A stretch of DNA of 64,000 nucleotides from Chrysemys picta bellii (taxonomy: Eukaryota), in NCBI RefSeq assembly GCF_011386835.1, contig NC_088810.1, positions 19,654,001 to 19,718,000 on the forward strand. The letters run 5' to 3'. The notes beneath the pieces are model-generated. The model had not been told where the DNA came from. It did not search any database and saw only the letters and a list, made by a program, of their open reading frames with translations. Shown piece after piece: positions 1 through 64,000 of this stretch (position 1 is the stretch's first letter; every line of letters begins with the position of its first letter). The translations under genes and the position numbers were made by a program.

Positions 1-2221
1 TCCGGCTTGGAACCTGCCAGGAGACAGGCAGCCCCTTTGGGCTCGGATTGACCCGGCTGCTGCTCCCCCAGCTCTGGGGGATGCAGGCTGAAAGTCCCAT
101 GAACCAGCCGGGCCCAACACTGATGCTTCCATGGCTAGTGTAGCCCAGGGTTTGTCCAATTCTCAGTCTGTGTGGGCACTGTTCCCATGCGATAGGTCTT
201 GCCCTGCTGTTGCCCGGGCTGACCTGCGGTCTCCGAGGCTCAGGCTGGCACCTCCTGCCAACACTGAGCAGGGCCATCTGTTTGGCAATCTCTGAGGAGC
301 TGCACCCATGGGAGAAGGCTGGGGCATGAAAGATGGGGAGCTTCTAGCAGCCAGGGAGCAGTGGATGGGGCGCAAGATAGTGAGGTGCTGCTGGCAGGCA
401 TGGGGAGCTGTGGATGGACACAGAGCAAGAATCGGAGGAGCTGTGTCTCCTGAGAGCCACAAAAGATCCCCAGCCCGGGGCAATAATTGATTAATGAGCC
501 AGCAACTACCAGGGCATAACAGGAATCGATGCCAGCCAGCTGCTGTCAGCCTCTTTTGTCACTCTCAGCCAGTCCCTCGGCTCCGATGGACGCTGGATTG
601 ATTTCACCTATAGATCGCCGGGATCTGGACGTGGCAAGGGTGGTCAGTGACTTCTCAGCCATTGGAAGAGCAGTCCTCAGGGAACAGGCCCATGCTCTGA
701 AAACCACTTTAGGATCTGGAGCCTTTTGTCCTCAGCGCACCCGTTCCCATCCAGGTTAGCAGTGGCTGGAGGATGACCCCATCTGGCAGCCCGAGTGAGA
801 GTTTGGTGGGTCTCAGACCTGTGCCCAAAGTATCCCTCAGGGTAAGGAAGAGACAAGCGGGGGCTGTAATGGACACAAACCGGAGCAGGATCTGGCCTCA
901 GCCTGGCCCGGTGGTTCTCTCTGGCACTCCAGTTCCTGGCCCAGGACTGCTCAACCCTGGGGATGCTGATCCCACCTCACCAAAACCACCACTGGCCCCT
1001 GCTACCGTCAGTCCCAGAGCTCTGCCCCCATGCACAGAGCTCTGCCCCGGGGCGTTCATGCTCTGACCATCAGCCAATGGGAGCGTTGACTCCTCTGAGT
1101 CAGAAACTGGCACCCTCTGCAGAGAGCCCAATCGAATGGGTTTTGGAGACTAGACCTGCCTTTTGCCCCTTTGTGGCAGGTAGAAAAATAGCAGCTAACA
1201 CACACGTCTCTTTTGGTCCATTCACAGATTCCTGGAAACAGAGGCCAGATCTTCAGGCCGCCGGCTGCTCTGTCGCATCCCAGAGGTGGGAGTGAGAGAT
1301 TGACGCACACCCTGTAAAGCACAGCTCGCCCCGTACAGATGTGTCTCCGCATTGCTCTGCAAGCGCGAGGGTGGGCTGGAATTCGCCCACGTGCATCCAC
1401 CCGGGATGACACCAATACCATGCAAGAGAGGCAGTATCCTTAGATGCTGCTGGCTGTCAGGGAATGAAAAGCCCTCGGGGGGAATCTTACCCTGTAACAG
1501 CCAGGGCTAAGGCCGAACTTGCACCCCAGCAGGAGAGCACCTGTGTTTGGAGTCACGGCACGGAAGAGCTTGGAGGCTCCGTATTAAACTTCCACCCACA
1601 CCAGCAACAGATTATCTTTAAGAGCTGAATTCAACTACAGGAGCACTTCTCCCAGCTGGGGAGGTGACAGCCACCAAATTGAGCCAGCCAATGAGATGCA
1701 AGCTAGAATAGTTACCTCCTCAGACCCAGTCCTGATTGGCTGATCAGAGATGCACAGGTGCCTGTTCACTCCTGTGAATCTGGCCCATCTCTAGGGCTAG
1801 TGGAACCACTGGGAAAGCAGAGGGGAGCTACCGGCTCCTCCCACTGGAGATTTGGAAGCGAGAGTCGACCCGAACTCTTTCTGTAACTGTGGGACATTTG
1901 TCGCCAGAGGAGCCGTCCCTATTGAGTCTCACCAGCCCAAGCCACGAAGGAGTTAACTGCCGCTCCATGAAGAAGGAATAAAGTTCCCTGAGCCAGAAGA
2001 AGGTGGTTCTTGTTAAATCCAGAGCAGAAGCCGGGCAGCTCCAGTTTAGCGGCGTCTCCATCCAAGCAGCAAAACATGCTCAGGGTCTCCGAGCCCTGCC
2101 ACAGTCTGGGAGGAGCTTGGCTTCCCGGGGACGAGCCGGATTCGGCCCCCTGGGTCCCAGCTGCTCACGTCTCAGTAAGGCTGCTGTGCAGATTCTGGGT
2201 GGGAATGCCCAAGCCTCCGAT

Positions 2222-2797
2222 ATGAACGCCACTTTCCGCATGAAGGTCAGTGAGCTGCTCGAGCCGGGGTCGCCCGCCGTGGGCAACCAGAGCCGTGGGC
2301 AGCCTTGGGAGGAGGTGGAGGTCTCGCCTGGCGGTGGAGCCAACACCAGCCTGCCTGGCGAGGAGGTCTTCCTGCTGCCCACGTTCTCCACTGCTGCCAA
2401 GGTCCGGGTAGGCATCACTTTCGTCCTCTTCCTCTCCTCGGCCTGCTTCAACATCGCCATGCTGTGGACCGTCACCCAGAAGTACCGCAAGAGGCCGCAC
2501 ATCCGCATCCTCATTGTCAACCTGGCCGCGGCCGACCTGCTGGTGACCTTTGTGGTGATGCCCTTGGACGCAGCCTGGAACATCACGGTGCAGTGGTATG
2601 CGGGCGACCTGGCCTGCCGGGCCCTCATGTTCCTCAAGCTGGTGGCCATGTATGCCCCAGCCTTCATCACCGTGGTGATCAGCCTGGACCGCCAGGCGGC
2701 CATCTTGCACCCACTGAGCATGGGCGATGCCAAGAAGAAGAACAAGACCATGCTGTGCGTGGCCTGGGCCCTGAGCGTGCTGCTGGCACTACCTCAG
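2222..2797 (+). CDS. GNRHR2: GnRH receptor type II, coding exon 1 (N-terminus to TM4)
   Basis: ATG at 2222 gives MNATF...; sequons NAT/NQS/NTS; GnRHR motifs NLAAADLLVTFVVMPLDAAWN, LKLVAMY and SLDRQ; ends LALPQ|GTAGGT (phase 0). Confidence 0.93.
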
Positions 2798-3030
2798 GTA
2801 GGTCACCATGGCAACGGTGCAGGTAGGGAAGGACCGTGGAATGGACCCCGGGACAAGCTTCCCATGGTGCAGCCTCCTTTTGCCATGGCATTTGTGGTAC
2901 TGCCAGGGTCTGGTTTAGGTAGAAAGGCCTCTGATGCACGGTGGTGTGGGGGGAATAGATTGGATGGGCCAATGACCTGATGTAGCATGGGCAGGATACA
3001 GGAATACCAAACTAGATGGATCAGCTATGG

Positions 3031-3250
3031 CAGTGGCTCTCAAACTTTTTTGTACTGGTGACCCCTTTCACATAGCAAGCCTCTCAGTGCGACCCCCCCT
3101 TATAAATGAACACTTTTTGATATATTTAATACCATTATAAATGCTAGAGACAAAGCAGGTTTGGGGTGGAGGTTGACAGCTCACGACCCCCCCCATATAA
3201 TAACCTCGTGACCCCCTGCAGGGACCTGACCCCCAGTTTGAGAACCCCTG
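3031..3250. mobile_element. hAT-type non-autonomous DNA transposon (MITE) in GNRHR2 intron 1
   Basis: Terminal inverted repeats CAGTGGCTCTCAAACT / AGTTTGAGAACCCCTG; 8-bp flanks agctatgg / agctatag (7/8 TSD). Confidence 0.8.
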
Positions 3251-3543
3251 AGCTATAGGGATATAAGACGAGACAGGTCAATGGTTTGGTGATGTACAGC
3301 CAGGACACCAGCCTGCGGGCAATGGATCTGGGGTGGGCAGAGGAGGAGCGAAATGGACAGTATGGACTGGAGGTGGCCTAGATAGATGGATCCGGTATGG
3401 GCCAGAGGCAGGGATGCTGGAACACTGGTTCAATGGGCAGGAATACGAGGCTGGATGGCCACTGCTGTGTCCAGGGTGTAGCTCCTGTGGGGGTGCCGAG
3501 ATCTAACTGTTTCTCCGGGCCGGGCGGGGGGCGTCTCTTCCAG

Positions 3544-3748
3544 ATGTTTGTCTTCCACGCAGTGAGCCGCTCTCAGCCCATCTACTTCATCCAGTGCGCC
3601 ACGGTGGGCAGCTTCCAAGCCCACTGGCAGGAGACCCTCTACAACATGTTCACCTTCTCCTGCCTCTTTCTGCTGCCGCTGCTCATCATGGTGCTGTGCT
3701 ACTCCCGCATCCTCATCGAGATCTCTGGCAAGATGAAGAGAGCTTGCG
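3544..3748 (+). CDS. GNRHR2: GnRH receptor type II, coding exon 2 (ECL2-TM5)
   Basis: ctcttccag|ATGTTT acceptor; MFVFHAVSRSQPIYFIQCATVGSF...WQETLYNMFTFSCLFLLPLLIMVLCYSRI; 205 nt; donor G|GTGAGC (phase 1). Confidence 0.93.
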
Positions 3749-3856
3749 GTGAGCCCGGCCTGCCTCTCGTGTCCCCCGGCCCTCGCCCGCAGGCTCCCAG
3801 CATGCATGGACCCCCCCTGTTCACTGCAGCAGGGGGTCTGCATGGGGGGACCGGTC

Positions 3857-3857
3857 T

Positions 3858-3888
<31 letters not shown>
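3857..3888. repeat. (TG)12(CG)4 microsatellite in GNRHR2 intron 2
   Basis: Read directly from the sequence. Confidence 0.95.
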
Positions 3889-3889
<1 letters not shown>

Positions 3890-4498
3890 ATGTGAGGACA
3901 TGCATGTGTGCACCATATACACCAATGAGTGCACCTCTCCCTATCCATCCAACCCCACACATCTTTCCATCCATCTTCCTCCTCTGCCTCTCCCCAAGGG
4001 AAAATCAATCCCAGTCCCCCAGCACTTAGCTGCAGAGAACCGTCCCCTTCATGTCCCCCCGCACTCCGGCTGTGGCAGGCCCTGGCTCGGTGCCCCGTGC
4101 AGAACACCCCGCCTCCCCCTGGGCGCCACCCGCTGCCATGGGTGGCCTGCCACGGCTCATTAAGCCAGGCAGCCAGGAACCAGTCCCCAGCTGCCCTCCA
4201 CCCTGGGCATTTCTCCAGCTCTGGGAGGCTGCAGGGACTTGTGCCAGCACTCATACACACAGGCTTGGAACATGGGGACCCTCACTCTTTTTCTCCTGCC
4301 TTTCCCATTCTGCCCTTCTCATTGGATTTCCCCTCCTCCCTCTGCTCAGTTTCTTTCTTGTTCTCATTCTCCTGCGCTCCTTTCCTCGTTCTCTTCCAAG
4401 CGCTCTGCTTCACCCTGCAGAATTTCCCTCCGTGTCTCCCCTCTCATTCTCTGTTCCCTCCCTCCCTTCTTATTCTCTCTCCTCCCTCTGCCCTGCAG

Positions 4499-4989
4499 TC
4501 TCCTCCAAGGAGGTCCACCTCCGCCGCTCCTACAACAACATCCCCCGGGCCAGGATGCGCACCCTGAAGATGTCCATTGTCATCGTGCTGACCTTCGTCC
4601 TGTGCTGGACTCCCTACTACCTCCTGGGCCTCTGGTACTGGTTCTCCCCAGAGATGCTGAGCCGGAAGAAGGTGCCTCCATCCCTCAGCCACATCCTCTT
4701 CCTCTTCGGCCTCTTCAATGCCTGCCTGGACCCCCTCATCTACGGCCTCTTCACCATGCACTTCCGCAGGGAGATCCGGCTCGTCTGCCGCTGTACCCAC
4801 CGCAGGAAGGAGCAGGCCTCCACGCCGATTGGCTCCTTCCGGGCCTCCACCACGGCCGCGCCCATCAGGAGTGCCGGAGAGGACCAGGGGGGCTCGGGCA
4901 AGTACGAACTGGAGGTGACGGCTAATGTGGCCCTGCCTGCTGGGAGGTGTGAACTGTGCAGGAAGAAGATAGTGGAGAGCTTCATATGA
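4499..4989 (+). CDS. GNRHR2: GnRH receptor type II, coding exon 3 (ICL3-TM7 and C-terminal tail)
   Basis: Long polypyrimidine tract then ctgcag|TC; RARMRTLKMS, CWTPYYLLGLWYWF, VPPSLSH, NACLDPLIYG; TGA ends at 4989. Spliced CDS is 1272 nt = 423 aa with no frameshift. Convergent with RBM8A, as for human GNRHR2. Confidence 0.93.
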
Positions 4990-5100
4990 GTGGACCTTTG
5001 CCACACCTGGCTTCCCAGCAAGGGGGAGAGCCCAGTGGGACCCCCATAACGTGCCCAGTGGGGGCTACTGGGCAATTGTTCCTTTACTCAAGCACTCACC

Positions 5101-5106
5101 AATAAA
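5101..5106 (+). terminator. Candidate GNRHR2 polyadenylation signal
   Basis: AATAAA about 110 nt after the stop codon. Confidence 0.55.
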
Positions 5107-5289
5107 TCTAGATTATTTTCTCAGCCGGTGGCCTCTCCTTGATCCCCTCCCTTTGTGCCAATCAGTCTCTCGCTACCCAGAGGTGCGCCAGGCTGCACAC
5201 TCCCCAGCTGGCATGGGTGGAGGTGGACACAGAGAACGGACTGCCGTGGGCTTCTGCTCCTTGGAAAAGTCGCCACTAAAAGTCTGCTA

Positions 5290-5480
5290 GCAGGGTGGCC
5301 TAGTGGACACATCCCTGACTCAGGAGACCCAGGGTTTATTCCCAGCTCCGCTGCTGGGTGACCTTGAGCAAGCCACTTTGCCCTCTCTGTGCCTCAGTTT
5401 CTCCATCTGTGAAATGGGGAGAAGGCTCCTGACCTCCTTTGGAAAGTGCTTTGAAATCTACTGAAGACAAGAGCTAGGGA
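5290..5480 (+). mobile_element. CORE/MIR-like tRNA-derived SINE (one example of many copies)
   Basis: Contains tgaccttgagcaagccactttgccctctctgtgcctcagtttctccatctgtgaaatgggga, the CORE-SINE core. Similar copies near 9130-9360, 9900-10030, 22520-22680, 22810-23030, 24690-24830, 38560-38840, 44400-44610, 53060-53220, 54640-54880 and 56030-56200. Confidence 0.7.
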
Positions 5481-6816
5481 GTATTGTTATTTTCCAGATC
5501 CACCTCCCCACTCAAACACACACAAGAAGGAACCTGGGCTCCTGCTCTCGAGAGGCGATCCCCAAGTTTGCACTTCCATGATACCGTCCCCCACCAAATA
5601 CACCAGTCAGTTCCTGAGTGCAGAAAGCCTCTGCTCCCCCAACAGAAACAGGGAAGGGGGGGGCCGGGTCCTGGTACATTTCCAAGGGGTTCCCCCTACC
5701 CAATAACTCCCGTCAGTCAGTGTGTGAACTAGTGGTCAGAGGAGAATGACAGGACTCCTGGGTTCTAGACACCCTCAGTGACAGAGATGGATGTCAACAC
5801 TGCAATTTTATAGCCCCGCGAACCCAGGTCAGCTGACCCGCACAAGCCGTGGCTGTGGCATGCATCTTTCACCGTAGCGTAGACGTACCCTGGTGGTGCG
5901 GTCTCAGCCTTTTCCCATCCTTAAGTCTAATGCAGCAGGAAACTGATGGGCTCTCGTGGTCGAAAAGAAACGGTTGGCCCCAAGCAGAGCAACCCAGCAA
6001 CTGACAGGCAGGATAGTCTAGTGGTTAAGGCACTAGTCTAGGATCCAAGACACATGGGCTCATATCCCTGTTCTGCCACAGACTTCCTGTGTGTGCTTGA
6101 GCAGCTCGCTTAGCCCTTCTGTACACAGCAACTAATAGTCCTAGCCTGTCTCCCAGGAGGGTTGTGCAAAGAGATACATTGAAGGTTTTTCGATATTATA
6201 GTGATAGAAGTCAGATAAGGACCTTAGATAGAACCTATAAATCTCCATGCCCTAGAGGCTGGGCTTTTCTTTTTGGGGGTTTATTAATTTCATTTTTGGA
6301 GGGTTATTTTTAGGAATTTTTGAGCTCTACGTAGGTTTTTCAGGGTTCTCTCTCTGTAGGTACACAAAGTACTGTTTCAAAGAGCACTAAATTAAAGCAA
6401 ATCAGGGAACCTTTAGTGCAACCCAGCAGGGTCTACACCAGTTAATTCGTAACACGTTACTGGGCCTTAGAAATCACACTCACTGTAGTCCACACTACTG
6501 CTCCATTAGACAAGCCCTTGATGCAAGCCAGGGAGCAGGGACGTTACCTGTACAAACTGCACTGGACAAGGGGTGCAGACAATACTGAAAACCATTTCCA
6601 GTGTTTACCATATAAACACCAATTCTGATTGTATTGGGGGTGCTTATCCGTTAAAATATAAAACCATACGCTCTACCCACAGGCTGGACAAAGACTAACC
6701 TCTGCTTGAGAATGAAACCCATGCATCTGATGTCCCATCAACTGAAACACACAGCCTCCCTTACAGATACAGGCAGTCAACAGAAGAGGGCTTTTTTTAA
6801 AAAAAAAAAGCAGACT

Positions 6817-6822
6817 TTTATT
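6817..6822 (-). terminator. Candidate proximal RBM8A polyadenylation signal
   Basis: AATAAA on the - strand about 310 nt after the stop, followed by a U-rich tract; further minus-strand AATAAA at 6280-6285 and 5335-5340. Confidence 0.55.
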
Positions 6823-7130
6823 CAGTATTTATGGGTAACATTTCTCCTTCAAAATGAGAGCCCCCTTCAGCATCACTGGATGAGTTCTCTCATTTGAGGT
6901 GTCTGAGGTCAAAAGGAGATCAAGCGTCTTAACACAAATCAAGAACTTTACAGATGCTGTCAAAAATATGACCAAGAACTCATAGGTAAAAATGCAGCAC
7001 AATTAAAAACCCAGAAAGAGATCGAGGCAGGAGTCTGCACAGCCGGCTTACGAGAGACCTTCTGCTTCTAGAGCTATGCAGGGAGAATTTACACCTAGGA
7101 ACCATCAAAAGGAAATGGAGAAATGTGAGA

Positions 7131-7176
7131 TCAGCGTCGTCTCCTGTCCGGACTCCTGCTCCGCCTACGCCCGCCC
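7131..7176 (-). CDS. RBM8A: RNA-binding protein 8A (Y14, exon junction complex core), exon 6
   Basis: ttccag|GGGCGGGCGT... encodes (R)GGRRRSRSPDRRRR*; 46 nt. Confidence 0.96.
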
Positions 7177-8256
7177 CTGGAAGACAGACAGACAGGGACA
7201 GAGTTAGATATATGCTAGCCTGAGCTAACATCTCGAAAGATTTGAACGCTATCGACGACTTCTATGCACAAGGACCATGTTCCTTGCCAAAGACATGCAG
7301 CCAGCTCCGGAGTGGAAGCTGGCAGGTGTTTAATAATGCAGAGCAACAGGAAAATATTCTCTTAAAGCTCATGCACAGACCTCAGTGCGCTTCACTAAAG
7401 GTATGTAAGTCGGGTTCTCGTTTTACAGAAACTGAGGCACAGAGCCCTTAAATGACTTGCCCAAAGTCACATGCGTCAATGGCTGGGTCCAGACCAGTAA
7501 GATCTCTCGACAGCCAACCTCCTGCTCAGACCATTAAAGAACTGAAGAACACAATCCAACAGAATTCCCGATTGGCGAGAATTATTCATGATCCACTGGA
7601 CATTTAGCCCAGGGTTAACATTCCTGTTCTTGAATTTTTCATGATCTCAAGCGGTCAGGCCTTCAATTTCACCCCTCAGCAGAAACGTCAGAATCCTAAA
7701 CCACGGAAGCGCTCTAAAGCATCGTTTTACTACAGGGCGTTTCCCAGAGTGCCGTTCCTGGACGCAGGCGGCACAGACTCTGTGACATTTCCTGCCCTAC
7801 TTCAGGCAGTTCCTTTGTCTGTAGCACAAAGACCATTTTCCTCTGGGAAAATCTGTTCCCAGGAATTTCGAAACGAGGTCCCAACGTCTCCGGATGAAAA
7901 GCACGGAGGCTAAGGTGAAAGCCCCTAGAGCATGCACATGGACTGAATGCAGGAACTTCACGCAGCAGCTCCAGGTAAAAGAGGGAGAGAATCACTCCGT
8001 GGGAAAGAATTTCCAGTTGGTCTAACTTAAAATCCTGTTTGTTATTTAGTGGCTTCAGGGCTCTCAATCCATCACGTTCCACCAGCACTAGAAAGCCCTA
8101 GGCAAGTGTTCTCCACACTGCCATGGAGGGTCTCCCTTTGTGAGGGAGCCTGAGGCTAGCTCAGACTCCATGACTCACTCAATCCTCGGTATCTCTGATG
8201 AGACTGCCAAGCTGAGGACCAAGCCGGTGTCAGCCCTCAACCTTGGCTGTATCTTA

Positions 8257-8418
<162 letters not shown>

Positions 8419-9357
8419 TCAGTCAGCGAGTGGCCCAGTGGGGGGCTTAGCGAACACGCCAGAGGCTGGGCCAGCCTTGAGAGCAGATCACAGAAACCGA
8501 CCGATAGCCTCCAGTACACTCGGCTCCACTGTTGGCATCAGGAACGCTGTCAACAGTGGCAGGAGAAATACCGACTTGGCAGTAAGTGGAGTAAATAGAG
8601 TGGGCCCTACCATAAATAGAGATGTTCAATTAAACACACACACAAGCTTCCCCAAACTAGTGCCTTGAACTGTTAGTTTTAACCAGAAAGGGATTTAATA
8701 GAGAAGGGGGCATTAACTATTACACTGATATGTCCCCTCCCCCTTCAGTAGGGCTTCCCTGGTGAGCTCAAAGCACATTAGTTAAGACAAAGCAGATTAA
8801 TTAAAGCCTCACCGGCCTTTGTTTGCGGTATTCTCCTCAATTTAGAGACAGAGACCCAGAGAGCTGAAGCGACCTACCTCAGGTCACACAGCAATTCAGA
8901 GTCCAAGCAGCCCCCTCCTGCTCTAACCAATAGATTACCCTGCCCCCATCAAAGCTGCGAACACAACCCCAGAGCCCCTGGCTCCCAGCCCTGTGCTGTT
9001 TCTTTTCCTCTCCCAATTGCATGGGGGCAATTTCATCTGTATGGCTGCCTAGCTTGCCTGGTCCCCATTACCACAGTATCCAAGCCCCATGCAATCTGTA
9101 AGGTATTTATCCTCACACTCCCCTCCCCCCACTCCTCCGGCATGAGGTAGGGCAGCGTTGCTATCCCCATTATGCAGACGAAGCACAAAGACACTAAGGC
9201 TCACGTCCTCAAAGGTGTTCAGGTGCCTTGCACCTATTGAAACCAATGGGCGTTAGGAGCCTACATACTTTTGTGGATCTGGGCCTAAGTGACCTGCCCG
9301 AGGCCACACACCAAGTCTGTGGCAGAGCAGGGAATTGAGCCAAAGGGGAATGCCCTA

Positions 9358-9789
<432 letters not shown>

Positions 9790-10173
9790 TCACTCTATTT
9801 ATCCACACAGTGCGGATGGTCTGGGCACAATGTACATGTCATTATAACGATACTCCTTAGCTCGTATATGGCGCTTTTCATCAGTCGATCGCAAACATTT
9901 TTTTTACAGATGAGGAAACCAAAGTGCAAAGAGTTGAAGTGACTTGCCAAAGGTCATCCCACAGACCAGTGGCAGAGCTAGGAAATAGAACCTAGGTCTC
10001 CTGAATCCCAGTCCAGTGCTCTATCCACTACACCCCACTGTCTCTCGGAATAGAACTGGTTCCTCCCCATCTTTAAAGCAACCCCACAGCATGATGTCCT
10101 GTGCAAGCAACCCCACGCGGCCAACGCTGGGTGACCACACATGCTAAACCAAACATCTCCAGCAGATACTCAC

Positions 10174-10251
10174 ATCTCTGAGGCCCAGGTTCATCCCCAT
10201 CTTGTTCCACGCTGTCATAGTCCTCACGTACTCTGGCCCTCGAACCTTCCT
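10174..10251 (-). CDS. RBM8A: RBM8A exon 3
   Basis: [25 protein letters not shown]; ccag| acceptor and |GTGAGT donor; 78 nt. Confidence 0.96.
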
Positions 10252-10866
10252 CTGGCCACACAATGGGGGGAGACAAAGATCTTTTTAGATGACTAGAAAC
10301 ATTTATTATGCTAGTGCTTAGGGACCAGCCAAGGACACAGCCCCATTGTGCTAAGCACTGCACACACAGTGGCAGACAATTCCTGCCCTGAAGGGTTTAC
10401 AGTCTAAATACATTTAACTATGTATTCTAGCTGTTCTAAGCACTGCTAGGCACACACGCATGTCCCTGCATTTACGCTTTACAGCACATACAATCCTGTT
10501 GAGTGACACAAGTCCAGCAGTTAAAACAGTGATAAGAATCAGACTCCTGGTGACCTTGGCCAAGTTGTGTCACCCTGGTATATAAGTTGGAGGGGTCTAT
10601 TTTACAGATGGGGGAAACTGAGGCAAAGGGAGCTGAAATGACTTGCCAAAGGGCAGAGCAAGTCAGTGACCGAGTCCCAGATGGAACCCAGGAGTCCGGA
10701 TTCCCATCCTAAAACACACTCCTGGGGCTTAAGCCATCGGGCAGTTTCTGTTTAGAAGCAGCCAGGTGACTCCAGTAAGTAGCCAGACCGTTCCAGTTAA
10801 CTACATGACACAGGAGGCTCCTCCGGATTCACACAGTAACTCAATTGTTCATAACAAGATCTTCAC

Positions 10867-10926
10867 CTGAACCAAACCCTCGGCCTTTCCTCTTCTTTGC
10901 TTTCTCCTTCAGTTTGTGGATGCTTT
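10867..10926 (-). CDS. RBM8A: RBM8A exon 2
   Basis: (E)SIHKLKEKAKKRKGRGFGS; gcag| acceptor and |GTGAAG donor; 60 nt; not in the ORF track. Confidence 0.95.
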
Positions 10927-11084
10927 CTGCGGAGAAGTTCAATGTGTTAATTTCAACTGGAAGGAGGTCTGAAACAGGCCATTTGTGGTAGAAGGGGGAG
11001 GGGGTGTCAATGTTATCGGATCAGAACCAGGCTCGACCCAGATGGTGCAAGTTTCAGAACAACCCCAAGGCAGGGACAAACTTG

Positions 11085-12300
11085 GGTCAGAACCGGGTGA
11101 GCTGGGCACAGAGGGTGGCAGGGTCAGAATCTGTCGGGGGCGGGGACAGGACTCGGGTCAGAACTGGGTGAGCTGGGCACGGGGGGAGGCCGGCTCAGAA
11201 CCTGTCGGGGGCGGGGACAGGACTGAGAACCGGGTGAGCCGGGCACGGGGGGAGGCCGGGTCAGAGCCGGGCGGGGCGGGGACAGGACTGAGAACAGGCT
11301 GAGCCGGGCACGGGGGGAGGCCGGGTCAGAGCCGGGTGGGGATGGGGACAGGACTCGGGTCAGAACCGGGGGAGCCGGGCACGGGGGAGGCCGGGTCAGA
11401 GCCGGGCGGGGTTGGGGCGGGGACAGGACTGAGAACCGGGGGAGCCGGGCACGGGGGAGGCCGGGTCAGAACCGGGCGGGGTTGGGGCGGGGAGAGGACT
11501 GAGAACCGGGGGAGCCGGGCACGGGGGAGGCCGGGTCAGAGCCGGGCGGGGTTGGGGCGGGGACAGGACTGAGAACCGGGGGAGCCTGGCACGGGGGAGG
11601 CCGGGTCAGAGCCGGGCGGGGGCGGGGGCGGGGACAGGACTCGGGTCAGAGCCGGGCGGGGGCGGGGACAGGGCTGAGAACGGGGGGAGCTGGGCACGGG
11701 GGAGGCCGGGTCAGAGCCTGTCGGGGGCGGGGACAGGACTCGGGTCAGAGCCGGGCGGGGCGGGGACAGGACTGAGAACCGGGGGAGCCGGGCACGGGGG
11801 AGCCCGGGTCAGAACCGGGCGGGGGCGGGGCCAGGACTCGGGTCAGAACCGGGGGAGCCGGGCACGGGGGGAGGCCGGGTCAGAGCCGGGCGGGGCGGGG
11901 GCGGGACTGAGAACCGGGGGAGCCGGGCACGGGGGGAGGCCGGGTCAGAGCCGGGCGGGGCGGGGGCGGGACTGAGAACCGGGGGAGCCGGGCACGGGGG
12001 GAGGCCGGGTCAGAGCAGGGCGGGGTTGGGGCGGGACTGAGAACCGGGGGAGCCGGGCACGGGGGGAGGCCGGGTCAGAGCCGGGCGGGGCGGGGGCGGG
12101 ACTGAGAACCGGGGGAGCCGGGCACGGGGGGAGGCCGGGTCAGAGCAGGGCGGGGTTGGGGCGGGGGCGGGACTGAGAACCGGGGGAGCCGGGCACGGGG
12201 GGAGGACGGGCCAGAGACGGGTGGGGGCGGGACTGAGAACGGGGGGAGGCCGGGCCAGAACCAGCCCGGGCCTGGGGCTCGGAACCGGACAAGGCCCAGT
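11085..12300. repeat. G-rich minisatellite (VNTR) in RBM8A intron 1, unit about 65 bp, about 17-19 copies
   Basis: Unit GAGAACCGGGGGAGCCGGGCACGGGGGGAGGCCGGGTCAGAGCCGGGCGGGGCGGGGGCGGGACT; GAGAACC recurs at 11909, 11974, 12039, 12104 (65-bp steps); degenerates towards 11085. Confidence 0.95.
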
Positions 12301-12344
12301 TGGGGGGCGGGGCTCGGCCCGGTGTCTGCCCGGGCCCCCATTAC

Positions 12345-12411
12345 CGTCCCCATCCTCGTCCATGGCGAAGTCCTCGCCGCCCGCCTCGTGAAGGTCCAGC
12401 ACGTCCGCCAT
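12345..12411 (-). CDS. RBM8A: RBM8A coding exon 1
   Basis: aagATGG context; MADVLDLHEAGGEDFAMDEDGD; 67 nt then |GTAATG. Exons sum to 525 nt = 174 aa. Confidence 0.97.
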
Positions 12412-12720
12412 CTTGCCCACCGTGCGACTGACTGCACCGCAGCTGCCGCTGCTAGGGCGGGCGCAGAGGGAACGGGAAGCCGGCGGGGCCGGGACCGCGC
12501 TGCACGCCGGGAAGCGGGGCGGAAGTTCCGCTCCAATCATAAGTGAATAGCGAGGGGGCCGCCATCTTGGGAAGGGCACGCTTTTTTTCCTCCGCCCGCG
12601 GGCACCATTTTGGTAGAGTCACGTGGCCTCCCCCTCCCCAGCTGGGGAGACGCCATCTTGGGAAGGTCCATAATTCTCGCCCCTGTGTGGTCGCCATCTT
12701 GAGAAGGGCAGGAGGCAGGG
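12400..12720 (-). promoter_or_regulatory. RBM8A CpG-island promoter with YY1, ETS and CCAAT motifs
   Basis: CGCCATCTTG at about 12406, 12560, 12651 and 12692, variant ACCATTTTG at about 12604; CGGAAGT at about 12520; CCAAT at about 12533. Confidence 0.75.
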
Positions 12721-14623
12721 TTCCCCTCCTGCCAGTTGCAGCCAGCTGCTTTCTTATAGCAACCAGCCATCTCCCTCCTCCTCATCTGGGCCTTGGGATT
12801 CTCCTCCCTGCCCCATGAGGCTCTGTTCTTCCTTCTCCCCACTCCCCTCCTCCCAGCCCCACTGGGGTTACCACCTTTGAAATGTTAACTCCCCTCCCCA
12901 ATGTTAGAGATAACTAAGTGCTAACTGCAGTAGGGTTTGGCTGATAGGGACATCGGTTTAGCAGGAACTAGGATGAAACCCCCCCACCTGATTCCACACA
13001 AGCCCAGCAAACAGCCGTCCCGTGACATCACTACTGCCATTCGCTAAATTCAAACCAGCCATTTACAGGTGAAGCAAACTTCACCCACGGGTGTACACTG
13101 ACCCCGTTTCACGTCTCAGCTCTTGTGTGAAACGGCCCCGTATAGAGATCTCATCTGATCCCTAACCCCGGGGACGGCCCAGTTACAATCATTTCTCCAA
13201 AAGCTCACAAAGGCCAAGTGGTTTTGGACAGCTTCTGCTCAACGTGCAGCAGATGCTGTGTCTGCCACTGGGATGAGCCTTGTCCCCTTTTTCCAGATTA
13301 AAACCAAAGCCTCATTAGGGAATTAAACGCTGCTACTTCATCTATTTTTAAGAGTGGAGGTTTACCATATGTCCCACTTGAAGCGGCTTGTCACCTGGTT
13401 TTTCAGCAGGCAGGTACGGTCTGATAGATATTGCCTCCTTTCCAGCCCCAAGAAAGTGCAGCAGAAAACTGCTTTGCTCAAGTTCTTCTAAATAAGTTAT
13501 CCCCAAAGGCCGTGGAGTTGAAATGATGCAGCCACAGCATGAAGCAACAGGCGGAAAGCAACAGCCAAGGTGATTGGGAGAGAGAACACATACTTGGAAA
13601 CTAAACCAAGGGAATGTTTCCAGGGTCTGATGCTCCCAGCCCACGCTATGGTCACTAACTGCCTATGCCGCGCCTCTGAAGGCTAGGCCCTGCAGCTCTC
13701 CTCATGAACGGAATAGGCTACTCCCATATGCAGTCACAAGTAAAGAAGAAACCCATTTCTCCTTATTCAATTTAGGCCGAGGAGTTGCTCTTTTAAGCGT
13801 CCCCTCTCAGCCAAAGCTTCTCGCCTGCTCTCCCTTTACACTGCAGGTGGCAGCAGACAGAGCAGTGCATAAGCAGTCAGGAGATCTGAATTCTCTTACA
13901 TCCATCCCGTAACGCCTCCGTGCCTCAGTTTCCCCATCTGTAAAGCTTGGGCTAATACCTGCCCAGTGCACACTCTTAAGTGCTTTAAAAACACTTGGAA
14001 GATACTCCGATGGAAAGTCCCAGAGTAGGAACAAGCAGAACAGCCCTTACCAAGCGTTATTTCTAATTCACGGAGAATGGTCAGAGCAATAGAAATACAA
14101 AATAGTTAAATTACCATTTGCAAAATTTGGTTTATGTACCCACTGATTAGGGTAGCTGTTCCTGTTCTGGTGCATTTAAACAGATGATAGTCCCACGCAG
14201 AAAGTCCTTGTGAAGCAGGACGAGGGGAGAAGAGGGAAAGAAATAAGAGAGAAGATGGTCTGGAGATAGAATTGGGGGGTGGGGGAGTTAAGGAGCTAAT
14301 TCAACAAGGCCAGTGAGGGCAATGCAAAGCAAACATTCTCTTTTCACAAAGATTTAAAACAAGGCTGGTGTAGCAAGACTCTGAGCAGGCCTTCAGTTAT
14401 TACACTCCCTGCTCAGACAGAGAGTGCTAGAACCAGAAGACAGCTGCTTTTGATTTACAAGTGCCTGGGATACGAGGTAGTAAGACTTAGATCTGGTCGA
14501 CACCTAAAGTATAGGTACGTTGCTTCGGGGGTGTGTGTGTGGAAAAATTCACACACCCCCGAGTGACATAGTTAAGCCATCCTAAACCCTGGTGTAGACA
14601 AGATAGGGCGACAGCAGAATTCT

Positions 14624-14750
14624 TTTCAGAGTAGCAGCCGTGTTAGTCTGTATCCGCAAAAAGAACAGGAGTACTTGTGGCACCTTAGAGACTAACAAAT
14701 TTATTAGAGCATAAGCTTTCATGGACTACAGCCCACTTCTTCGGATGCAT
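14624..14750 (-). mobile_element. Penelope-like element terminal fragment (subfamily A) with hammerhead motif
   Basis: tttcagagtagcagccgtgttagtc...gtggcaccttagagactaac...gcataagctttcatggactacagcccacttcttcggatgc; same family as 29710 and 42998. Confidence 0.8.
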
Positions 14751-16585
14751 ATATTCTTCTGGCAGCCTACCTACAGTGAGTGTCTTGAGGGGGTGAATTT
14801 ACTACAGCAATGGAAAAAAAAACCCTTCGGTCACTGTAGTAGGGGTCTACGCTACAGCAGGTGTGCCGCTGTAGCGTTTGTAGTGTAGACATATCCTGAC
14901 AGTGCCTTCAGCGGAGATGCTCCAGGCCAGAGGAGCGACAGCCTGCCACACTGCAGAGCCACAAGGTCCAATGTGCAGAACAGCTACTGTTAGACGGCAG
15001 TATTGCCTTTGGGGGACTGCAGCCATCCGACTCCCCATTGTGGAAAGACCCTTCTATAAAGAGGGTGTGACGTGGCAGCTGCGAGATCTGGCCTACGCCT
15101 GCCAGCTAGCAACGTAATGGCAAGGCAGAGCCGGTGTGACATTAACAGGGCTCAGAGGCTCTGTGCCAGGAAAGATGGGTCAAAAGAAATGCTGTTTGAA
15201 TTGATACAATCAGACACCCTGCAGATACTCCAGCTAGCAGGGACTCATTAGCCAGCAGCCAAAGAGGATAAGGGAGTTATTCCAAGAGGCTTCAGATGCC
15301 CTGAGCACCCAGCAGGGAGCATAAACAGCAGCAGGAAAGGAGCTCAGGGTAGCTGATGGTCCCTCTTTGGCTGCAGGAAAGCCATTCCTTCTGCAACGTT
15401 TAGTGTTTTAAACGAAAGCTCAGCGGTCCAGGTGCTTCTGCTGACAACTATTACAGCTCAGGCCAGTCTGGCTCAGACCCCAGAGCAACAGCCCGTAAAC
15501 CAGGCAGAAGGAAGACTGGAATATTTAGTTTTTCCTACCCCCATGGCTAGAGTGTGTCTTTAGTTAGTTACTAAAGTGGAGCAGGGGCGATGCCGCTTAA
15601 GAAGCCAACAGTCCGCTGATCTTTGTACTTTGCGGTGGAAATGGCAGACACTCAAGCGATCTTTCGAATGCCCATGGTGCACCTGAATAGGGGGATCTAG
15701 ACCAAATGCACACTGCAGAGTTTGTCAATCCAGCACGCCTCCCTAGGAAGGAAAGAGAAACCAGCTCCTCAAAAAATCTATTTTATTGTATAAAATTATA
15801 CATACAAAATGCATGTGAAATACTGAACATTATATGATATAATGGAACAAAGGCAGAGACAGCATGTGAAAGGTGATTTATCTTACTGTAGTGTTTGATT
15901 CGGAATATACAGCATGAAGGCAGGAAAGAAGAGACATTGGATGCTTAGGAAGCCAGGATATTAATAATGCTGGTACTACGGATTAGATCGACAGCCAAAC
16001 TTCCCCCTTGAAGCTCATGGGGGATAGAGGTTTCAAGACAACTTGTGATTAGAAGGGGGGGGGGGAGCAGGGACGCGGGAAAGACACAGATAGACACTTG
16101 ATGCTATTTATAATAAAGCTAAACTGGGTCCTGCCCAGGAAATCCTCTTCCCAGTAGAAAAAGGCATGAGGCAACGTCCCATAGCTCTGCATCAGGTCGT
16201 GGAGTGTCTACAATGAGATGCCAGAGCGCTAGCTTAGCAGAAACAGGCAAATCCTCTGGTGTGGCTCTACTTATAAAGACAGATTTTATTATATAAATAT
16301 AAAAAACTACCTCCACAACGGTCATGAAAGTCTGAGAGCCTGCCCAGACCTTTCCAAACCTTAACCCAGGCAAGGAAACTAGGGATGTTTAACACGCCTA
16401 GAGGAAGATTCACTGTGTGAATGGATTAATGGAATTGGAGAAGGCTGATATACGCTAACATATCATCCTTTTAAAACAAACTGCTGTGTGTGAAGTCTTG
16501 ATATGCCTCTCCTACTGCAAAGAAGTCCCATTAAAGAGAACTAGCCTTTGATCACAGAAACCATGTAATCCTTAAAAGGTTATGT

Positions 16586-16745
16586 TAAGAACATAAGAAC
16601 GGCCATACGGGGTCAGACCAAGGGTCCATCCAGCCCAGTACCTTATCTGCCGACAGTGGCCAATGCCAGGTGCCCCAGAGGGAGTGAACCTAACAGGCAA
16701 TGATCAAGTGATCTCGCTCCTGCCATCCATCTCCACCCTCTGACA
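16586..16745 (-). mobile_element. CR1 LINE 3' fragment
   Basis: taagaacataagaacggccatacggggtcagaccaagggtccatc...; near-identical to the start of the 57941 copy. Confidence 0.7.
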
Positions 16746-19700
16746 AATAGGTTGTTTTGTTTCAATCCTTTGTTTCAAAGCTTATGTTTGCTGCCGTTTT
16801 TGGCACCAAAAAGCACCTGAAACGTATCCCTTACGATTCAGAGTATAACACTGTGCTGATGATTGAATAGAGTTAGCATTTCTGTTTTAGTGGAGAACCA
16901 TTAGGGTCTCACATAAGCAAATAAATACACCTTGGAAAGATCTGTAATTAGCACCGAAATGAGGAGCAGACAGGCCCTAAGAAGCTTCCAGTGCTTGCTG
17001 GGAGCTGAAGTGCCAGACTTCAGAAGGGGACGAGTTTGATTATTCAGCTGTCACAGGGAACGCAGCCCATGTATGGATAAGTGAGGACATTTCTAATGCA
17101 GTTTGATTTCTGCAGCACCACCCTGTGTCAGCAGTAGGGTTAATACTAATTCAGATTAGCCAATTTAAACATAAAATAAAATCCAACATGGATGAACTGA
17201 GGTCTAGGCCCAGATTCTGCCCTGCACCAAGCAATGTGGGAGGAAGGTGTCCAACTCAGGGAGCATCTTATGCCTCCAGGAGAGTCATGGAGGAATTGTG
17301 CCAGCTCTGGCCCACTGACACATTAGAGCAGCTATGGGGCTGCTCTAATTTATGTCTATTGGCCCAGGTCTTTATGGCTTATACACAACTGCACTCCATC
17401 CTGACCCCAGCACCAGGACAAGGAGTGTGGTGGCCAGTCAGCACAAGAGCTGGCTAAGTGAGAACTTCCCCATGACGGGTTAATTCTCAGTTAGGGCTAG
17501 ATTTGGCCACCTTGCTCTGCCAAAGTGGTACAATCCGGTCCATAATTCAAAAAGTAATTTGATTGTGGGCTGCTCTGCACTGGAAAGTTAGATCAGCATC
17601 ACTACATGTAAGGGGTGTGAAAAACCCACACCCCTGAGTGATGTAGTTAAGCCAGCCTAACCCCTGGTGTAGACACCGGGAGGTTGACAGAAAAATACTT
17701 CCGTTAACCTAGCTACTGCCGCTCAGGGAGGTGGATAACCTACAGAATGGGAGTGCCCCTCCCATCGTTGTAATAAGTGTCTACTGAAGCACCGCCGCTG
17801 TAGCATTTTACGTATAGGTGGCCTTAAAATAAAGAAGAAACTGGAAGTAACATTTCTGGAGATACACACTTCGGGTTCCAATGCTGTGAACGTCACCTTT
17901 CTCATGTGAAGGTACTCAAGGTCTTAAGCATCTGCAGGATTAGATCCTTAGACAAGTCAGTGTCACCTGATTTATTTTAACGCTACCCACAAGTGGAAAT
18001 GTTTGCAGAAAGTTAAGACTCTGTGCTGTATCTAGAGAAAGGAAATGATTAAGTGTCTTAGTAACGGTCCAGAAACCAAGAAACCAACCTGAAAACCAAA
18101 AAACAAAACCCAAGAACTAAAAATACCATTTACAAATCAAGTTTATAAATGCATTAAACATTAATACTATCAGGTAAAAAGGCTGCATATAAAAATATAT
18201 ATACACATATAAAAACCATCAGACATGGGCTTGTTAGGACTGGAATACAACACTAGAAGGCCGAAGAATAATGCAATTGCTTCTTGATCTCCCTCTTGTG
18301 ATAACATTGCTTCAATATCCACATGCTACTAGTTGAAACATCCTCCGCAAGAGGCTTCTTGAGAAAGATGGAGTGGGGTCGAGAGGGGATCTCTGTGGAG
18401 ATACCAAAACCTGTGGCAGGCTCCTGCTCTCGGAGTGGGACCTCAGAGACTAGTCTCAATTAGTGAGACACCAAGAGCCAACGTGAGAAGAGATCCACAA
18501 GGATCCCAAAGTGGTAGAATACTTTTTTTTTTTAAAGACAGTCTTTGACTCAAGATCCCACAAGAGATCCCATCAGCTCTTCTGGATTATATGATGAAAA
18601 GGCTTTGAAGTGTTATGAGGAAGATTATTTTGTGCACCAGCAAATCATTGCTTTGTTAGACTGCACTGTCTAGGAGACGTGCTCCAGCTGGCTATTTAAC
18701 CTGAACTACACTAGTGAACGGAGAATACAAAATACTGTACAAAGTGCTCAACTGTTACCCCCTGCTTCCCCACCGCCTGAGGCCTCCTACCTCTTCAATG
18801 CTGATTAGAGGAAAAGCCAAGAGATCGTGACTGACATCTCGTTTGAATTACAGGCAAATCTATTGCATTGCACACTACATGTTGCAAATCAAACAGTACA
18901 GAAAACGTACCACGTGGCTGTTTTACAAAACATTAGTTTTCCCCCTACTTTGTAAAGGAAGAGTCTATGACAACGGCCTTGGATGACTGACCTACGAGCA
19001 AGCTTAAAACTGGTCCCATTACAGTGTAGGCGTAGCTGACAGATACTTTCTGTACCATGGCTTCCTACTCCATCAATCCCCGTGCCATTTATGTCACCAC
19101 AAAAATAGATTCAGATTTGCTATTAATGGAGGGAGCCCAATACTGTAACTTTTCCTTTACAAAACTAATCAGACATTAGCAAGCCCCCACAAAGCAGGAT
19201 ACGAGATTAAAGAGTCCCACATCCTTTCAAATAAATGCCTTGCACAGCAGGCTTACAAAATCGACAAGTCACTAGATAAAAGGTAAAAAGGTTTGGTAGT
19301 TATGATCTGAGAGATTAGTTATTGCCGTAAACCGGAAACACTCGAGTATGACTTCCTGTTGGGAATATCAGAAGCTACGTTTTTGCTTTTTGAGCATTAA
19401 TATTCTGTTTCAACTCAGCAGAACCAAACAGATCTGGATCTTTGATCAAAGTGCAAGTTTGGGCTAAGGCCCCACAGCAAAATATGAAATATGGGCTCCC
19501 TAATGCCCATTAGATTTGTCCCGGAGATGCACAAAGATCAGAAATCCAGGGACTTGGATGGTCTGGGCTGGAATGACTTCCCATTTTTCCCCTGGTGCGA
19601 GCAGTGAAATGTTTTCAGTTTATAACCAGAGCAATTAATCCCTGGCTTGCATTGTAGTGGCATCTATGTGCACAGGAGAATTTAGCAGATTGGAATCATT

Positions 19701-21828
19701 TGAGGGCCAATAAGTAGTAAGGGGTGCCCAAAGTGTTGTTAACCCCTTCCTTCCCCTGCCCACCTAACTGTGTAGAAGCCAACAATCAAACAGTTCTATG
19801 GTTGTGCTTTGATTGCATCTTCAGTAAATATGGTCTGATTAAAACAGTGCTCGCAACTGCCCCCATCTCCACAAAGCTGCAGTTTTTCTCTCCACGACAT
19901 TTCTCTCCCGGAGATTTCTTTCAACTCTCTTCGGGCAGTCAGGTAACTAAGAAACAGTTCGCAACGGAGTGCCTAGCCTGTTAGGAAAGCTCGGCGTCAG
20001 TCCCGGGGATAAGCAGACCCTAGAGAGGAGCTGGGAATGCAGTTTTTCGTCTCTTGATTGGGTTTCCCTTTTGTGCTGCTATTCTGCAGCCAGCAATTCC
20101 CCCCCTTTCTGCTCTAAATCTGAACGACAGACACAGCTGGGTATTTGAAAGGATGCTTTTAAGCTACTTGTACTACGGGGCTAGTATTTATACTAAGTGC
20201 GGGGCTCTATCAGTTTAAAAAAATAGTGCAGATATAGATTTACATTTCAGGAATCAACACTATAACAAACAGAGCAAGTTCCAAAGTGGAGAGTAAATGC
20301 AGCCCTTTGCAGCCTACTATTATCTATTTTGCATGGGTAATCTAAACCTTTTAGGGAGTAAAACCATGTAGGGAGACTGTTCTTGGCATCCTCAAGACGG
20401 ATCTGACCCATATTATAAACAAGTTAGTGTGCTATAGACTAGGTGCAGCCCTGTTTATAACTTGGTTCAGACCTCTTTACGCTGGCCAAAAGAAACCAAG
20501 TGTAGCTGAGGCTGAACCATAGGGTTTGGATCCAGATCTGACCTTCCACTGCTGGGGACCAGCTGGATCCAGGTTCTGCTTCAAGAGGTCAATACAATTC
20601 TGGTCAACAAGGTAGTAAACACAGGGCCTTTGGTGATACACCTGGATCAGTTCCCCCAATGTTTCCATTAGCCAGTTCTAAATATCTGGCAAGTGTTTAT
20701 TAGGTCTTCCTGAAAAAGGTTTAGTCCGACATTGTGTTCAAAAGCAACCCAAAGCCAGGTTGCTAGCATGGAGACAATAGCATGACACCAGACAGTGGTA
20801 GGATAGCCTCAGAACTCAGGCGTCTCCAGCCTAGGCGAGGTGAGACTAAGTAACTTATGAAGATGCTTGACTTCTAGGAAAGTGTACTGTCCACTTCATA
20901 GCACCACCTACGAGTCAGCCCATTCCAAGCTCATCCACTCCTGCAGGACTAGGGTCAAATCCCCTAAAAGTCCAAAGGGGATTCAAGAGGGGGACTGCAG
21001 AGCTCTCTCTAGTACAGACGTAATTAAAAAGCTGAGCCCAATTCCTTAATACCAAAGCCAATCCCTTAACCACCACCAGAGTCTTGTAATTTGGTATTAA
21101 GGAAGCAGTTTGAACATGTGTCAGCAGCTGATTCTCTTTCTGTACAAGAGAGAAAAGATCGAAGCTCAAAACAGATCCAAACATCCCATCCTGTAACACT
21201 TGGTGGAGTTTTAAATCGGATCTCAGATGCAGATGGCAATTTTACAGACTGACCCCATATTTCTATAATGGAGCAAATCAAAATCCCAGATCCGAAATTC
21301 CACGCGTGTGCTTTGAGGTGCTCTCCATTGGAGCATGAATTCTAGTACAAAGGAGCAGAACATATTGCTAAGTGCTGTGCTTTTCAAAAAGAGGGGTTTG
21401 ACCAAACCCCTCAGACTGCAAAAGCAGAAGGAAAGGCAGTTTTGCGTCACATGCCATCTGGATCTCTTCAAATCCAGATCTCCCTGGGGAAATGCTACAT
21501 TTCCATTGAATACGGTCATCTGTACAGTACCTGGGTTGAACGGAGGTCTTTAGAGTAGTGTTAACACTGAAAGGCTGCATTTTTTAAAAAAATGCACTTT
21601 TAAAGAGAAGGAATTCTTTAGCAGATAGAAAGCTGAAAAGTAACCTAAAGGCTAGTACTAAGTGTAAAAATCTGTACAGAAACGTTTAAAAACATCTTAA
21701 AAAAATGTGCAAATGGGCCACGACTCTGGAAAAAGAGGCAGCTATATGCCTTAAGTGATACGGTACAGATCCCTTCAATGTGGAATTGTTAGGAGGCATG
21801 GGGAAGCTGAACAGTTTGCGTGCAGCGT

Positions 21829-22071
<243 letters not shown>

Positions 22072-22228
22072 CTAGTGGGAAGAAATATGGTGGGAGCTTA
22101 TGAATGGCGAGTCGCTAAGAACACGCGCGTTGGCTAGTAGCATCTGGCTCAGTGGCACACGACAGCATGATGGGAAATGAACGACGGGGCTGGATGAGCA
22201 CCGAAGCAAAAGGTCCAAGAATCCCTTA

Positions 22229-22465
<237 letters not shown>

Positions 22466-24406
22466 CTAGCACACAGCTGAAAGCCTGCTTTCTGTGCCAT
22501 AGAGCCCTCAGGAGGCAGTGTTCCCTAGTGGGAAGGGCACTGGACTGGGACACAGGAGACCTACTGTGACCTTGAGCAAGTCACTTCACCTCCTGGTGCC
22601 TCAGTTTCCCCCTCTAAAATAAGGATAATGATACTGAGCTCCTGTGTAAAGTGCTTAGAGGTCAGCTGCTAAGACGTGCTAGGGCTACAGCTGGTAAGAG
22701 GTGCAGATTATTATTAGACAGACAGACTTAGGTGGGGAAGATACACAGGAGTGAATTATTCCTTCCTTCCACTTACATTTTTGCCCATCTAGTTACTAAG
22801 CCGCAGCAGGGAGGGCTTAGTGGTTAGAGCAGAGGACTGGGAGCCAGGACTCCAGGGTTATATCTCCAGCTCACCATGTGGCATTTACAGACCAGTTCTA
22901 TTCCCTTATCTGCAATCCTGGGCAAGTGGCTTCATCTTTCTAGATCTTTTCCCTCACCCGTAAGTTAACCACCTCACAGGGAGCTGACGCTTCAGGAAAA
23001 GTTTGTGAAGTGCTTTGAACTCCTTGAGCGGAACAGGCTAGAAGCCATTACTGCTACTTAGATGATAAGCTTCACAGGGCAGGGACCGTGTTATGGGTTT
23101 GTACAGTGCCTACCACGGAGGACTCCAGACTGACAGGGCCCTTCAGCACTATTGCAATATAAATAAATTTGTGATCACAGCAGGCTTACTTAAAGTTGAG
23201 GCCATGCTGATAAAGTCCTACAGTACAGAGAGATGAAAAGGGCCATTCATGGAACAACTATTTAAAAGGACATATGTAATTGTATAGGCTGATCCATCAG
23301 TCAAGGGCATTGCCCAGGCCTTGCATAGCTAGACAGAAGACCACTACCAATGACGGGATGGGAAAGATCCTTCAGACTGCTGAATCTTTATACCTCTTGT
23401 GCCGTAACATCCTCTGTTGGTGCTTCCCTCTGCCCTTTTCATCCCCAGAGCTATTGCACCAGACGCTGGCCGGTGATAGTGCAGAGCTTGGTTGTAATGG
23501 AAACCGGGCAAACGTTTCTCTGATGGCCGCACAAACCCCATTCCATAAACTCCCACAGAAAGCCAGGCTTCCCACAGACAATGCCGCCAGAGGAATATAC
23601 AGGATGTGGCGTCAGTCTGTGTAAACAGGGCTATTAATATAAACACTTATCCTCCGCCTACAGAATGTTACCATTCAAGGGAGAGCAGCCGGGCAAAAAG
23701 TCAGTGTCAGGAAAGTTTGCTTTCAGCAGAGAGTTCCAAGTAAAAAAAACTAAGTTACGAGCTTAAGGCGCCTGCCTACATGCATGAAGCTGCCAAGCTC
23801 CTTTGAGCATCTGGCAAGTGAAAGTAGGGTCTATTTCTCCCCTTCTGAGAATCAAATCCCTGAATCCAGATAAATCAGCTACTAGTGGGGAGTGTGTAAA
23901 GTCCCTGTTTCAAGTTTCCAGTGACCGTAATATCTGTACTTCCATAAAGGGCCTTTCCTCCAAGGATCTCAAAGCACTTGAAAAAACAATTAAACCTCAG
24001 AATACCCGAGAGGTAGATGGCCCCATCAAACAGAGAAGGGAACACCTAGAAAGATGTGGCAGCAAGTCAGATGCAGAATTGGGAACAGAGTCCCAATTCT
24101 GTGTGCCCACTGCTCTAGCCATTGGACAAGCCTCCCTCCCAATGGCAGGGAATAAACCCCAGAAAAGCCTTGGCTCCCAAAGCATCGTCTACACTGATTA
24201 AAGGTGTAACTATGAGGTGAGACGATGTCTACACCGGAGCTGGAGATGTAATTCCCAGTTCAAGCGATGTACATTATACTAGCTCTGATTAAGCTAGCAC
24301 ATAGCAGTGTAGCCACGACAGAGGGACAAGCTACAGTCCCGACAGAGACCCTAGGTACGTACTCGGGCGGCTAGCCTGACCAACCAGTTCCACTGTGGCT
24401 ACACTG

Positions 24407-24480
24407 TATCAGAGGGGTAGCCGTGTTAGTCTGGATCTGTAAAAAGCGACAAAGAGTCCTGTGGCACCTTATAGACTAAC
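24407..24480 (-). mobile_element. Penelope-like terminal fragment (subfamily B) nested in an older MITE-like sequence
   Basis: tatcagaggggtagccgtgttagtc...ccttatagactaac; flanked by tggctacactg / tggctacattg (10/11 TSD). Confidence 0.7.
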
Positions 24481-25177
24481 TTATTGGCTACATTGCTATT
24501 CTTAGCATGCTGACTCGATCAAAGCTAGCACGCACATATCTACCTGAGCTGGAGATTACACCTGCCAGTACAGATGTACCCCAGGTAACCAACTAAGATG
24601 ATCTCAATGATTTCAAGACTTCAGTATGCCTAATTCTATACACTTACATAGTGCCTTTCATCCAGATACCTTCAGTTGCTTTAAAATGGAAATAGCTAGC
24701 CCATTTATCTTCAGAGAGGGGAACATGACAACAGGTGAAACGACTTGCCCAAGGTGTCTCAGCCAACCAGTGGAAGAGCTGGGAATAGAACCCAGAACTC
24801 CCAGTCCTCTAACCACTAGACCATGTTGCTTCTTGCATTACCAATATATTCCAATACTGAAGGCATTGCACAACCCCTTCCACAATACTGGTCTCTGTGA
24901 GCGTCTCCAGAGCTGTTTTAATCAGAGGGGCGCCGAAAACAGAACCCTGCACAATCCAGATATTGTTGAACTTTGGAAGGCTTGAAAAACCCTGGTCTGG
25001 AGTCTGTGGCTGGAGCTCCTATCTAGCACTAAGGGTACAGCAACACAAAAGCCATAGCAGCACGTGCTTTCTGAATGCACAGGCCTGGTACATTCTGTAG
25101 CACTGAATGATGTGACTAGAAGATTTAAAATAAAAAAAAATAAAAAACACTTTAATCAAGACTGGAGCAGGGAATCA

Positions 25178-25306
<129 letters not shown>

Positions 25307-25487
25307 TTAAAGAATTACAACCCCTAAACAGAAAAAGGCAACCACACAGCTGGCACGCTGCTAAGCAGTGTTCCCACATGGCTCTGCTGCTGTTAGTCAG
25401 ACATTTTCAGGCTCCACAGTCTTGGTTTGTTTGTACTCTGATGAGGCAAACTTTAACCACCTTGAATGTTTCACAGATTCTACAAAC

Positions 25488-25582
25488 ACTTGCATCTGAA
25501 GGAGTGAGGTTTTTACCCACGAAAGCTTATGCCCAAATAAATCTGGCAGTCTCTAAGGTGCCACCAGACTCCTTGTTGTTTT
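25488..25582 (+). mobile_element. Penelope-like terminal fragment with a decayed hammerhead motif
   Basis: gcatctgaaggagtgaggtttttacccacgaaagcttatgcc...ctctaaggtgccacc. Confidence 0.7.
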
Positions 25583-25795
25583 TACAAACATGGAAGAGAT
25601 TTTGAATTCCTCCAACTCCCAGTAAACACTGTGCTCTTGCTCGGAGACGTCCCAGGACAGAAGTGATCGGGACAAGACAAAAGCCAGTGACTTGTCTCCA
25701 TCTTGGAGAAACGTGATGATACTTTACAGCAGCCATATCTAGATGAGGAGTGCTCAGAGGTACTTTGGAATTAACTGGATTCAGGTGGACAACAG

Positions 25796-25876
25796 GAAGT
25801 GGGTATTCACCCACGAAAGCTTATGCTCCAATACATCTGTTAGTCTTAAAGGTGCCACAGGACTCTCTGTTGCTTT
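25796..25876 (+). mobile_element. Penelope-like terminal fragment, 5'-truncated inside the hammerhead
   Basis: gaagtgggtattcacccacgaaagcttatgctcc...ggtgccacaggactctctgttgcttt. Confidence 0.7.
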
Positions 25877-27538
25877 TAACAGGAAACCTGAGATTTGAGC
25901 AAGGAATCTTGGAACACCCAGAAAATGTAACATCTGTGACTTGATGCTCTGGGCAGATTTCCTCATGCATACTTCCACAGACTTCTGTGTGAACTATGAT
26001 GGCTTATATTTTCATGAATCATAGAAATATAGGGCTGGAAGAGACCTCAAGAGGCCATTTACTCCATTCCCTTGTGCTGAGGCAGGATTAAGTAGACCTA
26101 GAACATCCCTAATAGGTGTTTCTCCAACCAGTTCTTAAAAGCCTCCAAGTTGATCTAGTGCAAGGGACCAGTGACCATTTCAATGTCTTTTGGACCACCA
26201 GGATCATCACTGAAGTCCGGCAATACCAGCTTTCCAAGAGCTACACCGTAGTATTTTCCTAGTTTCAGTAGTTGATGAGGTAACGGGTCTTCGAGGTCAC
26301 ACTTTGCATGCCTGTTGTATCTTGTACTTGTTGACTAGCATATTAGCCAGTCACCTCATAGGATCTAGGCAAATTTTGACCATGATTTCAATGCAAATGG
26401 TTTCATGCTCTTGGCACAAGACAGGGGACTGAATTTGACTTCCAAGTCCCTTCCAGCGCTACATTTCTATGATGATATGCTCTCTTTCGGTAGCATTTAG
26501 GATTGTAAGATTGTTTCATGGTTCACAGAGTAGTTTGGGTTCCATTAGGTGCTATCTGAATGCACAGTAAAAACTCATTCTGACCAAGTAGGATTTTGGC
26601 ACTAGGAAATTTAACATGCCTACCACCAAGGATATAAACAGGTACGGCTTTGTAATGCATCTGGCTTAAATAACGAGGCTGCACACAATAACAGGCTGAT
26701 CAGAGAAGCTCCACACCCCAAGAGTTCATCAGGCTTGAACACTGCAGGCTCAATAATGGAACGGAGTTGATCTTGCTCCAGGCCCGGTGAGCACCAGGAA
26801 GTCAGACACCGTTTTTGAAACAGCAAGGTGCAGTTATCGGTTACATTTTGATGGGGGCAGTGCCTTGAAAAATCTTAACAATATCCCCCCACCCCCATGC
26901 AGTTAGAGAAACTTTTTTGATGCTTTCTGGTCTAATTAGTCTTGTTTTTCAGAGGCTATCCCTATAAAAGTACACAGGATCCCAGATAGGTGGCAACCTT
27001 ATATTGACTGTAATATCTACGGCAGAGAAGTCACCATGTAATAAAATGCTCCTGTTTTTAAATCACATGCTCCACTTTTGTGTCATCAAGCCCTATTACA
27101 ATGAATTAGGGGAAGATTTTCAAAAGCTCTAAGGGATTTAGAGCACAAATCCCCTTGAAAGTTAATGGAGCTGGTGCCTAGTTCCCTTAGGATCCTTTGA
27201 CAATCCCATCTTGCAGGCATTCCAAGTAATACCACATGGAACCCACTATATTCCAGCAAGTTATTATACACCTTTATCTTCTGCAGAAGAAAAAGAAGAG
27301 AGACTATCTAGCCAACCTTTCGGGTTACTGGTAGTACCAGACATGGGTAGGCATTGAGTAAGCCAATCTTTCATTTTAGCTCACATAAAAGCAGTTCTAT
27401 ACAAGAGAGACATTTTTATATTTAAAAGAAACTTGGCCAGAATTGTAGGAAAGGGTGTGAAGTGCTTCTCCTGGAAGTGGAATAAGTTTGGAGTTAACAG
27501 GCCCTCAACAGTGGGAATGCTGAAAACATTAAGGACTA

Positions 27539-28048
<510 letters not shown>

Positions 28049-29064
28049 TCAGTTAAGGCCGACACACTCCAAAGTTCTCCCCGCGTATACGAAATGGCTG
28101 TTAAGTGGCAGTTGTTGTGAAGTGCTGGAAAGCTATTTTCTCAGACATCCTGAAGTCATTAGGAGTGTGTTTTTAAACCACAGCAAGCCCAGCCATACTG
28201 AAGGCAAAAAATTAAACTGGAAGTTGAAGTCAGCACATATTATGTGGACATGGAAATACCACCAACTGGATTGCCAACAAAATTAATTATCTTAAAACCA
28301 AAACACAGCCAGCCTTCTCTAAACACGAGGGCTACGCTGCAGGATGGGGAGGCAGTTCAGCTGCTGGAATTGTTTCTTTTGGATGCCTTCTTCAAACCAA
28401 GACTAGAGCATAACTCGGCCTTAAGCCACTGCAGGAAAGGAATCCGAAATGCAATCAGGACCCTGTGTGATTTTTGGACTTTAATCTTTCTGGTTAAGTA
28501 TTTGGGATTGGACCTTTTCCTTCGCAACAAAGGAAAGGCAGCGGCTATTGATCAAGCCTTATTAGTTTGGCTGCCAAACTTTTTTCTGAGCATCTTGGGA
28601 AGAGACACTGGGTCGAATTCAGAGCTGTATTAGGGATTGAAACGCTACTGAAGTTCATGGACTCTAGAATTCACACTGTAACCGTACTCAACTACTTAAC
28701 CCTGTGAAGAAGAAGGCATTTAACTTAAGGCAAATATTGCTATACAACAGTTATGCTAACACTTGCCAATTGCCTTAGATGCCATGTCTGCAACCTCACT
28801 ATTTGCAGAATCCCTATTAATTCCCTGCAGTGAGTATGTAATCCTGGGGTAACATAGCTAAAGCAAATCTCAAGCTAAAGACAACCACTGCACTTACCAT
28901 GTTGAACTAAGTTGGGTTGGATTTATCCCTCTACTATGGGTCCGGATCCATCTGTGCTTTGGGGCTCCCAGAAAATCTCCAGCACCCACCCCTCACAGCG
29001 AGGAATTTGATTCCATTAGAATGGGGACTTGAGGGAATTGATAGACTCCCCTCAGCCAGTTCTA

Positions 29065-29316
<252 letters not shown>

Positions 29317-29709
29317 TTAAGGACGCATATCAGGGAGAGAAATGGTCTTTTCATACCGCAAAAACTGAGCGCAGGAAACGGAGCCTGAGAAACTGGTTTT
29401 ACTGCTCCCCACTTGTGATTGCCGGTCTACAGAAACGGAGAGTCACTTGCACATTAACACCCATTGAGCTGTACCAATATGACAGCAGGGTCCCTCCCCA
29501 TGGAGCTGACAGTCCAATTCTGAGAATGGTCAACTTCAAGCAGAATTGTAGGTGCTCAGCACCTCTAGACCCAAGGTCTAATCTTGAGACACAACAGTCT
29601 AAACATACAGTGAGTGAGTTAAAAGGCAAGGCTTTTGGTAGTGAAATTTTTTCCTCTTAGAGAAAGCTGGTGGGGTGTGGGGTGGGAAGACCGAAAGGCT
29701 CTTGGAAGA

Positions 29710-29788
29710 GAAGTGGGCTGTAGTCCACGAAAGCTTATGCTCTAATAAATTTGTTAGTCTCTAAGGTGCCACAAGTACTCCTGTTCTT
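29710..29788 (+). mobile_element. Penelope-like terminal fragment (subfamily A)
   Basis: gaagtgggctgtagtccacgaaagcttatgctctaataaatttgttagtctctaaggtgccacaagtactcctgttctt. Confidence 0.75.
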
Positions 29789-32550
29789 ATTTTAAAGAAG
29801 GGATCTGAGTTAATAAGGGAAGAAATCAGCAATGTCTTTTTTCTAAAGGCAATCTATATTGGTAGTGATGTGTTTGCCCCTTGCTTGGGCCAATCAGCTG
29901 GGCTGTCAGTGTCCGGAATCTGACTGGATGCGATTCTTCAGACATTTAAGACCACAAAAGATTCTGCAGTGTTCAAGTGGCACGGTGCGGCAGGTGGCAG
30001 GGCTAATTAGAGCCAATAATAACCACACTGACCTGCCCTGGCACTAAGATGCCCAATAGAGATCACCTGTCCTTAAGTCAGACATTTCATGTCCAGTTTG
30101 AGATGGTCACGGTTTTATGGAGCGGCACAGAGGGCTCATTCAGAAAAGGCGTGGGCTGCCCAATTCAATCCTTCCCTAATTCCACTGACATTTGGGTGGG
30201 AATGGAGAGGCCTCGTTTATGAATCATGACGGTCTTTCTGAATGGGAGGAGGTATAATTGAATGGTGAATCACATACTAAAATAAGGAATATCATTTTTA
30301 GTAGAAGTGTTTTGTTTTTTCCCCCCATTCATGTCAGGAAGCCAGAGTCCAAAGCATTAACCCTGGCTTACTTTGGCAATTATGGTCCTTTCAGGATAAG
30401 AGCCAGTCTTTAACAGTCTTCTAGATGTTCCTTAAATAAGTAGAACATTTGCTATCCTAGATTCAAGCAGATATCCCGCCTCTGCCTGAGGACAATACCC
30501 CAATGCTTCAGGGAAGGCAAAAATCCCACTACGCACCCAACTAACTGTGCAGGGCTGCACATGGTGGAAAGATTGCTTCCGAACCTCTGTGGTGATAAGC
30601 GTGTGGCCAGAAGCATGAGATTCAATCACGCTTATCTTTGCATACGTGCAGGAATTACAAACATTATTCAGGATTCCCTGCAGCTATTTCACGTGCTGTG
30701 AGGGAAGAAGCATTTCCTTTTATTTGTTCTAAATTTATCTGCCCTTAACATTAGAGCAATTCCTCCTGCCACTGGAGGGATCCCACAGCTTCCATCAAAA
30801 TCCTGAGTCTGAAAATTCTCTCTAAGCTACTTTCTACACTAAATAGTTCTACGTTTTTGCGATATCTAGTTCTAGGAAAATCCTCTCCTAATCCATCTTC
30901 GTTATCCTTCTCTGGGCCTTTTCCAACCTCAGTTATCACTTTGAAATGAAGCAATGTACAAAATGAATTAGAGTAACATTTTGCGAACAAAAGAATGCTA
31001 CTGGAAAGAAGAGTTAGGCCCTTCCATGCGGAATCCTGCTAGAGAGTTATTCCGATTTCTTTTACAGAAAGACAGAACAAGCAAGAGGACTCCCCTGCTT
31101 ACAGAAATCCCCCCATGGGAATATGACAAGACGGAAGATCAGTTTGGTGACACAAAGAGTACCACGCTAGGTACTTCAAGCTATCCAGCTAAACATTTTA
31201 TTGGCCCACACACTGTACTGTAAGTAACACTTTAGGTTTTCAGCCATGCAGTTTTCAGGATAAGAGAACTAGCTTTATCTTATTGCCTCTAAAGTTATTA
31301 CTTTCATTAGCTTCCTGTAGAATGGAACCAACAAGATAGTTACCCGAAGTTTCTTACTAAAACATTTTGCCCGCCTGCCTCAGATGCAGTGTTTCAGGGA
31401 GTTAGTTAATAACGAGCACTTGGCTTGGATCACCTTCAAGTTTGGGGTATGGATTTTTCCTCAAACACACAACATGGGGGCAGTTTTAAACCCGAGAGTC
31501 ACAGGGAAACGTACACAATCTATGTGGTTCCTGGCCAGCGCTACAGCACACCAGCCAGAGCACGGAATTCAAACATGGGCAAGCAGATTCCCTTTCTACT
31601 GACAAGATAAATCATGCATATAATCCCCACGGGGAGACAGAGACAATGCCTTATTCAACAAACAGTTTGACACCCCGTTTGGCACAGGGCAACTGAATCT
31701 TTGCAGCTATCACCGAATACCAGCAACTTCGCAAATGAAAAACTGAAATTAAGCCACATCAAGCAGCATGAAAAGGCTGAAATCACCCCCCCTCGTTATT
31801 ATGAACATTCAAAACAATAAAAAGTTTGTTAATTTAGTTAAGACAAGAAACGGGATGCTGAGCGCCTAAGTGGAGGTAACAAGGAGACCATGTTTAGCCA
31901 GCGCGTGGGACTTGAGTTCTCAGTGAGAGACAAGCTCCTTTCTATGTTACACACTGCTTATTTGTTTTGCAGGGTGCTTTGTTAGCGACTGCTGGAGCAT
32001 TAGGTCTGGCAGCTGAGGGAGTATCCAAGAGGTTCTCTCTCAAGGACTGAAATCGGTGCTTCCAGCCCAACAGAGAATGGGGGCGATTTAAAAAGAGAGA
32101 GGAGAGAGTTAAACAAGTAACTGGAACTCGGCAAAGATACTTTAAAGAAAAAAACTGCAAGAGAAACTCAACAAGCCTGGTTGCTGTGAATGGAAAAAAA
32201 GACTAAAAAAAAATAATAGTATCAGAGCTTATGGTATTTCTTGAATAGTCTGTCTTTTCCCTTTCAGCAGTTACAGCTGAATAGCGCTAGGCCACACCAC
32301 CATGCATATTTATCAGGTAATAAGTGCTTAGCGAGTGGAGTGATCTTTCAGCCAATCGGACGGCAAAGAGCATTTGTTCACAGCGGCATACGGATTCTGG
32401 GGGGGGAAGACAACTTCCATCTTGTATTTGTTCTGGGTAGCAATCTTCAGCTCTTTGCCGGACTAGAGTTCTCAAAACGCAATCACCGATTCACCCCCAT
32501 CCTCCCAAAGAGGCCGTGCTTGAAATGGATGGATTCATATTGTTCAGAGT

Positions 32551-32674
32551 TAGGGTGACCAGATGTCCCGATTTTATAGGGACAGTCCTGATTTTGGGGT
32601 CTTTTTCTTAGATAGGCTCCTATTACCCCCCCACCCCCGTCCTGATTTTTCACATTTGCTGTCTGGTCGCCCTA
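32551..32674. mobile_element. hAT MITE
   Basis: TIRs TAGGGTGACCAGA / TCTGGTCGCCCTA; perfect 8-bp TSD ttcagagt; second copy at 56915. Confidence 0.85.
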
Positions 32675-34598
32675 TTCAGAGTTCTGCTGCTGCCATGTGA
32701 ATTAACAGGAGGAGGAGTGGGGAGACGGGAAAAATCAAAAGCCACAAGGGAAGAGGACTGGAGGTTCTGATCCAAACAGGATGTAAAATAACATCTGTTT
32801 TGCAAGCCAGAAGTTGGATGCGTATTTTGGCTGTGACCCTTTGAGAAACAACTGAAGATATTGAGTTGTCCAGTTTTCCATTAAAATATTAAAACTGTTA
32901 TGAGCAGGCCCAACCCTGCTCACAACATCTGATGACTAGGTTCGACCTGGAAACGTGTCATTAAGATCAACTTTTTGAAGACTCCTAGTGGCAGCCAGAA
33001 TACTACAGAAAAAGTAGTCATCTGAGACACTGCTTGACTGGGAGAGAGGGCCAACTGAATCAAATGGTACATTCATTTAGTGCGGAAATGATGGGTTGTT
33101 ATTAGCGCAAGGGACCACGTTAGGACAACTCAGTTATATTTGCTGCTGACTTGTTGTAAGACCCTGGAGGGTTGTTTTTGATCTATGCCTCAGTTTCCCT
33201 ATCTCTAACCAGAGATGTCACCAGGAGGTTGCCAGGTTTATTTTAATATTTAAAGTGCCCTAAGATCCTATTGGACTAGTAGTGAGAGAGCATATACATG
33301 GCTCTTTACAACCTTAGGACATGTTCCCACCCCCAGAACAGTTTATCGTATAAGTGAGACTGTGAAGCAAAGCAGAGCACTTGGGGTTTGAGAAGATACA
33401 AGAGTCTTGAAACGAAAAGGGAAGAAGATTGTTGGGATTTGACAGAACAGAGGGGCCGCGAGGCAGATGATGTATCAACTTCCATCTTGCATACAAGACA
33501 CCAGTATTTAGCCAAAGGAATTTTAACACATTTGAGAACTGCAGCCACTGGGTCAACAAGCTCTAACATTGACACTGGCAGCAAGTGGTCCAATCAAAAT
33601 CCCTGTTCAGCATTTATGACCATCACCCGTGAGGGAATGGGAAATGCCACGCACACATGCCCCCCATCCAGAGAAAAGCACTGAATCTACAGAGTACTAC
33701 ATGGAGCGAAAGCTTTTCTCCCTTTTCAAAACTTAACCCGTAGAAAAGCAGCAATTCCCACTTCGTTTTGTTACTTAAAGCCAGGCCAGGAAGAGATGTA
33801 GCCCAGTCACACATATATAGAGTGCTTTGGCCATCAGTCATATCAATTGTTTATTGCCTTGGAGCGTAGACCCCGGTCCCTGTATTGTGTATATGATAGC
33901 ACATCTGACTCGCATATTAAATAAGGAAGAATAAGTGATTCCACATGGTGCTGAAATGCTTCCAATGCATTCAACTCACATAACGTCTGCCAAGCATTTA
34001 TCAGTTAGGATGTGTACAACTGCATCTACTGGACCTGCCGCCACAACCGGAACTCGGGAACTCAAAACAGTTGCAGAGCATCTCCAGATGGGTGGGGAGA
34101 AGGATACTTTCCACCTTTGTGCCAGTAAAATCTGAGGTTTAATCCTCTTTACTGCTTCCACATTTCTTAAGAGGACCAGGTGGGATGTGCAGGAGACTCA
34201 GATTTGAGGCTTCCCTGGAGTGCTCTCATATGAATTGGGAGCATCTGAGGCAATACTTGGAGTCCTCGGGACGGGGTGTGGTTTAGTTAACACTCCCACA
34301 GCAGCCCACTTTAGTGCAGACATACAGTCTGAGGAGCTAGTCACTTCTTCCACTCACTGTTAGTGGTGAAAAGAACCGCCTGTAGCGGCAGGTAAGCTGA
34401 GCAGGGAGAGGGATGTTATGGAAAATACAGTCACTTAGAATGCAAGCAGGAGGGTGGGAAAAAAGGAAACCATCAGTATGCCCAGCAAAACACCCTTCAT
34501 AGCTGCCTGGTGGGTGTGAAAGAGCCTTTTGTCAGGCACTAACCAGAGAGTAAAGGTCTCATACACATGCTTAGGACCCAACCATTAACACACACAGA

Positions 34599-34766
34599 CA
34601 GGGCCGCCCAGAAGATTCAGGGGGCCTGGGGAAAAGCAATTTCGGGGGCCCCTTCCATAAAAAAAAAGTTGCAATACTATAGAATACTGTATTCTCGTGG
34701 GGGCCCCTGCAGGGCCCGGAGTCTGGGGCAAATTGCCCCACTTGCCCCTCCTCCCGGGCGGCCCTG
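34599..34766. mobile_element. hAT MITE
   Basis: TIRs CAGGGCCGCCC / GGGCGGCCCTG; perfect 8-bp TSD cacacaga. Confidence 0.85.
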
Positions 34767-35989
34767 CACACAGAGCTGTCAAACAAAACCTTACTCCTCT
34801 GATAAGGAGATTAGTAACTGGCGTACATTTATGCAGCAAGTTACAGAAGCACCATGAGTTTGAAACCTTCCCATCTTCAAACAGAATAAAGAATTGTTCC
34901 AGATCCTACACCTAACCCCCCTCCCCAACATTCCTGCCCCCCTGCCAGTCTTATAGTGACATTTACCTATTTTCTCCAGGCCTAAGTTTTCAAAGACTAG
35001 TGATTTCAATTGACCAACCTGAGACACATTAAAGGGACTCGATTTTCAGACACCAGATGGCTCAGCACTGTGTGAAATACAGGCCCTTTTAGGTGTCTCC
35101 GGCTGAGCACCCAGGCAACCCCCAAGTGAAAACAAAGGACAGGGGGAAAGAGTGCAACTGACATGATGCAAAGTATTATCAACTGCAGGAGGTGAAACAG
35201 AATGATCAGCTGTTTGCCGCAAGAGCTGTCCATTACCCTGATCTTCGGGACCACTTGTAACAAGAGAAAGGTTTTTTATTTATTTTTTAAAGAGACATTA
35301 TAAGAGAAGAGCAAACACATTAGCAATGTCTTCTGCTCACTTCCAATCCCCTAGTTCACCTCTGCCACATACATACATACATACATCCCTGAGTGTAAGG
35401 GCATCCCCAGCCCCTGGAGCCCCCCCGTTAGAAGTCAGGATGGAGTAGCAGGTCTCCTTCCTCACCTTTACTATATCCCCAAGTACAGGGAGTCCCCCCT
35501 CTGAAGGGCCGGCAGAGTGGGGGGGTCTCCCAGCTCCCCCCCTCTCACTTCAATAGTCACACTGCTTGCGGGGGACGGGGCCCACTCCCCAGGACAAGGT
35601 AGCCCCGCGGTGTGGGGTAGGAGATCCCGGCTCCAGCCGCTTCCCGGATCCATGTAATGGGCCTGGGGATCCCCAGTGTGTTTGTGGGGGGCTAGTCGGG
35701 ATCCCAGTCCTTGGGGCAGGGGGACGGTCCCCCCCCCACCCAGCCGGGCCCTAGTGCGGTGTACAAGGGGTTTAGCCCCCCAGGGTTGGGGGAGAGCTCA
35801 GATGGGGAGTGCCACTCACCGCAGCAGAGACCCCCGGCTCGGCCACAGCCCCGAGGGAGGGTCTCCATCGCCGGGGGGGGGGGTCCCAGCCCCCCTCCCG
35901 CAGCCCGGCTCCATCGCCGGGGGGGGGGTCCCTCGCACGGCGGGTGCCGGTCACCGGGGCGGGAAGGGGGGTCCCCCCGGTGCCCCTCA

Positions 35990-36358
<369 letters not shown>

Positions 36359-36389
36359 TCACCAGGCAAGCTGGGGGGGGGGGGGGGAT

Positions 36390-36870
36390 GGGCGGGCCTT
36401 GCAGGATGGAGAAGCCAATCGCAGCGCAGAGCCCCGGGGAAGAGGCGGGGGATTAGAAGAAATGGCCCAATCACCGAGCTGCTTCCCAAAGGAGTGGGCG
36501 GGGGGGCTGAAAGTGAGCCGTCCAATCAGAGCTCGTGTGCCCAGAGATGAAGAAGGAGAGAGGGTGGCCGAATCCAAAGAGAATATTCCCAAGAGAGGGC
36601 GGGGTTTGAAGGAGAGCTACCCAATCACAGCCCGGATCGCTAACGATGACTGAAGAGCGAACGAATCAAAAGGCAGATTATCAATTGAGGGGGCGGGGAC
36701 GTCTCTGGTCGCCCAACCAGTGGCCTGGCTGGATGAAAGTGGGCGGGGAATGAAAAATCTAGCCAATTAAATTACGCCTCACTGGAAAAAAGACGAGAAA
36801 TATGATAATACTCCAATCACAGCCCAGGTTGTGTTGTCAGGGGGCGGGGACTATGGGATTTAACCAATTA
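36390..36870 (-). promoter_or_regulatory. LIX1L promoter with a periodic GC-box/CCAAT array
   Basis: Seven exact CCAAT and seven GGCGGG motifs in repeating modules immediately upstream of the CpG island. Confidence 0.75.
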
Positions 36871-38290
36871 GAACCCACCTAGCTCCTGCTAGAGAAGGAC
36901 AGTCATGTTCTAGCGCAATGGATCCTGGGAGTGTGGCCAAGTGCAAGGAATTCTGGGAGTTTGGCCAAGTGCTGAGAATTTTGGTAGTGCGGCCACGGAT
37001 TCTGGGAAAGTGTGGCCCAGGGCAAAGGGTTCAAGCAGCCAGGACTCCTGGGTTCTATTCCAGTCGTTGGTTGCGGAGGGGAGATGATTAGGCTGGTCCC
37101 CACCACATCATGGCAGGGAGCACTCATGGGATCTTCCGTTCTTCCCACTTAACCTCCCTCACTATCTGCCATCTCATCTGCCCCCCTTAATTTAGACCCA
37201 CCCTCCCCATGATCAATCCCCAGCAAATGACTCCTTTCTCATTCACAAGCATCCAAACCCTTCTACACCCTCACAAGCCATGGGTCCCCTAAAGGCATGG
37301 CTGAGTGGGAAAGCAGCATCACCAGATGTTATTAATGTAACTGGATTATGTTGAATCAGCAGGAGGGCCCTGTTCCCCTCCTCACTTTCTCTCTCTTTTT
37401 TTTTTTTTTTCCTGTTAATGCCATTCAAAATATGTCATCCCCAGGACAAGCTAACAGAAGTGTCGTCAACGTGTGGGAAAAGATAGAGACCTCCGGTATG
37501 TGACAGAAGTAGTGATGATATGTTAAGCATGTGCTTAGGATAGGGTTTGCATTTGTGTTTGCTCTATCAAGTATCTGAACATTTTACAGGACTCTAAGAA
37601 TCAAATCACATTTAAATTGTATTTAATCTTCTATCTAAAATTTATATATCTAGATCTTTACACCATGTCAATTGCCTGAGTATCTGAGCACCTGTGTCTA
37701 TTTTTCCTCTCTAATGCTGGACAAGAGCCTCCTCCTTTGCAGCTCCCGCAGTCTGGAACAGCCCCACCCGTATCTTTCTGCTTCAGCGATTTTGCTTTCT
37801 GATCTCAGCTGAAAATGTCTCTCTTTTCTCACATCTTTCTGCTGTTATTTATTTAACTCTGAAGCGTGCTGGGATACCATGTATATGAAAGACACTGTAG
37901 AAAATAAAATGGTCTTTTATTGAAGTGTATTATAAGGGGCCCATGGAGTCGCAGAGAGAGAGAGGATCTGGAACAAATAGCCTTTATTCAGGGCTTGTAA
38001 TTAGATATAGTGCAGTGGAGTGAGCAGAAAGAATTAAGAATTGTTGTCCCTCTGCACTATGCTCTGGCTATCCCTTTTGTTTGGCAGGAGTTGGCAGTTG
38101 AAGCAAGCGAGGGCACCCACTGGCTCTCCTATGTTGTCACCACCGGGAATGGTTACTCAGCACGTTTTTAAATTAGAGCCTCTCAGCAGCAGCATGAAAG
38201 TGATAGAAAGAGACTTTGTGTGAAAGGGCGGAAGATGATCAGTAGAGTGACATGCAGGTTTTATTATGGTTGCCTTTAGATGACTACTGA

Positions 38291-38506
38291 CAGAGCCGGC
38301 TCCAGGCACCAGCTTAACAAGCAGGTGCTTGGGGCGGCCAAGGGAGAAGGGCAGCACCTGTGGCAATTCATGGGCGGCAGGTCCCTCACTCCCTCTAGGA
38401 GCGAAGGACCTGCCGCTGAACTGCTGCTGCCGATCGCGGCTTTTTTTTTTTTTCCCCAATTGCCACCGCCGATCGCGGGGTGGCAGAAATGCTGGAGCCG
38501 GCCCTG
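38291..38506. mobile_element. hAT MITE
   Basis: TIRs CAGAGCCGGCTCCAG / CTGGAGCCGGCCCTG; flanks actactga / actaccta (6/8). Confidence 0.7.
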
Positions 38507-38863
38507 ACTACCTAGGACAGGTGGCAACTGGACAGACAGTCTTGAAAACATACTCCTTTAGGGAGGGAACATTGTTCAGTGGTTAAAGCAAAGGGTCTGT
38601 GAATCGGGGTTCCTATTCCCAGTTTGAGGGGGGAGTCTGTCTAGTTGTGAGAGCAGGGGACTGGGACTCAGAACTCCTGGGTTCTGTTTCCAGCTCTGCC
38701 ATTGGCTTGCTGTGTAACCCTAACCCAAGTCACTTCCCCTCTTCCAGTGCCTCACTTTTCCCCTCTGTGAAATAGGGACAGTGATACTGACCTCCTTTCC
38801 AGGGAGGCTGTGAGCATGTTAATTCATTAATGTTAATAGAGCTGTGAGACCCTCCAACAGGAG

Positions 38864-39736
38864 ATAGAATCATAGAAGATCAGGGTTGGAAGGGACCTCA
38901 GGAGGTCATCTAGTCCAACACCCTGCTCAAAGCAGGACCAACACCGACTAAATCATTCCAGCCAAGGCTTTGTCAAGTCTGACCTTAAAAACCTCTAAGG
39001 AAGGAGATTCCACCACCTTCCTAGGTAACCCATTCCAGTGCTTCACCACCCTTCTAGTGAAAAAGTTTTTCCTAATATCCAACCTAAACCTCCCCCACTG
39101 CAACTTGAGACCATTACTCCTTGTTCTGTCATCTGGTACCACTGAGAACAGTCTAGATCCATCCTCTTTGGAACCCCCTTTCAGGTAGTTGAAAGCAGCT
39201 GTCAAATCCCCCCTCATTCTTCTCTTCTGCAGACTAAACAATCCCAGTTTCCTCAGCCTCTCCTCGTAAGTCATGTGCTCCAGCCCCCTAATCATTTTTG
39301 TTGCCCTCCGCTGGACTCTTTCCAATTTTTCCACATCCTTCTTGTAGTGTGGGGCCCAAAACTGGACACAGTACTCCAGATGAGGCCTCACCAATGTCGA
39401 ATAGAGGGGAATGATCACATCCCTCGATCTGCTGGCAATGCCCCTACTTATACAGCCCAAAATGCCATTAGCCTTCTTGGCAACAAGGGCACACTGTCGA
39501 CTTATATCCAGCTTCTCGTCCACTGTAACCCCTAGGTCCTTTTCTGCAGAACCGCTGCCTAGCCACTCGGTCCCTAGTCTGTAGCAGTGCATGGGATTCT
39601 TCTGTCCTAAGTGCAGGACTCTGCACTTGTCGTTGTTGAACCTCATCAGATTTCTTTTGGCCCAATCCTCTAATTTGTCTAGGTCCCTCTGTATCCTATC
39701 CCTACCCTCCAGCCTATCTACCACTCCTCCCAGTTT
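38864..39736 (-). mobile_element. 5'-truncated CR1 LINE (ORF2 C-terminus, 3' UTR and ATTCTATG-type tail)
   Basis: Uninterrupted KLGGVVD...LHLG...[11 protein letters not shown]...[11 protein letters not shown]-like...LDKALAGMI* frame (38948-39736); terminal ...cttctatgattctat. Confidence 0.95.
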
Positions 39737-40159
39737 AGGGAGTAAATTATTTACATTTAACTGTAAGGGTGTTATCATTTCCTCTGGGGGAGAAGTAAAG
39801 GGGACACAGATGTATTGTCTTGCGGGAGTTACACAGATGAGTCCCTGGCCATTGAGGGGTGCAAGGGGAGGCAGGGTGCTGAGTTATGAGGGGATTGGGG
39901 GTGCTGGGAGGTCATTGGGGGAAGAAGAGGTGCTGGATTGGGTGGACTGGAGGAGGGGGCGCTGATTTGGGGGACTGGGAGATACGAGCTAGGGGAAGGG
40001 GGCTCTGGTCCTGTCTGTAACAACAGGCAGGGAGCAGGCAGAGAAGGGGTGCGGGCCGGGGGCTACAGGGAGAACCGCTGCTGCCCTTCCTCTGCTGGGC
40101 TCTAGGGGGCGCAGCCATATCGCGTTGGGTGGTTTCTCCACGTTTGACCCCTGGGCGCC

Positions 40160-40200
40160 ACCGTTGCATTCCCGGAAGTGGTTGCAACCGTCTCGCCTGT
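40160..40200 (+). promoter_or_regulatory. Probable PEX11B core promoter (ETS site in a CpG island)
   Basis: CCGGAAGT at 40172-40179, flanked by an inverted GTTGCA/TGCAAC pair; CpG-rich; no ATG from 40141 to the PEX11B start at 40815. Confidence 0.5.
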
Positions 40201-40302
40201 GACCGGAGGGGACTTCAACACCCCCTCCCCTCAGGAACGGAGCGACCCGTCCTCCCCCGGCTTAGACTCCTGGACTAGAAGGCCGAGGGTGGGGGGGCCT
40301 CC

Positions 40303-40725
40303 GGCGGAGCTGCACCAGGAGGCCCAAGGAACCCCCCACCCGGTGGAGCTGCACCAGGAGGCCCAAGGCGGAGGGGCGCCAGGCGGAGCTGCCCCGGGAG
40401 GCCCAAGGCGGAGGGGCGCCTGGCGGAGCTGCACCGGGAGGCCCAAGGCGGAGGGGCGCCTGGCGGAGCTGCACCGGGAGGCCCAAGGCGGAGGGGCGCC
40501 TGGCGGAGCTGCACCGGGAGGCCCAAGGCGGAGGGGCGCCAGGCAGAGCTGCACCAGGAGGCCCAAGGAACCCCCGACCCGGTGGAGCTGCACCAGGAGG
40601 CCCAAGGCGGAGGGGCGCCAGGCAGAGCTGCACCGGGAGGCCCAAGGAACCCCCGACCCGGTGGAGCTGCCCCGGGAGGCCCAAGGCGGAGGGGCGCCAG
40701 GCGGAGCTGCCCCGGGAGGCCCAGG
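40303..40725. repeat. GC-rich 40-bp minisatellite, about 11 copies, two unit variants
   Basis: GCCCAAGG recurs at about 40322, 40361, 40401, 40441, 40481, 40521, 40561, 40600, 40640 and 40679; variant A ...GGCGGAGGGGCGCC, variant B ...GAACCCCCGACCC. Confidence 0.95.
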
Positions 40726-40814
40726 GGAGGAGGGTGAGGACCCTGTAATCAGCTCACCCAGGAAGGCACGAAGACCTTGGGCCCGGCTGTGCCTGGAGGA
40801 GGAGCACCAGCACC

Positions 40815-40870
40815 ATGGATTTCTGGGTGCAGTTCAGTGCCCAGAGCCAAGCCAAGGAGCGGGTTTTCAG
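40815..40870 (+). CDS. PEX11B: Peroxisomal biogenesis factor 11 beta, coding exon 1
   Basis: caccATGG Kozak; MDFWVQFSAQSQAKERVF(R); 56 nt; AG|GTGTGG donor. Confidence 0.92.
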
Positions 40871-42619
40871 GTGTGGTATCAGCCCAGCAAAATATGGGGG
40901 GGAAGTCTGGGGCTTCACAAGCCAAGGGTTGCCGGTGAGTAGCGGGTTGCCCCTGCGCCAGAGGGAAGGGATTGAGGTGACCCCAGGTGAATCCGTGCCC
41001 TGAGTTGCTGGCTTTGTTGGATCATCCCGGGAATGGTACCGAATTCAGTTGCCAGGGCCTGTGAAATTCCATTGGGACATCAGTGTCGAAACAGTCACCT
41101 GTTGCTGCAAATGTGCCACTAGCGTTAGGCCTGGTCTGCAGTGAAAGGTGTTGCTGGCCTACCTGTATCAGGAGTGTGTGTGTGTGGGGGGGGAACCGCA
41201 TGCTGAACCCACCTAACTATGCCAGTAAAAGACTCTGTGTAGATTTAGTTACAGTGGCAAAAAAAGTCCTTTTGGGTATGTCTATGCAGCCTGCAGCCGC
41301 AAGCCTCCCAGCCTGGATCAACAGACTTGAGGTTGTGTGTGTGTGTGTGTGCGCGCGCTAGGACTCTGAAAAAGCTGTGTAGACCGTGCTTTGTAGTTGC
41401 ATCTCAAGCTGTGAAGCCTAGGGGTGAGAGTGGGCTTCAGAGCCCATGCTCCAGCCTGAATGTCAAAGCCTGTCAGCACAGCTGTTTTCAGGGTGCTGGC
41501 ATGAACTCCTCACACTTGAGTCTGTTGATCTGGGCTGGAAAGCTCCCTGTTGCAAGCTGCATAGACATTCCCTTTGTCAGCACAGCTTGTTTCATTCAGG
41601 AAACGAGTATAAGCTATACCAGCAAATAATCTTTTTTGCCAGTATAAGTTATGTCTCCAGGAGGAAGGTGAGCCAGCAAACCCTTTCTAGCCTAGACAAG
41701 GCGTCAGTCCCTGCGGAATCCTAATCACTTGCTGTTTTTGTTGGCTCACCAGAACGGTTGGCTTCTGCCTTCTTTCCCCAACCCTTGTGATTTTCAAGGA
41801 TTTTGCAGGGTGACTAAGAAGCCCAGAAATATTTTCAGGGCTGAGGTTTGTGCGGGACAGAGGCAAATTTGCCTGTATGATAATCAACAGGTGTCTTGGG
41901 AATTTGGCCAGACCAATAGTCCCGTCTAAGGACTTGTCTGCACAAAAAGTTGTTACCACTTGAACTGTCCTAGTATGGTAAACATATACAACCACTGTAG
42001 TGTGGGCACTTATGCTAGTATAGCTTATTTCCCCGTCTCATAAGGCCCTTTAAAACAGTGTAACTGCATCCACTCTGGGGATTGTCCTGATATAACTTTC
42101 TGTTAAAAACCACACTCCTAACCAACAGTTATACTGGTACAACAACCTATGTGTTGACCAGGCCTAAGTCTGGTTTCCCCAGTGCCCATGGCATCTTATG
42201 GTAAATGTCCCAGGGAATGGCATGTGCCAAATTATCCTCTGGGCTTGTGGGAAAGACTTTCCTTCTGGACTCCCAGCTCATGCCCTGAAGAATGAGACTC
42301 AATAGATGAAATTTTACCATAGCTACAAATCTTTGAGATCAGCACCTAATATTTAAAAAAAGAAACTTGAGTTGTTTGGCTGGTGGGGGAAAAAGCAACA
42401 AAACCACCAAACCTACGGGAGTGTTGCTAAACCTATGCAGGTTGGCATCCTCTTATTTGAAATCCCTTTATATTGAAAATAAAAATAAGAGTTAAAAATG
42501 TATCCGTGATAAGTGTTAAGTCTGTGTAATTGATTTTTGTGTGTGTTGAGAGGCTGACCGAGAATATTTGTCCTTGAAGGGGAGGTTAGTGGGGGAATGA
42601 GACTTGCTTTGCTTTAGAC

Positions 42620-42910
42620 CAGTGGTCCCCAACCTTTCTATTGCAATAGCATATTCGTGTTCCCCGAAGAGTGTGGCGGGCGCTGGACAACCAGCCGCCG
42701 AGAACCGGCATCATCGAGAAATGTCACTACCGAAATGCCGCCGAGAAGCAGCGGCATTCCGGCGGCGACGCTTTTTGGCATTGCTGCTTCTCGGCGGCAT
42801 TTTGGCGGCTGGTTGTCCTTGTCAGTACCTATTGGGCTCCAGGACGTGGGCGGGCGTAAATGCCCCAGTGGGCGCCATTGCACCCACGGGCACCACGTTG
42901 GGGACCACTG
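42620..42910. mobile_element. hAT MITE in PEX11B intron 1
   Basis: TIRs CAGTGGTCCCCAAC / GTTGGGGACCACTG; perfect 8-bp TSD ctttagac. Confidence 0.88.
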
Positions 42911-42997
42911 CTTTAGACTGTAATAACACTTTCAGTGCCTCGCCATCTCCCTGATTGTCTTTTGTCTCTCTCCCAGTTGAGAAACACTCCCTACAGT

Positions 42998-43185
42998 TTT
43001 CAGAGTAGCAGCCGTGTTAGTCTGTATCCGCAAAAAGAACAGGAGTACTTGTGGCACCTTAGAGACTAACAAATTTATTAGAGCATAAGCTTTCGTGGAC
43101 TACGTGGGCTGTAGTCCACGAAAGCTTATGCTCTAATAAATTTGTTAGTCTCTAAGGTGCCACAAGTACTCCTGTTCTTCTTTTT
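42998..43185. mobile_element. Inverted (hairpin) Penelope-like insertion
   Basis: 69-bp inverted arms 43035-43103 and 43111-43179; 12-bp TSD actccctacagt (42986-42997 and 43186-43197). Confidence 0.88.
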
Positions 43186-46100
43186 ACTCCCTACAGTATC
43201 AAGTTCCACTGGCTGATCTTTTTTTATGCCATGTATATTTCTGTTTGTCTATTTTAAATGTGTTGCTTTAAAATTTTCAGTGTCTCTTTGGTCTTGTAAT
43301 CCTACAAAATACTTTTGCTGGGCAATAGTTATGTTATATAATGCACCTCTGTTAGATTTCCCCTCCTATACAGGCCAAATAATCCTATTCTTCGGTAATG
43401 TCATGTTCTTCTGTGGAGCTGGAATTACTTTGCAATGAACTGGTTAAGCAGTATATAGAGAAGGCCGGGGAATAGCAAGCCCTGTAGGTAAGCAGCGAGA
43501 AGCTAGTGTTTTCCTGCCTCGAAGCGGCATTGGTCTTACATATCCCCTTGTAAACCCTTGTCCCAGCCTAGAGAGAGGTTGAATGCTTAGAGGATTTCTG
43601 TGCTTGTGAAATCTGTTCACCAGTCGTGCTTTTCCCAATGTTCTGGACAACTTGGGCTTTCATTTAAAAAAAAAAAAAGTTTCCATAATCATTGTGGGGT
43701 TAGATTTAAATTCTGATAATTAATAAGAAGCATTTTTTCCCCAATGGGGCAGGCAAGTTTTGAGATATGTAGGCTTTTTCAGCCAGCCAGAGATGAGAAA
43801 CGTTTAAAAGATTCTTCTTATGAATTTGTTTTCTTGGTAGCTTGTTTTGACTTGTATTCTGTGGCGAATCAAAGGAGGGTGAAGCTTTATGGTGCATTTG
43901 GGGCAGAGACTGTCTTTTTTTGTTCTGTGTTTGTATACTCCTAGCAGCATGAGGTCCATGTCCATGGTTGTAGCTCCTAGGTGCTACTGCATTGCAAATA
44001 ATAAATATTATTTATTACAGCTTGACAAATACTACACAAAGTTTCCCATTAGTCACTAGAAAAAGCAGTGTGTGCTGGATCAGACCCCTGTAGGGGAACT
44101 GCTGTCAAGATAATTATGTAGTTTTAAACAAATTCTCTTCTTACATTATTAATAGCACCAATTCTGTGACTAGTTCAGTCTCCCAATAAACAATGGAAAA
44201 CTTCTTAGGCAACCGAAGAGGAAAAACAAGCCCAACCTTCAGGTCTAAATCAAACAGAGTCAGTTTGATGGACACCAGTTTATGTGGCAGAAAAGCCCCT
44301 AGATTAGGAAAAAGCCATGTAGGGCATTTTGGGGGAAAGTGTGTGTGTGGTCTAATAAAAGGAGTATAGAATGGGGAATTAGGACACCTGATTTCTGTTC
44401 ACAGTTCCATGAGGGAATGTTGGCTAGTAGTTAGAACTGAGGACTGGGTGCCAGGACTCCTGGGTTCTGTTCCTGACATCAGTGATTTCTTGTAGTTTCT
44501 TAACTGTATTGTCCTCAGTTTCCCCTTGTGTAAAATAGGTATAATACCTATCAGGATGTTGTAATGCTTGATTGTAAAGTGCTTTGGGATCGGTGGATAG
44601 AAAGGTGCTCTTAAAGGGGAAGAACTAGCTAGGCAAACTAGTATCTCAGAAAGATTATTTGTTTTGACTGCTGGGTGGGATGAAAACCATGCAGAAGACA
44701 GTTTGATAATCCTCTCTGAACAAATGACTAATAAACCCTTAAGACCAAGGCACTAAACACTTGTTGCTTTGCTATGAAGTTAGTTGGCAGCTTCTGGCTT
44801 GCACAGGATATGACATCAGAGTTTTCAGTGCCACATGGTCGTGATTGGAAATACCTTCTAGAAGCAGGTTACTCCTGCATGAAGCAGATGTTCAAGAACC
44901 TAAAATTTCTGATTTCAGGATTTCATAGTTTCCAAGGCCAGAAGGGACCATTGTGATCATTTCGTCTGCCCTCCTGTATAACACAGGCCTTAGAACTTCC
45001 CCAAAATAATTTCTGATTTGCTTTGTTCGGTCCCAGAGCTGGGCTAAAAAAATCATTGCTAGACCCAGGAGACAGTGACAGATTTAAAGGTCTGATATAT
45101 TATGAACCATTGGGTCTAGAGACTGTTGAGTTTTCTTCTGGAGAGCTGGGATTCTTAACGTTCCAGTGGTTGTGGTATTAATATTTTATTTCTTTTAGAG
45201 TAGCACCTACCGGCCCCAACCAAGTTCCGGACTCCATAGTGCCAGGCGTTGTGCATGCAGACAAGACACAGAGTGGGAGGAGAAACAAGCAGGAGAGGGG
45301 AAGTGACTTGCCCAGGGTCAGTGGAAAAGCTGGGAATAAAACCCAGGTCTTTTGGCTTCCGTCCCAGGATTTTATCCACTAAACTACACGAGGTCTCAGT
45401 GGTAGATAGTGTCAGCTCCTAACTTGGACAGTTTGAGCTATGCTGCAAGGTAGGGTGTTCAACACAGGAGCAATGAGCCAGATCACAAGGAACCCAGTGG
45501 AACAGGTTAAACTAGTTTCACTGTCCAATAAACTTCTTATTTGTGTCACACAGCACTTAAATGCCCCAATCTGAGACCAGGGCTCCATTGTGATGGGTGC
45601 TATACAAACAAGTAAAGACAGTCCCTGCTGCACTGAGCACAGTCAAGGGCTGTGACAAGGTGCAGCTGGTGGAAGAAGCAGACGAAGGGGGTGTGATGGG
45701 AGAATGGGGTTAGTGAAGAAATGTAGCACGAAGCAACTTTTGTTGTCTTGTTTTAATAATCTAAGGCAGGTGTTCTCCCAGTCAAAGTGTAGACTACATC
45801 TTAGTGGGAAGTGTCTTCAGTATTGCTAACCCCAGTGTTGAAAAAAAATGACGAGTCTGGTCCCTGCAAAATTATGAAATTGTCATAGAAATCATGAGAT
45901 TTAAGGGGGAGAAATTGGTTCTTTTTATTTGCTAAATATTTATTTCTATCTCTAAAGGTTTTCTGAGCCTTTAGGGCTAGAAACTTCCTTTTTATTTTAA
46001 ATTTTAAGCTGAGATTCTCCCGTAATCCCAAGACTCCTGGAGCTGGAACTTGAAGGAAAATAGCAAAAACCGTCAGGCTGGCAAAACAATCGCGAGAGTT

Positions 46101-47719
46101 GGTAACACTGGTCACTCCTCCCTCTGCAAACATGCCTGGATCCTGCCCTTCCACAAAGAGGGATGTCCTGTTTCCATGACCCACATGGGTCCTTAACCTT
46201 TGCAGGCTTGGGCCAGCGCAGCATTAAAGTCCCTGGGAGCTGGCGTGCTCAAGCGCCTTTTCATATCAAACCTTGTTCCTGTACTCACAATTGGGGCCGT
46301 TATTTGTGAGACACACTCTTTTCAGTTTGATCTAATATTGAATTGCTTCCATAATGTTTTGTCCTCCTCCCTTGAAGTCTCCATGAACGGACACTTTTTT
46401 CCCTGTCTAACGCAAGCATGATCAGCAGGCATGTTACATATTGTTCCTGGCTTTGCTTGCTTTTATTCAGATGATGTTTATCCGCTTGAAGCGTTTCCAA
46501 TTGCTCTGCCTCCCTCCAACTCCAGCCTCATCTGGTTCCTCTTCCTTAAGCAGCCCCTTGGAATCACATGATTTGAACAGGAGAAACCTCATTGTCAGAC
46601 GATGTGGGCGGTGGAGGGGATCCTCTCATTTTCTCTCCTGAACCCTATTTAGGTTTTCTCCCTCAGACCTGTTGCAGCTGCATTCCTTCCTGCTGAACAT
46701 GGCTGGGTCTGGGATCTTCCTAGGTTCATTTTAGGAGTGACAAATCATGACCACAACTGACACTAATTGGGCCCCCTTCTCAGCAGAGAGGCTGGGGACT
46801 GAATTGGCTGTGGAGACTAGACATTGCTGCCCAGGGTGGAATTGGGGCTCGTTGGTGGGAGAAAGCTGCCCAGGTTGTCCCTTTTCTGGGGATAAACAGC
46901 AGATCAAATCCTGGATATCGACGTGACACCTTCTGGGAGGACTAAATTCATTCGAAAGAGCAGTTCAGGATTAGACAGTAATGTTTTAAAGCTAGGCTGG
47001 GGGAGGTAACATTTTCCAGCCAAAAGTTTTACGAGGAGACAATCTATAGACATCTGCTGAGATTTTATCAGCGTCTTCAGTGCGTCTTTGCATCCTCCCC
47101 ATGCACAGTGTTTGAGCAAATGCTTCTCAGAACCTACTTCTAGTTTTTGTTATTTAAAAACCATTTTTCTCTGTTAGGTGTTGCGAGGGCAGTTCTCACT
47201 ATGGTATCTAAGCTCCGGAACAGATCTTCCATAGGCATCAAAATGATCTCATGATGGCACAACTTTCCCCAGTCCTACTTCATTAACGTTTATTATCTGG
47301 GTTAAAAGTACGTTGGCTTTACGCAGAGATGAAAGTGTCGGATCTGCAATTTCATACCAAGCCAGATGGTCAAACAGGGAGCTGTTTATTAAGAAGTCAC
47401 ATGCACTGAAGTTTGCCAAGATTCTCCTTATTTTTTCCACATACTGAAAGTCAAGGCATATGATTTCTGTTCTGATTTCTGTGTGCCCTTTCCAGAAGGA
47501 TAGGGGAAGGACATACAGAAGCCTCAAAGCCATGACACCCATGAGATGTTTAGCAAATGCTCATGTGAAATGTTTAGCTTGCTAATGTAAGATTAACACA
47601 AATAAATAATAATATAGGGGCTAGCATAATGGGGCCCTGATTGGATCCCCAGGTTCCACTGCGATATGACTAACAATAATAATTCTGTGGTTGGGAAGCA
47701 GTTAAAGTGGTAATTTGGG

Positions 47720-48110
47720 TCCTTGCAGGGTTATTAGAATGATCAGTGGAATGGAAAACCAATCTTACCAGAGGAGACTAAAAGAGCTTGGCTTTTTTAG
47801 CTTAGCAAAACCGAGGCTGAGAGGGGGATATGGTTTGCTCTCTAAACACAGCCCAGGGAGGAAGAAGCGCTAAAGGACAGTGTCGGCGCAAGAACAAACA
47901 GGGATAAACCGGCCAGGAATATAGGCTGGGAATGAGGTTTCTCGCCAGCAGAAGAGGAAAGTTCTGGAGCAGCCTCCCAGTAGGAGTTGTAGGGGCAAAC
48001 AACCTCTAAGCAGTTTGAAAATGGAGCTTGATCAGTTTCTGAACGGGATGGGATGAGGGGGTTGGCCGTGATAGCACGTGCTGGGCGCAATGACCCAGGA
48101 GTCCCTTTCA
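47720..48110 (+). mobile_element. Old degenerate CR1 3' fragment
   Basis: gaggagactaaaagagcttggcttttttagcttagcaaaaccgaggctgagaggggatatgg resembles the CR1 ORF2 ERLxxLGLFSLxKRRxRGD segment; boundaries approximate. Confidence 0.55.
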
Positions 48111-49048
48111 GGCCTAGGCCTGTGTTCCTAAATTAGGCCTTTCTATCCCTAGTTAGCCCGCTAAATAAGTGGCCTCCTTTCCGGAGGTGCTGAAAACCCA
48201 CATGTCCTATGGAAATCATTGCATTGCAGGTGCTTAACTCCACTGAAAATCAGCCCACTTAGGACGTGATGCAGCGAGGCACTTAAACGCCGGCTTCACC
48301 GGAACAACTCCCATGCATTAAGTACCTTGCCGAATCAGGGTCTTATTTAGGGAAAGGGAGAGGGGAGGGAATTTACCCCTTTCCTCTAGGAAAGAAAATA
48401 AGTTGGAAGCTATTGAGTCTAGAGAGAGTTCTGCTTCGCTCCAGGAACTATCTTCTTAGCAGAATTGAAACTGGTCCCGTCAGCTGAGTCCAGGAACTGG
48501 CCCATGTTGGGTCATTTGAAAAGGCCTGTAAATGCTATCCAAGGATGTGCAGCTGCAATGGGAAAGTGCTAAATATTCAGGGCATGTCCATTCTGCATGG
48601 CGGGGAGTGCGGAGGTCCCAGGCAGACTTAGTTAGCCATCAGATCCTTTATGCTTTTATTTTTAACCTAAACGCTTCAGGGTCTAACAAGCCTCAGATGA
48701 AATGAGCTAGTTGGACTCGTGTGTGTGTGTGTTGGGTTTCGTAGGGCTGAGAGGCGAGTTATTCAGCCCGTGGCCAACTTATGGAACTCCCTGCTGCAGG
48801 AATTTCCTGGCCAGTAATAATATTGGTAATTGAATCTCATACTTCAGTATGATGATCATTGCAGGGCTCAGGAAGAAATCTCTCTTCCCTGCCACGGGCA
48901 GCACTCCATAGATAGTCAACCGGGGTTGGAAGAAGAGGGTGTTTCATCCTCCACTGGTGGAGGCAGGAGGCTGGGCTTGCTGAACTGATCCATTAAGGCA
49001 AATCCTGTCTCAGTAGGTGCATTTCCTATACTCGGTTGTCTCTTTCAG

Positions 49049-49164
49049 AGCCGCTCAGTATGCCTGCACTCTGCTCGGCTACACGCTGCAGAAGAACGGA
49101 GCGAGTGCTGATTTCCTCGCCAGGATCAAACAGCTCGAGGCTCACATGAGCCTGGGGCGCAAGC
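49049..49164 (+). CDS. PEX11B: PEX11B exon 2
   Basis: tctttcag|; [38 protein letters not shown]; 116 nt; |GTAAGT donor; not in the ORF track. Confidence 0.95.
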
Positions 49165-49449
49165 GTAAGTGAAATCATCTTCTCAGAGGGGATGTAATGG
49201 GAGGCTTCCAGGGTCTCTGAACAAGAGAAACCCAGTTCTTCCTACCCCGCTAATTACCTTTGGTTGTAGTTTTGTGCCACAATGCTGGATGGGGGTGGTC
49301 TGTGGCCCCGCAGCTTGGCGTGGAAGGCTGGAGGGATGTGTCAGTTATCCCAGATCCCTGGCCCATTTGGCATCAGTGATGTGCTTAGTAGTGACATAAC
49401 AGCAGGGAGTGTCTGGCTGATACTTCGTTCGACCCGCTTGATGTTCCAG

Positions 49450-49651
49450 TGTTCCGGCTGGGGAACTCGGCGGACGCCCTGGAGTCGGCGAAGCGAGCCA
49501 TCCACCTCTCGGATGTGGTCTTGCGCTTCTGCATCACCGTCAGCAACCTGAACCGAGCCATGTACTTCGCCTGCGACAACATCCTGTGGGCGGGGAAGTC
49601 TGGCCTCCTCCCTCACATGGACCAGGAAAAGTGGAGTCAGCGGTCCTTCAG
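49450..49651 (+). CDS. PEX11B: PEX11B exon 3
   Basis: (L)[51 protein letters not shown]...QEKWSQRSF(R); 202 nt. Confidence 0.96.
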
Positions 49652-51006
49652 GTGAGGCTGGGCTAGTGCCGTTTGCTTTTCCTGGTCAGGGATGATCCTG
49701 TCAGGTAAGTGTGTGTGTGTGGGGGGAGTTTCCGACAAATCCTTGCGAACAATAGCTGTGTTGCAACAGAAATAGCTCTGCCTTTTCCCTGCTCCCTATC
49801 ACTTTCCAACCCAAAGCACCTTGCTAACCTTGCATACAGGTTGCCCAGCACTGAACTGCAGCTACCTCTGGGGTGGCCCACAGGAACGGTTCAACAGCCC
49901 ACAGGAACGGTTCAACAGCCCGCAGGAACTCTGTGCTGCGGCTCATTGAAGCATAGCCGTAGAAATTCCTTGGGAAGTGCTAATAGGCAGAATATAAAGC
50001 CCTAGTTTTGAATTTGCATAAGGCAATGGCGTTAGCACCCCTACGCTTGCAAGAAAAAATGGCCAGGGCTCTTTATTAGCAGTAGTGATACTATTGAACA
50101 CAGCCGATTGTGTCTGCAGATCTCGGGGCTGCACAGAAATGGGGAAGTATCGTTTTCTGTGCTTTTACACACGAGGAAACCGAGACACAGAGCAGCTCAC
50201 CCTTCCCCCCCGGACACACAGCAAGGTTGTGGCAGCCCTTAGAATAGAACCAGGATCTGGTGCTGCGTCCCGTGCACTGAACTGTGTTGCTTCTGACATC
50301 CACACAGTGTCAGTGAGCTCAGTTTAACACCCCACATGTCAGGCTGGGTGAATGTGAATGTCTGGGACGGGGGGAATCTGCATTGGCCATATTGCCTTCC
50401 AATAAGGTGACGTGTCCTGTCACGCAGCTGACCCTCAGATGGGATTCTAGTAACACTTCCCTAGCATCCATCCAGAGATCCCAAAGCTCTTGACAGACAT
50501 GAAGCCTCCCACCCCCTGGAGAGGTAAGCGGTGCATCCGTCCAATAGCTGGCTAAAGCAAAGCACAGAGAGGTGACGGGACTCCTCCAAGGTCATTCCAG
50601 TAGAACCCAATCCACTGCTTTAGCCTTCAGTCACACGTCCAGCTAGGAGCTGGGAATAGAACCCAGGAGTCCTGGTGTCTCGACCTGTAGACTGGCCACT
50701 GAACAATACGTCCTACAGTTATATCCCGATGAAGATGCTTCGGTTCTGTCCACGCTGCCGTCGGGAGGTGCGATCGGAGCACGTGCGCACATGCCCAAGG
50801 TAGCTTTAATAGAGCCAAGTCTCATTCCAATGGCGGCATGGGCAGCGGCACAGGCTAGCCAGCACCCTGGGTATGTACTCAAGCGACCGCTGCCCATGCT
50901 GCTGCTGCTTCACTAGCTCTGTTAAAACTAGCTCAGGTGTGTCTGCACTTGCTGCAGTCACACACCCCAGCTGCGGTAACGTAGCTTTAGGGGGCCACCC
51001 TGCTCT

Positions 51007-51652
51007 TAGAATCATAGAAGATCAGGGTTGGAAGGGACCTCAGGAGGTCATCTAGTCCAACCCCCTGCTCAAAGCAGGACCAACCCCAACTAAATCATCC
51101 CAGCCAGGGCTCTGTCAAGCCTGACCTTAAAAACCTCTAAGGAAGGAGATTCCACCACCTCCCTAGGTAACCCATTCCAGTGCTTCACCGCCCTCCTAGG
51201 GAAATAGTGTTTCCTAATATCCAACCCAGACCTCCCCCACTGCAACTTGAGACCATTACTCCTTGTTCTGTCATCTGCCATCACTGAGAACAGTCGAGCT
51301 CCATCCTCTCTGGAACCCCCCTTCAGGTAATTGAAGGCTGCTATCAAATCCCCCCCCACCCTCGCTCGTCTCTTCTACAAACTAAATAACCCAGTTCCCT
51401 CAGCCTCTCCTCATAAGTCACGTGCCCCAGCCCCCTAATCATTTTCATTGTCCTCCGCTGGACTCTCTCCAATTTGCCCACATCCCTTCTGTAGTGGGGG
51501 GCCCAAAACTGGACGCAATTCTCCAAGTGTGGCCTCACCAGTGCCGAACAGAGGGGAATAATCACTTCCCTCGATCTGCTGGCAATCTCCTATGAATACA
51601 GCCCAATATGCCGTTGGCTTTCTTGGCAAGGAGGGCACGCTGCTGACTCATA
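51007..51652 (-). mobile_element. 5'-truncated CR1 LINE with frameshifts, in PEX11B intron 3
   Basis: Same family as 38864-39736; ORF2 is split across track ORFs 51090-51359, 51344-51565 and 51435-51638; tail tagaatcatagaa. Confidence 0.92.
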
Positions 51653-51744
51653 ACTCTTGTTGGAGTCAGTGGGAGTTTTGTCCCTTCAGTGGACAGTAAA
51701 TATTAGCTGATAAACCCTCTCTCCTTCCCCCTTCTGCCTTTCAG

Positions 51745-52111
51745 ATATTACTTCTTTGCACTGATCCTGAACCTGAGCCGGGATGCCTACGAGATCCGGC
51801 TCCTGATGGAGCGCGAGGCCTGCGGGAAGCGTGCGAAGGGCAGCGAGACCCGGCACGCGCTCCGAGCAGACACCAGTCTCCAGCAGCTGGTGTTGAGGCT
51901 GAAAGTCCAGCTGCACCTTCTTGTGCACGTGCTGAGGAGCAACCCCCCTCTGCTTGTGGACGTGGTGAAAAACGCCTGTGATATCTTCATCCCGCTGGAC
52001 AAGCTGGGGCTGTACAAGACCAACCCGGGCTTTGTGGGGCTGTGCGGGCTGACCTCCTCCATCCTCTCTATCCTCACCATCGTTCACCCCTGGCTCAAAC
52101 TTAAACCTTAA
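51745..52111 (+). CDS. PEX11B: PEX11B exon 4
   Basis: [21 protein letters not shown]...PLDKLGLY...[24 protein letters not shown]; the ...WLxLKP C-terminus is PEX11B-type. Spliced CDS is 741 nt = 246 aa. Confidence 0.95.
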
Positions 52112-53297
52112 CCGGGAGGACTGGCAGGTTGGTAGAGGGAGGTGGAACCTTCGCCTTTGTTACCGGTTCAAGGCCAGCCCAGGATGTTAGGGGTCCAAGG
52201 TTGCTACTATCCAGTGGCTGGTATGCAGTGAATTTCGGGGCAGGGGCTCAATCCTATGATAGGACAAGCATTCACGGTCCGCCACCAGAATTGATGCTAA
52301 TTCCCAGCCTTAGCCAGGGATCGGATGAACCATGGAGACTGAGCTCCCCTCTTGTCCCTACAGGAGTTCCATGCCTCAGTTTCCCCACCTGTAAAGCCAG
52401 GAGGTAGCGAGTAGGGGAGGCCTTCGTTGCTGCTGCCCGTGTACTACCTGGTCTGTGGATACAGAGTGGACTTTGGTCTCCACGCCTGTCCATCTGGCAC
52501 CTTTCACGTGGAAGTCCTGTTTTAAATATAACCCTTGAAGTACTGTGAGTAACAAGCGCCTGGAGTTTGTGGCTAGAGACTCCTGAGGTGGATTGCTAAG
52601 TCCCGGTTTATTAGGAATGCCAGGTAACTTTGAAAGGTGCCAGGTAACTTTGAAAGGTGCCGGGGAAGCTCGCGGAGTTGCGGCACTTAACAGTGATGAC
52701 ATGACATGGCATGTCCTTGTGTGCGCTGGCAGAGTGCAGGCTGCAGCATTCCCAGCCGTTCCTGTTGATGCCGTCCCCAGTTCTGACACCTCTGCCATGC
52801 CTGGAAACCGTGGATTTTCCTGCTGCCTTGGCAGCAACATTAGGTTTGGTTTGATGGTAGGAAAACAAAGGTAAACAGCAATATTCAGTCTCTCCTCCTG
52901 CCTCTCCTATTTGTTTCAGTCTGGCTCTAGTTTTCCATTGTTTCTTTATAAAGCACGTAGGGATGTTCAGGTATGGAGCATGGTGACCTGTGAAAGCGGG
53001 TAAGTGAAACCGACATGATCCGCACCAATTTGCAGCAATGGGTAGAGACTGTAAGATGAGGTGTGATCTCGGCGCAGGGGCAGGACTGAGGACTCCTGGT
53101 TCTGTTTTTATTTTATTTTTTTTTTTTTTCCTTTGTGCCCTGAATGACTGTGGACCTTCATGTCTCTGTGCCTCAATTTCCCCTTCTGTAAAGTAGGAAT
53201 AACACAGACCTACCCTCCTGTGCCTGCACTCCTGTTCACCCAGCTAGCCAAATGCTCACCCCGCTGTTTTTTTTTAATGGCTTCTTTGGTGTACTTT

Positions 53298-53380
53298 AAT
53301 AAACTGAAGAGGAGGAGACAACAAATGGGGCAGTGCTAACTTTGAATGAAAATCTGTATTGAGATTGTTTTCGTAATAAA
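53298..53380 (+). terminator. Candidate PEX11B polyadenylation signals
   Basis: AATAAA at 53298-53303 and 53375-53380, about 1.2 kb after the stop. Confidence 0.5.
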
Positions 53381-53955
53381 CATACGTGCTGATCTGAAAT
53401 TACCACTTTACTGGAGTTTATAGAGTTCTGTTTCTCTGTGCAAAGTCAGATCATCAACGCAGCCCTCCAGACTGATGGCTGATCTGGCTGCAGAGAGATC
53501 TTGAGCCCCAAGGATTGCATTTATACCTAACGCCACTGCGTTCTTCGGTGATCTCTCTTTTAATGATGTATGTAGGGTAATGAGAATGATCTTGCTTGCG
53601 TTTAAACTGTCGCGGGCTGTACGCTTGGATGCTCTTAGCGATCAGTGCTTTTTTTCCTATGCCTTCAGGACTCATCCATGCCTTCAGGACAACCCCTCTT
53701 TGAGGTATTTCTAATATTATCTCCCTTTTTACAGCTGAGAAACAGAGGCACAGAGAGGTGAAGTGACCCACCCAAGGGTAGACAAGTCACTGGCAGAGCC
53801 AGGAATTGAACCCAGATCTTTGTGACAGCATGAGGATTCTGAGCCGGGTTTCCACCTGGTGTAAATGGGTGGTGGTCCCTCAGTGGAGCTGACTTGCATC
53901 GCCTGAGAAGTTGGCCTGTTCTTTCCAACCCCCTGGACATTAAAATCCCACTGAT

Positions 53956-54149
53956 ATCCTATCCTATCCTATCCTATCTCCTAGAGCTGGAAGGGACCTT
54001 GAAAGGTCATAGAGTCCAGCCCCCTGCCTTCACTAGCAGGACCAAGTACTGATTTTGCCCTAGATCCCTAAGTGGCCCCCTCAAGGATTGAACTCACAAC
54101 CCTGGGTTTAGCAGGCCAATGCTCAAACTACTGAGCTATCCCTCCCCCG
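53956..54149 (-). mobile_element. Full-length tortoise PolIII/SINE (tRNA-Lys-like head plus CR1 3' end)
   Basis: Minus strand: GGGAGGGATAGCTCAGTAGTTTGAGCATTGGCCTGCTAAACCCAGGGTTGTGAGTTCAATCC (A and B boxes), then CR1-like ...caaggtcccttccagctctagg and a (GATAG)n tail; 7-bp TSD cactgat. Confidence 0.88.
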
Positions 54150-56914
54150 CACTGATGCCTCATCAGTACCTAGCAAAAGCTTCCATGGCAAGAGAATTCA
54201 CGGTATTCTCTGTATAATTCGCTCCTTCTGCTTTGTATTCGGTGCTGGTAGTATTAATGTGAAACCAGGCTCTTGGCTGCTTTGTTCCTCACCCGAAGGC
54301 GCAGTCCTCTCCTTGTGGTATCCAGGCACATATTGCAGAGTGGATTACCATGCCTCCAATAGAGAATTTTGCCTTTGGTCAAGGCCTGAAGCAGCAGGAA
54401 CATACAAATAACCAGGAACAAAGATCTCATTCACGTGCAGCCATGGTTAGCAATGAAAGAGAGGGACAAAACTGTCTTTTAAATAGAACATTTTAAAGAC
54501 ACCCCTCTGCCCCCTCCCGGAACGGCAGCTTAAAATATCAGCTCCATCAGTTAATGTTTTTGAATTAGCAGTGTCTGATGGTTTACTTAGATTTGTACTG
54601 GAATTCTGTAGACGCGAGGTGCCTGTCTTCGATCAGAGAGGTAGATAGTGCAGTGCGTAGAGCACTAGCCCGGGACTCCGGGGGGCTAGATTCAGTTCTC
54701 TGCTCTGACACAGATGTCTTATGTGACCATGGGCCAATCACTTAGCCTCCCTGTGCCCCAGGTCCTCAGCAATACAATGGGGATGACAGCCCTGTCCTGC
54801 CTCCTTGAGTGTGGTGAGGATAAATATGTTAGAGTGTGAGGTGCTCAGATCGGTAATGGGGGCAGAAAAGCATCTGAGATAGTCGGGGCAGGGGTGTGTC
54901 TAGCAGTCTTTAACCAGGGACCAGCAAGCCTGTATGTTTCACAAATACAGTACTTGATACGTCTCCAACCTTGCCAGCTCCCTTGGATGAAGCTGGCTCA
55001 ATCCTTGTGTATGCAAGGCCTCGTGCGCAGCACATGCCAACCACAACCCCACCAAAATGCCTGTGTCCAGAGCCTGCTAGGAGAGAGACCACTTCTTCGA
55101 GTCAGAGGGTTTGAAAACTTGCTCTCTGGCTGTCATCATGGAATGAATGAATTGAGTAATTTGCTGAACCTGATTCTCATTGCCCTTCACACCACTCGGG
55201 CAGTGTTGTAAAGGGCCCTTACAGTGGGTGTCAATGGCCTACTTTAAGGTGCTTATACACAGCCGGAGCCCTGTAAAGGGGCCTTAAGGTTAAATGGGAA
55301 TCCAGCCCAGTGTCTGAGTGGCACCGAGCTCTGTCGTCTGCTGTCCAACATAACAAACTTGCTATCAATCCGTGAAGCTGTACTTCCATTGTGCTCAGGG
55401 CCACCCTGCTCTCTGGACTGCCGTGACTCTCAGCCAGCATAAAAGAGAAGGGTTTATTGTACGTCTGAACACAGCACAGGCCGTTCTCCGGGCCCTCAAG
55501 CCTAGAACGTCACAGCACAGTCCAAACTGAGTCTGTCTAGCAGGGGATGTGGAAAACTCCCAACGGGGGCAGTGAGTTATCAGGAACCGGGTTTAAGAGG
55601 GCTGAGGCTTTGTTCCGAGGCGGGGAAACTGAGGCACGGCCAACGAGGGATGGACCCCAAAACCAGCAGCTGAATTCCAGACCGAGCAGCAGAAGGATCC
55701 CTCCTTGAAGAAGCCGAGGGCCCTTGCGGGCCACAGTGTCGGAAGACCCTGTGAGCGGACTGCAGGAAAAGATCCCTGTGGGAGAAGGGGTCTGGTACCT
55801 GGAAAAGGGCACCCCGAGGGAAAATTGAACCTTGGGGAATCAAGAGCTAGTGGTCCTCCAGAAGTACCCCCAGCGGCTGTTGCACCTTATTAGACTCATC
55901 TCCCCCTTCATCGTTTGTCGCCTTAGTACAGCCTATAACAGCTCGATCCTTGACAATGGCCGAGCACTCCCAAATTGTGAAATCTGCAGGGGCTGCAGCT
56001 GCTCAGGACCTTTAAAAATTAGTCCATGAGGGTATGAAACCACCTTTGGAGGCAGCTGGTATCTCCATTTTTCATATGGGTAAACTGAGGCACAGAACGA
56101 TGATGCGACTTTCCCCAAAGTACCCAGCAAGGCAGTGGCAAAGTTGGGACTAGAACCTAGGAGTCCTGACTCCCTGCCCTTTACTTAAGCCACTAACTAA
56201 TCCTTGCTACCATCTGTGCATCCTGACAAAGATACTTTATCGAATGAGCGGTCAAATATCTAATGACCCATCGTTTGCAAAACCTAATTTCTCTGAACGG
56301 AACAGAGTGGTCATTTTAACAGATCAAAGTAGATCAAGCTTTGTTAGTTCGCAAGTCAAGCCGGTTCCTCCAATTGCTGGTGCCAGAGACTCCCAGTCGA
56401 GATGTGAAAACCCAGCTGTTTGGTCAGCTTCTGACCTAATCACTGCGGTAGTAGGTTCTTAGCTGATCATTTTGTTGGTGCTACATGAGTCAGAATGGAC
56501 TCCAGCTTGCTCTCCCGCAGCGCAGAAGGGAGATCTTTCTTTTCATCAGCGATGGGAACTCCATACGTTCAGGAAGCAGAGATCTGAGTAACTGGGGGCC
56601 ATTTTTATGTAGACCCCCTTTCAGCAGGAACTGCTCCTTAATTGTCTCATTTTTAACGCGTCATCTTTCTGTATTCTAGAACCCCAGCTGTTTACTTTAT
56701 CTCAGGGCTTCTCAACCTGGAGCTTGTGAGCAGATGTCAAGGGATTGTGGCCAGACTGCCCTTCCCTGGTGCTAAAAGGGATGGAATGGATGGATCCCAG
56801 TATGGAAAAGGTTGAGAACCACTGCCTGCCCTGGTGAAGAAAAACCCTGGCTGTGCACGTACATACACAAATATTCATTCACCCGGGTAACTTGGATTTT
56901 AGCTGCCTTGCACT

Positions 56915-57039
56915 TAGGGTGACCAGATGTCCTGATTTTATAGGGACAGTCCTGATATTTGGGTCTTTTTCTTATATAGACTTCTATTACCCCCCCACCC
57001 CCTGTCCTGATTTTTCATACTTGCTATCTGGTCAGTCTA
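56915..57039. mobile_element. hAT MITE (same family as 32551)
   Basis: TAGGGTGACCAGA...; perfect 8-bp TSD cttgcact. Confidence 0.85.
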
Positions 57040-57940
57040 CTTGCACTATGATAAGCTATACCAAGAGAAAACTGACGGCTTGTTAGCCAAACAAATAGCA
57101 AGGGGGTTATAAGAGGAACTGGGCTCCAGACTTTCAGTTGGGTCACAGCTCTGCCACCGCCTGCAAAATGAAGATGTTTTAAATTGTCCAGGTAAAATGT
57201 AAGTAGAGTTGTGTCTTTTCGGATATCTGCGACCCGTATGCATTATGCAGGTGCTAATCTCAGTCCGAGTACAGAGCCCGTAGACGATCACATATCAGTT
57301 AGAATAATTTAGCTGTTAAGTGCCATTGTTGCATATTGTTAGATGTCGCTCCTTGACCCTTCCCAAGGAGAGAGTAGATCGAACATAAATCAGTGAAATG
57401 GGTCGGGGTTATGCTAAGTAAAAATATCACTGTACATTGTTTTCAGCCTATTTATTAACACACGTTCTGCCTCTAGCAAACCCAGCCGCCAGCAGCTTCT
57501 TCATACGATGAACATGAAGGTTTTGACGTTTTAGAGCAATATTGTTACGTTTCTTGAAGCTTAAAATGAACAATAGACAGCCGCAGAGTGTCTCTAACAA
57601 TCACGTTGTCAGTTGGATGTAAATATGGTACAATTAACTTGTAAATAGTTTAAAGAGAGAGACAAGGTGGGAGAGGTGATATCTTTTATTGGACCAACTT
57701 TTGGTGAAAGAGACAAACTTTCCTGCTTACATCCAGCTCTTGCTCAGGTTTAAGGTGACACCGGGCAGTTTGCAAACTAATGAATTAAAAAGCAAAGCTG
57801 CTGCTCTTTTCCTGTCCTCTTGTGTCTCTTAATTTGCAACAGGTGTTTCTTTTGGGGAAGGCAGCATTCACATGGTAACTTACAAGGGCCAGGGGGATTG
57901 GAGCCATTACAGCGGAGTTCCAGTTGGGAGCGCGGTTTGG

Positions 57941-58457
57941 ACATAAGAACGGCCATACTGGGTCAGACCAAAGGTCCATCTAGCCCAGTATCCTGTCTTC
58001 TGACAGTGGCCAATGCCAGGTGCCCCAGAGAGAATGAACAGAACAGGGAATCATCAAGTGATCCATCCCCTGTCGTCCATTCCCAGCTTCTGGCAAACAG
58101 AGGCTAGGGACACCATCCCTGCCCATCCTGGCTAATAGCCATTGATAGACCTGTCCTCCATGAACTTATCTAGTTCTTTTTTTGAACCCTGTTAGAGTCT
58201 TGGCCTTCAGAACATCCTCTGGCAAAGAGTTCCACAGACTGACTCTGCGTTGTGTGAAGAAATACTTCCTTTTGTTTGTTTAAAACCTGCTGCCTATTCA
58301 TTTCATTTGGTGACCCCTAGTTCTTGTGTTATGAGAAGGAGTAAATAACACTTCCTTGTTTACTTTCTCCACATGATTTTATAGACCTCTGTCATATCCC
58401 CCCTTAGTCATCTTTTTTCCCAGGTGAAAAGTCCCAGTCTTACTAATCTCTCCTCAT
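57941..58457 (-). mobile_element. CR1 LINE 3' fragment (second subfamily)
   Basis: acataagaacggccatactgggtcagaccaaaggtcc... through gtcccagtcttactaatctctcctcat. Confidence 0.75.
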
Positions 58458-60395
58458 GCATACAGCTGAGTCCATTCCAAAGGCAAAACATTGGCTATTC
58501 ATAAATCGTATGTGAGCTATGGATAAAAGTCCTCCAATGGCAGAGATGATCAGACTTTGCACTTAAGTTGCAAAGCTGGTATGGTCCAGCAGATTTGCCA
58601 CTGGACTGGAGCTCATGAGAACTAGAGAGAGGAAAAGGAGGCAAAGAGAAGGGAAATGACTTGTTCACAACTGCAGCAAGTCAGTGGCAGAGCATACCCA
58701 GTGAGTAGGGCACTGGACTGGGCATGGCATTCACCACCTGTTGCCACTGTTCCTTAGAAAAGTCGCGTCTGATGTACTGTCTGCGAGGCTCAACTAATTC
58801 AGCAAAGGGGCATTTGGATTTTTGCTGGCATTTTTGAGGCGGCTTTGAGATAGGTGGCTCTGTGCAGTCATGCGGCCAGGGCCCTGCCTTCATAGGGGGG
58901 TGGATACCAGCCAGGAGTGGAAGGTTGGAGACTGGAGTTGTCCGGGTCCCACCAGGGCAGTGTTGGGCATGGAGTCCAACTTGCCACAATGATGACTGGA
59001 GCTCCAAGCTGCCGCACTGCATTCGGCAGGTGTAATATTTAGGACCTGGGTAGATATCCATGAGGTTGGAGCACCAGCACCGCACAAGTGGCCGGCAAGC
59101 TGAGAAGAGGTACGACTCTTGACTGGATTTTAATTCGTGTCTTCTCGATGTGTTGGCAAAAGGACCCAGAGCAGTCAAGCTTTATCCCCAGATACGTAGG
59201 TTACGGTTCAGAAACGATGGTGGATAGGCGAAGGGGCCCACAAAATAACAAACCCGTCTTCCCAGTGTCCCTCCAGGCATCACCCTGAATCTATTCCTAA
59301 TTAGGCTGTTTTGCAGACTTCCCGTAGCAGCGACGTCTCTGCAGATGACCTCCAAGAGAGATTTGACACGGGGGCGAGCGCTAACCGCCGGAACGCATCG
59401 AGTTCACATGAGCGTGTGTCAGGGCTCATCTCCCTTCTCAAACAAAGGCTCCGTAATCTGGCTGCTTTGTGCCATGTGGGAATGAAACCTATCCCTCCCC
59501 CCAACCTCATTGTGGGGTTCTCCCCATGGAAAAGGGGGGACTCTGACCCCAAATTCTACCCTGCTCTCCTGTATAGCTGAATATGCAGAGAAAATGTGAA
59601 TGAGCTCTTAGCTGGCTGCATATAAATCTAACCCCGTGTATCACTTCAGATGTATTTGACGCTCTGCTCTTTATTTCAACTTGAGGTTATGCATACAATA
59701 CAGCAGCACAGTTCTGGAGCTGCAGGGCTGCCTACGTTGACAGGATTTTTCCATCGGTGCAGGTAACCCGCCTCCCCAAGAGGCAGTAGATAGGTTAATG
59801 GAAGAATTCTTCCGTCAAACTAGCCGCATCTACACTGCGGATTAGGTCGACCTGACGACTTCGCACAGGGCATGACGTTTTTCCACAGCTGAGAGCTCCT
59901 TTTTTGTCATAAAGGGCAGCTTGTTCTGGGGAGGGAGGGGAGTGATACCAGGAGACGCAACCAACAAGCAGTTCTAAGCGTTAGCTTTACAAGTGCTTAG
60001 CAAGAGAAAAATTGCTCCTTCGGAAGGATGCTGCAAAGAAGGATAAGTGGGATGTTGCAGTATCTGGTTGGCTCCCACATTGGTTACGTGGGGGATGTGG
60101 GAAAGTGAAATTCTGTTTATAATAGTTGGGGGAACCGGATACAGAATTTGGAGTTGGCCCTTTACAGAGGGAGGAGCCGGTTCGGATCCGGCTCTGAACG
60201 CCACAAAATCAGGATGACGTCCAATCGTGCGCTCCGTTCCTAGTTCTAGAATCAAGACAAGAGCAAAAGCTCTTCTCTAGGGTTCGGGCTATGGAGGCTT
60301 TCGCTCCTTGGGGTTCTAAGAGCTTGGGTATACAAATACTTCGTTCATGGCCAGCAGGATGTAAATCTACCCCGTACTAGCCTGCTGCGCACTCA

Positions 60396-60673
60396 GGGTA
60401 CGTCTACATTGCAAGGGGAGGAGTGATAGTAGCACAGGTAGGCCTGCCCCAGCTTTAATGTAGCTAGCACCGGGTAACAATAGCGGTGTAGCACGTGGCA
60501 GCATGGGTTAGTCAGCCGACTACAAGCTCGCTGGCAAGCCTGGGTTTGTACATAGGTTTCTAGCCCCTGCTACCATGTTGACTACTGTTAGCCACACTAG
60601 CTGGATGAAAGTTGACACGGGTATGCCTAGGTATGCTGCAGTGACACCTCCCAGTTGCAATGCAGACATACCT
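60396..60673. mobile_element. Probable non-autonomous DNA transposon of the turtle GTCTACAC-end family (possibly PIF/Harbinger)
   Basis: Inverted ends gggtacgtctacattgcaa / ttgcaatgcagacatacct; related sequences near 14480-14900, 17580-17820 and 24200-24580. Superfamily not confirmed. Confidence 0.45.
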
Positions 60674-61041
60674 TATGTGTGGGGTATATTTACACAGTAG
60701 CTTTCTGTGACCGAAGTGTTCATAAAGAGAAATCCCCTCAGTGAAATTGTGCCAACCTCCCTTGGTTTTCATCTAGAAGCCACACATTGCTCCCTGGATC
60801 CATTTGGAGCTGGGCTTTGATGGGGGACGCAAGATTATCTCGTTGACAAAAGTTGAGTTTCAAGCTTAGTACCTCCTTGGGCACCAGGTTCGTTTCCCGT
60901 GATGCCGCGTTCCCCATTTGGGGCTTTCTTCTTGGAGAACTTGGTCCTGAAAAGTATCAGAGGGGTAGCCGTGTTAGTCTGAATCTGTAAAAAGCAACAG
61001 AGGGTCCTGTGGCACCTTTGAGACTAACAGAAGTACTGGGA

Positions 61042-61082
61042 GCATAAGCTTTCGTGGGTAAGAACCTCACTTCTTCAGATGC
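61042..61082 (-). ncRNA. Mirror copy of the hammerhead motif
   Basis: Exact reverse complement of 61759-61799 in the left arm. Confidence 0.7.
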
Positions 61083-61758
61083 AAGTAATGGAAATCTCTA
61101 GAGGCAGGTATATATCAGTGTGGAGATAACGAGGTTAGTTCAATCAGGGAGGGTGAGGTGCTCTGCTAGCAGTTGAGGTGTGAACACCAAGGGAGGAGAA
61201 ACTGTTTCTGTAGTTGGATAGCCATTCACAGTCTTTGTTTAATCCTGATCTGATGGTGTCAAATTTGCAAATGAACTGGAGCTCAGCAGTTTCTCTTTGG
61301 AGTCTGGTCCTGAAGTTTTTTTGCTGTAAGATGGCTACCTTTACATCTGCTATTGTGTGGCCAGGGAGGTTGAAGTGTTCTCCTACAGGTTTTTGTATAT
61401 TGCCATTCCTGATATCTGAAGTCAGATATCAGGAATGGCAATATACAAAAACCTGTAGGAGAACACTTCAACCTCCCTGGCCACACAATAGCAGATGTAA
61501 AGGTAGCCATCTTACAGCAAAAAAACTTCAGGACCAGACTCCAAAGAGAAACTGCTGAGCTCCAGTTCATTTGCAAATTTGACACCATCAGATCAGGATT
61601 AAACAAAGACTGTGAATGGCTATCCAACTACAGAAACAGTTTCTCCTCCCTTGGTGTTCACACCTCAACTGCTAGCAGAGCACCTCACCCTCCCTGATTG
61701 AACTAACCTCGTTATCTCCACACTGATATATACCTGCCTCTAGAGATTTCCATTACTT

Positions 61759-61799
61759 GCATCTGAAGAAGTGAGGTTCTTACCCACGAAAGCTTATGC
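61759..61799 (+). ncRNA. Minimal type I hammerhead ribozyme motif (Penelope-associated)
   Basis: GCAT-CTGAAGA-A-GTG[aggttcttacc]CAC-GAAA-GCTT-ATGC: conserved core, GCAT/ATGC stem I, palindromic AGCT stem III. Confidence 0.7.
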
Positions 61800-61887
61800 T
61801 CCCAGTACTTCTGTTAGTCTCAAAGGTGCCACAGGACCCTCTGTTGCTTGGTCCTGAAAGACTCTTGAGTCTGGCTGTTGGGTTCCA

Positions 61888-61916
61888 CCCCCCCCCCCCC
61901 CCCCCCCCCCCCCCCC
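61888..61916. repeat. Poly-C tract (about 29 nt)
   Basis: Read directly from the sequence. Confidence 0.9.
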
Positions 61917-62488
61917 GCCCAAGCTGTTTAAAATTATGAATGTGGCCCTGGGCTAATCTGATCCAGTCTATTAATCCTCGTTGAGGCTGGAATTCCGCTC
62001 GACAATCGATTAAAGCCATCAAAGGTGAAGGGGTGGAGACTTCTCCAACATAAAAGGTGCTCAGTGGAAACTTTTCCCCCGCTGGTTGGTTTCTAGGGAG
62101 AAGAGCAGCTTCATCGTACTGCAGGACAGCTGGTGCCAGCGTTCTCCATTCCCCCATACTTGCTGAGTGGGAAGCATGGCTTTAAAGAATGTAAGTAGAT
62201 TTCATCATATTCATTCTCTTACCCCGGCCCATCAGATTCGGGCAGGCACGCGGGAGGTCGTGCCGCATAGACAATACATTTCTGCCTCTGGTTATGTTAA
62301 ATAGAAAGATTGCATGGATGCTCCCCGTGGAATTATTATTTATTAGGTGTATTATGGGAGTACCCGGGAGCACCATGCATGGCCAAGACTCCGTTGTGCT
62401 AGGCGCTGTATACAAACAAAGCAAAAAGCGGCCCCCAAGTTCTGCAGAACAATTTGTTCAGAAGACTTCGGGCCAGAACTTCAGAGGG

Positions 62489-62494
62489 TATAAA
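62489..62494 (+). promoter_or_regulatory. Tentative TATA box for the downstream perilipin-family gene
   Basis: TATAAA 1.36 kb upstream of the PAT exon, with a possible donor CAG|GTTGAG at 62583/62584. Motif evidence only. Confidence 0.25.
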
Positions 62495-62713
62495 TGACAA
62501 CAGCTGAACTGGCTTCAATGGCGATCTGTCAGTGTACACCAGCTGAGGATCGTCTGTGTCTGGGGTGGGTGGGCGAAAACCAGGTTGAGATCATCCCGCC
62601 ATCTGTGTCCGTGTAACCGGAGCGTGGTCTGGTTCATGAGGGGTCACCTGCCGCCAGTCTGAACTGAATGCAAAGGAAGGACTGAGAACTTCAGGAAGAG
62701 AAACAGCAGGGGC

Positions 62714-62741
<28 letters not shown>
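62714..62741. repeat. (GT)n microsatellite
   Basis: Read directly from the sequence. Confidence 0.95.
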
Positions 62742-62744
<3 letters not shown>

Positions 62745-63853
62745 TGGGGGGAGAGAACCTTACCTTGAGGTGCACTTCAAACAGAGCAGCGCAAAGCTTT
62801 GGGGTGGGGGAGAAGACCCCCTGGCGCCCTTCACTGAGAGAGAAAATGGACAGCGAGTCGCCTTTCTGCAAAGGTGGTCACAACCAGGCGTGGTTGAAAA
62901 TGCCGAAGAGTACACTGGGCGAGAGGGCCTGCAGTGACCTGGAGGGTGCGGTGTGAGAGGGGCTGATGCACAGTAGGCCTGGATAAGACTGCTTCGCCGA
63001 AGGGCAGGTGGGGATGAGGCTCCGCGCAGCCCTGGCTACAAACAACAAAAAGAGCAAAAAATCTTGCGGAGCAGCAGGGGTTTGAGCAGGCTGGGGCGGC
63101 GACTGTGATTTTTATCTCCTTGCCCTAATAATCTGAGGTACTAAGTCAGTGGGAGTCTTTCCGGATTAAGGGCTTCGGGATTTGTCCGCAACGGAGGAGA
63201 AAGGAACCGGACAAACGCAGGCAGCAGCGAGGAAACCAGTGCAAAGAATGTATTCAACAATGGGTGTAATCCTGACGCAGTTGCTGGAGTGGGTGGCACA
63301 TGTAGGCATGGCTCTGCACCTACAAACGAGTCCCTCGGAGAGACTCAGACAAGGAAGAGGTTTAAAACCAAAACAAAATATTAACGTCGTGTTTCCCCCA
63401 AGATCTCGCTGCCTGTCCATTCAGTTAAATGGCATTTGTAGAGCATGTGGGTCCGTCCTAGAGACTTAGGTAGGAGGCAGAGGTCAATAAAGAACTGCAC
63501 CACAACTATCAACGCAGCATTTCATCCAGGATCTAACTGCCGATACGTTCAGCTAAATAGAACTTGTTAGACTGCCTGCAACCTCCCAATAATCTTACGT
63601 TGTACTAGGTGGGTGGGGAGGGAGACTGCACAGGGCTTTGAAAGGGAGGACAAGGGGTTTGTCCTTGATGCACTAGAAGCCAGTGAAGGGGTTCCAGGAT
63701 GGCAGGGTGACTTTAAGGGCTGCGCTTAGCAGGTGGCATCATGCAGTTGGGTAGCTGCTGTTCAGGCCTGAAGGCGACGGCACTGAAAATGCTTCTGTAA
63801 AGATGCTCGCCAGCAAGCCAGACTCACGCGAGTCCCATTTTCCTCCTCCCTAG

Positions 63854-64000
63854 GGCAACACCTTGGCGCGCATAGCCAGTATCCCTCTGTTCAACTCGGC
63901 TTATCAGATCGCTGTGTTCACCTACACGGACATAAAAGGTGTCCACCCCGTGGTGGGTTTCTTCTGCGGCGTGGCAGAGCGCAGCGTGAGCACCGCGGTG
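63854..64000 (+). CDS. Perilipin-family gene, PAT-domain exon (runs off the window end; candidate PLIN6 orthologue)
   Basis: Polypyrimidine acceptor cccattttcctcctccctag|GGC; 49 open codons GNTLARIASIPLFNSAYQIAVFTYTDIKGVHPVVGFFCGVAERSVSTAV match the perilipin N-terminal pattern R-x3-LP-L-x2-S-x-Y...Y-x3-K-x2-HP...C-x2-AE-x2-V; phase-0 entry. Confidence 0.8.

What the first reader, a model, noticed from the sequence alone, without database searches (positions are those of the whole stretch)
63854..64000. Hidden perilipin exon beside PEX11B: candidate amniote PLIN6 (carotenoid-droplet perilipin)
Seen: a strong acceptor followed by 49 open codons with PAT hallmarks (RIASIPLFNSAY, YTDIKGVHP, CGVAERSV); it is absent from the ORF track. 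It differs markedly from PLIN1, PLIN2 and PLIN3 as I recall them. Known: human has no perilipin after PEX11B (ITGA10 follows); PLIN1 sits after PEX11A; zebrafish Plin6 coats carotenoid droplets in xanthophores and was described as a teleost-only clade dating to the early vertebrate duplications. Inference: this is the PEX11B-linked PLIN1 ohnologue, PLIN6, retained in turtles and lost in mammals, and a candidate gene for red/yellow carotenoid skin and shell pattern. I cannot confirm that it is unannotated or intact beyond the window, and I could not fix the upstream start exon.
Basis: partly seen in the sequence, partly recalled or inferred. Interest (0 to 1): 0.88.

Follow-up and report, generated by a model that had tools for sequence, protein, structure and literature searches.

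The report
Turtle PLIN6 gene beside PEX11B
The window ends inside a real, spliced perilipin gene that sits directly after PEX11B, in the same position as fish plin6 (the carotenoid-droplet perilipin published as fish-only), so turtles and frogs appear to have kept this gene, although databases call it "perilipin-2-like".

Summary
63854-64000 (+) is the first 147 nt of coding exon 2 of a perilipin gene (Pfam PF03036, E 1.9e-8).

The gene is not unannotated. At least 12 turtle species carry a 300-370 aa model, named "perilipin-2-like" or "Perilipin-2". Anuran frogs have a ~350 aa counterpart.

Orthology to fish plin6 rests mainly on position. The order PEX11B, perilipin, RERG-like GTPase holds in three turtles and a frog, and in arowana and bowfin, where the middle gene is plin6.

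Supporting evidence:
- Sizes of exons 2-5 match between tetrapods and fish.
- A C-terminal RRxS (PKA-type) site is shared.
- Trees place the turtle+frog clade outside PLIN2/3.
- Identity to mammalian PLIN1 is only 19-20%.

No PLIN1 or outgroup sequence could be fetched, so the tree is unrooted. It cannot by itself join the tetrapod and fish clades.

The turtle gene keeps its reading frame (no indels in 303 codons) but evolves fast (dN/dS 0.54-0.67). It lacks the fish 93-aa exon 6, and emydids have a premature stop that trims the tail.

A role in carotenoid droplets of xanthophores is inference only.

The scan's only other note on this stretch is a repeat of this same finding.

The parts
62176..62190 (+). 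Coding exon 1 of the perilipin gene: ATG plus four codons (MALKN), A at -3 and G at +4, GT donor at 62191-62192
   Evidence: The back-translated pattern for MALKN plus GT matches once in 64 kb, against 0 expected; sequence read. All turtle orthologues start MALKN or MAFQN. The annotated gene start of the related turtle locus L005 maps onto 62176.
62191..63853 (+). Intron 1 (1663 nt), GT...AG, phase 0
   Evidence: The same intron lies between exons 1 and 2 in L005, L002 and L006.
63854..64000 (+). First 147 nt of coding exon 2 (PAT domain N-terminus). By homology the exon is 199 nt and runs about 52 nt past the window end
   Evidence: Exon 2 is 198 nt plus a split codon in turtle, frog, arowana and bowfin. 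In likely-RNA runs, contigs start at 63854 or 63852 with 4 or 11 unmatched letters upstream.
49449..52111 (+). Last coding exons of PEX11B (ORFs 49449-49655 and 51806-52111, stop at about 52111), the upstream neighbour that defines the locus
   Evidence: Pfam PEX11, E 3e-17 and 1e-16. The neighbours are LIX1L, RBM8A and a GnRH-receptor-type 7TM gene. The gene is 69-91% identical to the PEX11 gene upstream of fish plin6 and of the frog gene, with the same PWLKLKP end.

Best explanation
This is exon 2, with exon 1 at 62176-62190, of the turtle orthologue of ray-finned-fish plin6. PLIN6 is the fourth vertebrate perilipin, linked to PEX11B in the way PLIN1 is linked to PEX11A. The gene has six coding exons. 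In related turtles it encodes a 304-371 aa protein made of an N-terminal PAT domain, an amphipathic helical (11-mer-type) region, a hydrophobic helix, and a disordered Ser/Pro/Arg-rich tail with a conserved RRxS site. Shown here: the gene is real, canonically spliced in relatives, present in likely-RNA runs, and keeps its frame across turtles. Inferred: like other perilipins it binds the monolayer of neutral-lipid droplets through the PAT and amphipathic helices. Like zebrafish Plin6, it most likely coats carotenoid droplets in xanthophores or erythrophores of skin, with PKA phosphorylation of the tail modulating droplet clustering. Compared with fish, the tetrapod form is trimmed: it lacks the 93-aa exon-6 segment and has 1-2 rather than 3-6 RRxS sites.
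For: Family: Pfam Perilipin for the exon and for full-length relatives, at 123-157 bits.

Position: PEX11, then perilipin, then a Ras/Roc GTPase on the opposite strand. This order holds in the turtles Platysternon, GCA_027887155.1 and Eretmochelys, in the frog Spea with LIX1 upstream, and in arowana and bowfin, where the middle gene is named perilipin 6. The fish PEX11 is 69-80% identical to the turtle PEX11B exons and has the same C-terminus.

Exon sizes: 198+, 84, 249-255 and 186-192 nt for exons 2-5 in turtle, frog, arowana and bowfin.

Trees: turtles plus frogs form one clade (97/89; 99 in a 120-row tree). This clade lies outside a PLIN2/3 clade (100/99), and no bird, squamate or mammal sequence falls inside it.

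Similarity: the profile-profile score of the tetrapod set against fish Plin6 is 276, against 251 for PLIN2/3. Identity to Swiss-Prot PLIN1 is 19-20%.

RRx[ST] in the tail: found in all 6 turtles, 5 of 7 frogs and all 11 fish Plin6, but in only 1 of 12 PLIN2/3.

Constraint: no indels in 303 codons, where flanking DNA predicts 10-16 (P at most 5e-5). dN/dS is 0.54-0.67, with p = 0.003 for one pair.

RNA: likely-RNA runs from two studies hold 75% of the exon's sampled words but only 20% of the words of exon plus intron. Two contigs begin at the acceptor.
Against: - No PLIN1 or invertebrate perilipin could be fetched. The tree has three unrooted groups and cannot show that the tetrapod and fish clades are sisters.
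- Pairwise similarity is ambiguous: frog proteins score slightly higher against PLIN2/3 than against fish Plin6.
- dN/dS is high for a perilipin.
- In emydids a CAG to TAG change cuts off the last ~50 aa.
- The fish exon-6 segment is absent.
- The tissue of the RNA runs is unknown. One contig includes 18 nt of intron, and depth is only 2-4.
- Lizards have xanthophores, yet no orthologue turned up in them.
- The AF2 model has low confidence (pLDDT 52).
Confidence: 0.8

Rival explanations
1. A tetrapod-specific perilipin paralogue, for example an old duplicate of PLIN1 or PLIN2/3 that landed next to PEX11B. On this reading it is not orthologous to fish plin6 and coats ordinary triglyceride droplets.
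For: The unrooted three-group tree does not join the tetrapod and fish clades. Frog proteins score as high against PLIN2/3 as against fish Plin6. The top Foldseek hits are PLIN1. The fish exon 6 is missing.
Against: It would need two independent insertions of a perilipin, on the same strand, between pex11b and the same RERG-like GTPase in fish and in tetrapods, plus reciprocal losses. Exon sizes and the tail RRxS site are shared. Identity to PLIN1 is only 19-20%. An unchecked scan note places PLIN1 beside PEX11A elsewhere in this genome.
Confidence: 0.08
2. A decaying or functionless gene in this turtle lineage: still transcribed and modelled, but under relaxed constraint and on the way to loss, as in other amniotes.
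For: dN/dS is 0.54-0.67 overall and 0.83 in the C-terminal third. Two of three pairs are not significantly below 1. Emydids carry a premature stop relative to other turtles. A perfect 428-nt inverted repeat is inserted about 330 nt upstream of the ATG in this window only. RNA depth is low.
Against: All six exons are intact, with GT-AG sites, in three turtle families. There are no indels in 303 codons where 10-16 are expected. Open models exist in at least 12 species, including side-necked and soft-shelled turtles. The window's 54 codons differ from the nearest relative by one synonymous and one non-synonymous change.
Confidence: 0.1
3. A chance open frame at the window edge that merely resembles a PAT motif.
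For: Only 49 codons are visible, and the Pfam score is barely above the cut-off.
Against: The peptide is 92-98% identical to annotated turtle proteins. The start exon matches. The locus is collinear with a related turtle genome at 96-98% nucleotide identity.
Confidence: 0.01

Closest known systems
Fish Plin6 (zebrafish zgc:162150; Granneman et al. 2017, eLife, PMC5342826)
   Same: The locus is the same: directly downstream of pex11b, on the same strand, followed by an RERG-like GTPase. Both have a PAT domain and an amphipathic region. Sizes of exons 2-5 match. The Pfam match stops at about profile position 250, so no recognised C-terminal four-helix bundle. Both have RRxS sites in a basic Ser-rich tail.
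   Different: The tetrapod protein is 300-370 aa rather than 460-490 aa. The 279-nt exon 6 (93 aa, hydrophobic) is absent. It has 1-2 RRxS sites rather than 3-6. Identity is about 31-36% in the N-terminal half. Expression and droplet targeting are unknown. The paper states that tetrapods lack plin6 and that it was lost in the lobe-fin lineage.
PLIN1
   Same: Both sit next to a PEX11 gene in the same orientation (for PLIN1 this is from general knowledge). Both have PKA-type sites in the C-terminal part. PLIN1 gives the longest Foldseek alignments.
   Different: Identity to human and rat PLIN1 is 19-20%. No PLIN1 appeared among the phmmer hits for the exon. The neighbour here is PEX11B, shown by the LIX1L/RBM8A context, not PEX11A.
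PLIN2 / PLIN3 / PLIN5
   Same: PAT domain and 11-mer region, with 24-30% identity in the N-terminal part. The databases name the turtle gene 'perilipin-2-like'.
   Different: It lies outside the PLIN2/3 clade (100/99). It lacks about 15 residues of the repeat region and the C-terminal bundle. PLIN2/3 have no tail RRxS site. The chromosomal neighbourhood is different.

Membership tests
Perilipin family (Pfam PF03036) | N-terminal PAT domain | tested here: met
   Window exon: E 1.9e-8, 34.2 bits against a cut-off of 33, profile positions 7-53.
Perilipin family (Pfam PF03036) | Amphipathic 11-mer-type helical region after the PAT domain | tested here: met
   This part lies beyond the window. In the nearest relative's protein (P0031) and in P0001, Pfam aligns residues 5-241 to profile positions 5-247 at 135-144 bits. 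AF2 predicts continuous helices over residues 8-262, at low confidence.
PLIN6 clade | Positional orthology: the gene lies between pex11b and the RERG-like GTPase | tested here: met
   Arowana and bowfin plin6; frog; three turtles; the window has PEX11B upstream; identity of the PEX11 gene.
PLIN6 clade | Groups with fish Plin6 to the exclusion of PLIN1-5 in a rooted tree | tested here: inconclusive
   It lies outside PLIN2/3 (100/99), but the tree has three unrooted groups and PLIN1 and outgroups were not obtainable. The hhalign score slightly favours fish Plin6, 276 against 251.
PLIN6 clade | Conserved PKA consensus sites in the C-terminal tail (three in zebrafish, per PMC5342826) | tested here: inconclusive
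   Turtles have one conserved RRxS site, frogs 0-2, fish 3-6 and PLIN2/3 essentially none. Phosphorylation itself was not tested.
PLIN6 clade | The roughly 93-aa hydrophobic segment encoded by fish exon 6 | tested here: not met
   It is absent from turtle and frog models. tblastn finds no credible, consistently placed match to it in their loci; the best E is 0.01, in one turtle on the opposite strand.
PLIN6 clade | Xanthophore expression and targeting to carotenoid droplets | not testable with these tools
   Runs are coded and give no tissue. The only evidence is low-depth contigs over the exon.
PLIN1 | Adjacent to PEX11A, with high identity to known PLIN1 | tested here: not met
   The neighbour is PEX11B, in the LIX1L/RBM8A/GnRH-receptor context. 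Identity to human and rat PLIN1 is 19-20%.

The most novel reading that the evidence does not exclude
PLIN6 was not lost at the base of the lobe-fin lineage. It survives in tetrapods that keep dermal chromatophores (turtles and anurans). There it would coat carotenoid droplets in xanthophores and erythrophores, making it a direct candidate gene for yellow and red skin and shell pattern. The loss of the fish exon-6 segment and of most PKA sites would track the loss of rapid carotenoid-droplet aggregation and dispersion in tetrapods.
Probability: 0.35. Interest if true: 0.72.

Novelty: new member of a known kind. Interest (0 to 1): 0.6.

Why it matters
[quoted passage not shown] In the library searched, no paper that mentions plin6 or perilipin 6 reports it in a tetrapod.

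A conserved orthologue in turtles and frogs changes the loss history of the perilipin family. It implies several separate losses in amniotes rather than one loss early in the lobe-fin lineage.

It also corrects a systematic misnaming ("perilipin-1/2/3-like"). And it gives turtle and frog colour genetics a specific, testable candidate for carotenoid storage.

Tried and rejected
- PDB sequence search with the exon found nothing.
- Word-based homologue searches were swamped. The search with P0001 returned only turtles. The mixed profile returned mostly sauropsid PLIN3-like proteins. The arowana Plin6 query returned only fish Plin6. None returned PLIN1 or an outgroup, so no rooted tree was possible.
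- Gene look-ups failed for Pelodiscus, gar and Carettochelys proteins, which are not on record.
- The coelacanth 102-aa 'perilipin-2-like' fragment could not be assigned. It is unresolved in the tree and equally similar to PLIN2/3 and to the turtle/frog group. I do not count it as PLIN6.
- Pairwise identities do not discriminate between the groups.
- The AF2 model is poor (pLDDT 52, pTM 0.21). The Foldseek result is used only for the names of hits and their percent identity.
- The ESM Atlas search gave only generic perilipin clusters.
- The bacterial-type promoter scan is irrelevant here and found nothing.
- I did not look up the name of the downstream GTPase, because that would have meant typing long sequences. 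Calling it RERG/RERGL-like rests on my own reading of its motifs.

Full report
**Observation.** The window ends in an exon. After a pyrimidine tract and an AG at 63852-63853, frame 1 is open for 49 codons to base 64000, and the other two frames hold stops. The peptide hits Pfam Perilipin (PF03036) at E 1.9e-8 on profile positions 7-53, which is the start of the PAT domain. The score is just above the family cut-off because only a fragment is visible. It is absent from the ORF list only because that tool drops ORFs that run off the end of the source.

**Context.** PEX11 exons lie upstream on the same strand, with the stop at about 52111. Further upstream I recognise three genes:
- a GnRH-receptor-type 7TM gene at 2003-4989 (+);
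- RBM8A at 9355-12579 (-);
- LIX1L at 27536-36358 (-).

These are read. Together they make up the PEX11B neighbourhood of human 1q21.1 (general knowledge), so the PEX11 gene is PEX11B, not PEX11A.

**Relatives and the start exon.** An exhaustive phmmer search of 1.84 billion representative proteins gave 24 hits. According to their source records, the identified hits are:
- a 352-aa Platysternon "Perilipin-2" at 92% identity;
- ten anuran proteins of about 350 aa, named perilipin-1-, -2- or -3-like;
- arowana "perilipin 6";
- a 102-aa coelacanth fragment;
- a few PLIN2/3-like sequences.

No PLIN1 was among them. A search at the 90%-identity cluster level found the same gene in at least 12 turtle species, mostly named "perilipin-2-like". 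So the gene is annotated but misnamed.

All turtle proteins start MALKN or MAFQN. The back-translated pattern plus GT matches once in the window, at 62176-62192, against 0 expected. The ATG has A at -3 and G at +4. The gene start of a related turtle locus (L005, GCA_027887155.1, 96-98% nucleotide identity to the window) maps onto this ATG. Intron 1 is therefore 62191-63853.

**Gene model beyond the window.** I mapped the proteins exactly onto their loci. This gives six coding exons with GT-AG introns in three turtle families and in the frog Spea. Exon 2 is 199 nt, so about 52 nt lie past base 64000.

Sizes of exons 2-5 are the same in turtle, frog, arowana and bowfin: 198+, 84, 249-255 and 186-192 nt. 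The two fish have one more exon, 279 nt or 93 aa. tblastn finds no credible, consistently placed match to it in the turtle or frog loci; the best E is 0.01, in one turtle on the opposite strand.

Pfam covers only profile positions of roughly 5-250 in both the tetrapod and the fish proteins. Neither group has the recognised C-terminal bundle.

**Orthology.** The strongest evidence is position.
- In arowana the order is PEX11(+), plin6(+), Ras/Roc GTPase(-).
- In bowfin it is PEX11, plin6, GTPase, CKS.
- In Spea it is LIX1(-), PEX11(+), perilipin(+), GTPase(-).
- In Platysternon, L005 and Eretmochelys the GTPase(-) follows the perilipin, and in L005 and Eretmochelys PEX11 is seen just upstream as well; in Platysternon the upstream flank shows no called gene.

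The fish PEX11 is 69-80% identical to the turtle PEX11B exons and ends in the same PWLKLKP. The GTPase last exons are clearly alike across the three groups. By its motifs I read this gene as RERG/RERGL-like; that is my own knowledge and was not looked up.

The paper that defined plin6 places zebrafish plin6 next to flad1 and syt11b and maps the region to human chromosome 1. This agrees with CKS (CKS1B, next to FLAD1 in human, from my own knowledge) lying beside bowfin plin6.

**Trees.** A careful ML tree of 45 proteins gives three groups:
- turtles plus frogs, 97/89;
- fish Plin6, 100/100;
- PLIN2/3-like, 100/99.

A 120-row tree keeps all 27 turtle and frog sequences in one clade (support 99), with no bird, squamate or mammal sequence inside it. 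The gene therefore does not nest in PLIN2/3/4/5.

Three unrooted groups cannot show which two are sisters, and I could not obtain PLIN1 or an outgroup. If the root lies on the PLIN2/3 branch, the remaining clade mirrors the species split between lobe-fins and ray-fins. Any other root needs an extra duplication and reciprocal losses at one and the same locus. This is a parsimony argument, not a test.

Other measures:
- hhalign slightly favours the fish Plin6 link: score 276 at 33% identity, against 251 at 28% for PLIN2/3.
- Raw pairwise identities are ambiguous, especially for frogs.
- Foldseek against Swiss-Prot models returns only perilipins, with 19-20% identity to PLIN1 and 20-30% to PLIN2/3/5. 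The gene is therefore not an orthologue of any mammalian perilipin.
- Two unchecked scan notes say the same genome has PLIN1 beside PEX11A, with an RERGL-like GTPase next to it. If true, the triplet PEX11, PLIN, GTPase is itself duplicated. I did not test this.

**Is it functional?** Among three turtle families the 303 shared codons align without a single indel. Flanking non-coding DNA shows 11-18 gap openings per kb, which predicts 10-16 indels in the coding sequence (P at most 5e-5). dN/dS is 0.54-0.67. It is significantly below 1 for one pair (p = 0.003) and marginal for the others. It is higher (0.83) in the C-terminal third. The gene is constrained but fast-evolving.

In L005, and in the equally 304-aa Chrysemys model, a CAG to TAG change ends the protein about 50 residues earlier than in other turtles. 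The downstream frame is still open and conserved. The conserved RRxS site is kept.

Likely-RNA runs from two studies hold 75% of the exon's sampled words but only 20% of the 501-nt stretch that includes the intron. Two contigs start at 63854 or 63852 with unmatched letters upstream, as expected for spliced RNA. One contig includes 18 nt of intron. Depth is 2-4 and the tissue is unknown.

**Mechanism.** Shown: the domain make-up and the tail motif. RRx[ST] occurs in the tail of all 6 turtles, 5 of 7 frogs and all 11 fish Plin6, but in only 1 of 12 PLIN2/3.

From the literature (PMC5342826): zebrafish Plin6 coats carotenoid droplets in xanthophores. It is phosphorylated when PKA is activated. 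It is needed to concentrate carotenoids and to cluster the droplets.

Inferred: the turtle protein binds neutral-lipid droplets through its PAT and amphipathic helices and does the same job in xanthophores or erythrophores. The simpler tail may reflect less dynamic pigment movement. I put the orthology at about 0.8 and the pigment role at about 0.35-0.4.

**Novelty.** In the library searched, no paper that mentions plin6 or perilipin 6 reports it in a tetrapod. The defining paper says tetrapods lack it. The gene models already exist, so this is a new member of a known kind and a correction of names and of the loss history, not a new kind of gene.

Noticed in passing
window 60992-61849: A perfect 428-nt inverted repeat (100% complementary, 2-nt spacer) ends about 330 nt upstream of the perilipin ATG. 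It lies in a ~950-nt stretch (60953-61902) that is missing at this place in the related turtle loci L005 and L002. Very high RNA-contig depth here shows it is repeat-derived. It may be a recent foldback insertion or an assembly artefact.
   Followed up: partly
L005:47117-47119 (compare L002 and L006 last exons): In the emydid-like relative a CAG to TAG change ends the protein at 304 aa, while other turtles read on for 48-67 more residues. The downstream frame is still open and conserved, so the stop looks recent. Chrysemys has the same 304-aa form.
   Followed up: partly
L001:31806-32876, L003:29282-30755, L002:59722-61110, L004:22170-23457 (all on the minus strand): A small GTPase of about 220 aa lies tail-to-tail with the perilipin in arowana, bowfin, frog and turtles. 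It has an unusual G1 motif (GAENVGKS) and DS..PQ in place of DTAGQ. It looks RERG/RERGL-like and has no obvious counterpart next to human PEX11B.
   Followed up: partly
window 2003-4989 (+): Three open exons of a GnRH-receptor-type GPCR (Pfam 7tm_1), apparently intact. This is probably the type-II GnRH receptor, which is disrupted in humans.
   Followed up: no
window 40178-40942: A GC-rich tandem repeat with open frames on both strands (units such as ...ELHQEAQGGGAPGGAAPGGPRRRGA...), lying between LIX1L and PEX11B. It may belong to a CpG island.
   Followed up: no
window 38948-39778 (-) and 51090-51565 (-): CR1-type LINE ORF2 C-terminal fragments (…[30 protein letters not shown]). One lies inside a PEX11B intron. 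Pfam gave no hit for the first.
   Followed up: no
L004:189-943 and L004:5024-5778: In bowfin the last pex11b exons occur twice with identical translations about 4.8 kb apart, upstream of plin6. This is either a tandem duplication or an assembly duplication.
   Followed up: no
window 61886-61917: A homopolymer run of roughly 32 C, broken by a single G near its end, at the edge of the window-specific insertion.
   Followed up: no
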